The notes: generated by a model from the sequence alone, not told the origin. A stretch of 64,000 nt of DNA from an uncultured delta proteobacterium (GCA_963815115.1 CAWFFN010000009.1:832001-896000), one strand, 5' to 3'. Positions 1 through 64,000 are shown, counted from the first letter of the stretch. Numbers and translations: made by a program.

Positions 1-1
1 C

Positions 2-940
<939 letters not shown>

Positions 941-946
941 GCGGGA

Positions 947-1774
947 TCATTCGGGCTCCGACGGCCGATCCCTCCGGTTCCGCGCGGGGCGGCTGGCAGG
1001 CGGCGTCGCGTCGCCGGTTCCGGTTCCCACCTCGGCGAAGACCCGGAGTGCGATCACGATGCCGATGACGGTGCCGCCGTCGTCACGGATCAGCGTGCTC
1101 ACCTCCTCGACCGCCATTTGCCGGCCCTCGCGGGTCAGCAGCAGCCCCTCGGCCGTTCCCCCGCTGGCGATCATCTCCCCGCCGCGCAACGCCCGCGGTC
1201 TGCCGGGAATCGTCACTCGGAGCACGTCGGCCAGGTCGCGGCCCTCCGCCTCGGCGGCCTTCCAGCCCGTCAGCGTCTCGGCGGCCCGGCTCATGAAGCG
1301 GATGCGCCAGTCGCCATCCGTGGCGATCACCGACTCGCCGATGCTGCGCAGGGTGGCGGTGAGCCAGCGCTCGCTCTCCCGCAGGCGGCGCTCCATCTCG
1401 TGGCGGTAGAGGGCCATCTCGATGACGATGTGCAGCTCGCGCTCCTGGAAGGGCTTGAGCAGGTAGCCGTACGGTTCGGTGATGCGCGCCCGCTCCAGCG
1501 TCGCCGGATCGGCGTACGCGGTGAGATAGATGACCGGGATGTCGAAGGCCTGCCGGACGTGCTGCGCCGTCTCGACGCCGTCCATGTCGTCCCGCAGGTG
1601 GATGTCCATCAGGACGAGGTCGGGGCGGAGGGCGTCCGCACGTTCGATGGCGTCGCGGCCGCGCCCGACCGCGGCGGACACCGCGTAGCCCAGCCGCTGG
1701 AGCGTCGACCGGATGTCGAGCGCGACCGCGGCCTCGTCCTCGACGACGAGGATGCTCGCCGGGCCCTTCCTCAT
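947..1774 (-). CDS. Response regulator, REC plus PAS, with no DNA-binding output domain
   Basis: ATG at 1774 overlaps the kinase stop (ATGA); ILVVEDE...DLVLMDI...YLTAY...LLKPF receiver motifs, then PAS (IGESVIATD...AAETLTGW). Confidence 0.9.
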   Translation of the reverse strand: MRKGPASILVVEDEAAVALDIRSTLQRLGYAVSAAVGRGRDAIERADALRPDLVLMDIHLRDDMDGVETAQHVRQAFDIPVIYLTAYADPATLERARITEPYGYLLKPFQERELHIVIEMALYRHEMERRLRESERWLTATLRSIGESVIATDGDWRIRFMSRAAETLTGWKAAEAEGRDLADVLRVTIPGRPRALRGGEMIASGGTAEGLLLTREGRQMAVEEVSTLIRDDGGTVIGIVIALRVFAEVGTGTGDATPPASRPARNRRDRPSEPE

Positions 1775-3345
1775 GATCCGGCGAAGAGGATGCGGAACTC
1801 GGTTCCGCCCTCCGAGCGAAGCTCGATGGTCCCGCCGAGCTGCTCCGTCAACGCGCAGACGAGCTGCATCCCGAGCGTCTCGGTGGCGCGGAAGTCGACG
1901 TCGCGGGGAAACCCGACTCCGTCGTCGGCCACGCGCAGGAGATAGCCCCGTGCCTCGTCGGGTCGGACCTCGATCTCGATCTCGCCGCGGCGCCCGTCGG
2001 GGAACGCATGCTTGAGGCAGTTCGACACCAGCTCGTTGAGTGCAAGCCCGAGCGGCACCGCCGCGTCGATCCCGAGGGAGACGTCCTCGACGGCGGCCCT
2101 GATGCCGACCCCCTCCGCCCGCGTGTGGTAGGACCGGCACAGGAGATCGGTCAGGCTGCGGACGTATTCACCGAGGTCGACGCGCGACAGATCGGCCGAC
2201 TGGTAGAGGCGCTCGTGGACCAGGGCCATCGAATGGATGCGGTTGCAGCTCTCGGCGAACATCTCGAGCGCCCCGGGGTCGTGGACGTGGGTCGACTGCA
2301 ACCGCAGCAGGCTCGAGATGACCTGGAGGTTGTTCTTCACGCGGTGATGGATCTCCTCGAGGAGCACCTCCTTCTCGCGCAGCGACGTCTGGATCCGCTC
2401 CGCGCTGGCGCGCACCGCCTCCTCGGCGCGCTTCGACTCGGTGATGTCGTACGCGATCCCCTGGAGAAAGAGTGGATGCCCCTCGTCGTCCCGCACGACC
2501 CGCGCCTCGCCGCGCACCCAGACGACGTTGCCGTCGCGCGTGAGGGCACGGAATTCGGCGCGGAACGGACCGCCGGTCCGGCAGCCGCGCGCGAACTCGC
2601 GGTTGCAACGCTCGCGATCCTCCGGGTGGAGCTGGTTGAACCAGAGGAAGGGATTGCCCAGCCACTCCTCCTGGGTGAAGCCGAGCAGCGCCTCGATCTG
2701 GGGGCTGACGTACAGCTCGGTCACATCCTCGTTGAGCGCGGCCATGAAGGTGACGGCGGGGATCTGCTCGACCAGCGTGCGGTAGCGAGCCTCGACCTTG
2801 CGCCGCTGCTCCTCCGTCCGCTGCGCGCCGATGAGGCCGCGCACCGCGAGGATCTGCAGCTGCTCGCCGCCGAGCGCGACGCTGGCGGAGGTGGTTTCGA
2901 GGGGGAAGGTGGTGCCGCCGGCATGCTGCCCGACCACGTGGCGCGCGGCCGTCCGCGGGGCGCTCGTGGAGACGGCGTCGCGGTCGTCGGGCGGAAGCAG
3001 GATGGTCGCGATCGGCTTCCCGATCGCGTCTGCGGCGGAGTAGCCGAAGATCGCCTCCGCAGCCGCGTCCCACGAGTGGACGAAGCCGGCGCCGGTCACC
3101 GTGATGATCGCGGCTGCCCCGGCTTCGGCGCCCGCCCGAGGCCGGTCGCGGCCGGCGGGTATCCTCGTCCGGATTCCGGCCCCGATGATCGACGCATCGA
3201 CGGAAAACGCCCGCACCATCTCCTGCAGCACTGCCTCCGCCTCCTCGGGCGTCGAGGGTAGGGGATCGAGGACCGAGGAATCCGCCCCGCCGGCCGGGTC
3301 GTGACGTGTCGAGCGACGCGAGCCGTTGCGCGCCATGACGCTCAC
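1771..3345 (-). CDS. Soluble PAS-PAS sensor histidine kinase, HisKA_2 family
   Basis: GTG at 3345 overlaps the hydrogenase large-subunit stop (alternative ATG 3336); PAS motifs (WDAAAEAIFGY; YVSPQIEALLG...LHPEDR); H-box EIHHRVKNNLQ; NELVSNCLKHAF; DDGVGF; no TM segment. Confidence 0.92.
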   Translation of the reverse strand: MSVMARNGSRRSTRHDPAGGADSSVLDPLPSTPEEAEAVLQEMVRAFSVDASIIGAGIRTRIPAGRDRPRAGAEAGAAAIITVTGAGFVHSWDAAAEAIFGYSAADAIGKPIATILLPPDDRDAVSTSAPRTAARHVVGQHAGGTTFPLETTSASVALGGEQLQILAVRGLIGAQRTEEQRRKVEARYRTLVEQIPAVTFMAALNEDVTELYVSPQIEALLGFTQEEWLGNPFLWFNQLHPEDRERCNREFARGCRTGGPFRAEFRALTRDGNVVWVRGEARVVRDDEGHPLFLQGIAYDITESKRAEEAVRASAERIQTSLREKEVLLEEIHHRVKNNLQVISSLLRLQSTHVHDPGALEMFAESCNRIHSMALVHERLYQSADLSRVDLGEYVRSLTDLLCRSYHTRAEGVGIRAAVEDVSLGIDAAVPLGLALNELVSNCLKHAFPDGRRGEIEIEVRPDEARGYLLRVADDGVGFPRDVDFRATETLGMQLVCALTEQLGGTIELRSEGGTEFRILFAGS

Positions 3346-5108
3346 CCCGCCTGGGCTCCGAGCAGTGGCGAATGCACGGCGCGGACGGTGCGGCCGCCGC
3401 CCAGGTACATGTGGACGCCACAGGGGAGGCAGGGATCGAAGCTCCGCACCGTCCGCAGGATGTCGATGCCCTTGAAGGCGCTCGCGCCGTTCTCCTCGAA
3501 CAGCGGCGTGTTCTGCACCGCGTCCTCGAAGGGTCCTGGCGTGCCGTGCACGTCGCGCGGGCTCGCGTTCCACGTCGTCGGAGGGAAGGGGTGGTAGTTG
3601 GCGATCTTGCCGTCCCGGATCACGAGATGATGGGAGAGAAGGCCGCGCACGGCCTCGTGGAATCCGCAGCCGATGGCGTCGTCAGGGACCTCGAACGGGG
3701 TGGACGTCCGGGTCCGCCCGGCGTGCACCTCCTCGAGGGCGCGCTCGGCGAAGTAGAGAGCCGCCGCAGCCGCATACGCCTGGAAGTACGTCCGTGCGCG
3801 GTTGCGCTCGAGGGTGTTGCTCCAGGCCGGGATCTTCCACTCGAACGCGACCTCGGGGAGTGTCGCCGACTTGGGAAGGGTGATCGCTATGCTCCGACCC
3901 GTCGCCCGAACGTAGCCGATGTCGACGCGCCCGGCGAGCGCGGTCACCCACAGGCGCGCGAGCGGGCCGCCCCCGCTGTCGAGCGCGAGGAGCTGCTGGC
4001 TGGCGGGCTGCAGCCAGCGGGGCGAGGTGACCCACGTGTAGCGTCCCGCGAAATCGCGCTTCTGGGGTCGCGGGATGGTGCGCTGGTTCCACGGATGCCG
4101 CCGGTCGACCGGGTTGCCGAGCGGGTCTTCCTTCACCAGCGGCTCGGCCGTCTCCCAGTCGTCATAGTACGAGCTGCCGAGGAGGACGCGGATGCCGAGG
4201 TTGACCTCGACCAGATCGGTGGTGACGAGCTCGCCGTCGATGACGACGCCCGGCGTGACGTACATCTCCCGCCCCCACCGGCTCATGGTGCGGTAGTCAT
4301 AGTCGCAGGCCTCCGGATTCTGGAACGAGCCCCAGCAGCCGAGCAACGTGCGACGCTGGCCGACGGCTTCGTAGCCGGGGAGCGCCGCGTAGAAGAAGTC
4401 GAACAGGTCGTCGTGCAGCGGCACGACCTGCTTCATGAACTCGACGTACTGCATCAGGCGGCTCAGGTACTCGGTCAGGAGCTGCACGCTCGCCGTCGTG
4501 CCGATCCCTCCCGGGTAGAGCGTGGACGGATGCACGTGACGGCCGCCGATCAGGCAGTACATCTCCCGCGCCAGACGGCTCGTGCGCAACGCTTCCCGGT
4601 AGAACGCGCCGCTGAAGGGATTGAGCGCGCGCATGATGTCGCCGATCGTCCGGTAGCCGTGCTTGTCCGCGTTGGGGGCGGCGGTCTGGTTGGCCTTCTC
4701 GAGGACGCCCGGGTTCGTTTCCCCGACCATGCGCTCGCAGAAGTCCACCCCGACGAGGTTGTCCTGGAAGAGGTTGTGGTCGAACATGTACTCGGCGGCC
4801 TCGGCGAGGTTGATCAGCCAGTCGGCGAGCGGCGGCGGCTTCACCCCGAAGGTCATGTTCTGGGCGTAGAGCGCGCAGGTGGCGTGGTTGTCGCCGCAGA
4901 TGCCGCAGATGCGGCTGGTGATGAAGTGCGCGTCGCGCGGATCCTTCCCCTGCATGAAGATGCTGTAGCCGCGGAAGATCGACGACGTGCAGTGACACTC
5001 GGCCACCCGGCGATTGCCGAGGTCGATCCGCGTGTGCAGGCCGAGGCTGCCGACGACGCGCGTGATCGGATCCCACGACATCTCGATGAGCTCGGGTGTC
5101 GAGCTCAT
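3342..5108 (-). CDS. hhyL: Group 1h [NiFe]-hydrogenase large subunit, copy A (kinase-linked paralog)
   Basis: MSSTPELIEMSWDPITRVVGSLG; L1 TSRICGICGDNH; L2 SFDPCLPCGVH with C-terminal extension; ATG overlaps the small-subunit stop. Confidence 0.93.
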   Translation of the reverse strand: MSSTPELIEMSWDPITRVVGSLGLHTRIDLGNRRVAECHCTSSIFRGYSIFMQGKDPRDAHFITSRICGICGDNHATCALYAQNMTFGVKPPPLADWLINLAEAAEYMFDHNLFQDNLVGVDFCERMVGETNPGVLEKANQTAAPNADKHGYRTIGDIMRALNPFSGAFYREALRTSRLAREMYCLIGGRHVHPSTLYPGGIGTTASVQLLTEYLSRLMQYVEFMKQVVPLHDDLFDFFYAALPGYEAVGQRRTLLGCWGSFQNPEACDYDYRTMSRWGREMYVTPGVVIDGELVTTDLVEVNLGIRVLLGSSYYDDWETAEPLVKEDPLGNPVDRRHPWNQRTIPRPQKRDFAGRYTWVTSPRWLQPASQQLLALDSGGGPLARLWVTALAGRVDIGYVRATGRSIAITLPKSATLPEVAFEWKIPAWSNTLERNRARTYFQAYAAAAALYFAERALEEVHAGRTRTSTPFEVPDDAIGCGFHEAVRGLLSHHLVIRDGKIANYHPFPPTTWNASPRDVHGTPGPFEDAVQNTPLFEENGASAFKGIDILRTVRSFDPCLPCGVHMYLGGGRTVRAVHSPLLGAQAG

Positions 5109-6154
5109 TCGGGGTCTTCCCGCCGCCGACCCGGCCGCCGCCACTCCGGCTCGCGCTCCAGCGACGCGATGGTGAAGTTGCGCAGTGCACGTACGGCGCG
5201 GCCGTACATGAGCACGGCCGAGGACGACATCTTGGCGCCGGGCGGCTCGTCCATGAACGGCATGAACTTGTCGGGGAAGCCCGGCATGGTGCAGCCGATG
5301 CAGACGCCGCCGACGTTCGGGCAGCCACCCACGCCACCCATCCAGCCCCGCTTCGGCACGTTGCATCGCACCACCGGGCCCCAGCAGCCGAGCTTCACGA
5401 TGCACTTGGGCGTGCCGTAGTCGAGGCCGAAGTCGGCCTGCTCGTAGTAGCCGCCGCGGTCGCAGGCTTCGTGCACGGTCTGATCGAAGAGCCACCGTGG
5501 GCGCAGGCAGTCGTCGAGCGGGATCATGGGGGCGCGACCGACCGACTGCCGCAAGAGGTGGAGGAGGGTGTCCATGAAGTTGTCGGGCTGGACCGGGCAG
5601 CCGGGGACGCACACGATGGGGATGTCGCCGCGCGAGCGGAAGTCCCACCCGAGATAGTCCGGCAGCCCCATGCAGCCGGTCGGGTTGCCCGCCATGGCGT
5701 GAATGCCGCCGTACGTCGCGCAGGTACCGGCGGCGACGACGGCCCAGGCGCGCGGCGCCAGGCGGTCGATCCAGGTGCAGGTCAGGATGGGCTGGCCGCT
5801 CGACGGATCGGTGCCGAATCCTGCCCAGTAGCCCTCGTCCTTCCTCGTCTCGTCCGGGATCGAGCCCTCGACGACGAGGATGAAGGGTCCGAGCCTGCCC
5901 GTGGCGGCGCGCTCGAAGGGCTCGAGAAACCGGTCCCCGACTTCGTAGGCCAGCACGGGGTTGTGGAGCTCCACCTTCGGGATGCGGGGGATCGCTCCCA
6001 GGACGAGGTCCTCGAGGCTCGGGTTGGTGGCGGCCGTGATGGCGATCGTGTCGCCGTCACACCCGAGGCCGGCCGTGATCCACAGCACGTGGATCGTCTC
6101 CAGCGGGGCCGGCTCCACTTGCTCGCAGCCGTCGGGCGCTGACTCGTTGGTCAC
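5105..6154 (-). CDS. hhyS: Group 1h [NiFe]-hydrogenase small subunit, copy A
   Basis: GLGCDGD (Asp-ligated proximal cluster typical of group 1h), GTCATYGG, PGCP, HEACDR, CIVKLGCWGP, CPNVGGVCIGC; no Tat signal. Confidence 0.93.
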   Translation of the reverse strand: MTNESAPDGCEQVEPAPLETIHVLWITAGLGCDGDTIAITAATNPSLEDLVLGAIPRIPKVELHNPVLAYEVGDRFLEPFERAATGRLGPFILVVEGSIPDETRKDEGYWAGFGTDPSSGQPILTCTWIDRLAPRAWAVVAAGTCATYGGIHAMAGNPTGCMGLPDYLGWDFRSRGDIPIVCVPGCPVQPDNFMDTLLHLLRQSVGRAPMIPLDDCLRPRWLFDQTVHEACDRGGYYEQADFGLDYGTPKCIVKLGCWGPVVRCNVPKRGWMGGVGGCPNVGGVCIGCTMPGFPDKFMPFMDEPPGAKMSSSAVLMYGRAVRALRNFTIASLEREPEWRRPGRRREDPE

Positions 6155-6208
6155 GGCGTCGGACCTCGACCGGATCGCGAGCGACTCTGTAGCGCGGCGA
6201 CTCCCCCG

Positions 6209-6223
6209 TGGTCAAAGAGACCA
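6209..6223 (-). promoter_or_regulatory. Palindrome TGGTC-N5-GACCA overlapping a TTGACC -35-like hexamer upstream of hhyS copy A
   Basis: Inverted repeat read directly in the 134-bp intergenic gap; the -10 match (TACAGA, 18-nt spacer) is weak. Confidence 0.3.
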
Positions 6224-6288
6224 TCGCGGCGCTCGCCCGTCGCAGAGGCAATGTCGCGAGACGCTGCGCGACGCCATCGCCACCCTCG

Positions 6289-7230
6289 CTACCACTCGCG
6301 CCGGAAGGTCGCCCATGTCTTCACCGGCCGCAGGCCGGCCGCCCGGCCGCGCGCGACACGCTGGACGGCGAGCTTGCGGCACGCCTCGTCGATCATCTCC
6401 GTGCCGAAGCGGACGGCGCCTCGACCCTCGACACCGGTCGCGTGGGCGTAGGCCTCGAGCATCGCGGTCGCCCTGTCGAACTCCTCCTGGCTCGGCGTGA
6501 AGGTCTGGTTGAGGGGTTCGATCTGCCCGGGGTGGAGCGCCCACTTGCCGTCGTAGCCGAGCGCCCTCGCCCAGCCTGCCGCGCGGCGCAAGCCCTCCTC
6601 GTCCTTGACGTCGAGGTGGGGGCCGTCGATTGCCTGCACGCCTGCGGCGCGTGCGGCGACGAGGATCGTGCCACGGACCCAGTGCCAGAGGTCGCCGGGA
6701 TACTCCGAAGTGCCGGAACCGCTCACGATGCGAGGAAGCCCGAGCGACGCGCTCAGGTCGGCAGGACCGAGGATGAGGGTCTCGGTCCTCGACGAGGCGC
6801 GTACGATCTCGCGCACGCTCTCGAGTCCCTGCGCGGTCTCGATGAGCAGCTCGAGCCCGACCTTGCCCTCGAGTCGCTCCGCCTCCTCGACCTCGGTCAG
6901 GAGCCGATCCGCGAAGAGGACGTCGGCGGCGGACTCGACCTTGGGAATCACTATGCAGTCCAGACACCGACCGGCTCCGCCGGTCACCTCGACCATGTCG
7001 TCACGGTACCACGGGGTCTCGATGGCGTTCACACGGACCGCCACCGTCTTCTTCGACCAGTCGCCATCGAGAAGCGCGCGGATCACCTGGCCGCGTGCCT
7101 CTTCCTTCGCGGCGGGCGCGACCGCGTCCTCGAGGTCGATGATGACCTCGTCCGCGGGCAGGGTCGCCGCCTTGGCGAGCATCTTCGCCGACGAGCCCGG
7201 GACCGAGAGGCAGGAGCGTCGCGACCTCAT
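6289..7230 (-). CDS. CitE/HpcH-HpaI family CoA-ester lyase (malyl-/methylmalyl-/citramalyl-CoA lyase-like)
   Basis: RRSCLSVPGS, DLEDAVAP, VRVN, IETAQG, GPADLSASLG, IDGP, GYDGKWALHPGQI, MIDEA. Confidence 0.88.
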   Translation of the reverse strand: MRSRRSCLSVPGSSAKMLAKAATLPADEVIIDLEDAVAPAAKEEARGQVIRALLDGDWSKKTVAVRVNAIETPWYRDDMVEVTGGAGRCLDCIVIPKVESAADVLFADRLLTEVEEAERLEGKVGLELLIETAQGLESVREIVRASSRTETLILGPADLSASLGLPRIVSGSGTSEYPGDLWHWVRGTILVAARAAGVQAIDGPHLDVKDEEGLRRAAGWARALGYDGKWALHPGQIEPLNQTFTPSQEEFDRATAMLEAYAHATGVEGRGAVRFGTEMIDEACRKLAVQRVARGRAAGLRPVKTWATFRREW

Positions 7231-7343
7231 GACGGGGAACCGATTCTCCGCGCGTGCCGGCGACTATAGCGCCGGCCCGGCGGAGCGTACAGACTGGGCG
7301 GAGTCGAAGCGCCGATGCGCGGACGGCAACTCGAGGTGATGGC

Positions 7344-8576
7344 ATGACCGAGAACGGAATTCTCGACGGCATGCGGGTGGTCGAGGGGTCGGCGTACGTC
7401 GCCGCACCCCTCGGCGGAATGACCCTGGCTCAGCTGGGGGCCGAGGTGATCCGCTTCGACCAGATCGGCGGCGGGCTCGACTTCAAGCGCTGGCCGGTGG
7501 CCCGTGGCGGCCAGAGCCTCTTCTGGGCAGGCCTCAACAAGGGCAAGCGCTCGATCGCCGTGGACCTCCATTCCCCGCGCGGCCGGGACATCGTGACGGC
7601 GCTCATCTGTGCTCCCGGGCCCGATGCCGGCCTGATGCTCACCAATTTCCCGCTCCGCGGCTGGCTCTCCTACGAGTCGCTGGCGGCCCGCCGCCCGGAT
7701 CTGATCGTGGCCTCGATCGTGGGCAACCACGACGGTTCCTCGGCGGTCGACTACACGGTGAACCCGGCGACGGGCTTCCCGTGGGCGACCGGACCGATGA
7801 ATCTGAACGTCCCCTTCAATCACCTCCTCCCGGCCTGGGACGCGATCACCGGGACGCTGGCGGTCACCGGCCTCCTGGCCGCCGAGCGCCATCGACGGCG
7901 CTGCGGGAAGGGACAGGTCGTGCGCCTCGCGCTCTCGGACGTGGCCTTCGCCATGGTCGGGAACCTGGGCAAGATCGCCGAGGTGCAGGTCAACCGGGAG
8001 GAGCGCCCGAAGTACGGCAACTACCTCTACGGGGCGTTCGGTCGCGACTTCGCCACCCGCGACGGGAGGCGCATCATGGTCGTCGCGCTCACCAAGAGCC
8101 AGTGGGACAGCCTGTGCGCGGCGACCGAGCTGCACGACGCCCTGGCGGTGGTCGAGCGCCGGATGGGCCTCGACTTCGACCAGGAGGGCGATCGGTTCCT
8201 CGCGCGGGAGGTGATCGCGGCGATCCTGAAGCCCTGGATCATCACCCGGCCGCTGGACGAGGTGCGCGCGCGCTTCGACGCCCAGGGCGTGTGCTGGGGG
8301 CCCTACCAGACCTTCACCGAGCTGGTGACGGCCGATCCTCGCTGCTCGCCCGCGAATCCGATGTTCGCGGAGGTGGAGCAGCCCGGGATCGGGACCTACC
8401 GCATGCCGGCATCGCCGCTGGATTTCCACGCGGTGCCTCGCCTCCCGCCGCGCCGGGCCCCGGTCCTCGGCGAGCACACCGACGAGGTCCTGGCGACGGT
8501 CCTCGGGTTGCCGGAGGCCGAGATCGGCCGCCTGCACGACGACGGCGTGATCGCGGGTCCCCGGTCGGATCGATAG
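7344..8576 (+). CDS. mct: Mesaconyl-CoA C1-C4 CoA transferase (2-methylfumaryl-CoA isomerase), family III CoA-transferase
   Basis: GILDGMRVVEGSAYVAAPLGGMTLAQLGA, GGGLDFKRWP, SLFWAGLNKGKRS, VDYTVNP, NHLLPAWD, GNYLYGAFGRDF resemble Chloroflexus Mct as I recall it; RBS gaggtg before ATG 7344. Confidence 0.88.
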   Translation: MTENGILDGMRVVEGSAYVAAPLGGMTLAQLGAEVIRFDQIGGGLDFKRWPVARGGQSLFWAGLNKGKRSIAVDLHSPRGRDIVTALICAPGPDAGLMLTNFPLRGWLSYESLAARRPDLIVASIVGNHDGSSAVDYTVNPATGFPWATGPMNLNVPFNHLLPAWDAITGTLAVTGLLAAERHRRRCGKGQVVRLALSDVAFAMVGNLGKIAEVQVNREERPKYGNYLYGAFGRDFATRDGRRIMVVALTKSQWDSLCAATELHDALAVVERRMGLDFDQEGDRFLAREVIAAILKPWIITRPLDEVRARFDAQGVCWGPYQTFTELVTADPRCSPANPMFAEVEQPGIGTYRMPASPLDFHAVPRLPPRRAPVLGEHTDEVLATVLGLPEAEIGRLHDDGVIAGPRSDR

Positions 8577-8873
8577 CCCCTGCAGGCGGTCGTGGCCCGG
8601 ATGGCGCCGCTGGTGTCGTGCTGTCGTGCGACGGCGCGCGACACGATCTTTTCCAATGAAAACGTCAAGTATCGGGGTGAGGCGTAGCTCTGCACCGTCG
8701 CAGGGCGACGCGACGATTCCTTCCACGGCTCCACGAAATACTGCAGATTCCGCATAGTCCGCTCGTGCTCCCTGCGGTACGGATAGTGCAGCGCGATCGA
8801 GCGCGACGCGGCGGATGACGGAAGCGGTCGGGATGGCCGTCGAGCGCCCTGCGCCGCGAAGGAGGCGACGAAC

Positions 8874-9911
8874 ATGCCGTCGGAAGAAGGACCGCTCGTC
8901 CACATCCTGTGGCTGAACTCGGGACTCGGTTGCGACGGGGATTCGGTCGCGCTCACCGCCGCGATGCAGCCCAGCATCGAGGACATCGTGCTGGGTGCCC
9001 TCCCGGGCCTGCCGCGCGTCGCGGTGCACTGGCTGCTCATCGACTACGAGGTCGGTGACGAGTTCATGCGCTGGTTCTGGAAGGCGGACCGGGGGGAGAT
9101 CGATCCCTTCGTGCTCGTCGTCGAAGGCTCGATCCCGAACGAGGCGATCAAGTCCGAGGGGTACTGGGCCGCGATGGGCAACCGCGTCGAAGGCGGTGGG
9201 CGCGACACCCAGCCCATGACCACCAGCGAGTGGCTGGATCGGCTCGCTCCGAAGGCGCTCGCCGTTCTCGCCGTCGGGACCTGCGCCACCTACGGCGGAA
9301 TCCATGCGATGTCCGGGAACCCGACCGGCGCCATGGGCGTGCCGGACCACCTGGGCTGGGGCTGGAAGTCGAAGGCCGGCATCCCGATCGTCTGCGTGCC
9401 CGGCTGCCCGATCCATCCCGACAATCTCGCCGAGACGATCCTCTATCTCCTCTACCAGGCGACCGGCGCGGCACCCATGATCCCGCTCGACGAACAGCTC
9501 CGGCCGACGTGGCTCTTCGGCGCCACCGTGCACGAGGGCTGCGACCGCGCCGGCTACTACGAGCAGGGCGAGTTCGCCACCGAGTACGGCACGCCCACGT
9601 GCATCGTGAAGCTCGGCTGCTACGGGCCCGTCGTCAAGTGCAACGTGCCGAAGCGGGGCTGGGTCGGCGGCGTCGGCGGTTGCCCGAACGTCGGTGGCAT
9701 CTGCATCGGGTGCACCATGCCGGGCTTCCCCGACAAGTTCATGCCGTTCATGGACGAGCCGCCCGGCGCCAAGGTGTCGACGCGGATGTCGGGGATGCTC
9801 GGCAGCGCGATCCGGACCCTCCGCGGCTTCACCGAGCACACGATGGACGAGGAGCCCAAGTGGCGCCGCCGTGGCTCGCAGCTCACCACCGGCTACCGGC
9901 CAACCTGGTAA
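8874..9911 (+). CDS. hhyS: Group 1h [NiFe]-hydrogenase small subunit, copy B
   Basis: GLGCDGD, GTCATYGG, PGCP, HEGCDR, CPNVGGICIGC, C-terminal QLTTGY; RBS ggagg; no Tat signal. Confidence 0.95.
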   Translation: MPSEEGPLVHILWLNSGLGCDGDSVALTAAMQPSIEDIVLGALPGLPRVAVHWLLIDYEVGDEFMRWFWKADRGEIDPFVLVVEGSIPNEAIKSEGYWAAMGNRVEGGGRDTQPMTTSEWLDRLAPKALAVLAVGTCATYGGIHAMSGNPTGAMGVPDHLGWGWKSKAGIPIVCVPGCPIHPDNLAETILYLLYQATGAAPMIPLDEQLRPTWLFGATVHEGCDRAGYYEQGEFATEYGTPTCIVKLGCYGPVVKCNVPKRGWVGGVGGCPNVGGICIGCTMPGFPDKFMPFMDEPPGAKVSTRMSGMLGSAIRTLRGFTEHTMDEEPKWRRRGSQLTTGYRPTW

Positions 9912-9928
9912 GGGGGAGGACCCGGAAC

Positions 9929-11716
9929 ATGACGACGGCAGTGAAGAAGTCCGACGGCCTGGTCGAGATGAACTGGGATCCGGTCACCCGGATCGTGGGC
10001 AGCCTCGGCATCTACACCAAGATCGACTTCTCGAAGAAGATCGTCGCGGAGTGCCACAGCACGTCGTCGATCTTCCGCGGGTACAGTATCTTCATGAAGG
10101 GGAAGGACCCGCGCGATTCCCATTTCATCACGAGTCGCATCTGCGGGATCTGCGGTGACAACCACGCCACCTGCTCCTGCTACTGCCAGAACATGGCCTA
10201 CGGCGTGAAGCCGCCGCATCTCGGCGAATGGATCGTCAATCTCGGCGAAGCAGCCGAGTACATGTTCGATCACAACATCTTCCAGGAGAACCTGGTCGCG
10301 GTCGACTTCTGCGAGCGCATGGTGAAGGAGACCAATCCGGGCGTGCTCGAGAAGGCGAACAAGAGCGCCGCGCCCAACGCGGACAAGCACGGCTACAAGA
10401 CGATCGGCGACATCATGCGCGCGGCGAATCCGCTCGAGGGCGAGTTCTACCGCGAGGCGCTGCAGGTGAGTCGCTGGACCCGGGAGATGTTCTGCCTGAT
10501 GGAGGGCCGGCACGTCCATCCGTCGACGCTCTATCCCGGCGGGGTCGGCACGGTCGCGACGGTGCAGCTCTTCACGGACTACCTGACGCGCCTGATGCGC
10601 TACGTCGAGTTCCTGAAGCGCTGCGTGCCGATGCACGACGACCTGTTCGACTTCTTCTACGAGGCGCTGCCGGGATACGAGGAAGTCGGCCGGCGCCGGA
10701 TCCTGCTCGGCTGCTGGGGTTCGTTCCAGGATCCCGAGGCGTGCAACTTCAAGTACGGCGACATGACCGACTGGGGCCGGAAGATGTTCGTCACGCCCGG
10801 CATAGTGGTCGACGGCAAGCTGGTCACCAACGATCTCGTCAAGATCAACCTCGGAATCCGCATCCTCCTCGGTCACTCCTACTACGAGGACTGGGAGGAC
10901 CAGGAGATGTTCGTCACCAAGGATCCCCTCGGGAACCCGGTCGACCGCCGCCATCCGTGGAACCAGCACACGATCCCGCGCCCGCAGAAACGCGACTTCG
11001 ACGGTAAGTACAGCTGGGTGATGGCACCGCGGTGGTTCGACGGCAAGGATCACCTCGCTCTCGACACGGGCGGCGGCCCCATCGCCCGCCTGTGGTCGAC
11101 GGCACTCTCGGAGCTCGTCGGCAGCAAGGACCGGCCGACCAACGGCTACGTCCAGGCGACCGGCAAGAGCGTCGTGATCAACCTGCCGAAGAGCGCGACC
11201 CGGGGGCCGGTCACGTTCGAGTGGAAGGTCCCGAAGTGGTCGAACACGATCGAGCGCGACCGCGCCCGCACCTACTTCCAGGCCTATTCCTGTGCCTGCG
11301 CGCTCTACTTCATCGAGCAGGCGCTCAAGGAGGTGCGTGCCGGGCACACCAAGACCTGGGAGCCCTTCAAGGTGCCGAGCGATGCCATCGGCTGCGGGTT
11401 CACCGAGGCGGTGCGCGGCGTCCTCTCGCACCACATGGTGATCCGGGGCGGCAAGATCGCCAACTATCACCCGTACCCGCCCACGCCGTGGAACGGGAAT
11501 CCGCGCGACATCTACGGCACGCCCGGCCCGTACGAGGACGCGGTCCAGAACACGCCGATCTTCGAGGAGAACGCTCCCGACAAGTTCAAGGGCATCGACA
11601 TCATGCGCTCCGTGCGCAGCTTCGATCCCTGCCTGCCGTGCGGCGTGCACATGTTCCTCGGCCACGGACGGGTCCTCGAGCGAATCCACTCACCATCGGC
11701 GTTGAACAATGCGTAG
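9929..11716 (+). CDS. hhyL: Group 1h [NiFe]-hydrogenase large subunit, copy B
   Basis: RBS ggagga then ATG 9929; WDPVTRIVGSLG, TSRICGICGDNH, YHPYPPTPWN, SFDPCLPCGVH. Confidence 0.95.
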   Translation: MTTAVKKSDGLVEMNWDPVTRIVGSLGIYTKIDFSKKIVAECHSTSSIFRGYSIFMKGKDPRDSHFITSRICGICGDNHATCSCYCQNMAYGVKPPHLGEWIVNLGEAAEYMFDHNIFQENLVAVDFCERMVKETNPGVLEKANKSAAPNADKHGYKTIGDIMRAANPLEGEFYREALQVSRWTREMFCLMEGRHVHPSTLYPGGVGTVATVQLFTDYLTRLMRYVEFLKRCVPMHDDLFDFFYEALPGYEEVGRRRILLGCWGSFQDPEACNFKYGDMTDWGRKMFVTPGIVVDGKLVTNDLVKINLGIRILLGHSYYEDWEDQEMFVTKDPLGNPVDRRHPWNQHTIPRPQKRDFDGKYSWVMAPRWFDGKDHLALDTGGGPIARLWSTALSELVGSKDRPTNGYVQATGKSVVINLPKSATRGPVTFEWKVPKWSNTIERDRARTYFQAYSCACALYFIEQALKEVRAGHTKTWEPFKVPSDAIGCGFTEAVRGVLSHHMVIRGGKIANYHPYPPTPWNGNPRDIYGTPGPYEDAVQNTPIFEENAPDKFKGIDIMRSVRSFDPCLPCGVHMFLGHGRVLERIHSPSALNNA

Positions 11717-12647
11717 CGCCGATCAGATGGGTTCGAAGCGCGTACAGCCCGTGGTGGGAGTGGCACCCGTAGCCCCGCGGCGAAATCTTCGCGAGACCGG
11801 TGGTCGTATCGAGCGCCTTCTCGAGGAAGTGCGCTCGATGGCGAGCCCTCCCGCCTGGGGACGGGTCGAGGAGCTCCTGCGAGTCGTCCTCGATCTCTAC
11901 ACCGGCGGCTTCGAGCGCATCCTCGCCATCGTGGGAGAGGAGAGGGACGAGGAAGGCTCGACCGCCGCGCCGCTGCTCAGGCGACTCGCCGATGATCGGC
12001 TGGTGGCGAGCCTGCTCGTCCTGCACGGGCTTCACCCCGACGATCTGGCGAGCCGCGTCCAGAAGGCGCTCCTCCGCGTCCGTCCCTATCTCGGCTCGCA
12101 CGGCGGCGACGTCGAGATCGTCGAGGCCGACACGCACAGCGGCGTCGTGCGGCTGCGGATGAGGGGGAGCTGCGACGGATGTCCGTCGTCGGCCATCACC
12201 GTGAAGCTCGCGGTCGAGGGGGCGATCAGGGAGCTCGCCCCCGAGGTCTCGAGGATCGAGGTGGAGGGAGTCACCGACGGTGCCCAGGATCCGGCGCCCG
12301 CCGGCAACGGGCACGGGCCGCTCGATTCCCGCTGGGTGAGGCTGGAAGCCGGCGTTCCGTCGGAGCCCGAGCGGCTCGCGGTCCGTGACGTCGCCGGCAC
12401 CCGGCTCGTTCTCTGCCGCGTCGAGCAAGGGCTCTATGCCTATCGCGACGCCTGTCCCGGATGTGGCTCCGCGCTCGGGAAAGGGCGGCTCGTCGGCGCG
12501 GTGCTCACCTGTGCCACCTGCGAGCGCCCCTACGACGTGCGCCACGCCGGGCGATCGCTGGCGAGCGAGGACCTGCACCTCGCGCCGGTACCGCTGCTCG
12601 AGCGCGAGACGGGCGTCGAGGTCGCGCTCGGGGGGACGGCGGCGTGA
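11709..12647 (+). CDS. NifU-like plus Rieske-like Fe-S protein (HhyE-type hydrogenase accessory)
   Basis: LLVLHGLHP, RPYLGSHGGDVE, GSCDGCPSS NifU motif, C-terminal CPGC...CATC. Confidence 0.85.
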   Translation: MRSADQMGSKRVQPVVGVAPVAPRRNLRETGGRIERLLEEVRSMASPPAWGRVEELLRVVLDLYTGGFERILAIVGEERDEEGSTAAPLLRRLADDRLVASLLVLHGLHPDDLASRVQKALLRVRPYLGSHGGDVEIVEADTHSGVVRLRMRGSCDGCPSSAITVKLAVEGAIRELAPEVSRIEVEGVTDGAQDPAPAGNGHGPLDSRWVRLEAGVPSEPERLAVRDVAGTRLVLCRVEQGLYAYRDACPGCGSALGKGRLVGAVLTCATCERPYDVRHAGRSLASEDLHLAPVPLLERETGVEVALGGTAA

Positions 12648-13324
12648 GCGAGGACGACAGCGGCCCGGAAGAGCACGGGGCGGCAGCGGCGCCGGTCGGC
12701 GTCCTGCGCGGTTTGCTCGACAAGCAGCGCAAGGCCGTTCCCGGAGAACGGTGCGAGATGTGCGCGACGCCGATTCCGGACGAGCATGCGCACGTCGTGA
12801 ATGTCGAGAGCCGCAACCTCCTCTGCGCCTGCCGGGCCTGCTACCTCCTCTTCACCGGCGCGGGCGCCGCCCAGGGCAAGTTCCGCGCCGTACCGGACCG
12901 TTTTCTCTACGCCCCGTCGTTCGCGTTCGGCGAGGCACAGTGGGACGCGCTCCAGATCCCCGTTCGCATCGCGTTCTTCTTCTTCAATTCGTCCCTCGGC
13001 CGGGTCGTCGCGTTCTATCCGAGCCCTGCCGGCGCCACCGAGTCGCTGCTGCCGCTCGAGGCGTGGCAGGAGCTCGGGCAGTCGAACCCGCTGCTCGGGA
13101 CCCTCGCGCCCGACGTGGAGGCGCTGCTCGTCTACGGACGGCGGGACCGGGAAGGCTTCGATTGCTTCATCGTCCCGATCGACGCCTGCTACGAGCTCAC
13201 CGGCGTCGTCCGCCTGCGCTGGAAGGGATTCGACGGCGGAGAGGAGGGGTGGCGGGAGATCGAGGGCTTCTTCGACCGGCTCCGGGCGAGGAGCCGTGAG
13301 GTTCCGGACGAGCGGTCGCGATGA
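12644..13324 (+). CDS. DUF5947-family hydrogenase accessory protein
   Basis: GTG overlaps upstream stop; ERCEMC...H.H...CACRAC, FYPSPAGATES, PIDACYEL, WKGFDGG. Confidence 0.85.
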   Translation: MSEDDSGPEEHGAAAAPVGVLRGLLDKQRKAVPGERCEMCATPIPDEHAHVVNVESRNLLCACRACYLLFTGAGAAQGKFRAVPDRFLYAPSFAFGEAQWDALQIPVRIAFFFFNSSLGRVVAFYPSPAGATESLLPLEAWQELGQSNPLLGTLAPDVEALLVYGRRDREGFDCFIVPIDACYELTGVVRLRWKGFDGGEEGWREIEGFFDRLRARSREVPDERSR

Positions 13325-13962
13325 GCGAGCTCGCCTTCGCGATCCTCGGCGCCCGCCCCGAGCCGTACGCGGCGGTTCCCACGATGGTGTTCCGCCTGCG
13401 CGTGGATGCGAGCGGCGGCGAGACCATCCACACGCTCGCGCTGCGCTGCCAGATCCGGATCGAGCCGCAGCGCCGCCGCTACGCCGCGGACGAGGAGGCG
13501 TCGCTCGAGGAGCTGTTCGGCACCGCCGCGCGCTGGGGCGACACGCTGAAGCCGTTCCTCTGGACCCATGTCTCCACCATGGCGCCCGGCTTCACCGGGA
13601 AGGGAGAGGTCGACCTCGCGGTGCCCTGTACCTACGACTTCGAGGTCGCCGCCGCGAAGTACCTGCACTCCCTCGAGGACGGCGAGATCCCGCTGGTCTT
13701 CCTCTTCAGCGGCACCGTCTTCGCGAAGGGCGAGGAGGGCTTGCGGGTGACGCAGGTGCCGTGGGATCGTGAGGCGCGTTACCGTCTGCCCGTCGCGACC
13801 TGGCGCGAGCTCATGGACCGCTACTATCCGAACGCCGGATGGCTCCGGCTACGCCGGGACACCCTCGACGCGCTGCTGAGCCTGAAGGCGCGGCGCGCGC
13901 TGGCCACCTTCGACGAGGTCATCGATGCGCTCCTCGCCGAGGCTGGGGAGCACGCGGCGTGA
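13321..13962 (+). CDS. DUF6084-family hydrogenase accessory protein
   Basis: LRCQIRIEPQRRRY, LFG...RWG.TL, PCTYDFEVAAAKY, LFSGTVF, VPWDREA. Confidence 0.85.
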   Translation: MSELAFAILGARPEPYAAVPTMVFRLRVDASGGETIHTLALRCQIRIEPQRRRYAADEEASLEELFGTAARWGDTLKPFLWTHVSTMAPGFTGKGEVDLAVPCTYDFEVAAAKYLHSLEDGEIPLVFLFSGTVFAKGEEGLRVTQVPWDREARYRLPVATWRELMDRYYPNAGWLRLRRDTLDALLSLKARRALATFDEVIDALLAEAGEHAA

Positions 13963-15315
13963 CGTTCGAGCACGCCCGGAAGATCGCCGACGCGGTGCTG
14001 TACGAAGGCTACGTCCTCTACCCGTATCGCGCCTCGGCGCGAAAGAACCGGTTGCGCTGGCAGTTCGGCGTGCTCGCGCCACGTAGCTGGTCCGAGGCAG
14101 GCGGGGGCGAGGCCTGGTGGATGCAGACCGCCTGCCTGGTCGAGCCCCGCGCGGAAGCGCGCCTCACCGGCAGGATCCGCTTCCTCCACGTCCTCGCGCG
14201 CACCGTGGAAGAGCTCTCGGATCCCGGCAGCGAGACCTTCCGGCCCGTCGACTCGCTCGACGTCGGCGGACGTCTCTGGACTTCATGGGAGGAGGGCGTC
14301 GAGCGCGAGGTCGACTTCGACGAGGCCTTGCCGCTCGAGGGCAGCGGCGCCGAGCGGCTCGTCCGCTTCTCCTTCCCCGACGATCGCCGGGTGGAGTCCA
14401 TCCGCGACGAGCAGGACCGGCTCGCCGGCCGCCTCGTGCGGACGCAGCGTCCGATCGCGGGCGCGATCCGCGTGTCGGTCGACCGCGTGGCGGGATCACG
14501 CCCGCTCCTCGCGGTGCGCGTCCGGGTCGAGAACCTCACCCCGATCGACACGCCGGGAGCGCCGCGGGAGCAGGCGCTCGGAGCGTTTCTCGTCGGGACC
14601 CACACGCTGCTCGCGGTCCAGGGCGGCGAGTTCGTGTCGTTGCTCGATCATGCGCCGTGGGCGGATGCCGCGGCCGCGGCGTGCGAGAACGTGCGGACGT
14701 GGCCCGTCCTCGTCGGGCCGGAGGGATCGCGCGACGTGATGCTCTCCTCGCCGATCATCCTGCAGGACCATCCCGAGATCGCGCCCGAGAGCGCGGGAGA
14801 TCTCTTCGACGCCACGGAGATCGACGAGATACTGACCTTGAGGACGATGACGCTCACGGAGGAGGAGAAGCGCGAAGCCCGCGCCACCGACCCGCGGGCG
14901 GCCGAGATCATCGATCGCGTCGAGACCATGCCCGCGGAGCTGCTCGAGCGCCTCCACGGCGCCGTCCGCTCGGTGCGCCCGGTGACCGCGCCGGCGGCGG
15001 AGACCGCCCCGTGGTGGGACCCCGGGGTCGACGCGTCGGTCTCGCCGGAGACGGACCGGATCGAGGTGGCGGGCGTCGCCGTGGCACGCGGAAGCCGCGT
15101 GCGGCTCTGTCCCGGCGCGCGGCGCTCGGACGCGCAGGACATGTTCCTCGCCGGCCGGGTGGCCCGGGTCGAGGGCGTCTTCCTCGACGTCGAGGACAAG
15201 CGCTATCTCGCGGTGACGCTCGAGGAGGATCCCGGCGGCCGAGCTGCACCAGTGGCACGGGCGATATCTGTACTTCGCCCCCGACGAGGTCGAGCCCCTG
15301 GAGTCGCGGCCATGA
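13959..15315 (+). CDS. Conserved group 1h cluster hypothetical protein, with a +1 frameshift near 15233
   Basis: ADAVLYEGYVLYPYR, SSPIILQDHPEIAPES.GDLFDATEIDEIL; expected tail DPAAELHQWHGRYLYFAPDEVEPL lies in the +1 frame and its TGA overlaps the next ATG. Confidence 0.8.
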
Positions 15316-15845
15316 GCCGCCGCGTCCTGGTGGCCGGGGTCGGGAACGTCTTCCTCGGGGACGACGGCTTCGGCGTCGAGGTCGCCAGGCGGCTGGCCGG
15401 GGACGCCTTCCCGCCGGGAGTCCAGGTGGCGGACTTCGGGATTCGCGGCGTCCACCTCGCCTACGAGCTGCTCCAGGGCTACGACACGCTGATCCTCGTC
15501 GATGCCGCTCCGCGCGGCGAGACGGCGGGGACGGTCTTCGTCCTCGAGCCCGACTTCGAGCATGCCGACAGCCTGGAGCGTGGCGCGAGCGGCTTCGTGC
15601 TCGATGCCCACGGCATGGATCCGGAGATGGTCCTCGGCATCCTCGCCGACCTGGGCGGCAAGCGGCCGCGGGTAGTGATAGTCGGTTGCGAGCCGGCGGA
15701 GGTGAGGGAGCACATGGGGTTGTCCGCGCCCGTTGCGCGCGCGGTCGACGACGCGGTACGGGTGGTGCGCGAGCTGGTCGAGCAGGAGTGCGGGCACGAG
15801 CCCGCCGGGCGTGAGACGACGAGCGAAACGGAGGTGGAAAAATGA
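15312..15845 (+). CDS. Hydrogenase maturation protease (HybD/HupD family)
   Basis: VLVAGVGNVFLGDDGFG, LILVDA, DAHGM, VGCEP. Confidence 0.9.
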   Translation: MSRRVLVAGVGNVFLGDDGFGVEVARRLAGDAFPPGVQVADFGIRGVHLAYELLQGYDTLILVDAAPRGETAGTVFVLEPDFEHADSLERGASGFVLDAHGMDPEMVLGILADLGGKRPRVVIVGCEPAEVREHMGLSAPVARAVDDAVRVVRELVEQECGHEPAGRETTSETEVEK

Positions 15846-15946
15846 TCGGTCGCATACTGGGCACGGCAATCTTCCTCGGCGTGGCGTACGTGGTGGTGAC
15901 GTCGCTTCCGGACGTCGCGCGGTACTTGAAGATCCGCGACATGTGA
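15842..15946 (+). CDS. 34-aa single-TM small protein (DUF6893-like) missing from the ORF track
   Basis: RBS ggagg and ATGA overlap; MIGRILGTAIFLGVAYVVVTSLPDVARYLKIRDM*; fills the gap exactly. Confidence 0.8.
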   Translation: MIGRILGTAIFLGVAYVVVTSLPDVARYLKIRDM

Positions 15947-16460
15947 ATGGCCCGATACCGCATCGTGCCGGAACGGTCGCGGATCGAGGCGGAGGCGCGC
16001 TCGAGCCTCCACCCGATCCGCGTCGAGACCGCCGGCCTCGAGGGCTACTTCGAGGCCGAGGTGGCCGGCGATCGCTTCGATCCATCGGTGGTGCCGAGCG
16101 GGCGCGTGGAGATCGACGCCGAGCGGTTGAAGACGGGCAACGGACTCTACGATCGCGAGCTCGAGCGCCGGCTCGAGACGCGGAAATACCCGCGTATCCG
16201 TGGCGAGGTCAGAGGGATGCGCGAGGTCGATTCCGGGCGCCGCTATGTCGTGCGCGGCGATCTCACCTTTCACGGGGTGACGCATCCCGTGGAGGGTGAA
16301 GTGGGGCTGCGGAGCCTGGACGAGCGGACCGTCGAGATCGAGGGCCAGCAGGTCATCGACATGCGGAACTTCGGGCTCGAGCCGCCGCGACTTCTGATGC
16401 TGAAGGTGGAGCCGGAGGTCCGGGTGCGCGGGTCGCGTGGTGGCCCAGCGCGAGGGGTGA
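15947..16460 (+). CDS. Cytoplasmic YceI-like lipid/polyisoprenoid-binding protein, with a +1 frameshift near 16431
   Basis: [43 protein letters not shown]; natural end RVVAQREG* in the +1 frame. Confidence 0.75.
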
Positions 16461-16465
16461 CGGCG

Positions 16466-16735
16466 ATGTGCCTCGGCATTCCCGGCGAGATCGTCGACGT
16501 CCGCCAGGACGACGGCCTCAGGGTCGGGCGCGTTCGCTTCGCGGGCATCACCCGGGACGTCTGCCTCGACTACGTGCCGGATGCCACGGTCGGGGAGTAC
16601 GTGCTCGTGCACGTCGGCTTCGCCATCTCGCGGATCGATCGCGAGGAGGCGGCGCGCGCCTACCGCGTGCTCGAGGAGATCGGGCAGACCGCGGAGCTGA
16701 CGGCGGACCGAGGGCCGCTGGACGAGCCGCCGTGA
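16466..16735 (+). CDS. hypC: Hydrogenase chaperone HypC (copy 1)
   Basis: MCLGIPG...[11 protein letters not shown]. Confidence 0.93.
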
Positions 16736-17850
16736 GGTACCTCGACGAGTACCGCGACGGCGACCTCGCCGCCGCCCTGTCACGTGAGATCGCCGCCACC
16801 GCGACGCGCCCGTGGGTGCTGATGGAGGTGTGCGGGGGACAGACGCACTCGATCGTCCGCTACGGCATCGACCGGATGCTGCCGCCCACCGTCGAGCTCG
16901 TGCACGGACCGGGCTGCCCGGTCTGCGTCACCTCGCTGGAGATGATCGACCGCGCCCACGCGATCGCGAGCCGCCCGGAGGTCGTCTTCACGTCGTTCGG
17001 GGACATGCTGCGCGTGCCGGGGTCACGCGGCGACCTCCTCACGCTGAGAAGCCGCGGCGCCGACGTGCGAGTCGTGTACTCTCCCCTCGACGCGTTGCGC
17101 ATCGCACGGGAGAACCCGCAGCGCGAGGTCGTCTTCTTCGGCATCGGCTTCGAGACCACGGCGCCCGCCAACGCGATGGCGGTCCATCAGGCGAAGCGCC
17201 TGGGCGTGCGCAACTTCTCGATGCTCGTGTCGCACGTGCTGGTACCGCCGGCGATCGCCGCCATCCTCCAGACGTCCGGCAACCGGGTGCAGGGCTTTCT
17301 CGGGCCGGGCCACGTCTGCGCCGTGATGGGCTACCGGGAGTACGAGGCCCTGGCCGCCAGCTATCGCGTACCGATCGTGGTCACGGGATTCGAGCCGGTG
17401 GACCTGCTCGAGGGCGTTCTCATGACCGTGCGCCAGCTCGAGGAGGAGCGGGCGGAGGTGGAGAACCAGTACGTGCGTGCGGTGTCCCGCGAAGGAAACC
17501 GCGCCGCGCGGGACGTCATCTTCGAGGTCTTCGAGATCGCCGACCGCAAGTGGCGCGGGGTGGGGGCGATCCCGAAGTCCGGCTACCGCATCCGCTACGA
17601 GTACCGGGAGCACGACGCCGAGAAACGCTTCGACGTGGACGCCATCGAGACCGAGGAGTCCTCGCGCTGCATCAGCGGTCTCATCCTGCGCGGCCTGCGC
17701 AAGCCGTCGGACTGCCCCGCCTTCGGCCGGGACTGCAACCCGCAGCATCCCCTCGGCGCCACCATGGTGTCCGCCGAGGGCGCCTGCGCGGCGTACTACC
17801 AGTACGGTCGCTACCTCGAGTCGGCGCGCGCGGAGGCAACGCGACCGTGA
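16732..17850 (+). CDS. hypD: Hydrogenase formation protein HypD
   Basis: [37 protein letters not shown]; GTG overlaps hypC stop. Confidence 0.95.
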
Positions 17851-18475
17851 GCGCGACGACACGCAGCGCAGCCCCGTCTCCATCACCGCCCGGGATGCAG
17901 GAGGCGATCCTCCGCAAGGCGCACGAGAGCGCCGGCACCACGGTCCGGTTCTTCGAGGAGAACGCCGAGGCGCTCGAGGGCTGCGCGCGGGCGCTCGCGG
18001 CCCGTCTGGAGGCGGCGGGCGCCTCTGGGTCATGGGCAACGGGGGCTCCGCCTGCGACGCGCAGCACCTCGCGGTCGAGTTCATGCACCCGATCATCGAG
18101 AAGCGCAGGGCGTTCGCCGCCCACGCGCTCACGGTGGACACCGCGACGCTCACGGCGATCGGCAACGACAGCGACTTCTCCCGCGTCTTCGCCGTGCAGC
18201 TCGAGCTGGTGGCGGGCCGGGGTGACGCGGCGCTCGGCATCTCGACCTCGGGCGCCTCGGCCAACGTGAGCCGGGCGCTCAAGCGCGCGCGGGAGCTCGG
18301 GCTGCTCACGATCGGCTTCGCCGGCCGCGACGGTGGGCGCCTGCCCGAGGTGTGCGACTGGTGCTTCACGGTCCGGTCGTGGTCGATCCACCGCATCCAG
18401 GAGGCCCACACGGCGCTCCTCCACGTGCTGTGGGACCTCGTGCACGTCGCGCTCGGGGAGGACGATGTCCTCTGA
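17847..18475 (+). CDS. SIS-domain phosphoheptose isomerase (GmhA-like), with a -1 frameshift near 18013
   Basis: N-terminus (RKAHES...FFEENA..L...A.AL) in one frame; [30 protein letters not shown] in another. Confidence 0.8.
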
Positions 18476-19520
18476 CGGGATGCCCTTCGCCGACTGCCCG
18501 CTTCCCGTCACGCGCGGCGAGGAGATCCTGCTCGCGCACGGGAGCGGCGGCAAGCTGACCGCGCAGCTGATCGAGCGGCTCTTCCTGCCCGCGTTTCGCA
18601 ATCCCCTGCTGGAGGCGCTCGACGATCAGGCCATCGTCGCCGTCAACGGCTCGCGGCTCGCCTTCACCACCGACTCCTACGTCGTCACGCCGATCTTCTT
18701 TCCCGGCGGCGACATCGGCGAGCTCGCGGTCAACGGGACGGTCAACGACCTGGCCGTGGGAGGCGCCGTCCCGCTCTGCCTCTCGCTGGCCTTCATCCTG
18801 GAGGAGGGGCTCCCGCTGGGGGACCTGCAGCGGGTGGTCGAGTCGGCCCGGCGCGCGGCCGAGGGGGCCGGCGTCCAGATCGTGACCGGCGACACCAAGG
18901 TCGTCGGGCGCGGCAGCGGCGACAAGATCTTCGTCAACACCTCGGGCATCGGCGTCGTGCGGCCGGGGGTCGATCTCTCCTCGCGCCACGTGCGCCCCGG
19001 GGACGCGATCCTGCTCTCGGGCGCGATCGGCGACCACGGGATCGCCATCCTCTCGACCCGCGAGGGGCTCGGCTTCGAGGGCGAGATCGCCAGCGACACG
19101 GCGGCGCTCCACGAGCTGGTCGCCACCATGCTGCGCGCCTGCCCTGGCATCCACGCCATGCGCGATCCGACGCGCGGCGGCCTGGCCGCGACGCTCATCG
19201 AGATCGCCGGTCGGCGGGGTCTCGGCATGGAGGTGGACGAGCGCGCGGTCCCGGTGCGCGACGTCGTGCGTGGCGCCTGCGAGATGCTCGGCCTCGACCC
19301 GCTGCTGGTCGCCAACGAGGGCAAGCTCGTGGCCTTCGCCGCCGAGGAGGACAGCGAGCGCATCCTCGCGGCGATGCGCGCGCACCCGCTCGGACGGGGC
19401 GCCGTCCGCATCGGTCGCGTGGTCGACGACCACCCCGGCCTGGTCCTGCTGCGCACGCCGATCGGGGGCGACCGGGTGCTGGACCTTCCCTTCGGCGAAG
19501 CGTTGCCGAGAATCTGCTGA
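18465..19520 (+). CDS. hypE: Hydrogenase carbamoyl dehydratase HypE
   Basis: LAHGSGG, FTTDSYVV, GTVNDLA, GDTKVV, RDPTRGG, C-terminal LPRIC. Confidence 0.95.
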   Translation: MSSDGMPFADCPLPVTRGEEILLAHGSGGKLTAQLIERLFLPAFRNPLLEALDDQAIVAVNGSRLAFTTDSYVVTPIFFPGGDIGELAVNGTVNDLAVGGAVPLCLSLAFILEEGLPLGDLQRVVESARRAAEGAGVQIVTGDTKVVGRGSGDKIFVNTSGIGVVRPGVDLSSRHVRPGDAILLSGAIGDHGIAILSTREGLGFEGEIASDTAALHELVATMLRACPGIHAMRDPTRGGLAATLIEIAGRRGLGMEVDERAVPVRDVVRGACEMLGLDPLLVANEGKLVAFAAEEDSERILAAMRAHPLGRGAVRIGRVVDDHPGLVLLRTPIGGDRVLDLPFGEALPRIC

Positions 19521-19534
19521 GGAGGGGCCGGACC

Positions 19535-19792
19535 GTGTGCCTCGGCATCGTCGGCCGCGTGACGGCGCTCTCGACCGCGCATCCCGACCTCGCCGAGGTG
19601 GACGTCGCGGGCGTCGTGCGCCCGATCAACGTCGGCCTGCTGGACGGGATCGGTCTGCAACCCGGCGACTGGATACTCATCCACGCCGGTTTTGCCATGG
19701 AGCGGATCGACCAGGAGACGGCGGAGCGCCATCTGGCCGCGCTGCGAGCGTACGTGGGAGAGCCCGAGGACGGTGACGAGGAGTTCGGATGA
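19535..19792 (+). CDS. hypC: Hydrogenase chaperone HypC (copy 2)
   Basis: MCLGIVG...GDWILIHAGFAM; RBS gaggagg. Confidence 0.9.
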   Translation: MCLGIVGRVTALSTAHPDLAEVDVAGVVRPINVGLLDGIGLQPGDWILIHAGFAMERIDQETAERHLAALRAYVGEPEDGDEEFG

Positions 19793-20073
19793 AGTTCCTC
19801 GTCATCTGGCGGATCGACATCGCGCTCCTCTCGCGTGACGTCCTCAAGTCGGTGATGACGATGCCGGACTATGCCGAGCCGCTCGAGCGCCAGGGCAAGG
19901 TGCTGGCGCGCTATCACATCCCGGGCTCGCACGGCGGCGCCTGGATCTACGACGTCACCTCGCACGAGGAGCTCGACATGCTCCTCGCGCGCTCGCCGGT
20001 CTTCAACTTCTCGCACTACGAGGTCACGCCGCTTGCCGACATGGTGCCGCCCGGCGGCCGGCCGGCGGGGTAG
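19789..20073 (+). CDS. Muconolactone isomerase-like (MIase fold) small protein
   Basis: MKFLV..., IYDVTSHEELDMLLARSP.F....EVTPL pattern; ATGA overlap with hypC. Confidence 0.65.
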   Translation: MKFLVIWRIDIALLSRDVLKSVMTMPDYAEPLERQGKVLARYHIPGSHGGAWIYDVTSHEELDMLLARSPVFNFSHYEVTPLADMVPPGGRPAG

Positions 20074-20078
20074 GGCGG

Positions 20079-22397
20079 ATGCTCGAACCCTTGGTCGATC
20101 GCGAGGCCGCGCGCGGCGGCCATCGCATCGCTCGACGGGTGCGACTGGAGGGGATCGTCCAGGGCGTCGGCTTCCGGCCGTTCGTGCACGCGCTGGCAAC
20201 GCGGCTCGGTCTCGCCGGTCTCGTCACCAACGACACGCGCGGCGTCGTCATCGAGGTCGAGGGCGCCGAGCCCGACGTGACCTGCTTCCTCGCGCGCCTG
20301 GAGAGCGACGCGCCGCCGCTCGCCGCGCTCACCCGCATCCGCGTCGGCTCGATCACGGCCCGCGGGCGCTCCGGCTTCGCGATCGTCGCGAGCCGATCCG
20401 GGGGTGCGCGCGGCGTGCCCGTGTCCCCCGACGTCGGGACCTGCGACGACTGCCTGCGCGAGCTGTTCGATCCCGGTGACCGCCGCTACCGCTATCCGTT
20501 CATCAACTGCACGAACTGCGGCCCGCGCTTCACCATCGTCCGTGGCGTTCCGTACGATCGCCCGCTCACCACCATGGCGGGATTCGCGATGTGCGGCGCT
20601 TGCGCGCGCGAGTACGCCGAGCCGGCCGACCGTCGCTTCCATGCCGAGCCGATCTCGTGCCCGGCGTGCGGTCCGCGGCTGCGGCTCGTCGATCGCCTCC
20701 GCGTGGAGCGGATCGGCGATCCCATCGCGGAGACCGCCGCGCTGCTCCGCGCCGGCGCCGTGGTCGCGGTGAAGGGACTCGGCGGCTATCACCTCGCGGC
20801 CGCGGCGGACCACGAGGCGGCGGTGGCAGCGCTGCGTTCGCGCAAGCACCGCGAGGACAAGCCGTTCGCCGTCATGGTGCCCGACGTCGCCGCTGCCCGC
20901 AGCCTCGCCGACCTGTTGCCGGCCGAGGAGGCGGCGCTCGCCGGCGCCCGGCGGCCGATCGTCCTGGTGCGCCGCCGTCCGGATGCTGCCCTCGCCCGCG
21001 CCGTCGCGCCGGGGAACCGCTCGGTGGGGCTGATGCTGCCCTACACCCCGCTGCATCATCTCCTGTGCCGGTCGGTGGGCGCGCCGTTCGTGCTGACCAG
21101 CGGCAACGTCTCCGACGAGCCGATCGCCTACCGCGACGAGGACGCGTTCGAGCGCCTCGCCGGCATCGCGGACGCCTTCCTCACTCACGATCGACCGATC
21201 CAGGTCCGTACCGACGACTCGGTCGTTCGCGTGCTGCGCGGACGGGCGGTGCCGATCCGCCGCTCGCGCGGCCATGCTCCTGCGCCGCTCGTGCTGCCAG
21301 GGCGGGTGCGCCGTCCGATCCTGGCCTGTGGCGCGGAGCTGAAGAGCACCTTCTGCCTCGCGAAGGATGGCTCGGCCTACGTCTCCCATCACATCGGCGA
21401 CCTCGAGAACTACGAGACGCTGCGCGCCTTCACCGAGGGCATCGCGCACTACCGCCGCCTCTTCGACGTCGCGCCCGAGGTCGTGGCCCACGACCTCCAC
21501 CCCGAGTACCTCTCGACCAGGTACGCGCTCGGGCTGGACGACGTCGCGCTCGTCGGGGTGCAGCACCATCACGCCCACGTCGCGGCGTGCCTCGCCGACA
21601 ACGGCGAGGAGGCGCCGGCGATCGGGGTCGCGCTCGACGGCCTCGGGTTCGGAGCGGACGGGACGCTCTGGGGAGGCGAGTTCCTGGTCGCCGACCTGGC
21701 GAGCTTCGAACGCGCGGCGCACCTCGAAGCCGTCCCCCTGCCGGGCGGGGTTGCGGCGATCCGACAGCCCTGGCGCATGGCGGCGGCGTACCTCGCGGCC
21801 GCGTTCGGTGAGTCCATCCCGCCCGCGCTGGAGGTCGTCCGGCGCCATGGCGAGCAATGGACGCGTGTGCTCCGCGTCGCCCGGATCGACGCGCTCGCCC
21901 CGCGGACGTCGAGCGCCGGCCGCCTCTTCGACGCGGTCGCGGCGATCCTCGGCGTGCGCGACGAGGTCCACTACGAGGGCCAGGCCGCGGTCGAGCTCGA
22001 GCAGCGGGCGGACGAGTCGGAAACGCGCGCCTACGCGGCCGGATGCTCCGGCTCGGTACCCCTCCGCATCCGGGGGGCCGATCTCGTGCGGGCGGTGGCC
22101 GAGGACCTCGGTGCGGGTACCCCGGCGCCTGTCGTGGCCGCGCGCTTCCACAACGGGCTGGCGCGTACGATCGTCCAGGTCTGCGACGCCATCCGTGCCC
22201 GGCACCGGCTCGGGACGGTGGCGCTCAGCGGCGGCGTGTTCCAGAACGTGCTCCTCGTCGAGCGCACCGTGCGCGGACTCGAGGAGACCGGTTTCCGCGT
22301 GCTCACCCACGTGCGCGTTCCCTGCAACGATGGCGGGATCAGCTTCGGGCAGGCGGCGGTCGCCGCGGCACGCGACCGTCGTCCCGGATCCATTTGA
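20079..22397 (+). CDS. hypF: Carbamoyltransferase HypF
   Basis: GIVQGVGFRP acylphosphatase, CxxC zinc fingers (CTNCGPR), KGLGGYH, TSGN, QHHHAH, SGGVFQN, NDGGISFGQ. Confidence 0.96.
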   Translation: MLEPLVDREAARGGHRIARRVRLEGIVQGVGFRPFVHALATRLGLAGLVTNDTRGVVIEVEGAEPDVTCFLARLESDAPPLAALTRIRVGSITARGRSGFAIVASRSGGARGVPVSPDVGTCDDCLRELFDPGDRRYRYPFINCTNCGPRFTIVRGVPYDRPLTTMAGFAMCGACAREYAEPADRRFHAEPISCPACGPRLRLVDRLRVERIGDPIAETAALLRAGAVVAVKGLGGYHLAAAADHEAAVAALRSRKHREDKPFAVMVPDVAAARSLADLLPAEEAALAGARRPIVLVRRRPDAALARAVAPGNRSVGLMLPYTPLHHLLCRSVGAPFVLTSGNVSDEPIAYRDEDAFERLAGIADAFLTHDRPIQVRTDDSVVRVLRGRAVPIRRSRGHAPAPLVLPGRVRRPILACGAELKSTFCLAKDGSAYVSHHIGDLENYETLRAFTEGIAHYRRLFDVAPEVVAHDLHPEYLSTRYALGLDDVALVGVQHHHAHVAACLADNGEEAPAIGVALDGLGFGADGTLWGGEFLVADLASFERAAHLEAVPLPGGVAAIRQPWRMAAAYLAAAFGESIPPALEVVRRHGEQWTRVLRVARIDALAPRTSSAGRLFDAVAAILGVRDEVHYEGQAAVELEQRADESETRAYAAGCSGSVPLRIRGADLVRAVAEDLGAGTPAPVVAARFHNGLARTIVQVCDAIRARHRLGTVALSGGVFQNVLLVERTVRGLEETGFRVLTHVRVPCNDGGISFGQAAVAAARDRRPGSI

Positions 22398-22411
22398 GGA
22401 GGTCCTCGAAC

Positions 22412-22783
22412 ATGCGTGCACTGATCGGCTTCGCCCTGGGCTATGCGCTCGGGGCCAGCATGAGCTCCGAACGAATCGACGAGCTGCGGCGATCCTGGAA
22501 GACCATCGCGGAGTCGGAGGAGTTTCAAGGCGCAGCCGCGAGCGCGAGGGCGTTCGTGGAGAACGCCCTCAGCCAGGGCGGCGGCCGGCTCGCCGGGCAG
22601 CTGCGCGAGCTGGGCGCGGGCGAGAGGCTGCGCGGCCTCGTCGAAGGCGGTGAGCTGCGCGCGGCGTGGAATCGGATATCCGACTCGAAGGAGCTGCACG
22701 GTCTCGTCTCCACCGGATCTGCCTTGATCGGTGATGCGGTGGCCCGGGCAACGAGCCCGCGATCCCGATCCGGTCATGCATGA
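22412..22783 (+). CDS. Hypothetical protein, N-terminal hydrophobic anchor plus helical domain
   Basis: RBS gaggagg; MRALIGFALGYALGA...IDELRRSWKTIAESEEF; overlaps hypA. Confidence 0.75.
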   Translation: MRALIGFALGYALGASMSSERIDELRRSWKTIAESEEFQGAAASARAFVENALSQGGGRLAGQLRELGAGERLRGLVEGGELRAAWNRISDSKELHGLVSTGSALIGDAVARATSPRSRSGHA

Positions 22784-23105
22784 GCTGGCCATCACGGAGA
22801 GCATCGTGTCCAGCGTGGCAGAGCGCGTCGCCGGCAGGCGGGTGACGCGGGTGGTGCTCGAGATCGGCAAGCTCTCGGGCGTCGTGCCGGATGCGGTCCG
22901 CTTCTGCTTCGACCTCTGTGCCGAGGGCACCGGGCTGGCCGGTGCCCGGCTCGACATTGTCCAGCGCTCGGGCCGCGCGCGCTGTCGCACCTGCGGAAGG
23001 GAATGCGAATTCGAGGATCCGCTCGCGCTGTGCGGGTGTGGCAGCGCCGACCTGGACGTGCGAGAGGGGCAAGAGCTGCGGATTCGAGAAGTGGAGGTCC
23101 TCTGA
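22776..23105 (+). CDS. hypA: Nickel metallochaperone HypA
   Basis: MHELAI, GKLSGV, CRTC...CGCGS, GQEL. Confidence 0.94.
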   Translation: MHELAITESIVSSVAERVAGRRVTRVVLEIGKLSGVVPDAVRFCFDLCAEGTGLAGARLDIVQRSGRARCRTCGRECEFEDPLALCGCGSADLDVREGQELRIREVEVL

Positions 23106-23106
23106 C

Positions 23107-23916
23107 ATGTGCGCCACCTGCGGCTGCTCGGACCACGCCGACCCGAGCGTCACCTCGCTCGAGCCGCAGCACGAACCTGACCATCCCCATCCGCACTCCC
23201 ACGAGCACGGGCACGACCACCATCACGACGCCGAGGACGTGCCGCACGTCCACGCGCGCCCGGCTCCTCGCATCGTGCGGATCGAGCAGGACGTCCTGGC
23301 GAAGAACGATCGTCTCGCCGAGCACAACCGCGGCTGGCTCGACGGGCGGGGAATCCGGGCGTGGAACCTCATGAGCTCGCCCGGCGCGGGCAAGACGACG
23401 CTCCTCGAGCGCACGATCCGGGACCTGGGGGCCGCGCTTCCGATGTCCGTGATCGAGGGCGATCAGGCGACGCTGCGCGACGCCGAGCGCATCCGGGCGA
23501 CGGGCTGCCCGGTGGTGCAGATCAACACCGGCAGTGGCTGCCATCTCGACGCCGCGATGCTCGCCGAGGGCCTCCGGCAGCTCGATCCCCCGATGCATTC
23601 GATCCTGATGATCGAGAACGTGGGCAACCTGGTGTGCCCGGCGCTCTTCGATCTCGGCGAGCACACGAGAGCCGTCATCATGTCGGTGACCGAAGGCGAG
23701 GACAAACCGCTCAAGTACCCGCACATGTTCCGCGCCAGCGAGGTGATGGTGCTGAGCAAGGTCGATCTGCTCCCGCACCTCGAGTTCGACGTCGCGGAGT
23801 GTCTCGCCCACGCCCGCCGGGTGAACCCGCGCCTCGAGATCGTCGAGGTCTCCGCCACCCGCGGGGACGGCCTCGAGGACTGGTACGACCTGCTTCGCCG
23901 CGGCCGCCAGCCCTAG
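23107..23916 (+). CDS. hypB: Nickel incorporation GTPase HypB
   Basis: MCATCGC, His-rich linker, SSPGAGKTT, GCHLDA, ENVGNLVCP, EGEDKPLKYP. Confidence 0.95.
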   Translation: MCATCGCSDHADPSVTSLEPQHEPDHPHPHSHEHGHDHHHDAEDVPHVHARPAPRIVRIEQDVLAKNDRLAEHNRGWLDGRGIRAWNLMSSPGAGKTTLLERTIRDLGAALPMSVIEGDQATLRDAERIRATGCPVVQINTGSGCHLDAAMLAEGLRQLDPPMHSILMIENVGNLVCPALFDLGEHTRAVIMSVTEGEDKPLKYPHMFRASEVMVLSKVDLLPHLEFDVAECLAHARRVNPRLEIVEVSATRGDGLEDWYDLLRRGRQP

Positions 23917-24650
23917 GCCAGCACGCGGGCCAGGAACTCCGTCATGTCCTGCCACGACCGGCGATCGGCCTCGGCGTCGTAGCCGAGCGGAATGCCGTAG
24001 CGCTTGCCGTTCTCGCTGGCCTCCGGGTTGGTGAAGCCGTGCAGCGCGTTCGGGTAGGCGACGAAACGGTAGTCGGCTTTCGCGTGATCCATCTCCTGCT
24101 TGAACGCGCTCACCTCGCCCTCGGAAACGAGGCTGTCGGCCGCCCCATGGCACACCAGCAGCTTGGCCTTGACGCTTCCGGGGGCCGGCTTGTGAAACGA
24201 GCCCAGCGCGCCGTGGAAGCTCACCACGCCGCGCAGCGGCATCCCGATCCTGGCCGCGTGCAGCACGACGGCGCCGCCGAAGCAGTAGCCGATCGCGGCG
24301 ATCCGATCCCGATCCACCTCCGCCCGTGACGCGAGCAGATCGTAGCCCGCCCGGAATCGCTCCTCGCCGGCTTTCATGTTGCCGAGGACGCCGTTCATCA
24401 GGGCACCGGCGTCGCCCGGGTTGTCGGCGACCGAGCCGTCCCCGTACATGTCGACCGCGAGCGCGCCGTAGCCCAGCTCGGCCAGCATGCGCGCGCGGCG
24501 CCGGATGTAGTCGTTCAGCCCCCACCACTCGTGCACGACCAGCACGCCGGGACGCTTTCCCTGCTTGGTCGTGTCGGTGGCGAGATACCCGCGCAGCGAC
24601 GTGTCGGCGGCGCTGTACGTGACGGGCTCGGCGTGGATCGCGTCGGGCAT
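23913..24650 (-). CDS. Dienelactone hydrolase family protein
   Basis: HEWWGLN, GYCFGG nucleophile, FHG, HGAAD, HGF; RBS gaggagga before ATG 24650. Confidence 0.92.
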   Translation of the reverse strand: MPDAIHAEPVTYSAADTSLRGYLATDTTKQGKRPGVLVVHEWWGLNDYIRRRARMLAELGYGALAVDMYGDGSVADNPGDAGALMNGVLGNMKAGEERFRAGYDLLASRAEVDRDRIAAIGYCFGGAVVLHAARIGMPLRGVVSFHGALGSFHKPAPGSVKAKLLVCHGAADSLVSEGEVSAFKQEMDHAKADYRFVAYPNALHGFTNPEASENGKRYGIPLGYDAEADRRSWQDMTEFLARVLA

Positions 24651-24703
24651 CGCTCGATCCTCCTCGGATGGAGCACGAGCGATAGTGCCGGCGGGGATCC
24701 CGG

Positions 24704-27343
24704 TCAAGCTGTTGCGCGGCGCGTGCTCTCGGATCGGGAGACTTCGCGCGCGTGGCCGATGATCACCCACAGCCACCCGAGCAACACGGCGGCGCCGAAG
24801 AGACCAACGCCCAGCGTCATCCAACCCAGCTGGCGGGTGTGTTCGGCCAGAGGTTCGAGCGGGCGTCGCGCCCGTTCCTCGGCCTCCTCGACCACGACGA
24901 TCCACTGGTCGCTGTCGTCGGTGGTCCAGCCGGCCAGGTAGAGGCGGTGATCGAGCGGATCTTCGAGGCGCTCGGCGCCGAACGGCCGGGGGCGGAAGCC
25001 GAGTCCCGGCCATTTCATCGGCGGCTGCCCGGGCGCGAGCGGGTTCTCGGGGTGCAGCACGATCTGATCGCGGTCGTTGATCACCACCACCCGGAGCCCG
25101 AGCCCGTCGACCTCCGGCGAGTCGGGTCCGGCGAGCTGCGGCACGTCCTGCACCCAGCGCCGGAGGTCGGCGAGGGTGACGCTGGCGACCAGGACGCCCG
25201 ACGGCGTGCCGCCCTCGGAGCCCGCCCGCCAGATTGGCGTGGATACCGCAATCATCTCGGGGGCTTCCTGGGACCTGGAGACGTAGGGCTCGGAGATGTG
25301 GGTCGCGCGGATGGGGCCAGCCTCCGGCGTGCCGCCGTGGAACCAGTCACGGTCACGGAACGCGCTGCCGACGACGCTGGGATCGAATGGAGCGCGCGCC
25401 TGGATGCGCCCGTCGGCATCGGCGAGCGCCCAGCTCGAGATGCCGGTGCGGGTGAGGCGCGTGCGCATCCGCTCCAGCCGCTCGCCGATCGCCTGCCAGT
25501 TGCCCTGCGCGAACGCCTCGCGCATCTCGTCGCGTCGGGCCGTGCGCTCGACGACGTCTCGCGCGGTGGCGAGCTGGCGCTTCAATGCCTCGGACACCCA
25601 GTGCGCCGCCGCCAGGTTGGTCTGCATGGTCTGGCGCAGGATGGCGTCCTGCGCCCCGGTGATCGCGCGCCGCGAGCGCCCGAGCTGCCACGCCGATGCC
25701 GCGACACCGGCGACCGCGAGGAGGATCAATGCGACGGTCACCGCATAGCGCCGCCGCTCGCGACCGCGCCGGGCATCGGCCGCTGCCTGGCGTGCCGTCG
25801 CTGCGCCGGCGGCAGCCGCCCGCTCGGCCTCGACGGCGGCGCGGCGTGCCCCGAGCGCACGCAGGCGCCGGGCAAGCTCGGCGGCAGATTCGAGCCGGCG
25901 CTCGGGCGTGGCGTCGACGCAGGCGGTGATGTCGGCGCGCAGCAGCTCGTCGTCGACGCGACGCTCCCAGCCAACGCCCAGCGCGCCGCGCAGGCAGCCG
26001 GCCGCGAGCTGGTACAGCATCACTCCCAGCGCGTAGACGTCCGACTGCGTCGTCGCGGGGCTCCCCTCGAGCAGCTCGGGCGCCATGTAGAGCGGCGTGC
26101 CGCTGCTCGAGCCCCCGTCACTCGCCCGCGGGATCGTGAGGCCCGTCCAGGGGATGCCGCGCGCGGCCAGCAGCTCCGGATCGGTGACCAGCCCGATGCC
26201 GAAGTCGGCGAGCCGTGCCCGCGGCGCCCCGGCGCCGTCGCTGGCGATCAGGACGTTGGAGGGCTTCAGGTCCTTGTGCAGCACGCCGACGCGGTGTGCG
26301 GCGGCGAGGGCGTCGGCGACCTGGGCAACCAGCTCCAGCCGCGTGGCGAGCGGCACCTGCTCGAGGCCGCCCTGACGCTCGGCCCAGTCCACCAGGCTGC
26401 CGCCCTCGGTGTATTCCGAGTCGAGGAAGTACGGCGGCTCGTCGATGTGCCAGTCGAGGATGCGCGCGATGTCGATCCGGTCACCGAGGGTTTCCTTCAG
26501 GAGCCGGAACAGCGCGACCTCGCGCTTGAGTCCCCGGACCCGGTCGGACTGGAAGCAGAACTTGAAGACGCGCGTCTCGCAGATGGCCTCGTGCCGGGCC
26601 AGCCACACCTCGCCGAAGCCACCCTCGCCGAGGCGCCGCTCGAGCTTCCAGCCGTGCCGGCCGGGCACCTCCAGTCCGGCGGCCGGCCGCCAGCCGAGGA
26701 TCTCCTCGTCGGCCGGGTGCACGTCGCGGGTCGCCTTCGCGGAGGACGGCGGCGGCTCGAGCGGGGAGAAGCCACGCAGACCGACCTCGAACACCTCGAG
26801 CGGCTCTTCGACGCCCTTGAAGCGATACGGTCCGTGCGCGAGCCACTCCACGCGCCCCACATCGTGATCGGGCACGACGTACTGCCGCACGGAATCGAAG
26901 GCGTGGGGAGTGAGGAGTATCTGCCCGGGCAGCGCCAGTCCCATCACTCGTGCGGTGGTGTCGACGGCGAGCCCGAGCAGGATCTCGTGGCCCGGCCCGC
27001 GCCCCTCGTCCATGAGCAGCGTCTCGCCGATATGGATGCCGATCCGTGCGCGCAGCGGGATGGCGGCGTCGAGTCGCGCCAGCTCCTGCTGGAAGGCGAG
27101 CGCGAAGAAGACCGCGTGCGAGGGCACGTCGAAGCTGGCGAAGAAGCCGTCGCCGGTGAAGTCGCGCTCGACGCCTTCGTGCTCGTGCAGCAGGCGACGG
27201 AAGAGCTGGTTGTGGCGCGCGATCGCCCGCGCGCCGTCCAGGTCGCCGAGACGCCGTTTCAGCTCGGTGGAGCCCGCGAGGTCGGTGAAGAGAAAGACCT
27301 GCAGGAGCCGTCGGGCGTCGCTCGCGACGGCGGGAGTGCTCAT
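24704..27343 (-). CDS. Class III nucleotide cyclase - Ser/Thr kinase - TM - Cache-like sensor - TM multidomain protein
   Basis: FTDLAGST, TGDGFF, RIGIHIGE, GLAVDTTARV; GEGGFGEVW, HKDLKPSN, DFG, YMAPE; TM; FRDRDWF...HISEPYVS...AVSTPI Cache motifs; C-terminal TM. Confidence 0.88.
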   Translation of the reverse strand: MSTPAVASDARRLLQVFLFTDLAGSTELKRRLGDLDGARAIARHNQLFRRLLHEHEGVERDFTGDGFFASFDVPSHAVFFALAFQQELARLDAAIPLRARIGIHIGETLLMDEGRGPGHEILLGLAVDTTARVMGLALPGQILLTPHAFDSVRQYVVPDHDVGRVEWLAHGPYRFKGVEEPLEVFEVGLRGFSPLEPPPSSAKATRDVHPADEEILGWRPAAGLEVPGRHGWKLERRLGEGGFGEVWLARHEAICETRVFKFCFQSDRVRGLKREVALFRLLKETLGDRIDIARILDWHIDEPPYFLDSEYTEGGSLVDWAERQGGLEQVPLATRLELVAQVADALAAAHRVGVLHKDLKPSNVLIASDGAGAPRARLADFGIGLVTDPELLAARGIPWTGLTIPRASDGGSSSGTPLYMAPELLEGSPATTQSDVYALGVMLYQLAAGCLRGALGVGWERRVDDELLRADITACVDATPERRLESAAELARRLRALGARRAAVEAERAAAAGAATARQAAADARRGRERRRYAVTVALILLAVAGVAASAWQLGRSRRAITGAQDAILRQTMQTNLAAAHWVSEALKRQLATARDVVERTARRDEMREAFAQGNWQAIGERLERMRTRLTRTGISSWALADADGRIQARAPFDPSVVGSAFRDRDWFHGGTPEAGPIRATHISEPYVSRSQEAPEMIAVSTPIWRAGSEGGTPSGVLVASVTLADLRRWVQDVPQLAGPDSPEVDGLGLRVVVINDRDQIVLHPENPLAPGQPPMKWPGLGFRPRPFGAERLEDPLDHRLYLAGWTTDDSDQWIVVVEEAEERARRPLEPLAEHTRQLGWMTLGVGLFGAAVLLGWLWVIIGHAREVSRSESTRRATA

Positions 27344-27345
27344 GC

Positions 27346-27714
27346 TCAGGCGCTTCCTGCCGGCGAAACATCGGCGAGCGTGCCGCGGCGCCGCGCCAGC
27401 TCCAGCGTCTTGGCGAGCGCGGCCCGGATCTCGTCACCGCCGACGATCTGCTTGTCGCGCAGCGCATACTCGAGCGCCAGGACCGTGAGGCCGATCTCGG
27501 TGAAGAGCTCGACGAAGCGCGGAGCGAACCCGCGCAGCCGATCGAGATCGGGCCCGAGCGCGGCCATGAAGGCGTCGAGGTTCAGCTCGAGCGCTTCCTC
27601 GGCGGGGGAGGGAGGAGGCGGCGCGGGCCGGCGCCGGTTGCGGATCAGACCGATGAGCGACCCCGCCGCGAGAGCGGCGAGCGGCAGGCTGATCGTGTCG
27701 ACCGTCGTGAGCAT
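27346..27714 (-). CDS. Hypothetical protein with N-terminal TM helix and Pro-rich linker
   Basis: RBS gaggaggg; directly downstream of a sigma54 promoter; 2 nt from the next gene. Confidence 0.7.
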   Translation of the reverse strand: MLTTVDTISLPLAALAAGSLIGLIRNRRRPAPPPPSPAEEALELNLDAFMAALGPDLDRLRGFAPRFVELFTEIGLTVLALEYALRDKQIVGGDEIRAALAKTLELARRRGTLADVSPAGSA

Positions 27715-27737
27715 CGTCCCTCCTCGGTGCGTCAGAA

Positions 27738-27753
27738 AGCAAGCCAGGTGCCA
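27738..27753 (-). promoter_or_regulatory. Sigma54 (-24/-12) promoter TGGCAC-CTGGC-TTGCT
   Basis: Minus strand matches the consensus TGGCAC-N5-TTGCW, ending 23 nt before the ATG at 27714. Confidence 0.8.
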
Positions 27754-27916
27754 GGCTTGCGGTGAGCGGAAACGGGGCTCGTGCGTGCTCGGGACCCCTT
27801 TTCGGAGCTCGGGGGTGTCAACGGGGGTGGGCAGTCATTGCTAACCGCAGTTTACGGACTTCAGCTGTGATTGGATGGTGACCAGCGGGGAGAAGCGCCG
27901 CCCCGGATCTTCTGGA

Positions 27917-27961
27917 TTGACATGTGAATCGGGATTCACTACGACGTGAATCGTGATTCAC
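27917..27961 (+). promoter_or_regulatory. TTGACA -35 followed by two tandem palindromic operators GTGAATC-N2-GATTCAC
   Basis: TTGACA 27917-27922; palindromes at 27924-27939 and 27946-27961 upstream of an operon ending in a TetR gene. Confidence 0.8.
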
Positions 27962-28005
27962 ATGGTGGTTGTTTGCCCCGTGATCCGGGGCAGCGGAGGG
28001 TCGCG

Positions 28006-28776
28006 ATGAGCATTCGCTACGCTGTCGACGGGCCCATCGTGGTCGTCACGATCGATAGGCCGGAGGTTGCCAACGCCATCGACCGGCCGACGGCCGAGGC
28101 GCTTGCCGATGCGTTCCGCCGCTTCGACGGCGACGAGGCGCTCTCGGTCGCGGTCCTGGCGGGAGCGAACGGGCGGTTCTGCGCCGGAGCCGATCTGAAG
28201 GCGATGCGCGAGGACGCTTCGCGGGTCACTCGGGTCGCTCCCGACGGCGAAGGTCCCGTCGGGCCGACGCGCATGCTGCTCGGCAAGCCGGTGATCGCTG
28301 CGGTCGAGGGCCACGCGGTGGCCGGGGGTCTCGAGCTCGCCGCGTGGTGTGATCTGCGGGTCGCGGCCGAGAACGCGGTCTTCGGGGTCTTCTGCCGGCG
28401 CTGGGGCATCCCGCTCATGGATGGAGGAACGATCCGCCTCGCGCGGCTCATCGGCCACAGCCACGCCCTCGACCTGATCCTCACCGGCCGTGGCGTGTCG
28501 GGAGAGGAAGCGCTCCGGATGGGCCTCGCCAACCGGCTCGTGCCACCTGGCCGGGCGCTGCCCGAAGCGATCGCACTCGCCCGCGAGATCGCGTCGCGGC
28601 CGCAGGGCGCGCTGCGGCATGACCGGCTGTCGTCGTACGAGCAGTGGTCCCTGGCGCTCGGGGAGGCGCTGCTCGGCGAGTTCCATCATGGAATCGCCGC
28701 GCTCGAGACCGGCGAGTTCCAGGGCGGCCTCGAGCGCTACGCGACCGGCAGCTGGCGACAGGGGCAGCTCACCTGA
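28006..28776 (+). CDS. Enoyl-CoA hydratase/crotonase family protein
   Basis: FCAGADL, AVAGGLELA, FGVFCRRWGIPLMDGGT; RBS ggagg. Confidence 0.92.
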   Translation: MSIRYAVDGPIVVVTIDRPEVANAIDRPTAEALADAFRRFDGDEALSVAVLAGANGRFCAGADLKAMREDASRVTRVAPDGEGPVGPTRMLLGKPVIAAVEGHAVAGGLELAAWCDLRVAAENAVFGVFCRRWGIPLMDGGTIRLARLIGHSHALDLILTGRGVSGEEALRMGLANRLVPPGRALPEAIALAREIASRPQGALRHDRLSSYEQWSLALGEALLGEFHHGIAALETGEFQGGLERYATGSWRQGQLT

Positions 28777-28814
28777 CCCGAACGCGAACGCCGGTCACGC
28801 GCCGGCGGTAGGAG

Positions 28815-29945
28815 ATGACGGCGATGGCGACACTGGCCGACGACCAGACCGTGATCCAGCGGATACTCGATCACATCGACAACAGGACCACCGATATCGG
28901 CGAGGCGAGCTGGCGCGAGCCCGTCGCGAACTATCTGTCGGAGTCACGGTTCGCGGCCGAGCTCCAGGTCCTGCGCCGCTTTCCGGTCCCGTTCTGTCCC
29001 TCCGCGGCCCTGCCGCAGAATGGATCGTATCTGGCGAGGAACGCGGCGCTCACGCCCATTCTCGCCGTGCGCGGCGCCGACGGCCGGGTGCGTGCCTTCC
29101 GCAACGCCTGCCGTCACCGCGGCACGCAGGTCGCGGCGGGTGCGGGGTGCGAGAAGGCGTTCGTGTGCCGGTACCACGGCTGGACCTACGGCCTCGACGG
29201 TGCGCTCCGCCACGTCCCGCACGAGCACGGCTTCCTCGGGCTCGACAAGAGCGAGCGCGGCCTGGTGGCGGTAGAATGCGTCGAGCGGCAGGGGCTGGTG
29301 TTCGTCGCGCAGGACGCGACACGGGCCACCGAGGAAGCGATCGACGGCCTGCCACCGCTGCTCGCATCGAGCTGGTCTTCGTTCGGCTCGAGCGAACGCG
29401 AGGTGCCTGCCAACTGGAAGGTCCTCGCCGAGGGTTTCCTCGAGGGCTACCACATCCGCTCGACGCACACGGAGACGTTCTACCCCGTCCAGTTCGACAA
29501 CCTGAACGTCGTGGAGACGTTCGGCAGGAACAGCCGCGTCGCCTATCCGTACCGTGCGATCAACAAGCTGCGCACCGTGCCTCCCGCGGAGTGGTCGATC
29601 GACGGCAAGCTGACCTACGTCTACCACCTCTTTCCGAACATCATGGTGGCGACCTTCCCGGCGAGCCGCTTCGTCGCCGTTCTCGAGCCCCTCGCCATCG
29701 ACCGGACCCTGCTCATCACCTACGTGCTGGCCAAATCCGGCGACGGCCTGCACGGCGCACCGGAGCCGGCGACGACCACCCGCGGTCTCGACCTGGTCGA
29801 TACTGGCGCGGCCGAGGACAGGGAGGTCGCCTGCTCCATCCAGCGGAGCATCGCCAGCGGCGCCAACGAGTTCTTCGAGTTCGGCCGCTTCGAGGCCGCG
29901 ATCGGCCACTTCCACCGCGCCCTCGACGCCGCGCTCGACGGATGA
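28815..29945 (+). CDS. Rieske non-heme iron oxygenase alpha subunit
   Basis: NACRHRG...CRYHGW Rieske motif; NWK...EGYHIRSTH and ED mononuclear iron ligands. Confidence 0.92.
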   Translation: MTAMATLADDQTVIQRILDHIDNRTTDIGEASWREPVANYLSESRFAAELQVLRRFPVPFCPSAALPQNGSYLARNAALTPILAVRGADGRVRAFRNACRHRGTQVAAGAGCEKAFVCRYHGWTYGLDGALRHVPHEHGFLGLDKSERGLVAVECVERQGLVFVAQDATRATEEAIDGLPPLLASSWSSFGSSEREVPANWKVLAEGFLEGYHIRSTHTETFYPVQFDNLNVVETFGRNSRVAYPYRAINKLRTVPPAEWSIDGKLTYVYHLFPNIMVATFPASRFVAVLEPLAIDRTLLITYVLAKSGDGLHGAPEPATTTRGLDLVDTGAAEDREVACSIQRSIASGANEFFEFGRFEAAIGHFHRALDAALDG

Positions 29946-30580
29946 GCGCTCGGGCCGAGAAGGTCGGGCTCGCCGCCACGGCGGGTGCCGACGTGCAGGG
30001 AGCTGGTACGCGTGCGCGGCTGCTCCACGCGGCCGCGGAGGTGATCCGGGAAGGCGGATGGGGCTCGGCGTCGGTGGGCGCGATCGCCAGGCGAGCGGGT
30101 GTGGCGGCGGGAACGCTCTACCGCCACTTCCCGTCGAAGGCCGATCTGTTTCTCGAGGTGTTCCGGGCAGTCTCGGAGCGCGAGCTCGGAGCGATGCGGG
30201 CGTCGCAGGCTGCCCTGAAGGGGATCGGCGAGCGCTTCGACGCGGTCGTCGGGACGTACGCGAGCCGCGCCCTGCGCAACCCGCGTCTTGCCTGGGCGCT
30301 CGTGTACGAGCCGCTGGACGCGTCGGTCGATGTCGAGCGCCTCGCCTACCGGCGCACCTACTGCGAGGGAATGGCGGCGCTGATCCGTGAAGGCATCGAG
30401 GCCGGCACCATTCCCTCACAGGACGCGGATCTGGCCGCGGCCGCCGTCGTGGGCGTGATTGCGGAGACGCTCGTCGGTCCGCTCTCGCCGGTCACCACCG
30501 GGGGCGCCTCCGAGGAGACGATCGTGCGGGCCATCGTGACGTTCTGCCGTCGGGTCATCGGCTTGCCCGTGCAGGCCTGA
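29942..30580 (+). CDS. TetR/AcrR family regulator (AtuR-like)
   Basis: ATGA overlap; IARRAGVAAGTLYRHFPSK; LAWALVYEP.D..VD.ERL. Confidence 0.9.
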   Translation: MSARAEKVGLAATAGADVQGAGTRARLLHAAAEVIREGGWGSASVGAIARRAGVAAGTLYRHFPSKADLFLEVFRAVSERELGAMRASQAALKGIGERFDAVVGTYASRALRNPRLAWALVYEPLDASVDVERLAYRRTYCEGMAALIREGIEAGTIPSQDADLAAAAVVGVIAETLVGPLSPVTTGGASEETIVRAIVTFCRRVIGLPVQA

Positions 30581-30820
30581 CGCCGGTCCTCTTCCCGGTG
30601 ACCGCTCCCGGCGCACGGATGAAATCCCCACACGCCGCACCGATCGATGAGCGCGAGCATCGCGGGGGTGGCCCTCGGCCATCCGAGCTTCACCAGGGTC
30701 GCGCTCGAGCTCTCTCCCGAAGGTGCCGCCGCGCTCGGGATCGCGTGAGTCGGAACGACCATCGCGCACGTTGACCCCGGCGGCCGAGCCGCGCTAGGCA
30801 CGCCTCCGGGCTCGGCCGTC

Positions 30821-32608
30821 ATGAGAAGACACCTCGTCCGCCTCGCCATCGGGTCACTGGTCCTGGTTCGCACCGCCGGTGTGACGGAAGCCCAGGGGAA
30901 CCCCGCGCCGGACTCCTATCTCTGCTACGAAGCCGCGATCGCCGCGGGACAGCCGAAGCTTCCTTCCGGATCGACGGCGATGGTGACGGATGCGCTGGGG
31001 GGTCCGCGGGCGTTCGACGTCACCAAGAGTTCGACGCTCTGCAATCCCGCCGGGGTGAACGGCGGTGGAATCGCGCACGGCGCGGTTCACGAAGAGGGCT
31101 TTGCGATCAGGACGCACGGCGGGGCGCCCCGGTTCGTCAAGTCCGACCACGTGACCGTCGATCGGTTCGCTCGCCGAACGCTCACGCTCACCAAGCCCAC
31201 GTCGCTCCTCGACGTGACGCCGAGCGCCCCCGGCGCCACGCCGCCGGCGGCGTTCGGCAGCGATCCGACGAGCGATCCCGGCGTGAACCGGTTCACATGC
31301 TACAAGGCGAAGCTCGCCAGGGGCTCGTCCAGGTTCATCCCGCCTTCCCTGCCGGCCGTCGTCGACGACTTCTTCACCGGCGGCCAGCGGCTCCTGGCGA
31401 GGAAGGTGACCAAGGTCTGCAGCCCCGCCGACGTGAACGGCGAGACGCCTGGGGCCGAGGCGCGCGAGTCGTCGCTCGTCTGCTACCAGGTCACCCAGTT
31501 TCCCGGGTCGCCGCCGTCGAGCGCCCGGACCGTCTCGACCGACGGCGCCAACTTCGGCCCACACGTTCTGGGGGTCAGGAAGGTCGCCGAGCTCTGTGTT
31601 CCCGCCATCATCGATCCGCCTTCGACCGACGGTCCTCCGATCGTCGCACCCAGCAGCGTCTGGACCTGGGTCGATTTCGCCGACTCCGCCTGCGACGACG
31701 GCACGGCCACCGGCATCGGTGTGAACCTCACGGGCTCGCGAAACGTGCTCGTGTACCTGAACGGGGGCGGTGCCTGCTGGGACTACACGAGCTGCTACAT
31801 CCAGAACCTCGCGGTGCACGGGCCCTTCGGCAAGCCGCAGTTCGACGCGTTCGCGGGCGGATTCGGCAACGGCACCATCTTCGACCGCCACCTCGCCGGC
31901 AACCCGTTCGCCGACTGGAACTTCGTGTTCCTTCCCTACTGCACCGGCGACCTGCACGGCGGCGACAACGTCGCGACCTACCAGAGCGGCCCGACGGTCA
32001 GGATGTACCACCACGTGGGTCACTCGAACGTGCTCGCCTTTCTCCGTCGCCTCGGACCGACGTTCCCCACGATCGACAGGATGGTGGTCTCCGGCGCGTC
32101 AGCCGGCGGCTTCGGTGCGGTGCTGAACTTCGCCGTGTTCCGCGACCGCTGGCCTGCCGGGAAGATGTACCTGCTCGACGACTCGGGTCCGTTCCTGGAG
32201 ACGGGTGGAATCCCTCCCGCCCTGGTCACGGCTTGGTTCGCCAACTGGCACCTCGGCGACGTCACCGACCCGCTCTGCGGGGTCGCGTGCCGGACCGATC
32301 TCTCGCGCCTCATGCCCGCGCTCGTCTCCGGGTATCGCGCGGACCGGATGGCGCTGCTGTCGTCCGTGCAGGACGACGTCGTGCGGGCGTACTTCCAGCT
32401 CTCGGCGGCGGGCTTCCAGGCGGATCTCCTGCAGATGGCCGCGGATCGGCTCGACCCGACGACGACGTTTCGATACTTCTTCGTGGCGGGGGCGAGCCAC
32501 ACGATGGTGGGGGCCCCTGCGGCGTTCAGCCAGGACGGAGTGACGCTGCTGGACTGGATCGGCCAGCAGGTGAGCGACGATCCCGGCTGGGTTTCCGTCA
32601 AGCCGTGA
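30821..32608 (+). CDS. Secreted protein: N-terminal Cys-containing repeat domain plus pectin acetylesterase-family hydrolase
   Basis: Signal peptide; repeated xxCY...D.F...K..LC.P units; YLNGGGACW, PYCTGDLHGG, GASAGG, DDSGP, SHT. Confidence 0.82.
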   Translation: MRRHLVRLAIGSLVLVRTAGVTEAQGNPAPDSYLCYEAAIAAGQPKLPSGSTAMVTDALGGPRAFDVTKSSTLCNPAGVNGGGIAHGAVHEEGFAIRTHGGAPRFVKSDHVTVDRFARRTLTLTKPTSLLDVTPSAPGATPPAAFGSDPTSDPGVNRFTCYKAKLARGSSRFIPPSLPAVVDDFFTGGQRLLARKVTKVCSPADVNGETPGAEARESSLVCYQVTQFPGSPPSSARTVSTDGANFGPHVLGVRKVAELCVPAIIDPPSTDGPPIVAPSSVWTWVDFADSACDDGTATGIGVNLTGSRNVLVYLNGGGACWDYTSCYIQNLAVHGPFGKPQFDAFAGGFGNGTIFDRHLAGNPFADWNFVFLPYCTGDLHGGDNVATYQSGPTVRMYHHVGHSNVLAFLRRLGPTFPTIDRMVVSGASAGGFGAVLNFAVFRDRWPAGKMYLLDDSGPFLETGGIPPALVTAWFANWHLGDVTDPLCGVACRTDLSRLMPALVSGYRADRMALLSSVQDDVVRAYFQLSAAGFQADLLQMAADRLDPTTTFRYFFVAGASHTMVGAPAAFSQDGVTLLDWIGQQVSDDPGWVSVKP

Positions 32609-32632
32609 CCGGTCCGACCGTGGGGAGGCCAG

Positions 32633-33400
32633 ATGCACGTGCGTGATCGAGTGTGCGTCGTGACCGGCGGCGCCAGCGGAATCGGACGCGCGCTCGCTCG
32701 CCGCTTCGCGTCCGAGGGCGCGCGTGCGGTGGTCGTCGTCGATCGCGACGCGGGCGGGGTGCAGGCGGTCGCCGAGTCGGTCGGTGGAGTCGGGATGCGG
32801 GCCGACGTCGCCCGCGAGGAGGACATCCACCGCGTGATCGACGAGGTCGAAACGAGCTGCGGGCCGATCGACCTCTTCTGCTCCAACGCCGGCATCCTCG
32901 TCGCCGGCGGTCCCGAGGTGCCGAGCGCGGAGTGGCAGCGCATCTGGGAGATCAACGTGATGGCGCACGTGCTGGCCGCGCGACATCTCGTGCCGCGCAT
33001 GCTGGCGCGGGGCGGCGGCTACCTGCTGCAGACGGCGTCGGCGGCCGGGCTGCTCTCGCAGATCGGCTCCGCGCCGTACGCCGTGACCAAGCACGCCGCC
33101 GTTGCCTTCGCGGAGTGGCTCGCCATCACCTACGGCGACGGGGGCCTCAAGGTGTCGGTGCTGTGCCCGCAGGCGGTTCGCACCGCCATGACCGACGGCA
33201 TCCCGAACGGCGGCGTCGCCGGCGTGGACGGGATGCTCGAGCCGGAGCTGGTCGCCGACGCCGTGATCGAAGGCCTGGCGGCGGAGCACTTTCTCATTCT
33301 CCCGCACCCGACGGTGGCCGAGTACGTGCGGCGCAAGGCGGAGGACGTGGAGCGCTGGCTGCGAGGGATGCGGCGGCTTCAGGCGCGCTTCGGCGAGTGA
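32633..33400 (+). CDS. Short-chain dehydrogenase/reductase
   Basis: TGGASGIG, SNAG, YAVTK. Confidence 0.93.
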   Translation: MHVRDRVCVVTGGASGIGRALARRFASEGARAVVVVDRDAGGVQAVAESVGGVGMRADVAREEDIHRVIDEVETSCGPIDLFCSNAGILVAGGPEVPSAEWQRIWEINVMAHVLAARHLVPRMLARGGGYLLQTASAAGLLSQIGSAPYAVTKHAAVAFAEWLAITYGDGGLKVSVLCPQAVRTAMTDGIPNGGVAGVDGMLEPELVADAVIEGLAAEHFLILPHPTVAEYVRRKAEDVERWLRGMRRLQARFGE

Positions 33401-33401
33401 T

Positions 33402-34370
33402 TCACGCGAAGCACACCCACAGGCGCTGCCAGAGCCAGTACGATCCCGTGATGCCGACGAGGTAGCTTCCCGCGAGCGCGACCCGCGGAACGAGTGCCGT
33501 GCGGGCGAGTGCTGCGAGCCCGGCCATCACGACGACGATGAAGGCCACCTGGCCGATCTCCACCCCGAGACCGAAGCCGACCAGCGCGCTGGCCACGGCG
33601 TGATCGGGAAGGCCCACCTCGGACAGCGCACCGGCGAAGCCGAGCCCGTGCACGAGGCCGAAGACCAGGGCGATGGCCGGCCCCTGCCACGCGGCGCACC
33701 GCTCGGCGGCGGGACTCCCGATGTCGAGCGCGACCAGGATCAGGCTGAGCGCGATGCACGCTTCCGCCGCTGGCGGATAGGCGTGAACCCAGCCGAGGGC
33801 GACGGCGGAGAAGCTCAAGGTGTGCGAGCAGGTGAAGGCCGTCTCGGTGAGGAAGACGTCACGCGGACGGCGCACGTAGAGGACGAGTGCCAGCAGGAAG
33901 AGCAGGTGGTCGATCCCCGTCGCGATGTGCACGAGGCCGAGGCGGACGTATTCCATGCCGACCTGGGTCCACGATTGCGCCGTCGGGATCACCCAGCCCG
34001 CGGCCGCCGGAGTCAGCACGCGCGACAGCACGGTGCCGTCGGCGCGCAGCACGCGCACGACCGCTTCGGTGAGGACGGGCCCGAGTCCGTCGATCGCCAC
34101 GTGACGCCCGCCGAGACCGCCGTCGCAGCGCAGGCGGAAGGTGCTGACGTTCGCTTCGCTCGACTCTGGGGAGGCCTCGACCTTCGTGCACCCGTCCGGC
34201 AGCCGGGGACCGACCGCGGGCGCGGGCACCGTCGTCTTCCAGGTGGCGAGGACGGTGCCGCCTTCTCCTTCGCTCAGCTCGAGGTAGGCGGTCCGCATGC
34301 CGTGCGCGAGCAGCCCCGAGGCAGGACCGAGGGCGGCCAGCACGAGTCCGGCGGCCAGCGCGCGCCGCAT
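33402..34370 (-). CDS. HupE/UreJ family (HupE_UreJ_2) membrane protein
   Basis: Signal peptide ending AH; LGLVHIATGIDHLLF, TAFTCSHTLS, FGLVHGLGFAG, GVEIGQ. Confidence 0.88.
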   Translation of the reverse strand: MRRALAAGLVLAALGPASGLLAHGMRTAYLELSEGEGGTVLATWKTTVPAPAVGPRLPDGCTKVEASPESSEANVSTFRLRCDGGLGGRHVAIDGLGPVLTEAVVRVLRADGTVLSRVLTPAAAGWVIPTAQSWTQVGMEYVRLGLVHIATGIDHLLFLLALVLYVRRPRDVFLTETAFTCSHTLSFSAVALGWVHAYPPAAEACIALSLILVALDIGSPAAERCAAWQGPAIALVFGLVHGLGFAGALSEVGLPDHAVASALVGFGLGVEIGQVAFIVVVMAGLAALARTALVPRVALAGSYLVGITGSYWLWQRLWVCFA

Positions 34371-35338
34371 CAGTCGAGCTCCTCGCTGCGCGGAAGCGCG
34401 ACCGGGCCGTTCGCGGGTGACACGGTCAGCGGCCGGCCGTCGACCGTGATGCGATAGCGCGCGGCCGCCTGGCGAAGGAAGATCGCCGCGGCCTGCTTCT
34501 TGCGGGCGACCAGATAGGCGAGCGGCAGCCGTCCCTTGACGTCGTCGAAGCGTGCGGGCGCCTCTTCGGTGCGCCCGAGCACCTTGACTAGATGCCAGCC
34601 GTGGCGCGACCGGATCGGCTCGCTCCAGACGCCGGGATCGAGCCCGAAGACGTCGTCGGCGAAGCCGGTGCCGTACGCGGCCCCGAGATCATCGCGCGTG
34701 GTCGTCAGATCGCGCGGCAGCGGAAAGGCTTCGCCCAGCGCGGGTGGTGCGTTTGGTGACCTGGCCTCCGCGGCGACCACCTCGTCGCGCAACGCCTGCA
34801 GGCGATCACGACCCGCTGGTCCGGCATAGACGTGGATCAGGTGAACCTCGGCTGGACGCGTCCACGGGGTGCGCGCCGACTGGAAGAAGACGCGCAGCTC
34901 GTCCTCCGATGGCGCGCGCGATGCTCCGGCAAGGTCCTCGGCGAAGAACAGCACCTTCTGGATCAGGCGCTGCCGGACGACGTTGTCGTCGCGATCGAGC
35001 CCGAGGCGCAGCGCCTCGCGGTAGAGGATCTCGTCCTCGACGGCGCGCACGCGCACGTCGTGAACCTCGTCCGCATCGAGGGCCGGCTTCCCGAGGCGCT
35101 GCGCCTGCGCCTGCTCGAGGGCAGCGAGGCTGGCGCCGTCGATCGCGATGTCCCGTCGCGACGCGGGTCTGGGTGCGAGAGCGAAGATCAGCCCGCCGAC
35201 CGCCAGGAACTGCACGAGCCGGCTGCGCCCGGCGATCCCCAGCACCTGTCCGAAGAGGGAGGGGCGCGGCTCCGGCGGGACGTGCGGCGTCGCGGTCTCG
35301 GCAGGCCGCGACGCCTTGACGAGATGGATCGAGGCCAT
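34370..35338 (-). CDS. Peptidyl-prolyl isomerase-like protein (Rotamase_2/PpiC)
   Basis: EDEILYREALRLGLDRDD.VVRQRL.QK, WSEPIRSRHGWHLV; start could be 35353. Confidence 0.85.
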   Translation of the reverse strand: MASIHLVKASRPAETATPHVPPEPRPSLFGQVLGIAGRSRLVQFLAVGGLIFALAPRPASRRDIAIDGASLAALEQAQAQRLGKPALDADEVHDVRVRAVEDEILYREALRLGLDRDDNVVRQRLIQKVLFFAEDLAGASRAPSEDELRVFFQSARTPWTRPAEVHLIHVYAGPAGRDRLQALRDEVVAAEARSPNAPPALGEAFPLPRDLTTTRDDLGAAYGTGFADDVFGLDPGVWSEPIRSRHGWHLVKVLGRTEEAPARFDDVKGRLPLAYLVARKKQAAAIFLRQAAARYRITVDGRPLTVSPANGPVALPRSEELD

Positions 35339-35392
35339 CGGCGCATCCTGCACGCCGCGAGCGGAAGGGCAAGACTCGCGCCTCCCGGCGGG

Positions 35393-36403
35393 TCACCACA
35401 CCTTCATCAAGCCGCCGAGGACCTGGTAGTCGAACGGCTCGGGATCCGTCACCGGCACCTCCACACCGCCCAGACCGTACCAGTTCCAGCCCAGATGAAT
35501 CCGGAATCCCGGGGTGAACGTCAGGGTGGTGGTGCTCGGACCGCGGTGGTCGATGGCCTGGGTCAGGTTGGTCGATACGTACCACACCGTGTCGCCGATC
35601 GGGATCATGTCGTGCGGCGTGAAGTAGTAGCCCAGCGCCAGGTTGCCGAGGAACGTGCTGCGCGCGTTGAGCACGTTGACCGACTGGTTGCCGAAGGGAA
35701 TGCCGAAGCCGGCGCCGCCGCGCGCGACGAACCCGGCCCAGGGATTGACCCAGAAGTTGTAGTACGGGGTCACCGCAGCCTGGCCCTGGTTGTTGATGAC
35801 ATCGCTCGTGGGCATGCGGAAGGTGACATCGAGCGATTGTGCCGAGTCCTCCGTCTCGGAGAGTGCGAAGCGCGGCACGACCTGCAAATCCGGGCTCGAG
35901 ACGTGGTAGTCGTTACCCGGGATGCTGCCGCGGTTCGACAGGATGAGCGGGATGTCCCACCGGACCTCGAAGCGGCGGTTGAACGGCGTATAGATCGAGA
36001 GCGCGCTCGTCCAGTTGTCACCGTTGCCGGTGTCGTGGGCGTAGTTGAACGTCAGGATCCCGAGCCGGTAGAAGACGCCGTCCTGTGCGTTGAGCCAGCC
36101 CTGACGCGGCGCACCGTCCCCGTCCTGGCCGTTCGGGCCGCCGGCCCAGGGCTCGTCCCAGCCTTCCGTGAAGAACGTGCCCAACGGAAGCGGCTTCCAG
36201 CGTCCCGGCGCGTAGACGTCGCCGGAAAGCGAGTCCCAGACGACGCCGAGGAAGCTCATGTCCGATCGCGTGGTTCCCGCCGGCTGGCTGCCCGCACCGG
36301 TGGTGAGCTGCGCCCTGACCGGCGTGACTACCCCGAGGATCAAGGCGGCAACTGCGCCGGCTGCGACCCTCACCCTCGAACCTGCACCGCGTTTTGCCCT
36401 CAT
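35393..36403 (-). CDS. Putative outer-membrane beta-barrel protein
   Basis: Signal peptide (VRA-Q), alternating aromatic beta-strands, terminal W. Confidence 0.65.
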   Translation of the reverse strand: MRAKRGAGSRVRVAAGAVAALILGVVTPVRAQLTTGAGSQPAGTTRSDMSFLGVVWDSLSGDVYAPGRWKPLPLGTFFTEGWDEPWAGGPNGQDGDGAPRQGWLNAQDGVFYRLGILTFNYAHDTGNGDNWTSALSIYTPFNRRFEVRWDIPLILSNRGSIPGNDYHVSSPDLQVVPRFALSETEDSAQSLDVTFRMPTSDVINNQGQAAVTPYYNFWVNPWAGFVARGGAGFGIPFGNQSVNVLNARSTFLGNLALGYYFTPHDMIPIGDTVWYVSTNLTQAIDHRGPSTTTLTFTPGFRIHLGWNWYGLGGVEVPVTDPEPFDYQVLGGLMKVW

Positions 36404-36707
36404 CACTCCCCCCTACCGCCGCGCTGCGGGCGTCCCGCACTCTCCAGACGCCGCGCCGATACCCCCGCGCGGACAGGCTGTCAAGCACATCTCCGGATTC
36501 GCTGAGTGCCGGGATTGCAAGACAGCGCGCCACCCGTTCGGGTGATTCACCCTGCGACGGTGCCGCGCGGCACAGGTGGTGGTGCTCCGCGGAACACACG
36601 TACGCCAGGGTTGAACGGCCACGTCGAGAACGCGGCCTCGCGACGACACGATGTCGGCGCTCGAGGCGACAACCGTTCCGGAAGACTCCGGAACACTGGA
36701 GGGAGTG

Positions 36708-37271
36708 ATGAGGCATGAAAGCGGGGCCGTTACCCTGGGGCTGCTGTTGCTTGCATCGGGTGCCGTCGCAGGCGGCAACGAGGAGCACGGTGCGGTCACG
36801 GCGGCGGGCGGTGTTTTCGTTCCATACGACGGCAACGCGGGGCCGTCGGCCATGCTCGGCGCCGAAGGGCGCGTGAGCGATCACGTGAGCGTCGGGGGTG
36901 AGCTCGAGTACCGCCACTTCGACGCCGACGGAGTCGCCGGCACCACCGCCAGCGTGGACAGCCTGCATGCCCGCGCCCTCGTGCGCTACACCTGGCAGCC
37001 GGGGGTCGTACGGCCCTACCTCGGCGCCGGAGCCGGGCTCGGTGTGCACGACGTGTCCGGGAGCATTCGCGACCATGACGGCTACTTCAGCCTCAGCGGC
37101 ACGGCCGTGAGCCTCGGGGTGCTCGGACTCGCCGGGCTCGACCTTCCCCTGGGGGATCGCTTCGCGCTGTTCGCCGAGGGCCGTCTCTCGGGAGACTTCG
37201 CGACCAACCTCGTGTCCGGCGCGCAGCTCGGCGGCATCTCCGGAATGAGCGGCGCGCGCATTCGCTTCTGA
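36708..37271 (+). CDS. Outer-membrane beta-barrel (OmpA/OmpW-like)
   Basis: Signal peptide; RPYLGAGAG; ALFAEGR; C-terminal GARIRF. Confidence 0.75.
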   Translation: MRHESGAVTLGLLLLASGAVAGGNEEHGAVTAAGGVFVPYDGNAGPSAMLGAEGRVSDHVSVGGELEYRHFDADGVAGTTASVDSLHARALVRYTWQPGVVRPYLGAGAGLGVHDVSGSIRDHDGYFSLSGTAVSLGVLGLAGLDLPLGDRFALFAEGRLSGDFATNLVSGAQLGGISGMSGARIRF

Positions 37272-37286
37272 CGTCGACCGATCGCC

Positions 37287-37330
37287 GAACCGGAGGCGGC
37301 GGTGGTCATCCACCGCCGCCCCGCCGGTTC
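37287..37330. terminator. GC-rich hairpin between convergent genes
   Basis: GGCGGCGGTGG-tcat-CCACCGCCGCC perfect 11-bp stem, extended by GAACCGG/CCGGTTC; no U-tract. Confidence 0.55.
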
Positions 37331-37332
37331 CA

Positions 37333-38385
37333 TCAGCCCGGATAGAGGACGATCTCCGTCGCCTTCACGGTGGCCCAGACCTCCTCTCCGGGGGCCAGGG
37401 CGAGCGCCTCCACGGCGGCCATCGTGACCTCGGCGACGACCGGAGGAGTGGTGGCCACGCGCACCCGTGCCACCACTCCTTCGACGTCGATCTCCTCGAT
37501 CGAACCGCGCCACACGTTGCGTGGAGAGCCCTCGGGCCGCGTACGGAGCAGCGTCACGGCGCGCGGATGCACGGCCGCGAACACGTCGCCCACTACCTGG
37601 TCGGCGACGACGAGCGTGCCGCCGCCGTCGAGCGTGACCCGGCCGCCGTCGGCGCGGCCGCGGAACAGGTTGATGCCGGCGAGATCCGCCACCCACCGCG
37701 AGCGCGGACGGGCGGTCACTGCCGCCGGGGTTCCGGTCTGAACGATCCGCCCGTGCTCGAGTACGATCACCCGATCCGCCAGCGCGAACGCTTCCACCGG
37801 GTCGTGCGTGACCAGCAGGATGACGCCCTCGAACGACGTCAGGTGGCGGCGTAGATCCCGTTGCAGCTGTGCTCGCGCCTGGACGTCCACTGCCGCGAGG
37901 GGCTCGTCGAGGAGCAGGAGCCGCGGCTCGACGGCCAGCGCGCGGGCGAGCGCCACCCGCTGGGCCTGGCCGCCCGACAGTGCCGCGGGTTTCGCGTGGA
38001 TGCGATCGCCGAGATCCATGCGCTCGAGCCAGCCGGCCGCGATGCGGTGCGCCTCCGCTCGACCTCGACCCCGGCACCGCAGACCGAAGGCCACGTTCTC
38101 GAGAGCCGAGAGGTGGGGGAACAGCAGCAGGTCCTGGAAGACGACGGCAACGGGCCGCTCCTCGGTCGGGACCGCCACGCCGGCGGCGACGTCCTCGAGG
38201 ACCGCGCCATCCAGGACGATCCGCCCGTCGTCGAGCGCGACCAGTCCCGCCAGCACGTGCAGGAGGGTCGTCTTCCCGGAGGCGTTGGGGCCGAGCACGC
38301 CCACCGTCTCGCCGGCATCGACGTCGAGCTCGACGTCGAGTCGGAACGCGTCCCGGCCGACGTGCCCGTGCGCCGTGAGGCTCAT
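37333..38385 (-). CDS. modC: Molybdate ABC transporter ATPase with TOBE domain
   Basis: GPNASGKTT, LSGGQAQR, LLLDEP, VTHD, GSPRN, VKATE; ATGA overlap with modB. Confidence 0.9.
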   Translation of the reverse strand: MSLTAHGHVGRDAFRLDVELDVDAGETVGVLGPNASGKTTLLHVLAGLVALDDGRIVLDGAVLEDVAAGVAVPTEERPVAVVFQDLLLFPHLSALENVAFGLRCRGRGRAEAHRIAAGWLERMDLGDRIHAKPAALSGGQAQRVALARALAVEPRLLLLDEPLAAVDVQARAQLQRDLRRHLTSFEGVILLVTHDPVEAFALADRVIVLEHGRIVQTGTPAAVTARPRSRWVADLAGINLFRGRADGGRVTLDGGGTLVVADQVVGDVFAAVHPRAVTLLRTRPEGSPRNVWRGSIEEIDVEGVVARVRVATTPPVVAEVTMAAVEALALAPGEEVWATVKATEIVLYPG

Positions 38386-39170
38386 GGCTGCTCGAGCCAG
38401 CGTCCCCGCAGCACGACGAGGATGGTGAGCGAGACGGCGAGCAGGACCAGGCTGAGCGCCATGCCCACTTCGGGGCGGCTCTCGAGCTCGACGTAGACCG
38501 CCAGCGGGATCGTCTGGGTGCGGCCGGCGAAGTTGCCGGCGAAGGTGATCGTGGCGCCGAACTCGCCGAGCGCGCGCGCCCAGCAGAGCGCGGCGCCGGC
38601 GGCGATCGAGGGACGCACCAGCGGGAGGGTCACCCGGCGGAAGACCGTCCAGCGGGTCGCGCCGAGCGTGCGCGCCGCGTCCTCCAGGCGCCGATCGAGC
38701 CCGCGCAGCACGCCCTCCATGGCGAGCACGAAGAACGGCATGGCGACGAACGTCTCCGCCAGCACGGCCCCGGCCGTGGTGAACGGAAGCTGGATGCCCA
38801 GGGGTTGCAGCCACTGACCGATCAGGCCACGCCGCCCGAAGACGGCGAGCAACGCGACGCCGCCCACCACGGGCGGCAACACCACCGGCAGGAGGGTGAG
38901 CGCACGCAGCAGCGCACGGCCCGGAAACGTGCCCCGCGCCTGGACCCAGGCGAGCGGCAGGCCGAGCGTCATGGACAGGATGGTAGCGGCCAGCGAGCAC
39001 ACCAGGGAGAGCCGCATCGCCGTCAGCGCCTCCGGGGCGAGAAGCACGCGCGCGAGATCCAGCCAGGGAGCCCGCCACAGGAGGCCCACGAGGGGGAGGA
39101 CGAACAGGGCGGCGCCGAGCGACGCAACGACGGCGGCGACCGGCGGCACGCCCTCGCGCCGCGGCTTCAC
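38382..39170 (-). CDS. modB: Molybdate ABC transporter permease
   Basis: LPVVLPPVVGG, EDAARTLGA, WARALGEFGAT. Confidence 0.92.
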   Translation of the reverse strand: MKPRREGVPPVAAVVASLGAALFVLPLVGLLWRAPWLDLARVLLAPEALTAMRLSLVCSLAATILSMTLGLPLAWVQARGTFPGRALLRALTLLPVVLPPVVGGVALLAVFGRRGLIGQWLQPLGIQLPFTTAGAVLAETFVAMPFFVLAMEGVLRGLDRRLEDAARTLGATRWTVFRRVTLPLVRPSIAAGAALCWARALGEFGATITFAGNFAGRTQTIPLAVYVELESRPEVGMALSLVLLAVSLTILVVLRGRWLEQP

Positions 39171-39925
39171 GGCGCGACGAACCCGGAGCGCTTCAGGACG
39201 CGCTGCCCGGCCACCGCCAGGACGTAGGCGACGAAGGCCCGCGCGCCTGCCGCGTTCGGCGCCGCTTTGAGCGTTGCGATCGGGTAGCTCGCGATCACGT
39301 TGTGCGCCTCCGGAATGGCCACCGCCTCGACCCGGTCTCCGCCCGCGATCACGTCGGTGGTGTAGACGATGCCGGCGTCCGCCTCACCCATCGCGACCCG
39401 CATCAGCACCGCCTTGACGTCCACCTCGCTGCTCGCTTCGGGCCGGGGCACCCCCGCCTTGGCGAAGGCCTGCGTCGCATAGCGACCCACCGGGACTTCC
39501 GGTGCGGCGAGCGCGACCGTCATCCCGGCGCGGCCGAGATCGGCGAGGCTGGTGACGTGCTTCGGGTTCCCCCGCGGCACGACGATCGTGAGGCGGTTGC
39601 GGGCAAACGTCTGCGGCGTGCCTGTGACGTCGCCCGCGTCGACCGCCTTCTTCATGTTCTCCTCGTCGGCGGAGGCGAACACGTCCCCGGGGGCGCCCTC
39701 GACGATCTGCCGCGCGAGGGTCGAGGAGCCCGCGAAGTTGAAGTCGACCTTCGTTCCCGGGTGCGCCGCCTCGAAGTCGCTTCCGATCGTGCGGAACGCC
39801 TCGGTGAGCGAGGCGGCAGCGAAGACCGTCAGGTTCTCGGTGCGCGCGCTCGACGCCGCGAGCAGCGACAGCGCGAGAAGACCCCAGCATCCGATCGGGA
39901 GGCGCGAGGATCGTGTGGTAGGCAC
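39167..39925 (-). CDS. modA: Molybdate ABC transporter substrate-binding protein
   Basis: VFAAASL, NFAGSS.L, DVFASA, VPVGRY, DAGIVY.TD; start uncertain. Confidence 0.9.
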   Translation of the reverse strand: MPTTRSSRLPIGCWGLLALSLLAASSARTENLTVFAAASLTEAFRTIGSDFEAAHPGTKVDFNFAGSSTLARQIVEGAPGDVFASADEENMKKAVDAGDVTGTPQTFARNRLTIVVPRGNPKHVTSLADLGRAGMTVALAAPEVPVGRYATQAFAKAGVPRPEASSEVDVKAVLMRVAMGEADAGIVYTTDVIAGGDRVEAVAIPEAHNVIASYPIATLKAAPNAAGARAFVAYVLAVAGQRVLKRSGFVAP

Positions 39926-40089
39926 CTCAGCGCGACTAGCAAGTGGAAATGGCGTCGGCAAGGGAGGGCCGACACCGTGTCCGCGTCCGAAGCGCCGGCG
40001 AGGGCTCCGGGGACCGACCGATATTGGGCTCTTTCCGGCCCCGGGGCGACACACTACGATGAGCCGATGGTTGCCCTGCGTCCGCCGAA

Positions 40090-41607
40090 GTGGGCTTCGT
40101 GAGCGTTGCCACTCCCGAGCAGCGCCCGCTGCGCCTGGGCGAGTGGGCGCGTGTGTTCGCGCTCGCGATCGCGATGGTGGCGGGGGCGTGGCTTCTCTAC
40201 CAGCTCCTCGACGTCGTGTTGCTCGTCTTCCTCGGCGTCACGCTCGCAGCGGCGCTCCAGCCCTGGCATGCGAAGCTCTGCCAGGTCGGGGTACCGCGCG
40301 GCCCGGCGGTGCTGCTCATCTACCTGCTCTTCGCGCTGGCGCTCGGAGGCCTCGGGCTGCTGGTGGTCCCTGTCCTGATCGACGAGATCGGCCAGCTGGT
40401 CGCCACCGTACCCGAGAAGTACGCGGCGTTGCTGTCGTCCCTCCGCGGCAGCGACGCCGGACTCCTGCGCCTCGTCGGCCAGCGCCTGCCGCCGTTCGAG
40501 GCGCTGCCGGCGACGATGAGCTCGCTCTCGGCCGAATCGGTCCGCGGCATCTTCGGTGTCACGAGCGGGGTCTTCGCCGTTCTCACCTGGGCGGTGGCGG
40601 TGCTCGCGATCGCGTTCTACTGGACGCTGGAGGTGCCGCGGCTCGAGCGCCTCGTCGTCTCGATGCTGCCCGCCGCGCGCCGCCCGCAGGCACTCGGAGC
40701 GTGGCGGGCGGTCGAGTCGAAGCTCGGCTCCTACCTGAGTGCGCAGGGACTGGCCATGCTCGCGGTCGGCGTCGCGTCAGGCTTCGGCTACCTCCTCATC
40801 GGACTACCGAACCCGCTGGCGCTGGCCGTTCTCGCGGGGCTCTTCGAGGGCGTGCCGCTGCTCGGTCCGTTCCTGGCCGCGGTTCCGGCGCTGCTCGCAG
40901 CGTTGCCACTCGGCGCGAGCACCGTGCTCCTCACCATGGGCTGGGCCCTCCTGGTGCAGCTGTTCGAGAGCAACGTGCTGGTGCCGCGGATCATGAGCCG
41001 CGCCGTCGGGGTGAGCGCGCTCGTGAGCATCGTGGCCATCCTCGCCTTCGGAAGCGTCTACGGCATCCTCGGCGTCTTCCTCGCCGTCCCGCTCGCCGCT
41101 GCCCTCCAGGTGATCCTGGATCGCTTCGTGCTCAACGCCGAGCCCGACCCGCTGGAGGTCGACGCACCCGCCCTCACGGGTCTGCGGCGGCGCGCCCGCG
41201 CTCTCCGCCAGCGGGTGCGGCTGCGGCTGCGGGAGCGGACGGTGCGCATGGGGATCGACCCGGAGACGCCCGAGCACGTCGTCGACGCGATGGACCAGCA
41301 CCTCGAGGAAGTGCTCGATCGCATCGCAGCCGCGATCCGCGTGGCCCAGCGCGCTGGCCGCGCGACCGATGCCACCGAGCGGAGCGAGATGCTGAGCACG
41401 CTGCAGAGAGCGGTCCAGCGGCTCGAGGGTGCCGTGGCGCGCGTCGACGCGATCACCGCCGCCGATTCCGAGCTCGACACGGCCGATGCACAGCCATTCG
41501 ATGAGCTGGCACGCGCAACCGCGCAGGCCGAGACGGCGGTTGCGGGCGTGGAAGTCGTCCCCGGCGCTGCGGAGGAGCCGCCGGCCCGTCGCCGCGACCG
41601 TGGCTGA
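40090..41607 (+). CDS. AI-2E family transporter with long helical C-terminal extension
   Basis: Multiple TMs; P.LGP, VQLFESNVLVPRIM, GILGVFLAVP. Confidence 0.85.
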   Translation: MGFVSVATPEQRPLRLGEWARVFALAIAMVAGAWLLYQLLDVVLLVFLGVTLAAALQPWHAKLCQVGVPRGPAVLLIYLLFALALGGLGLLVVPVLIDEIGQLVATVPEKYAALLSSLRGSDAGLLRLVGQRLPPFEALPATMSSLSAESVRGIFGVTSGVFAVLTWAVAVLAIAFYWTLEVPRLERLVVSMLPAARRPQALGAWRAVESKLGSYLSAQGLAMLAVGVASGFGYLLIGLPNPLALAVLAGLFEGVPLLGPFLAAVPALLAALPLGASTVLLTMGWALLVQLFESNVLVPRIMSRAVGVSALVSIVAILAFGSVYGILGVFLAVPLAAALQVILDRFVLNAEPDPLEVDAPALTGLRRRARALRQRVRLRLRERTVRMGIDPETPEHVVDAMDQHLEEVLDRIAAAIRVAQRAGRATDATERSEMLSTLQRAVQRLEGAVARVDAITAADSELDTADAQPFDELARATAQAETAVAGVEVVPGAAEEPPARRRDRG

Positions 41608-41627
41608 GCGTGGCCGGCGGCGCGCCG

Positions 41628-42092
41628 TCAGCCGCCCATCATCTTCGCGGCGCGCTTCTTCATCTCGTCGGGTGAGACGTCCTCGATGTGAGTGGACACG
41701 CTCCAGCGATGACCGAAGGGGTCCTCGAACTGCCCCGAACGGTCGCCGTAGAACTGGTCCTGCACCGCTCGGAGCGACTTCGCGCCCGCCTTCATCGCGC
41801 GGTCGAAGGCCTGGTCGACGTCCTTCACGTAGACGCTGACCAGCACCGGAGAGCCGCCGATCGACTTCGGCCCGCGCACGCCCATGTCGGGATGCTCGTC
41901 CGCGAGCATGATGACCGAATCGCCTATCTGGATATCCGCGTGACCGATCCGGCCGTCCGGACCGGCGAGCCGCATGCGCTCCGTCGCGCCGAAGACGGTG
42001 CCGTAGAACGTGATCGCGGCGCTGGCGCCGTCGACGTAGAGGTAGGGGATGACCTGCGGGTATCCGTCTGGAATGGGCTTCGCCGTCGCCAT
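41628..42092 (-). CDS. VOC/glyoxalase family protein (PhnB-like)
   Basis: KPIPDGY, HADIQIGDS.IMLADE, DQFYGDRSG..EDPFGH.W. Confidence 0.92.
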   Translation of the reverse strand: MATAKPIPDGYPQVIPYLYVDGASAAITFYGTVFGATERMRLAGPDGRIGHADIQIGDSVIMLADEHPDMGVRGPKSIGGSPVLVSVYVKDVDQAFDRAMKAGAKSLRAVQDQFYGDRSGQFEDPFGHRWSVSTHIEDVSPDEMKKRAAKMMGG

Positions 42093-42225
42093 GGAACCTC
42101 CACTGCCTGGTCGTTTCGATTCGACGCCTCAGGAGTACGTCGGCCCTCGCCGGTCGACAAGGGGGAAAATGGGACGCGCGCCTTGCGCGAATTCGTGCAG
42201 TGCCCCGTGCTAGGCTTGCCCGACG

Positions 42226-43218
42226 ATGGCCTCGATCCATGATCTCGTCACGCCGGCTCTGATCGTGGATGCCGGCGCGCTGGAGCGCAACCTGGCGATG
42301 ATGGCGGCCGCGCTCCCCGGCCCGCGCCTGCGGCCGCATGTGAAGGCGCACAAGTGCACCGCGCTGGCGCATCGCCAGGCGGCGCACGGACATCGCGCGT
42401 TCTGCTGCGCGACCGTCCGGGAGATCGTCGGCATGGCGCAGGCCGGCCTGGGTGACGACCTCCTGCTCGCCAACGAGACCCTCGATGCGTCACGCCTGGC
42501 ACCGCTCGCCGCACGCGTCACCGTGGCCGTCGATTCCGAGGAGACCATCGACGCCGCGGCGGCGGCCGGCGGCGCCGTGCGCGAGGTGCTGATCGACGTC
42601 AACGTCGGCCTGCCCCGCTGCGGCTGCGATCCGTCGCACGCCGGCCGCCTGGCCGAGCGTGCCCGTCGTAGCGGCCTCGGCGTGCGCGGCGTGATGGGCT
42701 ACGAGGGACACGCGGTGGGTCTCCCGGAGCGCGAGGCACGCGAAGAACTCTGCGCTCAGGCGATGGAGCTGCTGCTCGCCGCGCATCGCGACGTCGGTGG
42801 CGACGTCGTCTCCGCCGGCGGGACCGGCACCTACGACGTCAACGTCTGGGCGAGCGAGATCCAGGCCGGCTCGTACGCGCTCATGGACACCGCCTACGCC
42901 AAGCTCGGCCTTCCCTTCGTCCAGGCGGCGCGAGTGTGGTCGACGGTGATCTCGCGGTCACCCGCGTACGCCGTGGCAGACTGCGGGCTCAAGGCGCTCG
43001 GCATGGACCACGGCAAGCCGAGCATCGAGCACGGCGAGGTCTGGTTCTGCTCCGACGAGCACACCACGTTCCGCCCCGAGACGGCCGTCCGGGTCGGCGA
43101 TCGCGTCGGGGTCGTGCCGGCACACATCGACCCGACGATCGCTTACCACGAGCGCATCCACGTCGTGTCGGGTGAACGAGTGGTCGAGACGTGGCCGGTC
43201 GACCTGCGGGGGTGGTAG
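42226..43218 (+). CDS. PLP-dependent DSD1/D-threonine aldolase family enzyme
   Basis: TPAL, LRPHVKAHK, YEGH, GGTGTY, QAGSY, DEH, PAHIDPT. Confidence 0.88.
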   Translation: MASIHDLVTPALIVDAGALERNLAMMAAALPGPRLRPHVKAHKCTALAHRQAAHGHRAFCCATVREIVGMAQAGLGDDLLLANETLDASRLAPLAARVTVAVDSEETIDAAAAAGGAVREVLIDVNVGLPRCGCDPSHAGRLAERARRSGLGVRGVMGYEGHAVGLPEREAREELCAQAMELLLAAHRDVGGDVVSAGGTGTYDVNVWASEIQAGSYALMDTAYAKLGLPFVQAARVWSTVISRSPAYAVADCGLKALGMDHGKPSIEHGEVWFCSDEHTTFRPETAVRVGDRVGVVPAHIDPTIAYHERIHVVSGERVVETWPVDLRGW

Positions 43219-43229
43219 GCGAATCCCCG

Positions 43230-44114
43230 TCAGGTGCCGAACGACCACTCGACGACCAGGAGACCGGTCAGGGTGCCGTCCAGGCGACCGCGCACCGGCC
43301 ATTTCCAGCCGAGCCCGATGCTGATCGGGCTGAGCGGGTGGTCGTCGGGGAACGGCGCCACCCACGCCCCCGCCGCGAGCTCCACCACCGTGCGCTCGTC
43401 GGCCTGCTCGGCCGCGTCCACCACCGTGGTGCCGAGCAGCTCGAACACCGGGCGGATGCGACCATCGAGGTACTGCTGCACGAACGCCGTATTCCAGAGG
43501 AACGCCTTCTGGCGGACGCCGGCGTCGTCCGCGCGTGCCGCGGTGGCGCGGATGTCCTGAGCGTAGGCCAGCTGCATCTGCACCAGCAGGTCGGGCAGCT
43601 GCGGGAGGATGGTGAAGCGACGGGCGGGGAGCAGCGATGCCGACCAGGATCCGGTGCCGTCGATGTCCTGCCTCGAATTGCCGGTCGGCGGTCCGACGTC
43701 CGCCCGGACGGAAAAGTAGTCGAGCGGGCCGTCGGGCGAGCAGCAGAGCAGGAGCTGGGCTCCGAGGCCGATGTCGCCGAGGCCACCGACGGTCGGCGCG
43801 TGGTCGCGGATCCGGACGTCGCTCGGGATCTCGACGTCGAGCTCGAGCCGCTTCGCGAACACCCAGCTCACGCCCGGCGCGAGCTCGACGGTGTTGCTCC
43901 CGGGCGCTCGCACCCAGCTCGAGTCGAGCTCGACGTCCTTTTCCACGAACGATCGCTGTGTGAAAATCGGCTCGGTCGGGTCGGTCCGCGCGAGATGCCG
44001 GCTCCAGGCCGGGGCCGGATGGAGAGCGGTTGCGCCGGAGCCGACGAGGAGGATGACGGCGATGACTGAGAGACGGCGGGACCCCGGGAGCTCCTCGACG
44101 CCGGACGGCCTCAC
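43230..44114 (-). CDS. Secreted / outer-membrane beta-barrel-like hypothetical protein
   Basis: Hydrophobic signal (VIAVILLVG), GLGDIGLG motif, beta-strand pattern, ends VEWSFGT; first usable start is GTG 44114. Confidence 0.6.
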   Translation of the reverse strand: MRPSGVEELPGSRRLSVIAVILLVGSGATALHPAPAWSRHLARTDPTEPIFTQRSFVEKDVELDSSWVRAPGSNTVELAPGVSWVFAKRLELDVEIPSDVRIRDHAPTVGGLGDIGLGAQLLLCCSPDGPLDYFSVRADVGPPTGNSRQDIDGTGSWSASLLPARRFTILPQLPDLLVQMQLAYAQDIRATAARADDAGVRQKAFLWNTAFVQQYLDGRIRPVFELLGTTVVDAAEQADERTVVELAAGAWVAPFPDDHPLSPISIGLGWKWPVRGRLDGTLTGLLVVEWSFGT

Positions 44115-45621
44115 ACGTCGCGCCGTCCTGCGCAGCGCCGCGGCGGGAGGAGCGGCGCTCGCCGGCGCCCCGGTGGCGCGTGCGGCGACGCGTCCCGCGG
44201 CGCCCAGCGACGGGGCGTACGTCCCGCGCCCCAATGCCACACGGTACGTCATCGCGGTCGGCGCCGCAGCGATCAACCCCGACGGCGCCCAGCCGACGCC
44301 CGCAGTTCTCGCAAACGGCGGCTTGCCGGGACCGGAGATCCGCATGCGCGACGGCGACCTCTTTCGCGCTCTGGTCGAGAATCGCCTGGCGGACACTCCG
44401 ACTTCGATTCACTGGCACGGCCTGCTCGACCCGGCCGCGATGGACGGGGTCCCGGACGTCTCGAACGCGCCGATCCCTCCTGGCCAGATGTACGTCTACG
44501 AGTACCCGATCCGGCAGACCGGAACCTACTGGTACCACTCGCACGTCGGCTTCCAGGAGCAGCAGGGCTGCTACGGCGCGTTCATCATCGAGCCCGCGCA
44601 CGAGCCATTGCGCACGGACCGCGACGCGGTCGTTTTGCTCGGCGACTGGTTGCATCGCAGCCCCGAGCAGGTTTTCGCCGAGCTCCGCTCCGGCAAGCAG
44701 CCGATGGGCGGCATGAAGCCTGGCGGAGGCGATGCCGGAGCCATGCAGGCCGGCGGACCGCAGGACGGTGGGACGAAGCCAGGCGCAGCGGAGACCGGCA
44801 TGAAGATGGGCGCCGGCGGGGCCGACCTGGCCGACGTGAAATACGACGCCTTCCTGCTGAACGGCCGCGGTCCCGGTGACCCCTGGACCCTGAGCGTGCG
44901 CCCCGGAGACCGCCTGCGCCTGCGTCTCATCGACGGTGGCTCGTCGACCTACTTCCGCGTGCGCGTCGATGGCCACCGGCTACAGGTCACCCACGCAGAC
45001 GGGCTGGCCGTCGAGCCCGTGACGGTCGATCATCTGCTCATCGGCATGGGTGAGACCTACGACGCGGTGATCGAGATCGCCGGCCCGGGCAGCTACACGC
45101 TGCATGCCGTCGCGATGGACGGCTCGGGGCAGGCGCTCGGCGTCCTGCACACGCCGGGCGTCGCGGCGCCGCCGAACCGAGCGATGCCCACCTTCGACGG
45201 GCGCGCGCTGTCCTACGCCGACCTTCGCGCCCCGCTGCCGACGACGTTGCCGGAGGGGCCGTCGCGGACGTTCCGCCTGCCCTTGCAGGGCGACATGGCA
45301 CGCTACGTCTGGATGATCGACGGGCAGGCGTGGCCGAAGGCCGACCCGCTGCTGATCCGCCGCGGCGACCGCGTCGAGCTCGAGCTGGTGAACGAGACCG
45401 CCATGTGGCACCCGATGCACCTGCACGGCCACTTCTTCCGGGTTCTGCAGGGCGCCGGCGACCGCTGCCCGCTCAAGCACACCGCCAACGTGCCACCGCG
45501 AGAGACGCTCCGCATCGAGTTCACCGCCGACAATCCGGGTCGGTGGTTCTTCCACTGTCACAACGCCTACCACCTCGAGGCGGGCATGGCGCGCATGTTC
45601 CAGTACACGACGGAGGCGTAG
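44062..45621 (+). CDS. Tat-exported multicopper oxidase (CopA/PcoA-like)
   Basis: LTRRAVL Tat motif; HWHG, YWYHSH, HPMHLHGH, HCHNAYHLEAGM; Met/Gly-rich loop. Confidence 0.93.
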   Translation: MTERRRDPGSSSTPDGLTRRAVLRSAAAGGAALAGAPVARAATRPAAPSDGAYVPRPNATRYVIAVGAAAINPDGAQPTPAVLANGGLPGPEIRMRDGDLFRALVENRLADTPTSIHWHGLLDPAAMDGVPDVSNAPIPPGQMYVYEYPIRQTGTYWYHSHVGFQEQQGCYGAFIIEPAHEPLRTDRDAVVLLGDWLHRSPEQVFAELRSGKQPMGGMKPGGGDAGAMQAGGPQDGGTKPGAAETGMKMGAGGADLADVKYDAFLLNGRGPGDPWTLSVRPGDRLRLRLIDGGSSTYFRVRVDGHRLQVTHADGLAVEPVTVDHLLIGMGETYDAVIEIAGPGSYTLHAVAMDGSGQALGVLHTPGVAAPPNRAMPTFDGRALSYADLRAPLPTTLPEGPSRTFRLPLQGDMARYVWMIDGQAWPKADPLLIRRGDRVELELVNETAMWHPMHLHGHFFRVLQGAGDRCPLKHTANVPPRETLRIEFTADNPGRWFFHCHNAYHLEAGMARMFQYTTEA

Positions 45622-45626
45622 GCGCG

Positions 45627-46070
45627 CTACGGGGCGTCCCAATCGAACATGCGGCGGCGTCGGTTCTCGCGGAAGTTCGTGATCTCGAGTCGCACGCCGT
45701 CGAGGTCGGTGAAGAAGGTCGCGTAATAGTCGGGCGCGTACTCGGGATAGTGCCGTGGCGGCGTGGCGTCGATCCCCGCGGCGGTCAGCTCCTCGGCCGC
45801 GCGGTCCACGCCCCCCTCGTCGTTGACGCGGAAGCACAGGTGATGGAGCCCGGGCGCGTACGGATCATGGTCGGGCGTGCCGTCCCGAGCGGGACGCAGC
45901 GAGAACCCGAACTGCCGGTTGTAGAAGTGGACGTGCGGATCGCCGGCGATCACGGACGTCGCCTTGCGATAGCCGAGGACCGCCATGACGCGGTCGTAGA
46001 ACGCTTCCGCACGCGCGAGGTGGCGCACGGCGACATAGACGTGGTCGATGCCGATCACCTCGACGGGCAT
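45627..46070 (-). CDS. VOC/glyoxalase family protein
   Basis: IDHVY, GLHHLCFR, YYATFF.D.DG.RLE. Confidence 0.88.
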   Translation of the reverse strand: MPVEVIGIDHVYVAVRHLARAEAFYDRVMAVLGYRKATSVIAGDPHVHFYNRQFGFSLRPARDGTPDHDPYAPGLHHLCFRVNDEGGVDRAAEELTAAGIDATPPRHYPEYAPDYYATFFTDLDGVRLEITNFRENRRRRMFDWDAP

Positions 46071-46220
46071 CGCGTGGTTCCCGCGCGTCGGTCGATCTTC
46101 ATGGGGCGGCGGTCCTGGTGACCGTAGCGCATCGCGGGACTCCCGGTCCACCCGTCGAGCTGCCCGAGCGGGAGCGTTGACGGCTTCGTCTCCCGCAGGC
46201 ACACACGGAACCCCCGGCCC

Positions 46221-47315
46221 ATGCGAACCATCATGCCGTCGCTGATGCTCCTGCTGATCGCGGTGACGCCGGCCTGCTCGGTGTCCAAGGGCAGGAGGCC
46301 GGCGAGACCCAGAGCGAGCACCCCGCCGGCGCAATCGGGAGCCGGCTATCCGGGTTTCGGCTTCAAGACGACCGGAGGAGCGGGACGGCCAGCCTTCACC
46401 GTGACGACGCTTGCCGATTCCGGCGCCGGATCGCTGCGGGATGCACTCTCGAAGGCGGGCCGCGAGGGGGGGACCATCCGCTTTGCCGTCGGTGGCGAGA
46501 TCGTGCTCCGTTCCGGCCTGGACGTTCCCAACAATACCACCATCGACGGGCCGTCCGCTCCGGCGCCTGGCATCACGCTCCGCGGCGAGCGCGCCGGCGC
46601 CGCCGGGACCGGCGTTCTCAACCTCTACGAGAGCAACGTCATCGTGCGCGGAATCCGTATCCGCAACGGCATGAACGACGGTGTGCACATCGCGCCGAAG
46701 CGGGGCCGCGCCGTGGCCAACATCGTACTCGACCACTGCTCGATCACGAGCAGCGACGACGGCGGCATCGACATCACCGGGCGCAACGGCTGGCCGGTGA
46801 CGGACGTCACGGTCATCGCGAACTACCTGGCCGGCAACGGCGGGCCCTGCGCGAAGGGCATGTGTGGCGGAGGGAGCCTGGCGAAGTACGGGACCACCCG
46901 GGTGAGCTACTACTATAACTTCTGGGACAAGAACCTCCGGCGCACTCCGGCGATCAGCGGGAACGATGCCGTCGCGGACGTGCGCTACAACGTCGTGCGC
47001 TCGCCGGTGCAGGGGGGGATCCAGATCAGAGAAGGGGCGAGCGCCAACCTGATCGGCAACGTCCTGCTGGGTCCGAAGGCGACGATCGCCGCCAAGCTGT
47101 GGGGCGGCAACGCCCACATCGAGGGCTCGCGCAGCGACCTGAGCGACGGCGGCAACATCGCCCCGCCCCTGCCGGTCCCGCACCCGCCCCAGGCCAGGGC
47201 GCAGGCCGCCGTCATGAGCGAGGCCGGGGCGATGCCCCGGGACGCGCTCGACGCCTACTACGTCGACGTTGCAACGACGCTCGAGCAGGTGAAGGCGAGG
47301 TCGGTCGCGCCCTGA
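46221..47315 (+). CDS. Pectate lyase (PL1)-like beta-helix lipoprotein
   Basis: Lipobox-like TPAC; GFG..TTGG.G...VTTLADSGAGSLR; IVLDHCS; DGGID; RTP. Confidence 0.8.
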   Translation: MRTIMPSLMLLLIAVTPACSVSKGRRPARPRASTPPAQSGAGYPGFGFKTTGGAGRPAFTVTTLADSGAGSLRDALSKAGREGGTIRFAVGGEIVLRSGLDVPNNTTIDGPSAPAPGITLRGERAGAAGTGVLNLYESNVIVRGIRIRNGMNDGVHIAPKRGRAVANIVLDHCSITSSDDGGIDITGRNGWPVTDVTVIANYLAGNGGPCAKGMCGGGSLAKYGTTRVSYYYNFWDKNLRRTPAISGNDAVADVRYNVVRSPVQGGIQIREGASANLIGNVLLGPKATIAAKLWGGNAHIEGSRSDLSDGGNIAPPLPVPHPPQARAQAAVMSEAGAMPRDALDAYYVDVATTLEQVKARSVAP

Positions 47316-47436
47316 ACGGTCGACGCCGGCTTGCGGTGCGTGGAAGGGTGGCCGTCAGTCCAGAACCGTCGGCGCCACGCAGTCGACCTCGTGCGGACAG
47401 TTGCCCGAAGCCTCGCCATGATGTACCCACATACAC

Positions 47437-47712
47437 ATGCATCGGACGCAGCTCCTGATCCCGGCCGATCTGCACCGCCGCGCGGCGGCGACCGCTCGCG
47501 CGCGTCGGCTGTCGCTGGGCAGCCTGGTGCGTGACGCCCTGACCGACTACCTCGCGCGCGCGGGTGACGCGCGCCCGACGGACGACGCCATCGAGGACAT
47601 CCTGCTCAGCCCGCCGTACGACGAGCCTGGGGGTGATCCCATGCTCTCGGTCGACGTGGACCATCACCTGTACGGCGCTCCCCGGCGATCCGGCAGCCGA
47701 GCGCGGCGGTGA
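47437..47712 (+). CDS. Ribbon-helix-helix antitoxin (VapB-like)
   Basis: MHRTQL...SLGSLVRDAL, C-terminal SVDVDHHLY; GTGA overlap with PIN gene. Confidence 0.8.
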   Translation: MHRTQLLIPADLHRRAAATARARRLSLGSLVRDALTDYLARAGDARPTDDAIEDILLSPPYDEPGGDPMLSVDVDHHLYGAPRRSGSRARR

Positions 47713-48125
47713 GCGAGCTGCAGGCCGTCTTCGTCGACACCGGAGCATGGGTGGCGTTGCGCTACGCGCGCGACCAGTTTCACGTTCGGGCTCGCACGCT
47801 GCTCCGTCGTTTGCGCAAGGAGGAGCTTGGCCTGGTCACCTCCGAGTGGGTGCTGGCGGAGACCGTAACGCTGCTCAAGGCTCGCGGCGCCGTCGACGAC
47901 GCGCTCGCCATCGGGACCGCCATCCAGGACGGCCGCCTCGGGATTCTCGTCGAATCGACGCCTGATCGCCGTCGCCGCGCGTGGCAACTGTTCGAACGAC
48001 ATCGGAAGCTGCGCGCCAGCTGGGTCGACTGCGCGAGCTTCGCCGTCATGGAAGAGCTTGGCCTCCGCCGCTTCTTCGGATTCGACGGCGATTTCGTGCG
48101 CGCCGGGTTCGACGCCTTCCGGTAG
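47709..48125 (+). CDS. vapC: PIN-domain toxin
   Basis: VFVDTGAW, VLAET, SWVDCASFAVM, FDGDF. Confidence 0.9.
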   Translation: MSELQAVFVDTGAWVALRYARDQFHVRARTLLRRLRKEELGLVTSEWVLAETVTLLKARGAVDDALAIGTAIQDGRLGILVESTPDRRRRAWQLFERHRKLRASWVDCASFAVMEELGLRRFFGFDGDFVRAGFDAFR

Positions 48126-48148
48126 CGCGGCCGGGAGTGACGCTGGGC

Positions 48149-49591
48149 CTAGAGTTCCGGGCTCGCCGGCAGCGACGTCTCGCCCATCAGGTAGGCGTCG
48201 ACGCCCCGCGCCGCCTCGCGTCCTTCCCAGATCGCCCACACCACCAGCGACTGCCCGCGGCGCGCGTCACCGCAGGCGAACACGCCCGGCACCGTCGTCT
48301 GGTAGTCGGGTCCGGCCTGCACGTTGCCGCGCTCGGTCAGCGCGCAGCCGAGCTGCGCCACGACGGTGTCGCCCGCCGGACCCAGGAAGCCGAGCGCGAG
48401 CAGCACGAGGTCGCAATCGAGCTCGAACTCGCTGCCCGCGATCGCCTTCATGACGGGGCGGCCGTTGTCCTGTACCCAGTCGAGCCGCACGCCGTGCAGC
48501 TTCTTGACGTTGCCGTCGGCGTCGCCGCTGAAGCGGGTCGTGTTGATGCTCCAGTCGCGGACCACGCCCTCCTCGTGCGACGACGACGTGCGCAGGATCA
48601 TCGGCCAGTTGGGCCACGAGAGCTGGGGGCGGTCCACGGGCGGCTGGGGCAGCAGCTCGAACTGGTGGACCGACGCGGCGCCGTGACGGTTCGACGTGCC
48701 GAGGCAGTCCGAGCCGGTGTCGCCGCCGCCGAGGATGACGACGCGCTTGCCGGTGGCGAGGATCTGCCCCGGGACCGAGTCGCCCGCGCCGACCTTGTTC
48801 TGCTGGGGCAGGAACTCCATGGCGAAGTGAATTCCCCTCAGCTCCCGGCCGGGCACCGGCAGGTCGCGCGGACGGGTCGCGCCCATCGAGAGAACGACGG
48901 CGTCGAAGTCGCGCCGCAGCTCGTCGCCCGAAAGATCGACGCCCACGTGCACTCCGGTGCGGAAGCCGACTCCCTCGGCCGCCATCTGCTCCATGCGGCG
49001 ATCGATCAGCCACTTCTCCATCTTGAAGTCGGGGATCCCGTAGCGCAGCAGGCCGCCGATCCGATCGTCGCGCTCGAAGAGCGTGACGGCGTGCCCCGCG
49101 CGCGCGAGCTGCTGCGCGCACGCCATCCCGGCGGGCCCCGAGCCGACGACGGCCACCCGCTTGCCGGTGCGGCGCTCGGGGATCTGGGGCTGCACCCAGC
49201 CCTCGGCAAAGGCGTGGTCGATGATGTGCTTCTCGATGTTCTTGATGGTGACCGGATCGTCGTTGATGTTGAGGACGCACGCCTCCTCGCACGGCGCCGG
49301 ACAGATGCGGCCGGTGAACTCCGGGAAGTTGTTGGTCGAGTGCAGGCGCTCGATCGCCTCGTGCCAGCGGCCGCGGTACACGAGGTCGTTCCAGTCCGGG
49401 ATGATGTTCCCGAGCGGACAGCCCTTGTGGCAGAAGGGGATGCCGCAATCCATGCAGCGCGCGCCCTGTGCGCGCAGCGTCTCCTCGGGGGTCTTCTCCT
49501 CGAACTCCCGCCAGTGCTTCAGGCGCGCCGCGACCGGTTCCTTGTGCACCTTCTCGCGCTCGAACTCGAGGAAGCCGGTGATCTTTCCCAT
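48149..49591 (-). CDS. gltD: Glutamate synthase small subunit
   Basis: [52 protein letters not shown]. Confidence 0.96.
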
Positions 49592-49603
49592 CGTGCGAAC
49601 CCG

Positions 49604-54148
<4,545 letters not shown>

Positions 54149-54160
54149 GGTACCTCCGCC

Positions 54161-54715
54161 TCAGGCCCGCCTGAGATACCCGTTGCGGTCCGCGGAACGC
54201 CGCGAACGCTTCCCGGGTGGCGCGGGTGGATGCTCGGCGGGACGGAGCGCCAGCTGCACGCTCTCGGCGTGCGTCGAGAGGACGACGGTGGTCTCCGTGC
54301 GGGTGACGCCGTCGAGCGAGCGTACCGCCGTGATCAGCTCCTCGAGCGAGGAGGTGTTCGCCGTCTTCACCTTGAGCAGGAGCGTGTACTCGCCGGTCAC
54401 GTGATGGCACTCGAGCACGCCGTGCAACGCGACGAGCTGGCGCTCGAGCGTGCCGATCAAGTTGGGGTGGCTCGTGATCACGCCGATGAAGGCCATGACG
54501 TCGAAGCCCAGCCGGCGGGCGTCGAGGGTGGCGTGGTAGCCGGTGATCACGCCCGCAGCCTCGAGCTTCTTGATGCGCTCGAGAACCGATGGGGCGCTCA
54601 GCCCGACATGCTCGCCGATGCGAGCGAGCGCGGCGCGGCAATCCTCCTGCAGCATCGTGAGGATGCCGCGGTCGGTGTCGTCCAGCTCCGCGTCTTGATG
54701 GTCGCCGAATGTCAT
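54161..54715 (-). CDS. Lrp/AsnC family regulator
   Basis: LDDTDRGIL..LQ, GLS.PSV.ERIKKLE..GVI, ECHHVTGEY. Confidence 0.92.
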   Translation of the reverse strand: MTFGDHQDAELDDTDRGILTMLQEDCRAALARIGEHVGLSAPSVLERIKKLEAAGVITGYHATLDARRLGFDVMAFIGVITSHPNLIGTLERQLVALHGVLECHHVTGEYTLLLKVKTANTSSLEELITAVRSLDGVTRTETTVVLSTHAESVQLALRPAEHPPAPPGKRSRRSADRNGYLRRA

Positions 54716-54938
54716 AAGGCCCCCAGACCCATTTGGTTGCCTTTTATTCGGACAAATGGCCCCATGTCAATGGGTTCATTAGGGACGCAGGGCGTCTAAC
54801 GTGCGCCAAACCATGGCACCTGCGTCCCGCCGGCAGTCGTCACGAGCCGGCTGGGGGGCACGACGGCGGGGTGAAAACCGGCTCAGGCGACCCCCGGCGC
54901 GTCGCCGCGCGCCGGGGGTCGGCCGAGCTCGGGAAGGC

Positions 54939-57900
54939 TCAGCTGGCTGGCAGGCAGCGCAGCTTGAGCCGGTCGGTGTCCTGGCACTTGCCCAGCTCGC
55001 CACAGCCACGCACGGTCTTGTTGGTCGGCTTCCCCTTCTTGAGCGGCACCTCGATGGAGGCGAAGGCGGTGCAGGTCGGAGAAGCCAGCGGCATCGTGAA
55101 GTGGACGTCGTTGTGCTTCGTCCCCGTGGCCGTGCCGCCGAGCGCGGTCAGCACGTTCACCAGGGCGCTGCCGTTGGCCGCATCGATCGGATCCCTGGCG
55201 GTCGGCACCGGCTTGCGGACCTGGTAGCCGGTCGTGCCGCTGGAGGTGCAGACCAGCAGGCTCGGGTCCGCCTGATCGAGGCACACGCTCACCCGATAGG
55301 TGCAGGTGCCGTCGGCGGTACGATCCGCGTCGCACGCCGGGTCGCCGTCCGTGCAGACCTGGGTGCGATTGGGGAAGCCGTGCTTGTCGAGGAAGGGCGT
55401 GTTGGTCGCGTTGGCGACCTGCCATTCGGCCCGGCAATCCGTCGCCACCTTGCCACCGCCGGGAACCAGCGGCAGCCGGAAGGTCCCGGCGAGCGCGTCG
55501 GGGTGCACCACGGCGAAGGTGGAGAAGCTGGTCACGCCGCTCGTGCTGGCCGTGTGCAGGGCGGTGTCGACGGTCGTCGGAAGCGGCGTGTAGCCGGCGC
55601 CGACGCACGGACCGTTGGCGCCGCAGCTGCCGTTCTCGGTGCACACCGCGCCACCCACCATGCACGTGCCGGTGTGGAAGCGGCCGATCACGAGGGCCGA
55701 TTCCTGGGGCGAGCCGGGGGTGATGCCGGCGATCGCCAGCTCGGTGGCGGTGTAGGAGATGGTCACGTCGGCGCTGAACACGCTGGGGACGCCGCGCTGC
55801 AGGGTGACGAAGAAGGGCAGGAACCCGGGCGTGCCCACCGAGCTGAGCGCCCCGGGCGGCACGTCGGCATCACCCGCCAGCGCCGTCGACCCGAGGATCG
55901 CGCGACCGGCCGTGACGCGCGAGGACACCACGTTGGAGGTGAAGGCGACGGTCACGTCGGGTGTCGGCTCGGGGAACGGGGCGGCACCGCCGGCGTCGAC
56001 CGTGCGCGAGAAGAAGGCGTTCGTCGAGCCGCCCGGCGGGATGTCGATGTTCTGCACCGGGTTGTAGTTGGGCTTGCCCGCGAAGCTGAACGTGCCCGGC
56101 GTGCCATGCGCCACGATGTCGACGAACCAGTCGAGCACGGAGTTCAAGATCCCGGCATTCTGGATCCGGATGGTGCGCTCGAGCGGCGGGAATCCACCGT
56201 TGAGGGCGTACTCCTCGGGATGCGCGAACTCGGGAACGAACGTGAGGGTTCCGGTTCCGTTCCCGATGCTGGCGGCGTGGGTCGCCGGGCCGTTCTGGAT
56301 GACCGCGGCGGTCGCGCCGCCCGCGGCGTTGCCGTGGATCGTCCCGACGCTCGGGACGACCGGCAGGCTGAACGCGCTCTGGTGCAGGTTGGTGACGAAC
56401 GGATCGAAGAGCGGAAGCCCGCCGGCAACCGCGAGCGCCTCGTTGGACGGGTTGGGCACCACCTCGTCCCCGAAGCACTCCACCTGGAGGAGGTTGCGTG
56501 GCGTGCCGTCGACCGGGACGAGGAGGAGCTTCGCCTCGTTGACCCCGTCGGCGGGATCGACGATCGCCTGCGTCAGGTTGTTCGCCAGGGCGAACTGGTC
56601 GGGCACGTTGGCCGGGTCGAGGCCGAGGATGGCGGTCACCAGCGACTGGGCGCCCGCGCCGATCGAGGAGTTCACGAAGAGCTGGCTGGTGAGGCCGCCG
56701 CCCGTGGCGTTGAGCAGGAAGGCCTTCACGTCGGGCTCGATGGGAGCGAACCCCGAGCCCATGAGCCCGCCGAGCGAGTGGCCCATGTAGAAGATCTCGC
56801 CGTCGTTCAACGTGGTGCCGAGGGAGGAGTCGATCGCATGCCCGTGGAGCAGCCGGACGAGGGACATGAGGTCGACGTAGGTCTGCCGGAAGTTGTCACG
56901 GATGCCGAGGAAGTTGTGGAAGGCCTGGAAGAACCCCAGGTTGACGGTCAGGAATCCGACGCTCTGGCCGAGGAAGGTCCCGTCGGCGAAGCCGTCCGGG
57001 ATGGCCGTGCCGCCGAAGTTGTTGGCGGTGTCCTGCGTGCACGGCGCGCCCGGGCCGCAGTCGAAGTAGCGATAGCCGTGGGCCACGGAGTCGATGCCGA
57101 TGGAGGCGAATCCGCGCGCCGCGTCCGCCTCTCCGAAGCCGACGACGGTGTCACGCTGCCCGCCGAGGCCGTGCTGCTGGATGATGACAGGCCATCCGCC
57201 GGGCGGCGGCGTTCCCTTCGGGACGACGACCGTCACGGGAATCTTCGGCGTGTCGATCACGATGGGCGTGCCGCTGCCGTCTCGCGTGAAGCGCTCGTCG
57301 GTCGCTTCGCACGGGACCGCGCAGGTGACGAACGACGGCGGAAGCGGTACGTCGCCCGCCGGACCGTCCCCGTCCGGGTCGTGCGTCTGGAAGCGCGCGC
57401 TGTCGTAGAAGCCGGTGGCGATCGTCTTCACGTGGTCGCGCGCGAAGGAGGCGGGCAGCAGGGTCGCGAGCTTCGCGTCGGTGTCGAAGACCAGCTCGGG
57501 ACGGCTCGTGAAGTCGGCACTCGGGACGGGCAGGCCGGGCAGCACCACGTCACGGATCTTGAGGATGTCCTCGACGGTGGTCTGGGTGGTGAACACCGTC
57601 ATGCCGGCGATGCTGGCGGAGGAGACGCCGTGACCGGCGAGCATGGTCACGACGGGATCGAAGATCGCGTCCGCGTCGCCGTTGGCACTCACCCCGTCAC
57701 GCACGCCGATCCAGTCCGCCGACGGCTCGACCGGCTGGGCGAGCGTGTCCGTCACCGCCGTGGTGACCACGCAGGTGTAGGCGGTCTTCTCGGTGAGAGG
57801 CTTGCCCGGCAGCGGCAGGACGGCGAGCACGTTCGGGATCCGTGTGTCCACGTTCCATTTGAGTGCGAGCTGGACGGGCGTGCCCGTGGCGGCGTCGGCG

Positions 57901-58283
57901 CAGAAGACCGAGTCGCCGAGCGAGGGCGCGACACGGGGCGAGGCCGGCAGGCTCGCCGGATCGATCGGCCCGGAGAAGAAGAAGAACGTGGCCGTGGTGG
58001 TGCCGAATCCGTCGACCAGGTCGAGGGCCTGCTCGACCGCCGCCGTGTTGGCCTCGATGACGGCGGCGCCGAGGCCGATGGAGGCGCCGCTGTTGAGCAG
58101 GGTGCCGTCTCCGTCGCCCGGACGGCCCTGATCGAAGTAGAGGTCGTTGGGCCAGGGCAGCGAGCCGAAGGTGGCGGGCGTGGTGTTCTCGGCCGGGAGG
58201 GTGAAGCTGACGGTGGGCCCGGCCGCCCGGGCGGGTAGCACGGCGGTCAGGGCCAGGACGACGGCGGCGAGTGATTTGAGCAT
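54939..58283 (-). CDS. Large secreted alpha/beta hydrolase (lipase-like) with Cys-rich C-terminal modules
   Basis: Signal peptide; PWPND...DGFG N-domain; GWPVIIQQHGLGG, RDNFRQ..D, GHSLGG, DEVVPN; CTDGDPACDAD module. Confidence 0.82.
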   Translation of the reverse strand: MLKSLAAVVLALTAVLPARAAGPTVSFTLPAENTTPATFGSLPWPNDLYFDQGRPGDGDGTLLNSGASIGLGAAVIEANTAAVEQALDLVDGFGTTTATFFFFSGPIDPASLPASPRVAPSLGDSVFCADAATGTPVQLALKWNVDTRIPNVLAVLPLPGKPLTEKTAYTCVVTTAVTDTLAQPVEPSADWIGVRDGVSANGDADAIFDPVVTMLAGHGVSSASIAGMTVFTTQTTVEDILKIRDVVLPGLPVPSADFTSRPELVFDTDAKLATLLPASFARDHVKTIATGFYDSARFQTHDPDGDGPAGDVPLPPSFVTCAVPCEATDERFTRDGSGTPIVIDTPKIPVTVVVPKGTPPPGGWPVIIQQHGLGGQRDTVVGFGEADAARGFASIGIDSVAHGYRYFDCGPGAPCTQDTANNFGGTAIPDGFADGTFLGQSVGFLTVNLGFFQAFHNFLGIRDNFRQTYVDLMSLVRLLHGHAIDSSLGTTLNDGEIFYMGHSLGGLMGSGFAPIEPDVKAFLLNATGGGLTSQLFVNSSIGAGAQSLVTAILGLDPANVPDQFALANNLTQAIVDPADGVNEAKLLLVPVDGTPRNLLQVECFGDEVVPNPSNEALAVAGGLPLFDPFVTNLHQSAFSLPVVPSVGTIHGNAAGGATAAVIQNGPATHAASIGNGTGTLTFVPEFAHPEEYALNGGFPPLERTIRIQNAGILNSVLDWFVDIVAHGTPGTFSFAGKPNYNPVQNIDIPPGGSTNAFFSRTVDAGGAAPFPEPTPDVTVAFTSNVVSSRVTAGRAILGSTALAGDADVPPGALSSVGTPGFLPFFVTLQRGVPSVFSADVTISYTATELAIAGITPGSPQESALVIGRFHTGTCMVGGAVCTENGSCGANGPCVGAGYTPLPTTVDTALHTASTSGVTSFSTFAVVHPDALAGTFRLPLVPGGGKVATDCRAEWQVANATNTPFLDKHGFPNRTQVCTDGDPACDADRTADGTCTYRVSVCLDQADPSLLVCTSSGTTGYQVRKPVPTARDPIDAANGSALVNVLTALGGTATGTKHNDVHFTMPLASPTCTAFASIEVPLKKGKPTNKTVRGCGELGKCQDTDRLKLRCLPAS

Positions 58284-58361
58284 GAATTCTCCCCCTACGT
58301 TGGTTGCCGTGGGGTCTTCCCACGGTCCGCCCAATGGCGGCAAGGCCTTTTGGGCGACCGC

Positions 58362-59606
58362 TCAGTGACAGGGCGTCGAGTTGATGCAGAGGCCAGAGCC
58401 GAACGTCGAGTTGACGCAGACGCCGACGGGCGGAGGACAGTCCGCGTCTTCGGTGCACAGCTCGCGGCAGGCGAGTCCGCCGTCGTCTATGCACACCTCC
58501 GCCTCTCCGCAGCCGAAGCCGGGGCAGACGCAGCGCCGCGTTCCGCACCCCTCGAACGTGCAGTACTGCTGGCAGACCGCTCCGCCGGTGCACTCGCCGT
58601 CGCCGCCGCACGCCGGTCCGACGCAGTAGCGCGTCGTGCCCGATCCGTTGTCGAGGCACGCATACCCGGAAGGGCAGTCCGCGCCACTGCTGCACTCGAC
58701 GCCCGCGCTGCAGCTTCCCGGGGGTGTCGCGCACTCCGCCGGATAGGCGATGAACGCGGGCACCGCGGCGTGATCCGTACACTCGACGACGTGGCCGGCC
58801 ACGCACGTCACGCAGGTGACGAGGTCGGTGAGGGTGACGATGGGGCCGCCGCATGCGGCACCGCCCGGCATGCTCACCGCGGGGCAGCTCGCGGGCGAGC
58901 CGAGCAACGCAGGCGTGACGTCGTCCCCGCCGCCGCAGGAACGGTCGGCGCCGCCGCACGCCTTGCACATCGCGGCCGAGGCGCGCGCCTCCGCGGCGGC
59001 GATTGCCGGACCCGCCCGCCCGTCACCCGGCAGCGGACAGGCGTTCGTGTGCTTGCCGGCGCCACGCGCGGCCCAGCACGCGGCGAGTTCCCTGGAGGTA
59101 CTCGCGGCCAGCCGGGCGCTCTCCTTCGCCACCGCCGTCGCGCAGCGCAGGATCAGGCCGTCGGCGGCCTCCGGTATGGTGGCGATCTCCGTCAGATTTT
59201 CGATCCCAGTGCGCGCGATGCATGCTAGGCATGGAGCTATGCCTTCGATGCTGACGATGAGGGCGTTACAATCGCCCTCGTCGAGGTTCGGGCAGAAGCC
59301 GGCGCTCCAGCCGATGCCTCCCAGGGGCTCGTCGTCGCCGGTCCCGCAGATGCGATCGAGACCACAGCAGCGCCGGGCGAGTGTGGCCTGGAGCCGGGTG
59401 GCCGCGCGTGCGATCTTCGACGCCGTTCTCCCATCGGCGGCACAGTTGGCAACACGATGCTGCCTGCAGGACGCCACCGCCTTCGTTGTAGCCTGGGTGT
59501 AACGTGCCGCCGCGGTCACGATGGCGGTCTGGCAGCTCTCCGGGTTCGCCCGCGCCGGTACGGCGGCTCCCACCCACAGCACCAGCAGGGAGAGGGCAGG
59601 CCGCAT
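58362..59606 (-). CDS. Cys-rich secreted protein of unknown function
   Basis: Signal peptide (ARA); two helical C...CxG.D..CG.GDD units; C-terminal C...DCP repeats. Confidence 0.75.
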   Translation of the reverse strand: MRPALSLLVLWVGAAVPARANPESCQTAIVTAAARYTQATTKAVASCRQHRVANCAADGRTASKIARAATRLQATLARRCCGLDRICGTGDDEPLGGIGWSAGFCPNLDEGDCNALIVSIEGIAPCLACIARTGIENLTEIATIPEAADGLILRCATAVAKESARLAASTSRELAACWAARGAGKHTNACPLPGDGRAGPAIAAAEARASAAMCKACGGADRSCGGGDDVTPALLGSPASCPAVSMPGGAACGGPIVTLTDLVTCVTCVAGHVVECTDHAAVPAFIAYPAECATPPGSCSAGVECSSGADCPSGYACLDNGSGTTRYCVGPACGGDGECTGGAVCQQYCTFEGCGTRRCVCPGFGCGEAEVCIDDGGLACRELCTEDADCPPPVGVCVNSTFGSGLCINSTPCH

Positions 59607-59685
59607 GTCATGGGCTCTAGCCTGCTACCACGTTCAGGGTCAACGAAATCGCGAGGTCGCGCGTGCCTTGATCATCGAACGACCG

Positions 59686-59728
59686 ATCCGTACGAGCGGA
59701 CCGTACGGATATGCATAAGTGTTTGACA
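59686..59728 (+). promoter_or_regulatory. Inverted repeat ATCCGTACG-N7-CGTACGGAT upstream of a TTGACA
   Basis: Perfect 9-bp arms at 59686-59694 and 59702-59710 in a divergent intergenic region; TTGACA at 59723. Confidence 0.5.
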
Positions 59729-59770
59729 CGACTGCGAGCGGGGGAGTAGGGGTCGATCGATCGGACTGGC

Positions 59771-60541
59771 ATGTTGGCATCGACAGTCATGGCGGCAAAG
59801 GCAAGGCAAGGTTCCGGGACGAAGAAGCTCTCTCCGCAGGCGGAGGCTCGGCGGGATGAGATTCTCGAGGCCGCGCTCTCCGTCATCTCGCGGAACGGGT
59901 TTCATCACACCTCGATGGGCGCCATCGCGACGCGCGCGGGGGTGTCCCGCGCGGCCGTCTACCAGTACTTCACCGACAAGGGCGACATCCTGCTCGCCCT
60001 GGCGGATCGCGTCACGGCGCGCATCATCGAGGCGGTCGATGGCTGGGCTTCCCTCCCTCTCGCTCCCGCCGGGGAGGTGTCCGACGAGGGGCCGCGCAGC
60101 ATCGAAGCCGAGCTGCGCCGCATGGTCGACGTGCGCGTGGCCCAGATCCTGGCCGCGATCTCCGCCAACGTCGATGCGGCCCGCCTGATCGTCCGGCTCA
60201 GGCGTACCAACGCGGGGCCTGCCACTGGCGCCCTCCGGCGCATCGACGAGCACGTCGTGGCCGTGCTCGCACGAGACATCGAGACCGGACGGGGCTTCGG
60301 ATGGGCGCGGACGTGCGACGCCCGGATGATCAGCAGGTTCCTGCTCGGCGGATTCGAGAAGATGGTGATCGACGCTCTCGAACGCGAGGAGCCCCTCGAT
60401 CTCGACGTCAAGACCATCTCGGACGAGATCGCTGCGCTCGTGTTCTACGGCCTGGTGCATCCCGACCTGCTCGAGCCGTTCGATCCATCCCCACCCCCGG
60501 ACCCCGGCGACTCCGCCCTGCAGGCAGCCCCCGCGCGGTAG
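59771..60541 (+). CDS. TetR/AcrR family regulator (paralog 1)
   Basis: IATRAGVSRAAVYQYFTDK; start may be 59789. Confidence 0.9.
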   Translation: MLASTVMAAKARQGSGTKKLSPQAEARRDEILEAALSVISRNGFHHTSMGAIATRAGVSRAAVYQYFTDKGDILLALADRVTARIIEAVDGWASLPLAPAGEVSDEGPRSIEAELRRMVDVRVAQILAAISANVDAARLIVRLRRTNAGPATGALRRIDEHVVAVLARDIETGRGFGWARTCDARMISRFLLGGFEKMVIDALEREEPLDLDVKTISDEIAALVFYGLVHPDLLEPFDPSPPPDPGDSALQAAPAR

Positions 60542-60603
60542 ATACCGCGTTTGCGGATCGCTCGAAGGGCCGGCGAGGCCAGACGGCCGTTCGAGCCGGG
60601 GCG

Positions 60604-61314
60604 CTACCCCGCGGAAGGGCCGCGGAGGTCCGGATGCGCGAGGGCCGAGAACACCATGGCCCCGATCTCACGCACCAGCTCCGCAACGTCGAGCGCGAGC
60701 GGCTCCTGCCGGTCGAGCGCACCGACGACGAGCTTCTCGATGCCACCCAGCAGGAAGCGCGCGACGGCCTCCGGGTCGCAGGCGCGTGCCCAGCCGTAGC
60801 TGATCGCCGCCCGGATGTCCTGGCCGAGGATACCGACGATGTGGTCGTCGAGCCGTCGCATCGCCGCGTCGAGTCGCCGGTCGTCGCCGCGGCTGAGCTG
60901 CACCAGGAGCCGCACCGAGTCGGCGTTGGCCGCGATCACGCCGAGAATCTTGGCGATTCGAGTGTCGATCATGCGGCGCAGCTCGGCTTCCATGCTCCGG
61001 AGCTCGTCGGCGCCGGAACCGCCGCTCCGGGCGCGTGGCAGCGGGTCCCATGCGTCGGCTGCCTCCGTGATGCGGCGCGTGCTGCGGTCGGCCAGGGCGA
61101 CCAGGATGTCCTGCTTGTCGGCGAAATGATGGTAGATGGTCGCCCGCGAGACGTGTGCGCTGGAGGCGATCGCCCCGATCGAGGCGCGGTGGAAGTCGCC
61201 CGCGCGCGCGATGACCGCGAGGGCGGCATCGAGCACGGCCTCGCGGCGCACGTCGGCCTCCGAAGAAGACGGCTTCGCGGCGTCCTCGGGCTCGGTCCTT
61301 GTCGAGACCGGCAT
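60604..61314 (-). CDS. TetR/AcrR family regulator (paralog 2)
   Basis: IASSAHVSRATIYHHFADK; C-terminal domain aligns with paralog 1. Confidence 0.88.
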   Translation of the reverse strand: MPVSTRTEPEDAAKPSSSEADVRREAVLDAALAVIARAGDFHRASIGAIASSAHVSRATIYHHFADKQDILVALADRSTRRITEAADAWDPLPRARSGGSGADELRSMEAELRRMIDTRIAKILGVIAANADSVRLLVQLSRGDDRRLDAAMRRLDDHIVGILGQDIRAAISYGWARACDPEAVARFLLGGIEKLVVGALDRQEPLALDVAELVREIGAMVFSALAHPDLRGPSAG

Positions 61315-61385
61315 GGCAGCCGCGTTCACGTATTCCGCGCCGAACGCGGTGTCAAGGACTTCGGCCCCCGGGGTCGATCGCTGCG

Positions 61386-62000
61386 TCAGCGGGCGGGAAT
61401 GATGCCCTGACCCTCGAGGTAGGTGACGATCTGGCGCGCGCTCTCCTCGACGCTCTGCCCGCTGGTGTCGAGGGCGAGCTCGGGGTGGAGCGGGGCCTCG
61501 TACGGGGCGGAGACGCCGGTGAACTCCTTGATCTCGCCCGCGCGTGCCTTCTTGTAGAGACCCTTCACGTCGCGCTGCTCGCAGACCTCGACCGGGCAGT
61601 CCACGAAGACCTCGACGAAGTCGCCCTGCTGCATGATCTTCCGCACCTGGTCGCGGTCGTCGCGGTAGGGTGAGATGAACGCCGTCAGGGCCACCATGCC
61701 GGCGTCGGTGAAAAGCTTCGCCACCTCGCCGATCCGACGGATGTTCTCGGTGCGGTCCTCGGGCGAGAAGCCGAGGTTCTTGTTGAGGCCGTGACGGACG
61801 TTGTCGCCGTCGAGGATGTAGGTGCGGACCCCGCGTTCGAGCAGCCGCTTCTCGAGGTCGACCGCGATCGTCGACTTGCCGGACCCCGACAGGCCGGTGA
61901 GCCAGACCGTACAGCCCCGGTGGCCGTTCAGGCGCTGGCGGTCCTCGCGCGTGACCGCGCCCTGATGCCACACGATGTTGGTCGCTCGCTGCTCTGCCAT
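61386..62000 (-). CDS. cysC: Adenylyl-sulfate (APS) kinase
   Basis: [43 protein letters not shown]. Confidence 0.95.
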
Positions 62001-64000
62001 GAGGCGGCGAGGTTTAGCGGGGTGGGGGTCGGGGGGCAAGCGCCGCGGGTGATGGTGCAGGCGCGTCATCAGCAGAGCCACCGAGACGATCCCGAGCAGC
62101 GTCCCGAGCGCTCCGAGGAGAAAGCTCCGCGGACGGTAGGCGAACTCCACGCGATGGCGGCCCGCCGGAACGGGGACACCCCTGAAGAGGTAGTCGGTGC
62201 GTACGAGCGTCGCCGGTGTGCCGTCGACGGTCGCGCGCCAGCCGGGGTAGAACCGATCGGTGAGCACGAGCAGGGCCGGCTCTGCCGCCGCCACGTCCAC
62301 CTCGACCCGGTTGGGCTGGTAGTCGACGATGGTCGCGTCCCCGGCCAGGGCGTCGCCCGGGAGCGCCGCGATGGGTGCCGCCAGGGGCTCCTCGACGACG
62401 CCGACGCGGGCGGGGTCGACGCTGGCGAGCTGGCGCACCACCTCGCCGGCCGCCGCCACCTGGACGCGCCGGACGATGACGGCACGCGGCAGGGCGTCTG
62501 GGTTCTCGTACACGACCACATCGCCCTGGCGTAGCATCTCGTGCCAGCGCTCGAGCACGGCGGGATGGACTCGTGTCATCTCGCTGCCCGCGTCCAGGAT
62601 GAAGAAGCGCACGCCCATCAGGTCAACGAGGCCTGCGTTCACGGGAGACAGCTTGAGATCGGCCCAGCAGAAGCGTCCGTAGACCCAGTGCAGCGGCTTC
62701 GCGAACGGAAAGGAGAGATAGGAATCGAAACGGTCGTCACACAGCGGCTCATAGTCGGTCGCGAGCCACAGGCCGTGACTCATTCCCGCCTTGGCCAGGT
62801 CGGAGTGATTGTAAAGCCGGTCACCGCCCGACCCGGGCCAGATGTAGGTGCGGGCCAGCCCTTGCCCTTCCGCGATGGCGCGGAGAATAGGATCGAAGCG
62901 CGCGAAGTGCTGGGCGAGGCGCGACGGCCGGATCCCGGGCTGACGGTAGCCGCAGATCAGATCGATCAGGGCGAGGACGCCGATCGCAGCACAGAGGAGG
63001 GAGCGTGCCGCCGCGCGCTCGGCGACGAGACTCGTCGCGGCGAGAAGGAGAGCGCCGGCCAGTCCGTGAAGCCATAGGGTGTGGCGCGCGGCCGGATCGC
63101 CCACTGCGGCTCCCACCGCGAGTACGCCCCCGAGTGCGACGGCAGCCGCGACCCGTGCCTCGCGTCCGGTGGGCCGGTCCCGCGCCGGCGCCCCGAGCAG
63201 GGCGTCTGTGCCGGCGCCGGACAGGAGCGCGGTGGCGAGGCCGAAGACCACCAGCGAGCGATCCGGTTCCCGGAACGCGCTGCCGCCGAGCCAATGGTAA
63301 ACGAGGTCGAAGACGCCCGCACCGCTCCCGAACGCATGCACCACCGCCACGACCCCGGCCGCGCCAGCCCAGAGCGCAAGCACGCGCGGCCGCCAGCACA
63401 CGAGCCCCGTGAGCGCCAGCCACAGCGGCAGGATGCCCACGTAGACCTGACGGAGCAGCTCGGGTGCCGTCCGCGGCGTCGGCGTCACCAGCTCGCGGAG
63501 GAATGCCGCCGGCCTCACCGGCATGATGCTTGACATCGGCACGCTGAGGCTGCCGAGCGGGCGCCAGCTCCGGGCGACGAACTCGCTCGCGGGGATCAGC
63601 TGGACGGCACCCACGAGCAGCGCCACCGTCCCCGCGACGGCGAGTCGGGCCACCGCGGCGAGCGCGACGGCGCTGCCCTCGCGGCGCGCATGCTGGGCCG
63701 TGCGAATGACGGTGAGCGGGAGCACCAAGAACAGCAGCGCATAGTATTCGAACTGCCGGAAGCCGCCGAGGAGCATGAGCCCGGTCGCCACCCCGAGAAG
63801 CCCGCAGCGGCGCCACGAGGCGCGGGCGAGCACGCGGTCGACCAGCAGGACCACCATCGGTAGCCATGCGGCCGACACGAGATGGTTCGGGAAGAAGAGC
63901 TTGATGCGCATGCTCCCCTGGTAGGCGTACACGATGCCCGCCACGACCGACGCGCCCCAGCTCGTTCCGAAGTGCCGGCAGAGCAGGGCCATCCCGACGA
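62001..64000 (-). CDS. YfhO-family polytopic membrane protein (GT-C-like), 5'-truncated by the window edge; reads in frame into cysC
   Basis: AWLP, AVQLIP..E..RS, YVG, YEN..ALPRA, FYPGWRA.VDG, FRGV.VPAG.H.V...YRP. Confidence 0.82.

What the first reader, a model, noticed from the sequence alone, without database searches (positions are those of the whole stretch)
947..6154. Candidate new sensory hydrogenase: a group 1h hydrogenase paralog coupled to a PAS histidine kinase and response regulator
Seen: four minus-strand genes (hhyS-A, hhyL-A, PAS-PAS-HisKA_2 kinase, REC-PAS regulator) are each joined by 4-nt start/stop overlaps (5105-5108, 3342-3345, 1771-1774). The hydrogenase keeps the L1/L2 Cys motifs and the CDGD proximal-cluster motif, has no maturation or electron-transfer genes of its own, and lies about 2.7 kb from a second, conventional 1h operon. 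The kinase has no TM segment. Established: characterised H2-sensing [NiFe] enzymes are group 2b (HoxBC/HupUV with the PAS kinase HoxJ/HupT and a sigma54 activator) and putative group 2c; group 1h is known as a respiratory trace-H2 scavenger. Inference: copy A is an independently evolved, possibly high-affinity H2 sensor that signals through the kinase, perhaps controlling copy B. I know of no description of this arrangement.
Basis: partly seen in the sequence, partly recalled or inferred. Interest (0 to 1): 0.92.

Follow-up and report, generated by a model that had tools for sequence, protein, structure and literature searches.

The report
Kinase-coupled group 1h hydrogenase paralog
A second copy of an air-hydrogen-scavenging hydrogenase is wired gene-to-gene to a signalling kinase, and it belongs to a widespread group of such kinase-coupled hydrogenase subunits in soil bacteria that probably act as hydrogen or redox sensors.

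Summary
Four minus-strand genes (hhyS-A, hhyL-A, a PAS-PAS_3-HisKA_2 kinase, a REC-PAS regulator) are joined by ATGA/GTGA/ATGA overlaps. A complete, conventional 1h operon lies 2.7 kb away.

The linkage is not an assembly oddity.
- The same S-L-kinase-regulator order recurs in 5 other genomes of the same class (Binatia).
- All kinase-linked large subunits form one clade nested inside group 1h (14 rows, support 99).
- The small subunit lies on the kinase-linked side of a strongly supported split: 72 of 76 rows there are kinase-linked, against 0 of 70 canonical rows.
- In soil metagenomes and Acidobacteriota genomes the usual form is an orphan small-subunit paralog, then a PAS_3 kinase, a LuxR-type regulator and the canonical hhySL.

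Kinase-linked small subunits keep every Fe-S ligand. They lack the conserved C-terminal TTGY tail and carry a near-invariant extra Cys. Their kinases share a distinct PAS_3 subfamily.

In the window a sigma-54 activator without a receiver domain converges on the regulator. Canonical hhyS in related loci carries strong -24/-12 boxes.

Best reading (about 0.55): a 1h-derived sensory module that reports H2 or redox state through the kinase. Function is inferred from genomics only. I found no published description.

The parts
5105..6154 (-). hhyS-A, a group 1h small subunit of the kinase-linked lineage (349 aa). All Fe-S ligands are present, Cys126 is present, and the C-terminal TTGY tail and a Tat motif are absent.
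   Evidence: (552 bits to 5AA5 HofK).
3342..5108 (-). hhyL-A, a group 1h large subunit (588 aa). It has the L1 motif TSRICGICGDNH, the L2 motif SFDPCLPCGVH, and a 22-residue C-terminal extension after His566.
   Evidence: (1069.5 bits to 5AA5 HofG).
1771..3345 (-). Soluble sensor histidine kinase (524 aa): a variable N-terminal PAS, then PAS_3, HisKA_2 and HATPase_c.
2416..2820 (-). PAS_3 domain of the kinase (residues 176-310). It belongs to the hydrogenase-linked PAS_3 subfamily.
947..1774 (-). Response regulator, REC-PAS (275 aa), with no DNA-binding output domain.
2..940 (+). Sigma-54 activator (AAA+ domain plus HTH_8, no receiver domain). It begins 23 nt before the window; the full 320-aa gene is L103:11978-12940. 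It converges on the regulator.
6155..6288 (-). Intergenic region upstream of hhyS-A. No sigma-54 box scoring 18 or more and no sigma-70 consensus was found.
8775..8790 (+). Weak candidate -24/-12 box, CGGTACGGATAGTGCA, 99 nt upstream of hhyS-B.
   Evidence: score 17.5; chance 0.11 per 320 nt.
8874..9911 (+). hhyS-B, the canonical 1h small subunit, with the C-terminal ...LTTGYRPTW tail.
9929..11716 (+). hhyL-B, the canonical 1h large subunit.
11829..15845 (+). 1h accessory genes of copy B: NifU-domain protein, DUF5947, DUF6084, and an unknown protein fused to a HycI-type protease.
   Evidence: The order is the same as in the C. necator pHG1 AH operon.
15947..23916 (+). hyp maturation genes (hypC, D, E, F, A, B and others), the only maturation set near either copy.
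   Evidence: named by similarity across loci; Pfam was not run on each.

Best explanation
Copy A (HhyS-A/HhyL-A) is a cytosolic hydrogenase derived from group 1h. Its main role is to feed a signal, rather than respiratory electrons, into the co-translated soluble kinase.

Proposed mechanism; every step is inferred, and none has been shown experimentally.
1. HhyL-A activates H2 and reduces the three Fe-S clusters of HhyS-A.
2. HhyS-A has lost the conserved C-terminal TTGY tail of canonical 1h small subunits. It couples instead to the specialised PAS_3 domain of the kinase.
3. The redox or occupancy state changes HisKA_2 autophosphorylation.
4. Phosphate passes to the REC-PAS regulator.
5. The regulator has no DNA-binding domain. 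It acts through a partner, most plausibly the neighbouring sigma-54 activator that lacks its own receiver domain, to set transcription of the canonical hhySL-B/hyp cluster.

The window is one architectural variant of a widespread module. In that module a kinase-linked small-subunit lineage (with or without its own large subunit) sits next to a PAS_3 kinase and a regulator at 1h loci in Binatia and Acidobacteriota genomes. The names that sources give to its close homologues point also to Rokubacteria and Planctomycetota.
For: **Tight coupling in the window.**
- The four genes overlap by 4 nt at each junction.
- The kinase keeps its HHRVKN H-box, N-box and G-boxes, and the regulator has a Response_reg domain.

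**Conserved synteny.**
- A kinase-based scan kept the best 80 of 481 confirmed loci. In that set, S-L-kinase-regulator recurs in L001-L005. It also recurs in metagenome loci L116, L127 and L142.

**Phylogeny, large subunit.**
- All kinase-linked large subunits form one 14-row clade of 78 rows (SH-aLRT 99). The tree is rooted with non-1h outgroups, and the clade is nested in 1h beside HofG.
- The Binatia-only tree gives a 9-row clade, 9 of 9 kinase-linked.

**Phylogeny, small subunit.**
- Of 146 small subunits, one branch (support 99) separates 70 canonical rows from 76 others.
- The 70 canonical rows are 66 followed by L and 4 at contig ends; none is kinase-linked.
- The 76 others are 61 followed directly by a PAS kinase, 7 S-L-kinase, 4 S-L-accessory-kinase, 2 at contig ends and 2 exceptions.
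- With IQ-TREE, the canonical side (61 rows) holds HofK, Methylocystis and Kitasatospora, with support 95.

**Hallmarks of the kinase-linked small subunits.**
- All Cys/His cluster ligands are 100% conserved.
- Cys126 is at 99%, against Asn at 63% in canonical rows.
- The C-terminal L-x-TGY tail is in 4 of 76 kinase-linked rows, against 62 of 70 canonical rows. The other 8 canonical rows carry near-variants, and 3 of 3 characterised references have the tail.
- Window S-A lacks the tail; S-B has it.

**Partner domain.**
- 69 hydrogenase-linked PAS_3 domains have median 52% identity to the window's, against 29% for 32 unlinked relatives. About 30 positions are at least 85% conserved only in the linked set.
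- The kinase core varies (HisKA_2, HisKA_3, HisKA) while PAS_3 stays.

**Regulatory logic of the common form.**
- The order is S', then a PAS_3-HisKA_3 kinase, a REC-GerE regulator, then S-L.
- 36 of 41 loci with at least 4.5 kb downstream have the second S 2.25-3.8 kb downstream.

**S' pairs with L.**
- In L090 (G684) the kinase gene lies between the only S found in the fetched locus and the only L found genome-wide. The small subunit was not searched genome-wide in G684.

**Output in the window.**
- A receiver-less sigma-54 activator (Walker A/B, GSFTGA loop, HTH_8) lies next to a REC-PAS or PAS gene in 7 Binatia loci.
- rpoN is present in the genome.
- Boxes scoring at least 19 (chance 0.008 per 320 nt) lie upstream of canonical hhyS in 8 of 14 loci. 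None scoring 18 or more lies upstream of hhyS-A in 6 loci.

**Prevalence.**
- 11 of 16 examined 1h-bearing genomes, from a 401-genome Acidobacteriota sample, carry the PAS_3 kinase at the locus.
Against: - There are no biochemical or expression data of any kind.
- In L087/L088, L006, L083 and L106 the kinase-linked S/L pair sits in an operon with its own hyp and accessory genes. In G408 and G405 it is the only large subunit found. There it is probably a working uptake enzyme, so the lineage is not sensor-only.
- HhyL-A keeps the C-terminal extension. It differs from canonical L at only 3 conserved positions, all conservative (G-to-A, I-to-L, I-to-L). The large subunit therefore carries no sequence mark of a sensor.
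- The PAS_3 domain has no solved relative with a known cofactor; the best hits are 3H9W and 3MR0. How a redox signal would be read is unknown.
- The regulator lacks an output domain. Its link to the sigma-54 activator rests on adjacency alone.
- The window's own -24/-12 candidate is weak (score 17.5, chance 0.11).
- In L003 the A-type large subunit carries 4 TGA and 1 TAA within its matches. This is either decay or long-read errors.
- The root of the small-subunit tree is unresolved (outgroup branch length 10). The kinase-linked rows may be a grade rather than a clade.
- The metagenome loci were picked by likeness to S-A, so their proportions are not a random sample.
Confidence: 0.55

Rival explanations
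1. Copy A is an ordinary catalytic isoenzyme, for a different condition or electron acceptor. The co-located two-component system senses something else through its PAS domains (O2, redox, energy state) and simply regulates hydrogenase genes. The hydrogenase is the target, not the sensor.
For: - Type II loci place the kinase and regulator at the end of a complete hydrogenase operon: hypFCDE, S, L, accessory genes, protease, hypAB, kinase, regulator. This resembles regulatory genes at the end of known hydrogenase operons (my recollection for C. necator).
- HhyL-A is nearly indistinguishable from canonical L at conserved positions and keeps its maturation extension.
- The sole hydrogenase of G408 and G405 is of this type.
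Against: - It does not explain why an orphan small-subunit gene without a large subunit is the gene most constantly placed beside the kinase (61 of 146 small subunits).
- It does not explain why these small subunits lost the conserved C-terminal tail.
- It does not explain why a dedicated PAS_3 subfamily travels with them through changes of kinase core.
- It does not explain the 4-nt translational coupling of enzyme and kinase genes.
Confidence: 0.25
2. The kinase-linked small subunit acts on its own as an Fe-S redox or O2 sensor, or as a checkpoint for hydrogenase assembly. It would not need H2 activation by a large subunit. In the window, HhyL-A would then be an evolutionary leftover or serve only as a scaffold.
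For: - In most loci S' has no large-subunit gene of its own (61 S'-PAS cases).
- All three Fe-S clusters are retained and a Cys is added.
- An orphan S' with no neighbouring kinase exists (L200/G1168).
Against: - S' is as conserved as canonical S over its whole length (mean column identity 77% over 66 sequences). By inference, that includes the segments that face the large subunit.
- In L090 it is the only small subunit found in the locus that holds the genome's only large subunit (S not searched genome-wide there).
- In the window lineage a dedicated large subunit with intact Ni-Fe ligands has been kept across 5 genomes at 76-78% identity.
Confidence: 0.13
3. The adjacency arose by chance or is an assembly artefact with no functional meaning.
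For: None found. PAS kinases are very common, so single adjacencies do occur.
Against: The arrangement recurs in independent assemblies and metagenomes and tracks phylogeny. Label clustering was as low as observed in 0 of 500 shuffles.
Confidence: 0.02

Closest known systems
Group 2b regulatory [NiFe] hydrogenases: HoxBC-HoxJ-HoxA of Cupriavidus necator and HupUV-HupT-HupR of Rhodobacter
   Same: A cytosolic [NiFe] hydrogenase with three Fe-S clusters is encoded next to a soluble PAS histidine kinase. Signalling ends at sigma-54-dependent or regulator-dependent transcription of uptake hydrogenase genes. HydDB lists 2b as 'histidine kinase-linked, H2 sensing' (passage read).
   Different: - Different lineage: S-A is 33-35% identical to HupU proteins on plasmids, against 64-68% to 1h small subunits.
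- HhyL-A keeps a C-terminal extension, which HoxC lacks (recalled).
- The kinase core is HisKA_2 rather than HisKA.
- The receiver and the AAA+/HTH parts are separate genes instead of one NtrC-type protein.
- In most relatives only the small subunit is duplicated.
Group 1h (actinobacterial-type / Hhy / AH) uptake hydrogenases, such as C. necator HofKG (PDB 5AA5)
   Same: - The best solved relative of both subunits is 5AA5: 1069.5 and 552 bits, equal to copy B.
- The 1h L1 and L2 motifs are present (motifs as quoted in PMC10080006, passage read).
- There is no Tat signal.
- It nests within the 1h clade.
   Different: - There are no NifU, DUF5947 or DUF6084 accessory genes behind copy A.
- The small subunit lacks the TTGY tail that HofK, Methylocystis and Kitasatospora have.
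- It is followed by a kinase and a regulator.
Putative sensory hydrogenases defined by linked signalling genes: [NiFe] group 2c (diguanylate cyclase-linked) and [FeFe] groups C1-C3
   Same: A sensory role is proposed from genetic linkage to signalling proteins (HydDB table, passage read).
   Different: These are different hydrogenase lineages. None is group 1h, and none involves an orphan small subunit.
HisKA_2/HWE kinases with PhyR-type receivers (PhyK/PhyR general stress signalling)
   Same: The best NCBIfam hits are PhyK for the kinase core (135.5 bits) and the PhyR receiver for the regulator's REC domain (93.1 bits).
   Different: Both hits are far below the curated cut-offs (750 and 240 bits). 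The regulator carries a PAS domain, not a sigma-like domain.
Sigma-54 activators without a regulatory domain, controlled in trans (PspF with PspA; HrpR/S with HrpV) - recalled from memory
   Same: The neighbouring activator is AAA+ plus HTH only (320 aa) and would need a partner protein for control. PspF appears among its NCBIfam hits.
   Different: No partner has been shown. The REC-PAS protein is proposed only from conserved adjacency in 7 loci.

Membership tests
Group 1h [NiFe] hydrogenase | [quoted passage not shown] | tested here: met
   Both motifs are present in HhyL-A and HhyL-B. The motif text comes from the passage read.
Group 1h [NiFe] hydrogenase | Phylogenetic placement of the large subunit with characterised 1h enzymes | tested here: met
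   In the rooted tree all 75 1h rows form a clade (support 100) that excludes P0012, P0015 and P0020. HhyL-A lies in a sub-clade beside HofG and Methylocystis. The best PDB hit is 5AA5. The HydDB classifier itself was not available.
Group 1h [NiFe] hydrogenase | Small subunit without a Tat signal, with the proximal-cluster motif GxCDGD | tested here: met
   C32, D33 and G34 are invariant and D35 is at least 90% conserved across 66 kinase-linked small subunits.
Group 1h [NiFe] hydrogenase | Operon with NifU-like, DUF5947 and DUF6084 accessory genes, as in the pHG1 AH operon | tested here: not met
   Absent behind copy A and present behind copy B.
Group 1h [NiFe] hydrogenase | Conserved C-terminal TTGY tail of the small subunit. 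This feature is derived from my own alignment, not from a published definition. | tested here: not met
   S-A ends ...EPEWRRPGRRREDPE. The tail is present in 62 of 70 canonical rows plus 3 of 3 references, and in 4 of 76 kinase-linked rows.
Group 1h [NiFe] hydrogenase | High-affinity, O2-insensitive oxidation of trace H2 feeding respiration | not testable with these tools
   Requires enzyme assays.
Group 2b regulatory hydrogenase (HoxBC/HupUV) | Sequence membership in the 2b lineage | tested here: not met
   S-A is 33-35% identical to plasmid HupU proteins, against 64-68% to 1h small subunits. HupU sits on a branch of length 10 from all 1h rows.
Group 2b regulatory hydrogenase (HoxBC/HupUV) | Large subunit without a C-terminal maturation extension (recalled) | tested here: not met
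   HhyL-A continues 22 residues past His566.
Group 2b regulatory hydrogenase (HoxBC/HupUV) | Genetic linkage to a soluble PAS histidine kinase | tested here: met
Group 2b regulatory hydrogenase (HoxBC/HupUV) | Output through an NtrC-type sigma-54 activator with a receiver domain | tested here: inconclusive
   The receiver (REC-PAS) and the AAA+/HTH activator are separate, convergent genes. Most relatives use LuxR-type regulators instead.
Group 2b regulatory hydrogenase (HoxBC/HupUV) | H2-dependent control of kinase activity in a hydrogenase-kinase complex | not testable with these tools
   Requires biochemistry.
Two-component system (HisKA_2 kinase plus receiver) | HisKA_2 phosphoacceptor domain, HATPase_c domain and REC domain over Pfam cut-offs | tested here: met
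   HisKA_2 scores 101.7 bits (cut-off 22.3), HATPase_c 46.8 (26.4) and Response_reg 76.4 (30.2).
Sigma-54 bacterial enhancer-binding protein | Sigma54_activat AAA+ domain, GAFTGA-type loop and a C-terminal HTH | tested here: met
   Sigma54_activat scores 165.8 bits and HTH_8 42.9 bits. The loop reads GSFTGA, and Walker A (GESGTGKE) and Walker B (LFLDEL) are present. There is no receiver or other N-terminal domain.

The most novel reading that the evidence does not exclude
Group 1h, known only as a respiratory trace-H2 scavenger, has given rise to its own class of H2-sensing regulatory hydrogenases. A small-subunit lineage has shed its C-terminal tail and docks to a dedicated PAS_3 kinase. It borrows the catalytic large subunit in most soil bacteria and keeps a private one in this genome. 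This module would be the long-sought direct sensor that switches atmospheric-H2 oxidation on and off in Binatia and Acidobacteriota and, to judge from the names given to close homologues, in Rokubacteria and Planctomycetota.
Probability: 0.4. Interest if true: 0.9.

Novelty: new variant of a known kind. Interest (0 to 1): 0.8.

Why it matters
Group 1h hydrogenases underlie the soil sink for atmospheric H2. [quoted passage not shown]

A signalling module attached to 1h loci in a majority of sampled Acidobacteriota carriers (11 of 16 examined) and in Binatia would give that question a concrete, testable candidate. It would also be a second, independent origin of hydrogenase-kinase sensing beside group 2b.

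Because the common form duplicates only the small subunit, it suggests a new design: one catalytic subunit shared between an energy-conserving partner and a signalling partner.

The genes are easy to miss. NCBI annotation names 1h small subunits 'hydrogenase expression protein HypE'.

Tried and rejected
**Complex prediction.** I submitted HhyS-A 20-341, HhyL-A 8-566 and kinase PAS_3 185-303, each with its own alignment (A2, A4, A3). The result was 'no answer', score 0.09 against a mark of 0.32, and the controls were not run. This is neither support nor evidence against.

**Expression.** The look-up of sequencing runs listed no RNA holder. The best DNA holder had 0.28 of the words and the rest 0.13 or less. 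I did not lay reads.

**Upstream alignment.** Aligning the region upstream of hhyS-B from the window, L001 and L084 showed no conserved block, so the window's weak sigma-54 candidate could not be confirmed by position.

**Promoter and terminator scan.** The sigma-70 scan of 700-9000 found 0 promoters, and its 2 terminator hits are within chance.

**Rooting the small-subunit tree.** Rooting with a group 2b HupU failed to resolve the root because the outgroup branch has length 10.

**Representative search.** At 50% identity all of 1h collapses into one representative (P0006), so this search gave outgroups only.

**Phylum-wide sample around the window's genome.** Only 3 of 401 genomes had a 1h large subunit, so I re-centred on the class.

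**Cofactor of PAS_3.** A profile search of the PDB gave only uncharacterised PAS/PAC domains, and HIF/AhR/FixL hits at weak scores. No cofactor could be assigned.

**NCBIfam.** It gave no hit over any curated cut-off for the five proteins.

**Cys266 in the kinase PAS_3.** It is invariant in 10 S-L-kinase-type kinases but is not among the positions at least 80% conserved in the full linked set. I dropped it as a hallmark.

**Literature.** Passages were read in PMC12319191, bioRxiv 10.64898/2026.02.17.706317, PMC5037454, PMC13098282 and PMC10080006. Only group 2b is linked to kinases in these papers. 'group 1h' + 'PAS domain' + 'hydrogenase' returned 0 papers. The original 5AA5 structure paper was not read, and the role of the small-subunit C-terminus in it is unknown to me.

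**Unpublished genomes.** G744 (L085) and G796 (L100) appear only as rows in the trees and in the alignment. L085 and L100 were not put into alignment A4. No count or claim rests on them. The PAS match upstream of L in L100 is not counted. G830 was not used.

Full report
**1. What is in the window**

| Gene | Coordinates | Length |
|---|---|---|
| hhyS-A | 5105-6154 | 349 aa |
| hhyL-A | 3342-5108 | 588 aa |
| kinase | 1771-3345 | 524 aa |
| regulator | 947-1774 | 275 aa |

- The junctions read ATGA, GTGA and ATGA. The kinase could instead start at an ATG 9 nt further on.
- Pfam gives Oxidored_q6 plus NiFe_hyd_SSU_C for the small subunit and NiFeSe_Hases for the large subunit. The kinase is PAS (two stretches), PAS_3, HisKA_2 and HATPase_c, and the regulator is Response_reg plus PAS.
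- Neither signalling protein has a hydrophobic stretch fit for a membrane helix, and neither small subunit has a Tat motif.
- Copy B (hhyS-B 8874-9911, hhyL-B 9929-11716) is followed by NifU, DUF5947, DUF6084, a protease and the hyp genes. This is the same order as the AH operon on C. necator pHG1.
- The whole genome (6.9 Mb, 12 contigs) holds only these two [NiFe] large subunits detectable with this query.
- A and B are 72% (L) and 64% (S) identical.
- Both copies hit the 1h structure 5AA5 equally well: L scores 1069.5 and 1061.2 bits, S scores 552 and 552.5 bits.

**2.

The regulator is the last gene of the operon. The next gene (window 2-940, + strand; full length 320 aa in L103) converges on it.
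- It is a sigma-54 activator made only of the AAA+ domain and an HTH_8, with Walker A/B and a GSFTGA loop and no receiver domain.
- rpoN is present in the genome.
- The same activator lies beside a REC-PAS or PAS-only gene in 7 loci of the class: the window, L001, L084, L093, L094, L095 and L099.

I scored -24/-12 boxes in the 320 nt upstream of canonical hhyS.
- 8 of 14 loci score at least 19, for example TGGCACTCCCATTGCT in L094.
- In the window's own sequence that score arises 0.008 times per 320 nt.
- The window's best candidate (8775-8790) scores only 17.5, with chance 0.11.
- No box scoring 18 or more lies upstream of hhyS-A in 6 loci.

The canonical operon therefore looks sigma-54-dependent in this class, and the A operon does not. 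For the window itself the promoter evidence is weak.

**3. The linkage recurs**

A scan of one genome per species with the kinase kept the best 80 of 481 confirmed loci.
- tblastn shows S-L-kinase-regulator in direct order in L001-L005. Each also has a canonical copy nearby.
- Their record titles name Candidatus Binataceae or 'delta proteobacterium' MAGs.
- The window's genome shares their class. G038, 'same class' as G000, is the same contig place as G408.

In 400 sampled genomes of that class, 24 have a 1h large subunit at E of 1e-100 or better. I examined 21 of these.

| Layout | Genomes |
|---|---|
| Window type (S-L-kinase-regulator) | G401, G403, G499 |
| Type II (hypFCDE-S-L-accessory-protease-hypAB-kinase-regulator) | G408, G415, G509 |
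| Type III (orphan small subunit followed by a PAS kinase) | G684, G740 |
| Only the activator plus a PAS or REC-PAS gene next to hhySL | G695, G711, G731, G757 |

G704, G766 and G794 were not examined.

In L003 the A-type large subunit has stops in frame.

**4. Phylogeny**

*Large subunits (78 rows, rooted with three non-1h proteins).*
- All 1h rows form a clade (support 100).
- Inside it, every kinase-linked large subunit falls in one 14-row clade (support 99): 8 S-L-kinase, 5 with accessory genes in between, and L118, which lies divergently next to an S'-kinase pair.
- HhyL-A is inside this clade. HhyL-B is in a separate 18-row clade with the Kitasatospora enzyme.
- A-type branches are longer (0.21-0.24, against 0.07 for B).

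*Small subunits (146 sequences).*
- The sequences come from the window, the Binatia loci, and 80 metagenome loci found with S-A.
- One branch (support 99) splits them into 70 and 76 rows.
- The 70 canonical rows are 66 followed by L and 4 at contig ends.
- The 76 others are 61 followed directly by a PAS protein, 7 S-L-kinase, 4 S-L-accessory-kinase and 2 at contig ends. Two are exceptions: L115, whose contig ends inside L, and L102.
- With IQ-TREE and references, the canonical side (61 rows, support 95) holds HofK, Methylocystis and Kitasatospora.
- The root is not resolved, so the kinase-linked rows may be a clade or a grade.

**5. What marks the kinase-linked small subunits**

- Every Cys/His ligand column of the three clusters is 100% conserved on both sides.
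- Cys126 is at 99% on the kinase-linked side, against Asn at 63% in canonical rows.
- Two of the five sharpest discriminating columns flank distal/medial cluster ligands: CDRGG against CDRAG, and CNVGK against CNVPK. The window's S-A has the first change but not the second.
- The clearest difference is at the C-terminus. Canonical proteins end ...EPKWRH..ELTTGYxPxxY. This strict pattern is in 62 of 70 rows. The other 8 read ITTGY, LTSGY, LTTGF or LTTGS, and 3 of 3 references have TTGY.
- Only 4 of 76 kinase-linked rows have the motif. Their tails are short and variable.
- S-A ends ...EPEWRRPGRRREDPE. S-B ends ...LTTGYRPTW.
- What the tail does in canonical 1h enzymes is not known to me. Its loss fits release from the usual partner, but that is inference.
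- The large subunit shows only 3 conservative discriminating positions.

**6. The kinase partner**

Among 10 kinases of S-L-kinase or type II loci, the N-terminal PAS is present or absent while the PAS_3 domain is nearly invariant.
- 69 linked PAS_3 domains have median 52% identity to the window's. 32 unlinked relatives, from the kinase scan loci L007-L080, have 29%.
- About 30 positions are at least 85% conserved only in the linked set.
- The catalytic core differs among loci: HisKA_2 in the window, L116 and L140; HisKA_3 in L089, L114, L123, L153 and L209; HisKA in L090 and L127.

PAS_3 is therefore the constant companion of the small subunit. Its closest solved relatives are uncharacterised.

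**7. The common form**

In metagenomes the usual order is S', then a PAS_3-(PAS)-HisKA_3 kinase, a REC-GerE regulator, S, L and the accessory genes.
- Of 41 S'-PAS loci with at least 4.5 kb downstream, 36 have the second small subunit 2.25-3.8 kb downstream on the same strand.
- In L090 the kinase gene lies between S' and the genome's only L. S' is the only small subunit found in that locus, although S was not searched genome-wide there. S' must therefore be able to pair with L.

*A sample not chosen by likeness to S-A.* I sampled 401 genomes of the phylum of G804 (record title Thermoanaerobaculaceae, which is in Acidobacteriota).
- 17 genomes have a 1h small subunit at 61% identity or more.
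- I examined 16 of them, and 11 have the PAS_3 kinase beside S' or upstream of S-L.
- The other 5 have a single S and no PAS_3 match in the 2.4-2.7 kb fetched upstream. G1072 was not examined.

*Public protein clusters.*
- 6466 clusters match S-A at E of 1e-100 or better.
- Of the best 120, 106 have a readable tail and 89 of those lack TTGY.
- Source names include Rokuibacteriota, Terriglobales, Planctomycetes and Gemmataceae.

**8. Reading**

The simplest account of these facts is a signalling hydrogenase. An Fe-S subunit that still binds a [NiFe] large subunit has given up the canonical C-terminal tail and works with a dedicated PAS_3 kinase. The regulators encoded beside it control the neighbouring uptake operon: LuxR-type in most relatives, and REC-PAS plus a receiver-less sigma-54 activator in the window. 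This works like the group 2b HoxBC-HoxJ-HoxA system but has a separate origin inside group 1h.

I put 0.55 on this reading. The counter-evidence is that type II loci, L090 and G907 use the kinase-linked type as the only hydrogenase, in type II with its own maturation genes. The lineage can therefore also be catalytic, and nothing here shows that H2 rather than general redox state is the signal.

**9. Novelty**

Ten full-text searches and passages from five papers gave only group 2b (and the putative 2c and [FeFe] C groups) as kinase- or signalling-linked. 'group 1h' + 'PAS domain' + 'hydrogenase' gave 0 papers. Supplements and subscription journals could not be checked.

I rate this a new variant of a known kind (the regulatory hydrogenase), with high interest. 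It bears on an openly stated gap: how atmospheric-H2 oxidation is sensed and regulated.

Noticed in passing
window 27738-27753 (- strand): This is the best sigma-54 box in the whole window: TGGCACCTGGCTTGCT, score 21 of 21.5. It lies upstream of a 122-aa gene (27346-27714) and an 879-aa protein (24704-27343) whose sequence looks like a cyclase/Ser-Thr kinase fusion with a membrane segment. I did not run Pfam on either.
   Followed up: no
L185, L186, L188 (plasmid records) and names: NCBI annotation names group 1h small subunits 'hydrogenase expression protein HypE'. No NCBIfam model reaches its cut-off for either 1h subunit. This hides both the canonical and the kinase-linked small subunits from keyword searches.
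   Followed up: partly
L003:5243-6902 (G402:C26): The A-type large subunit next to the kinase is broken into two overlapping matches with 4 TGA and 1 TAA in frame. The small subunit is also split into two segments. This is either gene decay or long-read frameshift errors.
   Followed up: no
window 13959-15845 and 15947-16735: Two genes that are separate in related loci read as single ORFs here. One is the unknown ~450-aa 1h accessory protein fused to the HycI-type protease (628 aa). The other is a ~170-aa protein running in frame into HypC (MCLGIPGE...).
   Followed up: no
P0009: An 802-aa relative of the large subunit (54% identity) carries a 247-residue N-terminal extension of unknown nature.
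   Followed up: no
L004:1756-4031 and L005:1861-4142: In two window-type relatives a second two-component pair (a PAS-HisKA_3 kinase plus a REC-GerE regulator) sits directly upstream of hhyS-A. The downstream 'regulator' there is a 499-aa REC-PAS-HATPase protein. In type II it is an 887-aa REC-PAS-GAF-GAF-HisKA-HATPase protein (L190). These look like layered phosphorelays.
   Followed up: partly
L200 (G1168:C10) and L199/L201: In two Acidobacteriota genomes the parts are uncoupled. In G1168 an orphan tail-less small subunit sits beside a copper amine oxidase gene with no kinase, while a PAS_3 kinase sits upstream of S-L elsewhere. In G943 a PAS_3 kinase lies upstream of S-L with no small subunit seen in the region fetched upstream.
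   Followed up: partly
window 6289-8576: A CitE/HpcH-type lyase gene and a family III CoA-transferase gene lie between the two hydrogenase copies. The lyase is also next to the A operon in L084, but on the other strand.
   Followed up: no
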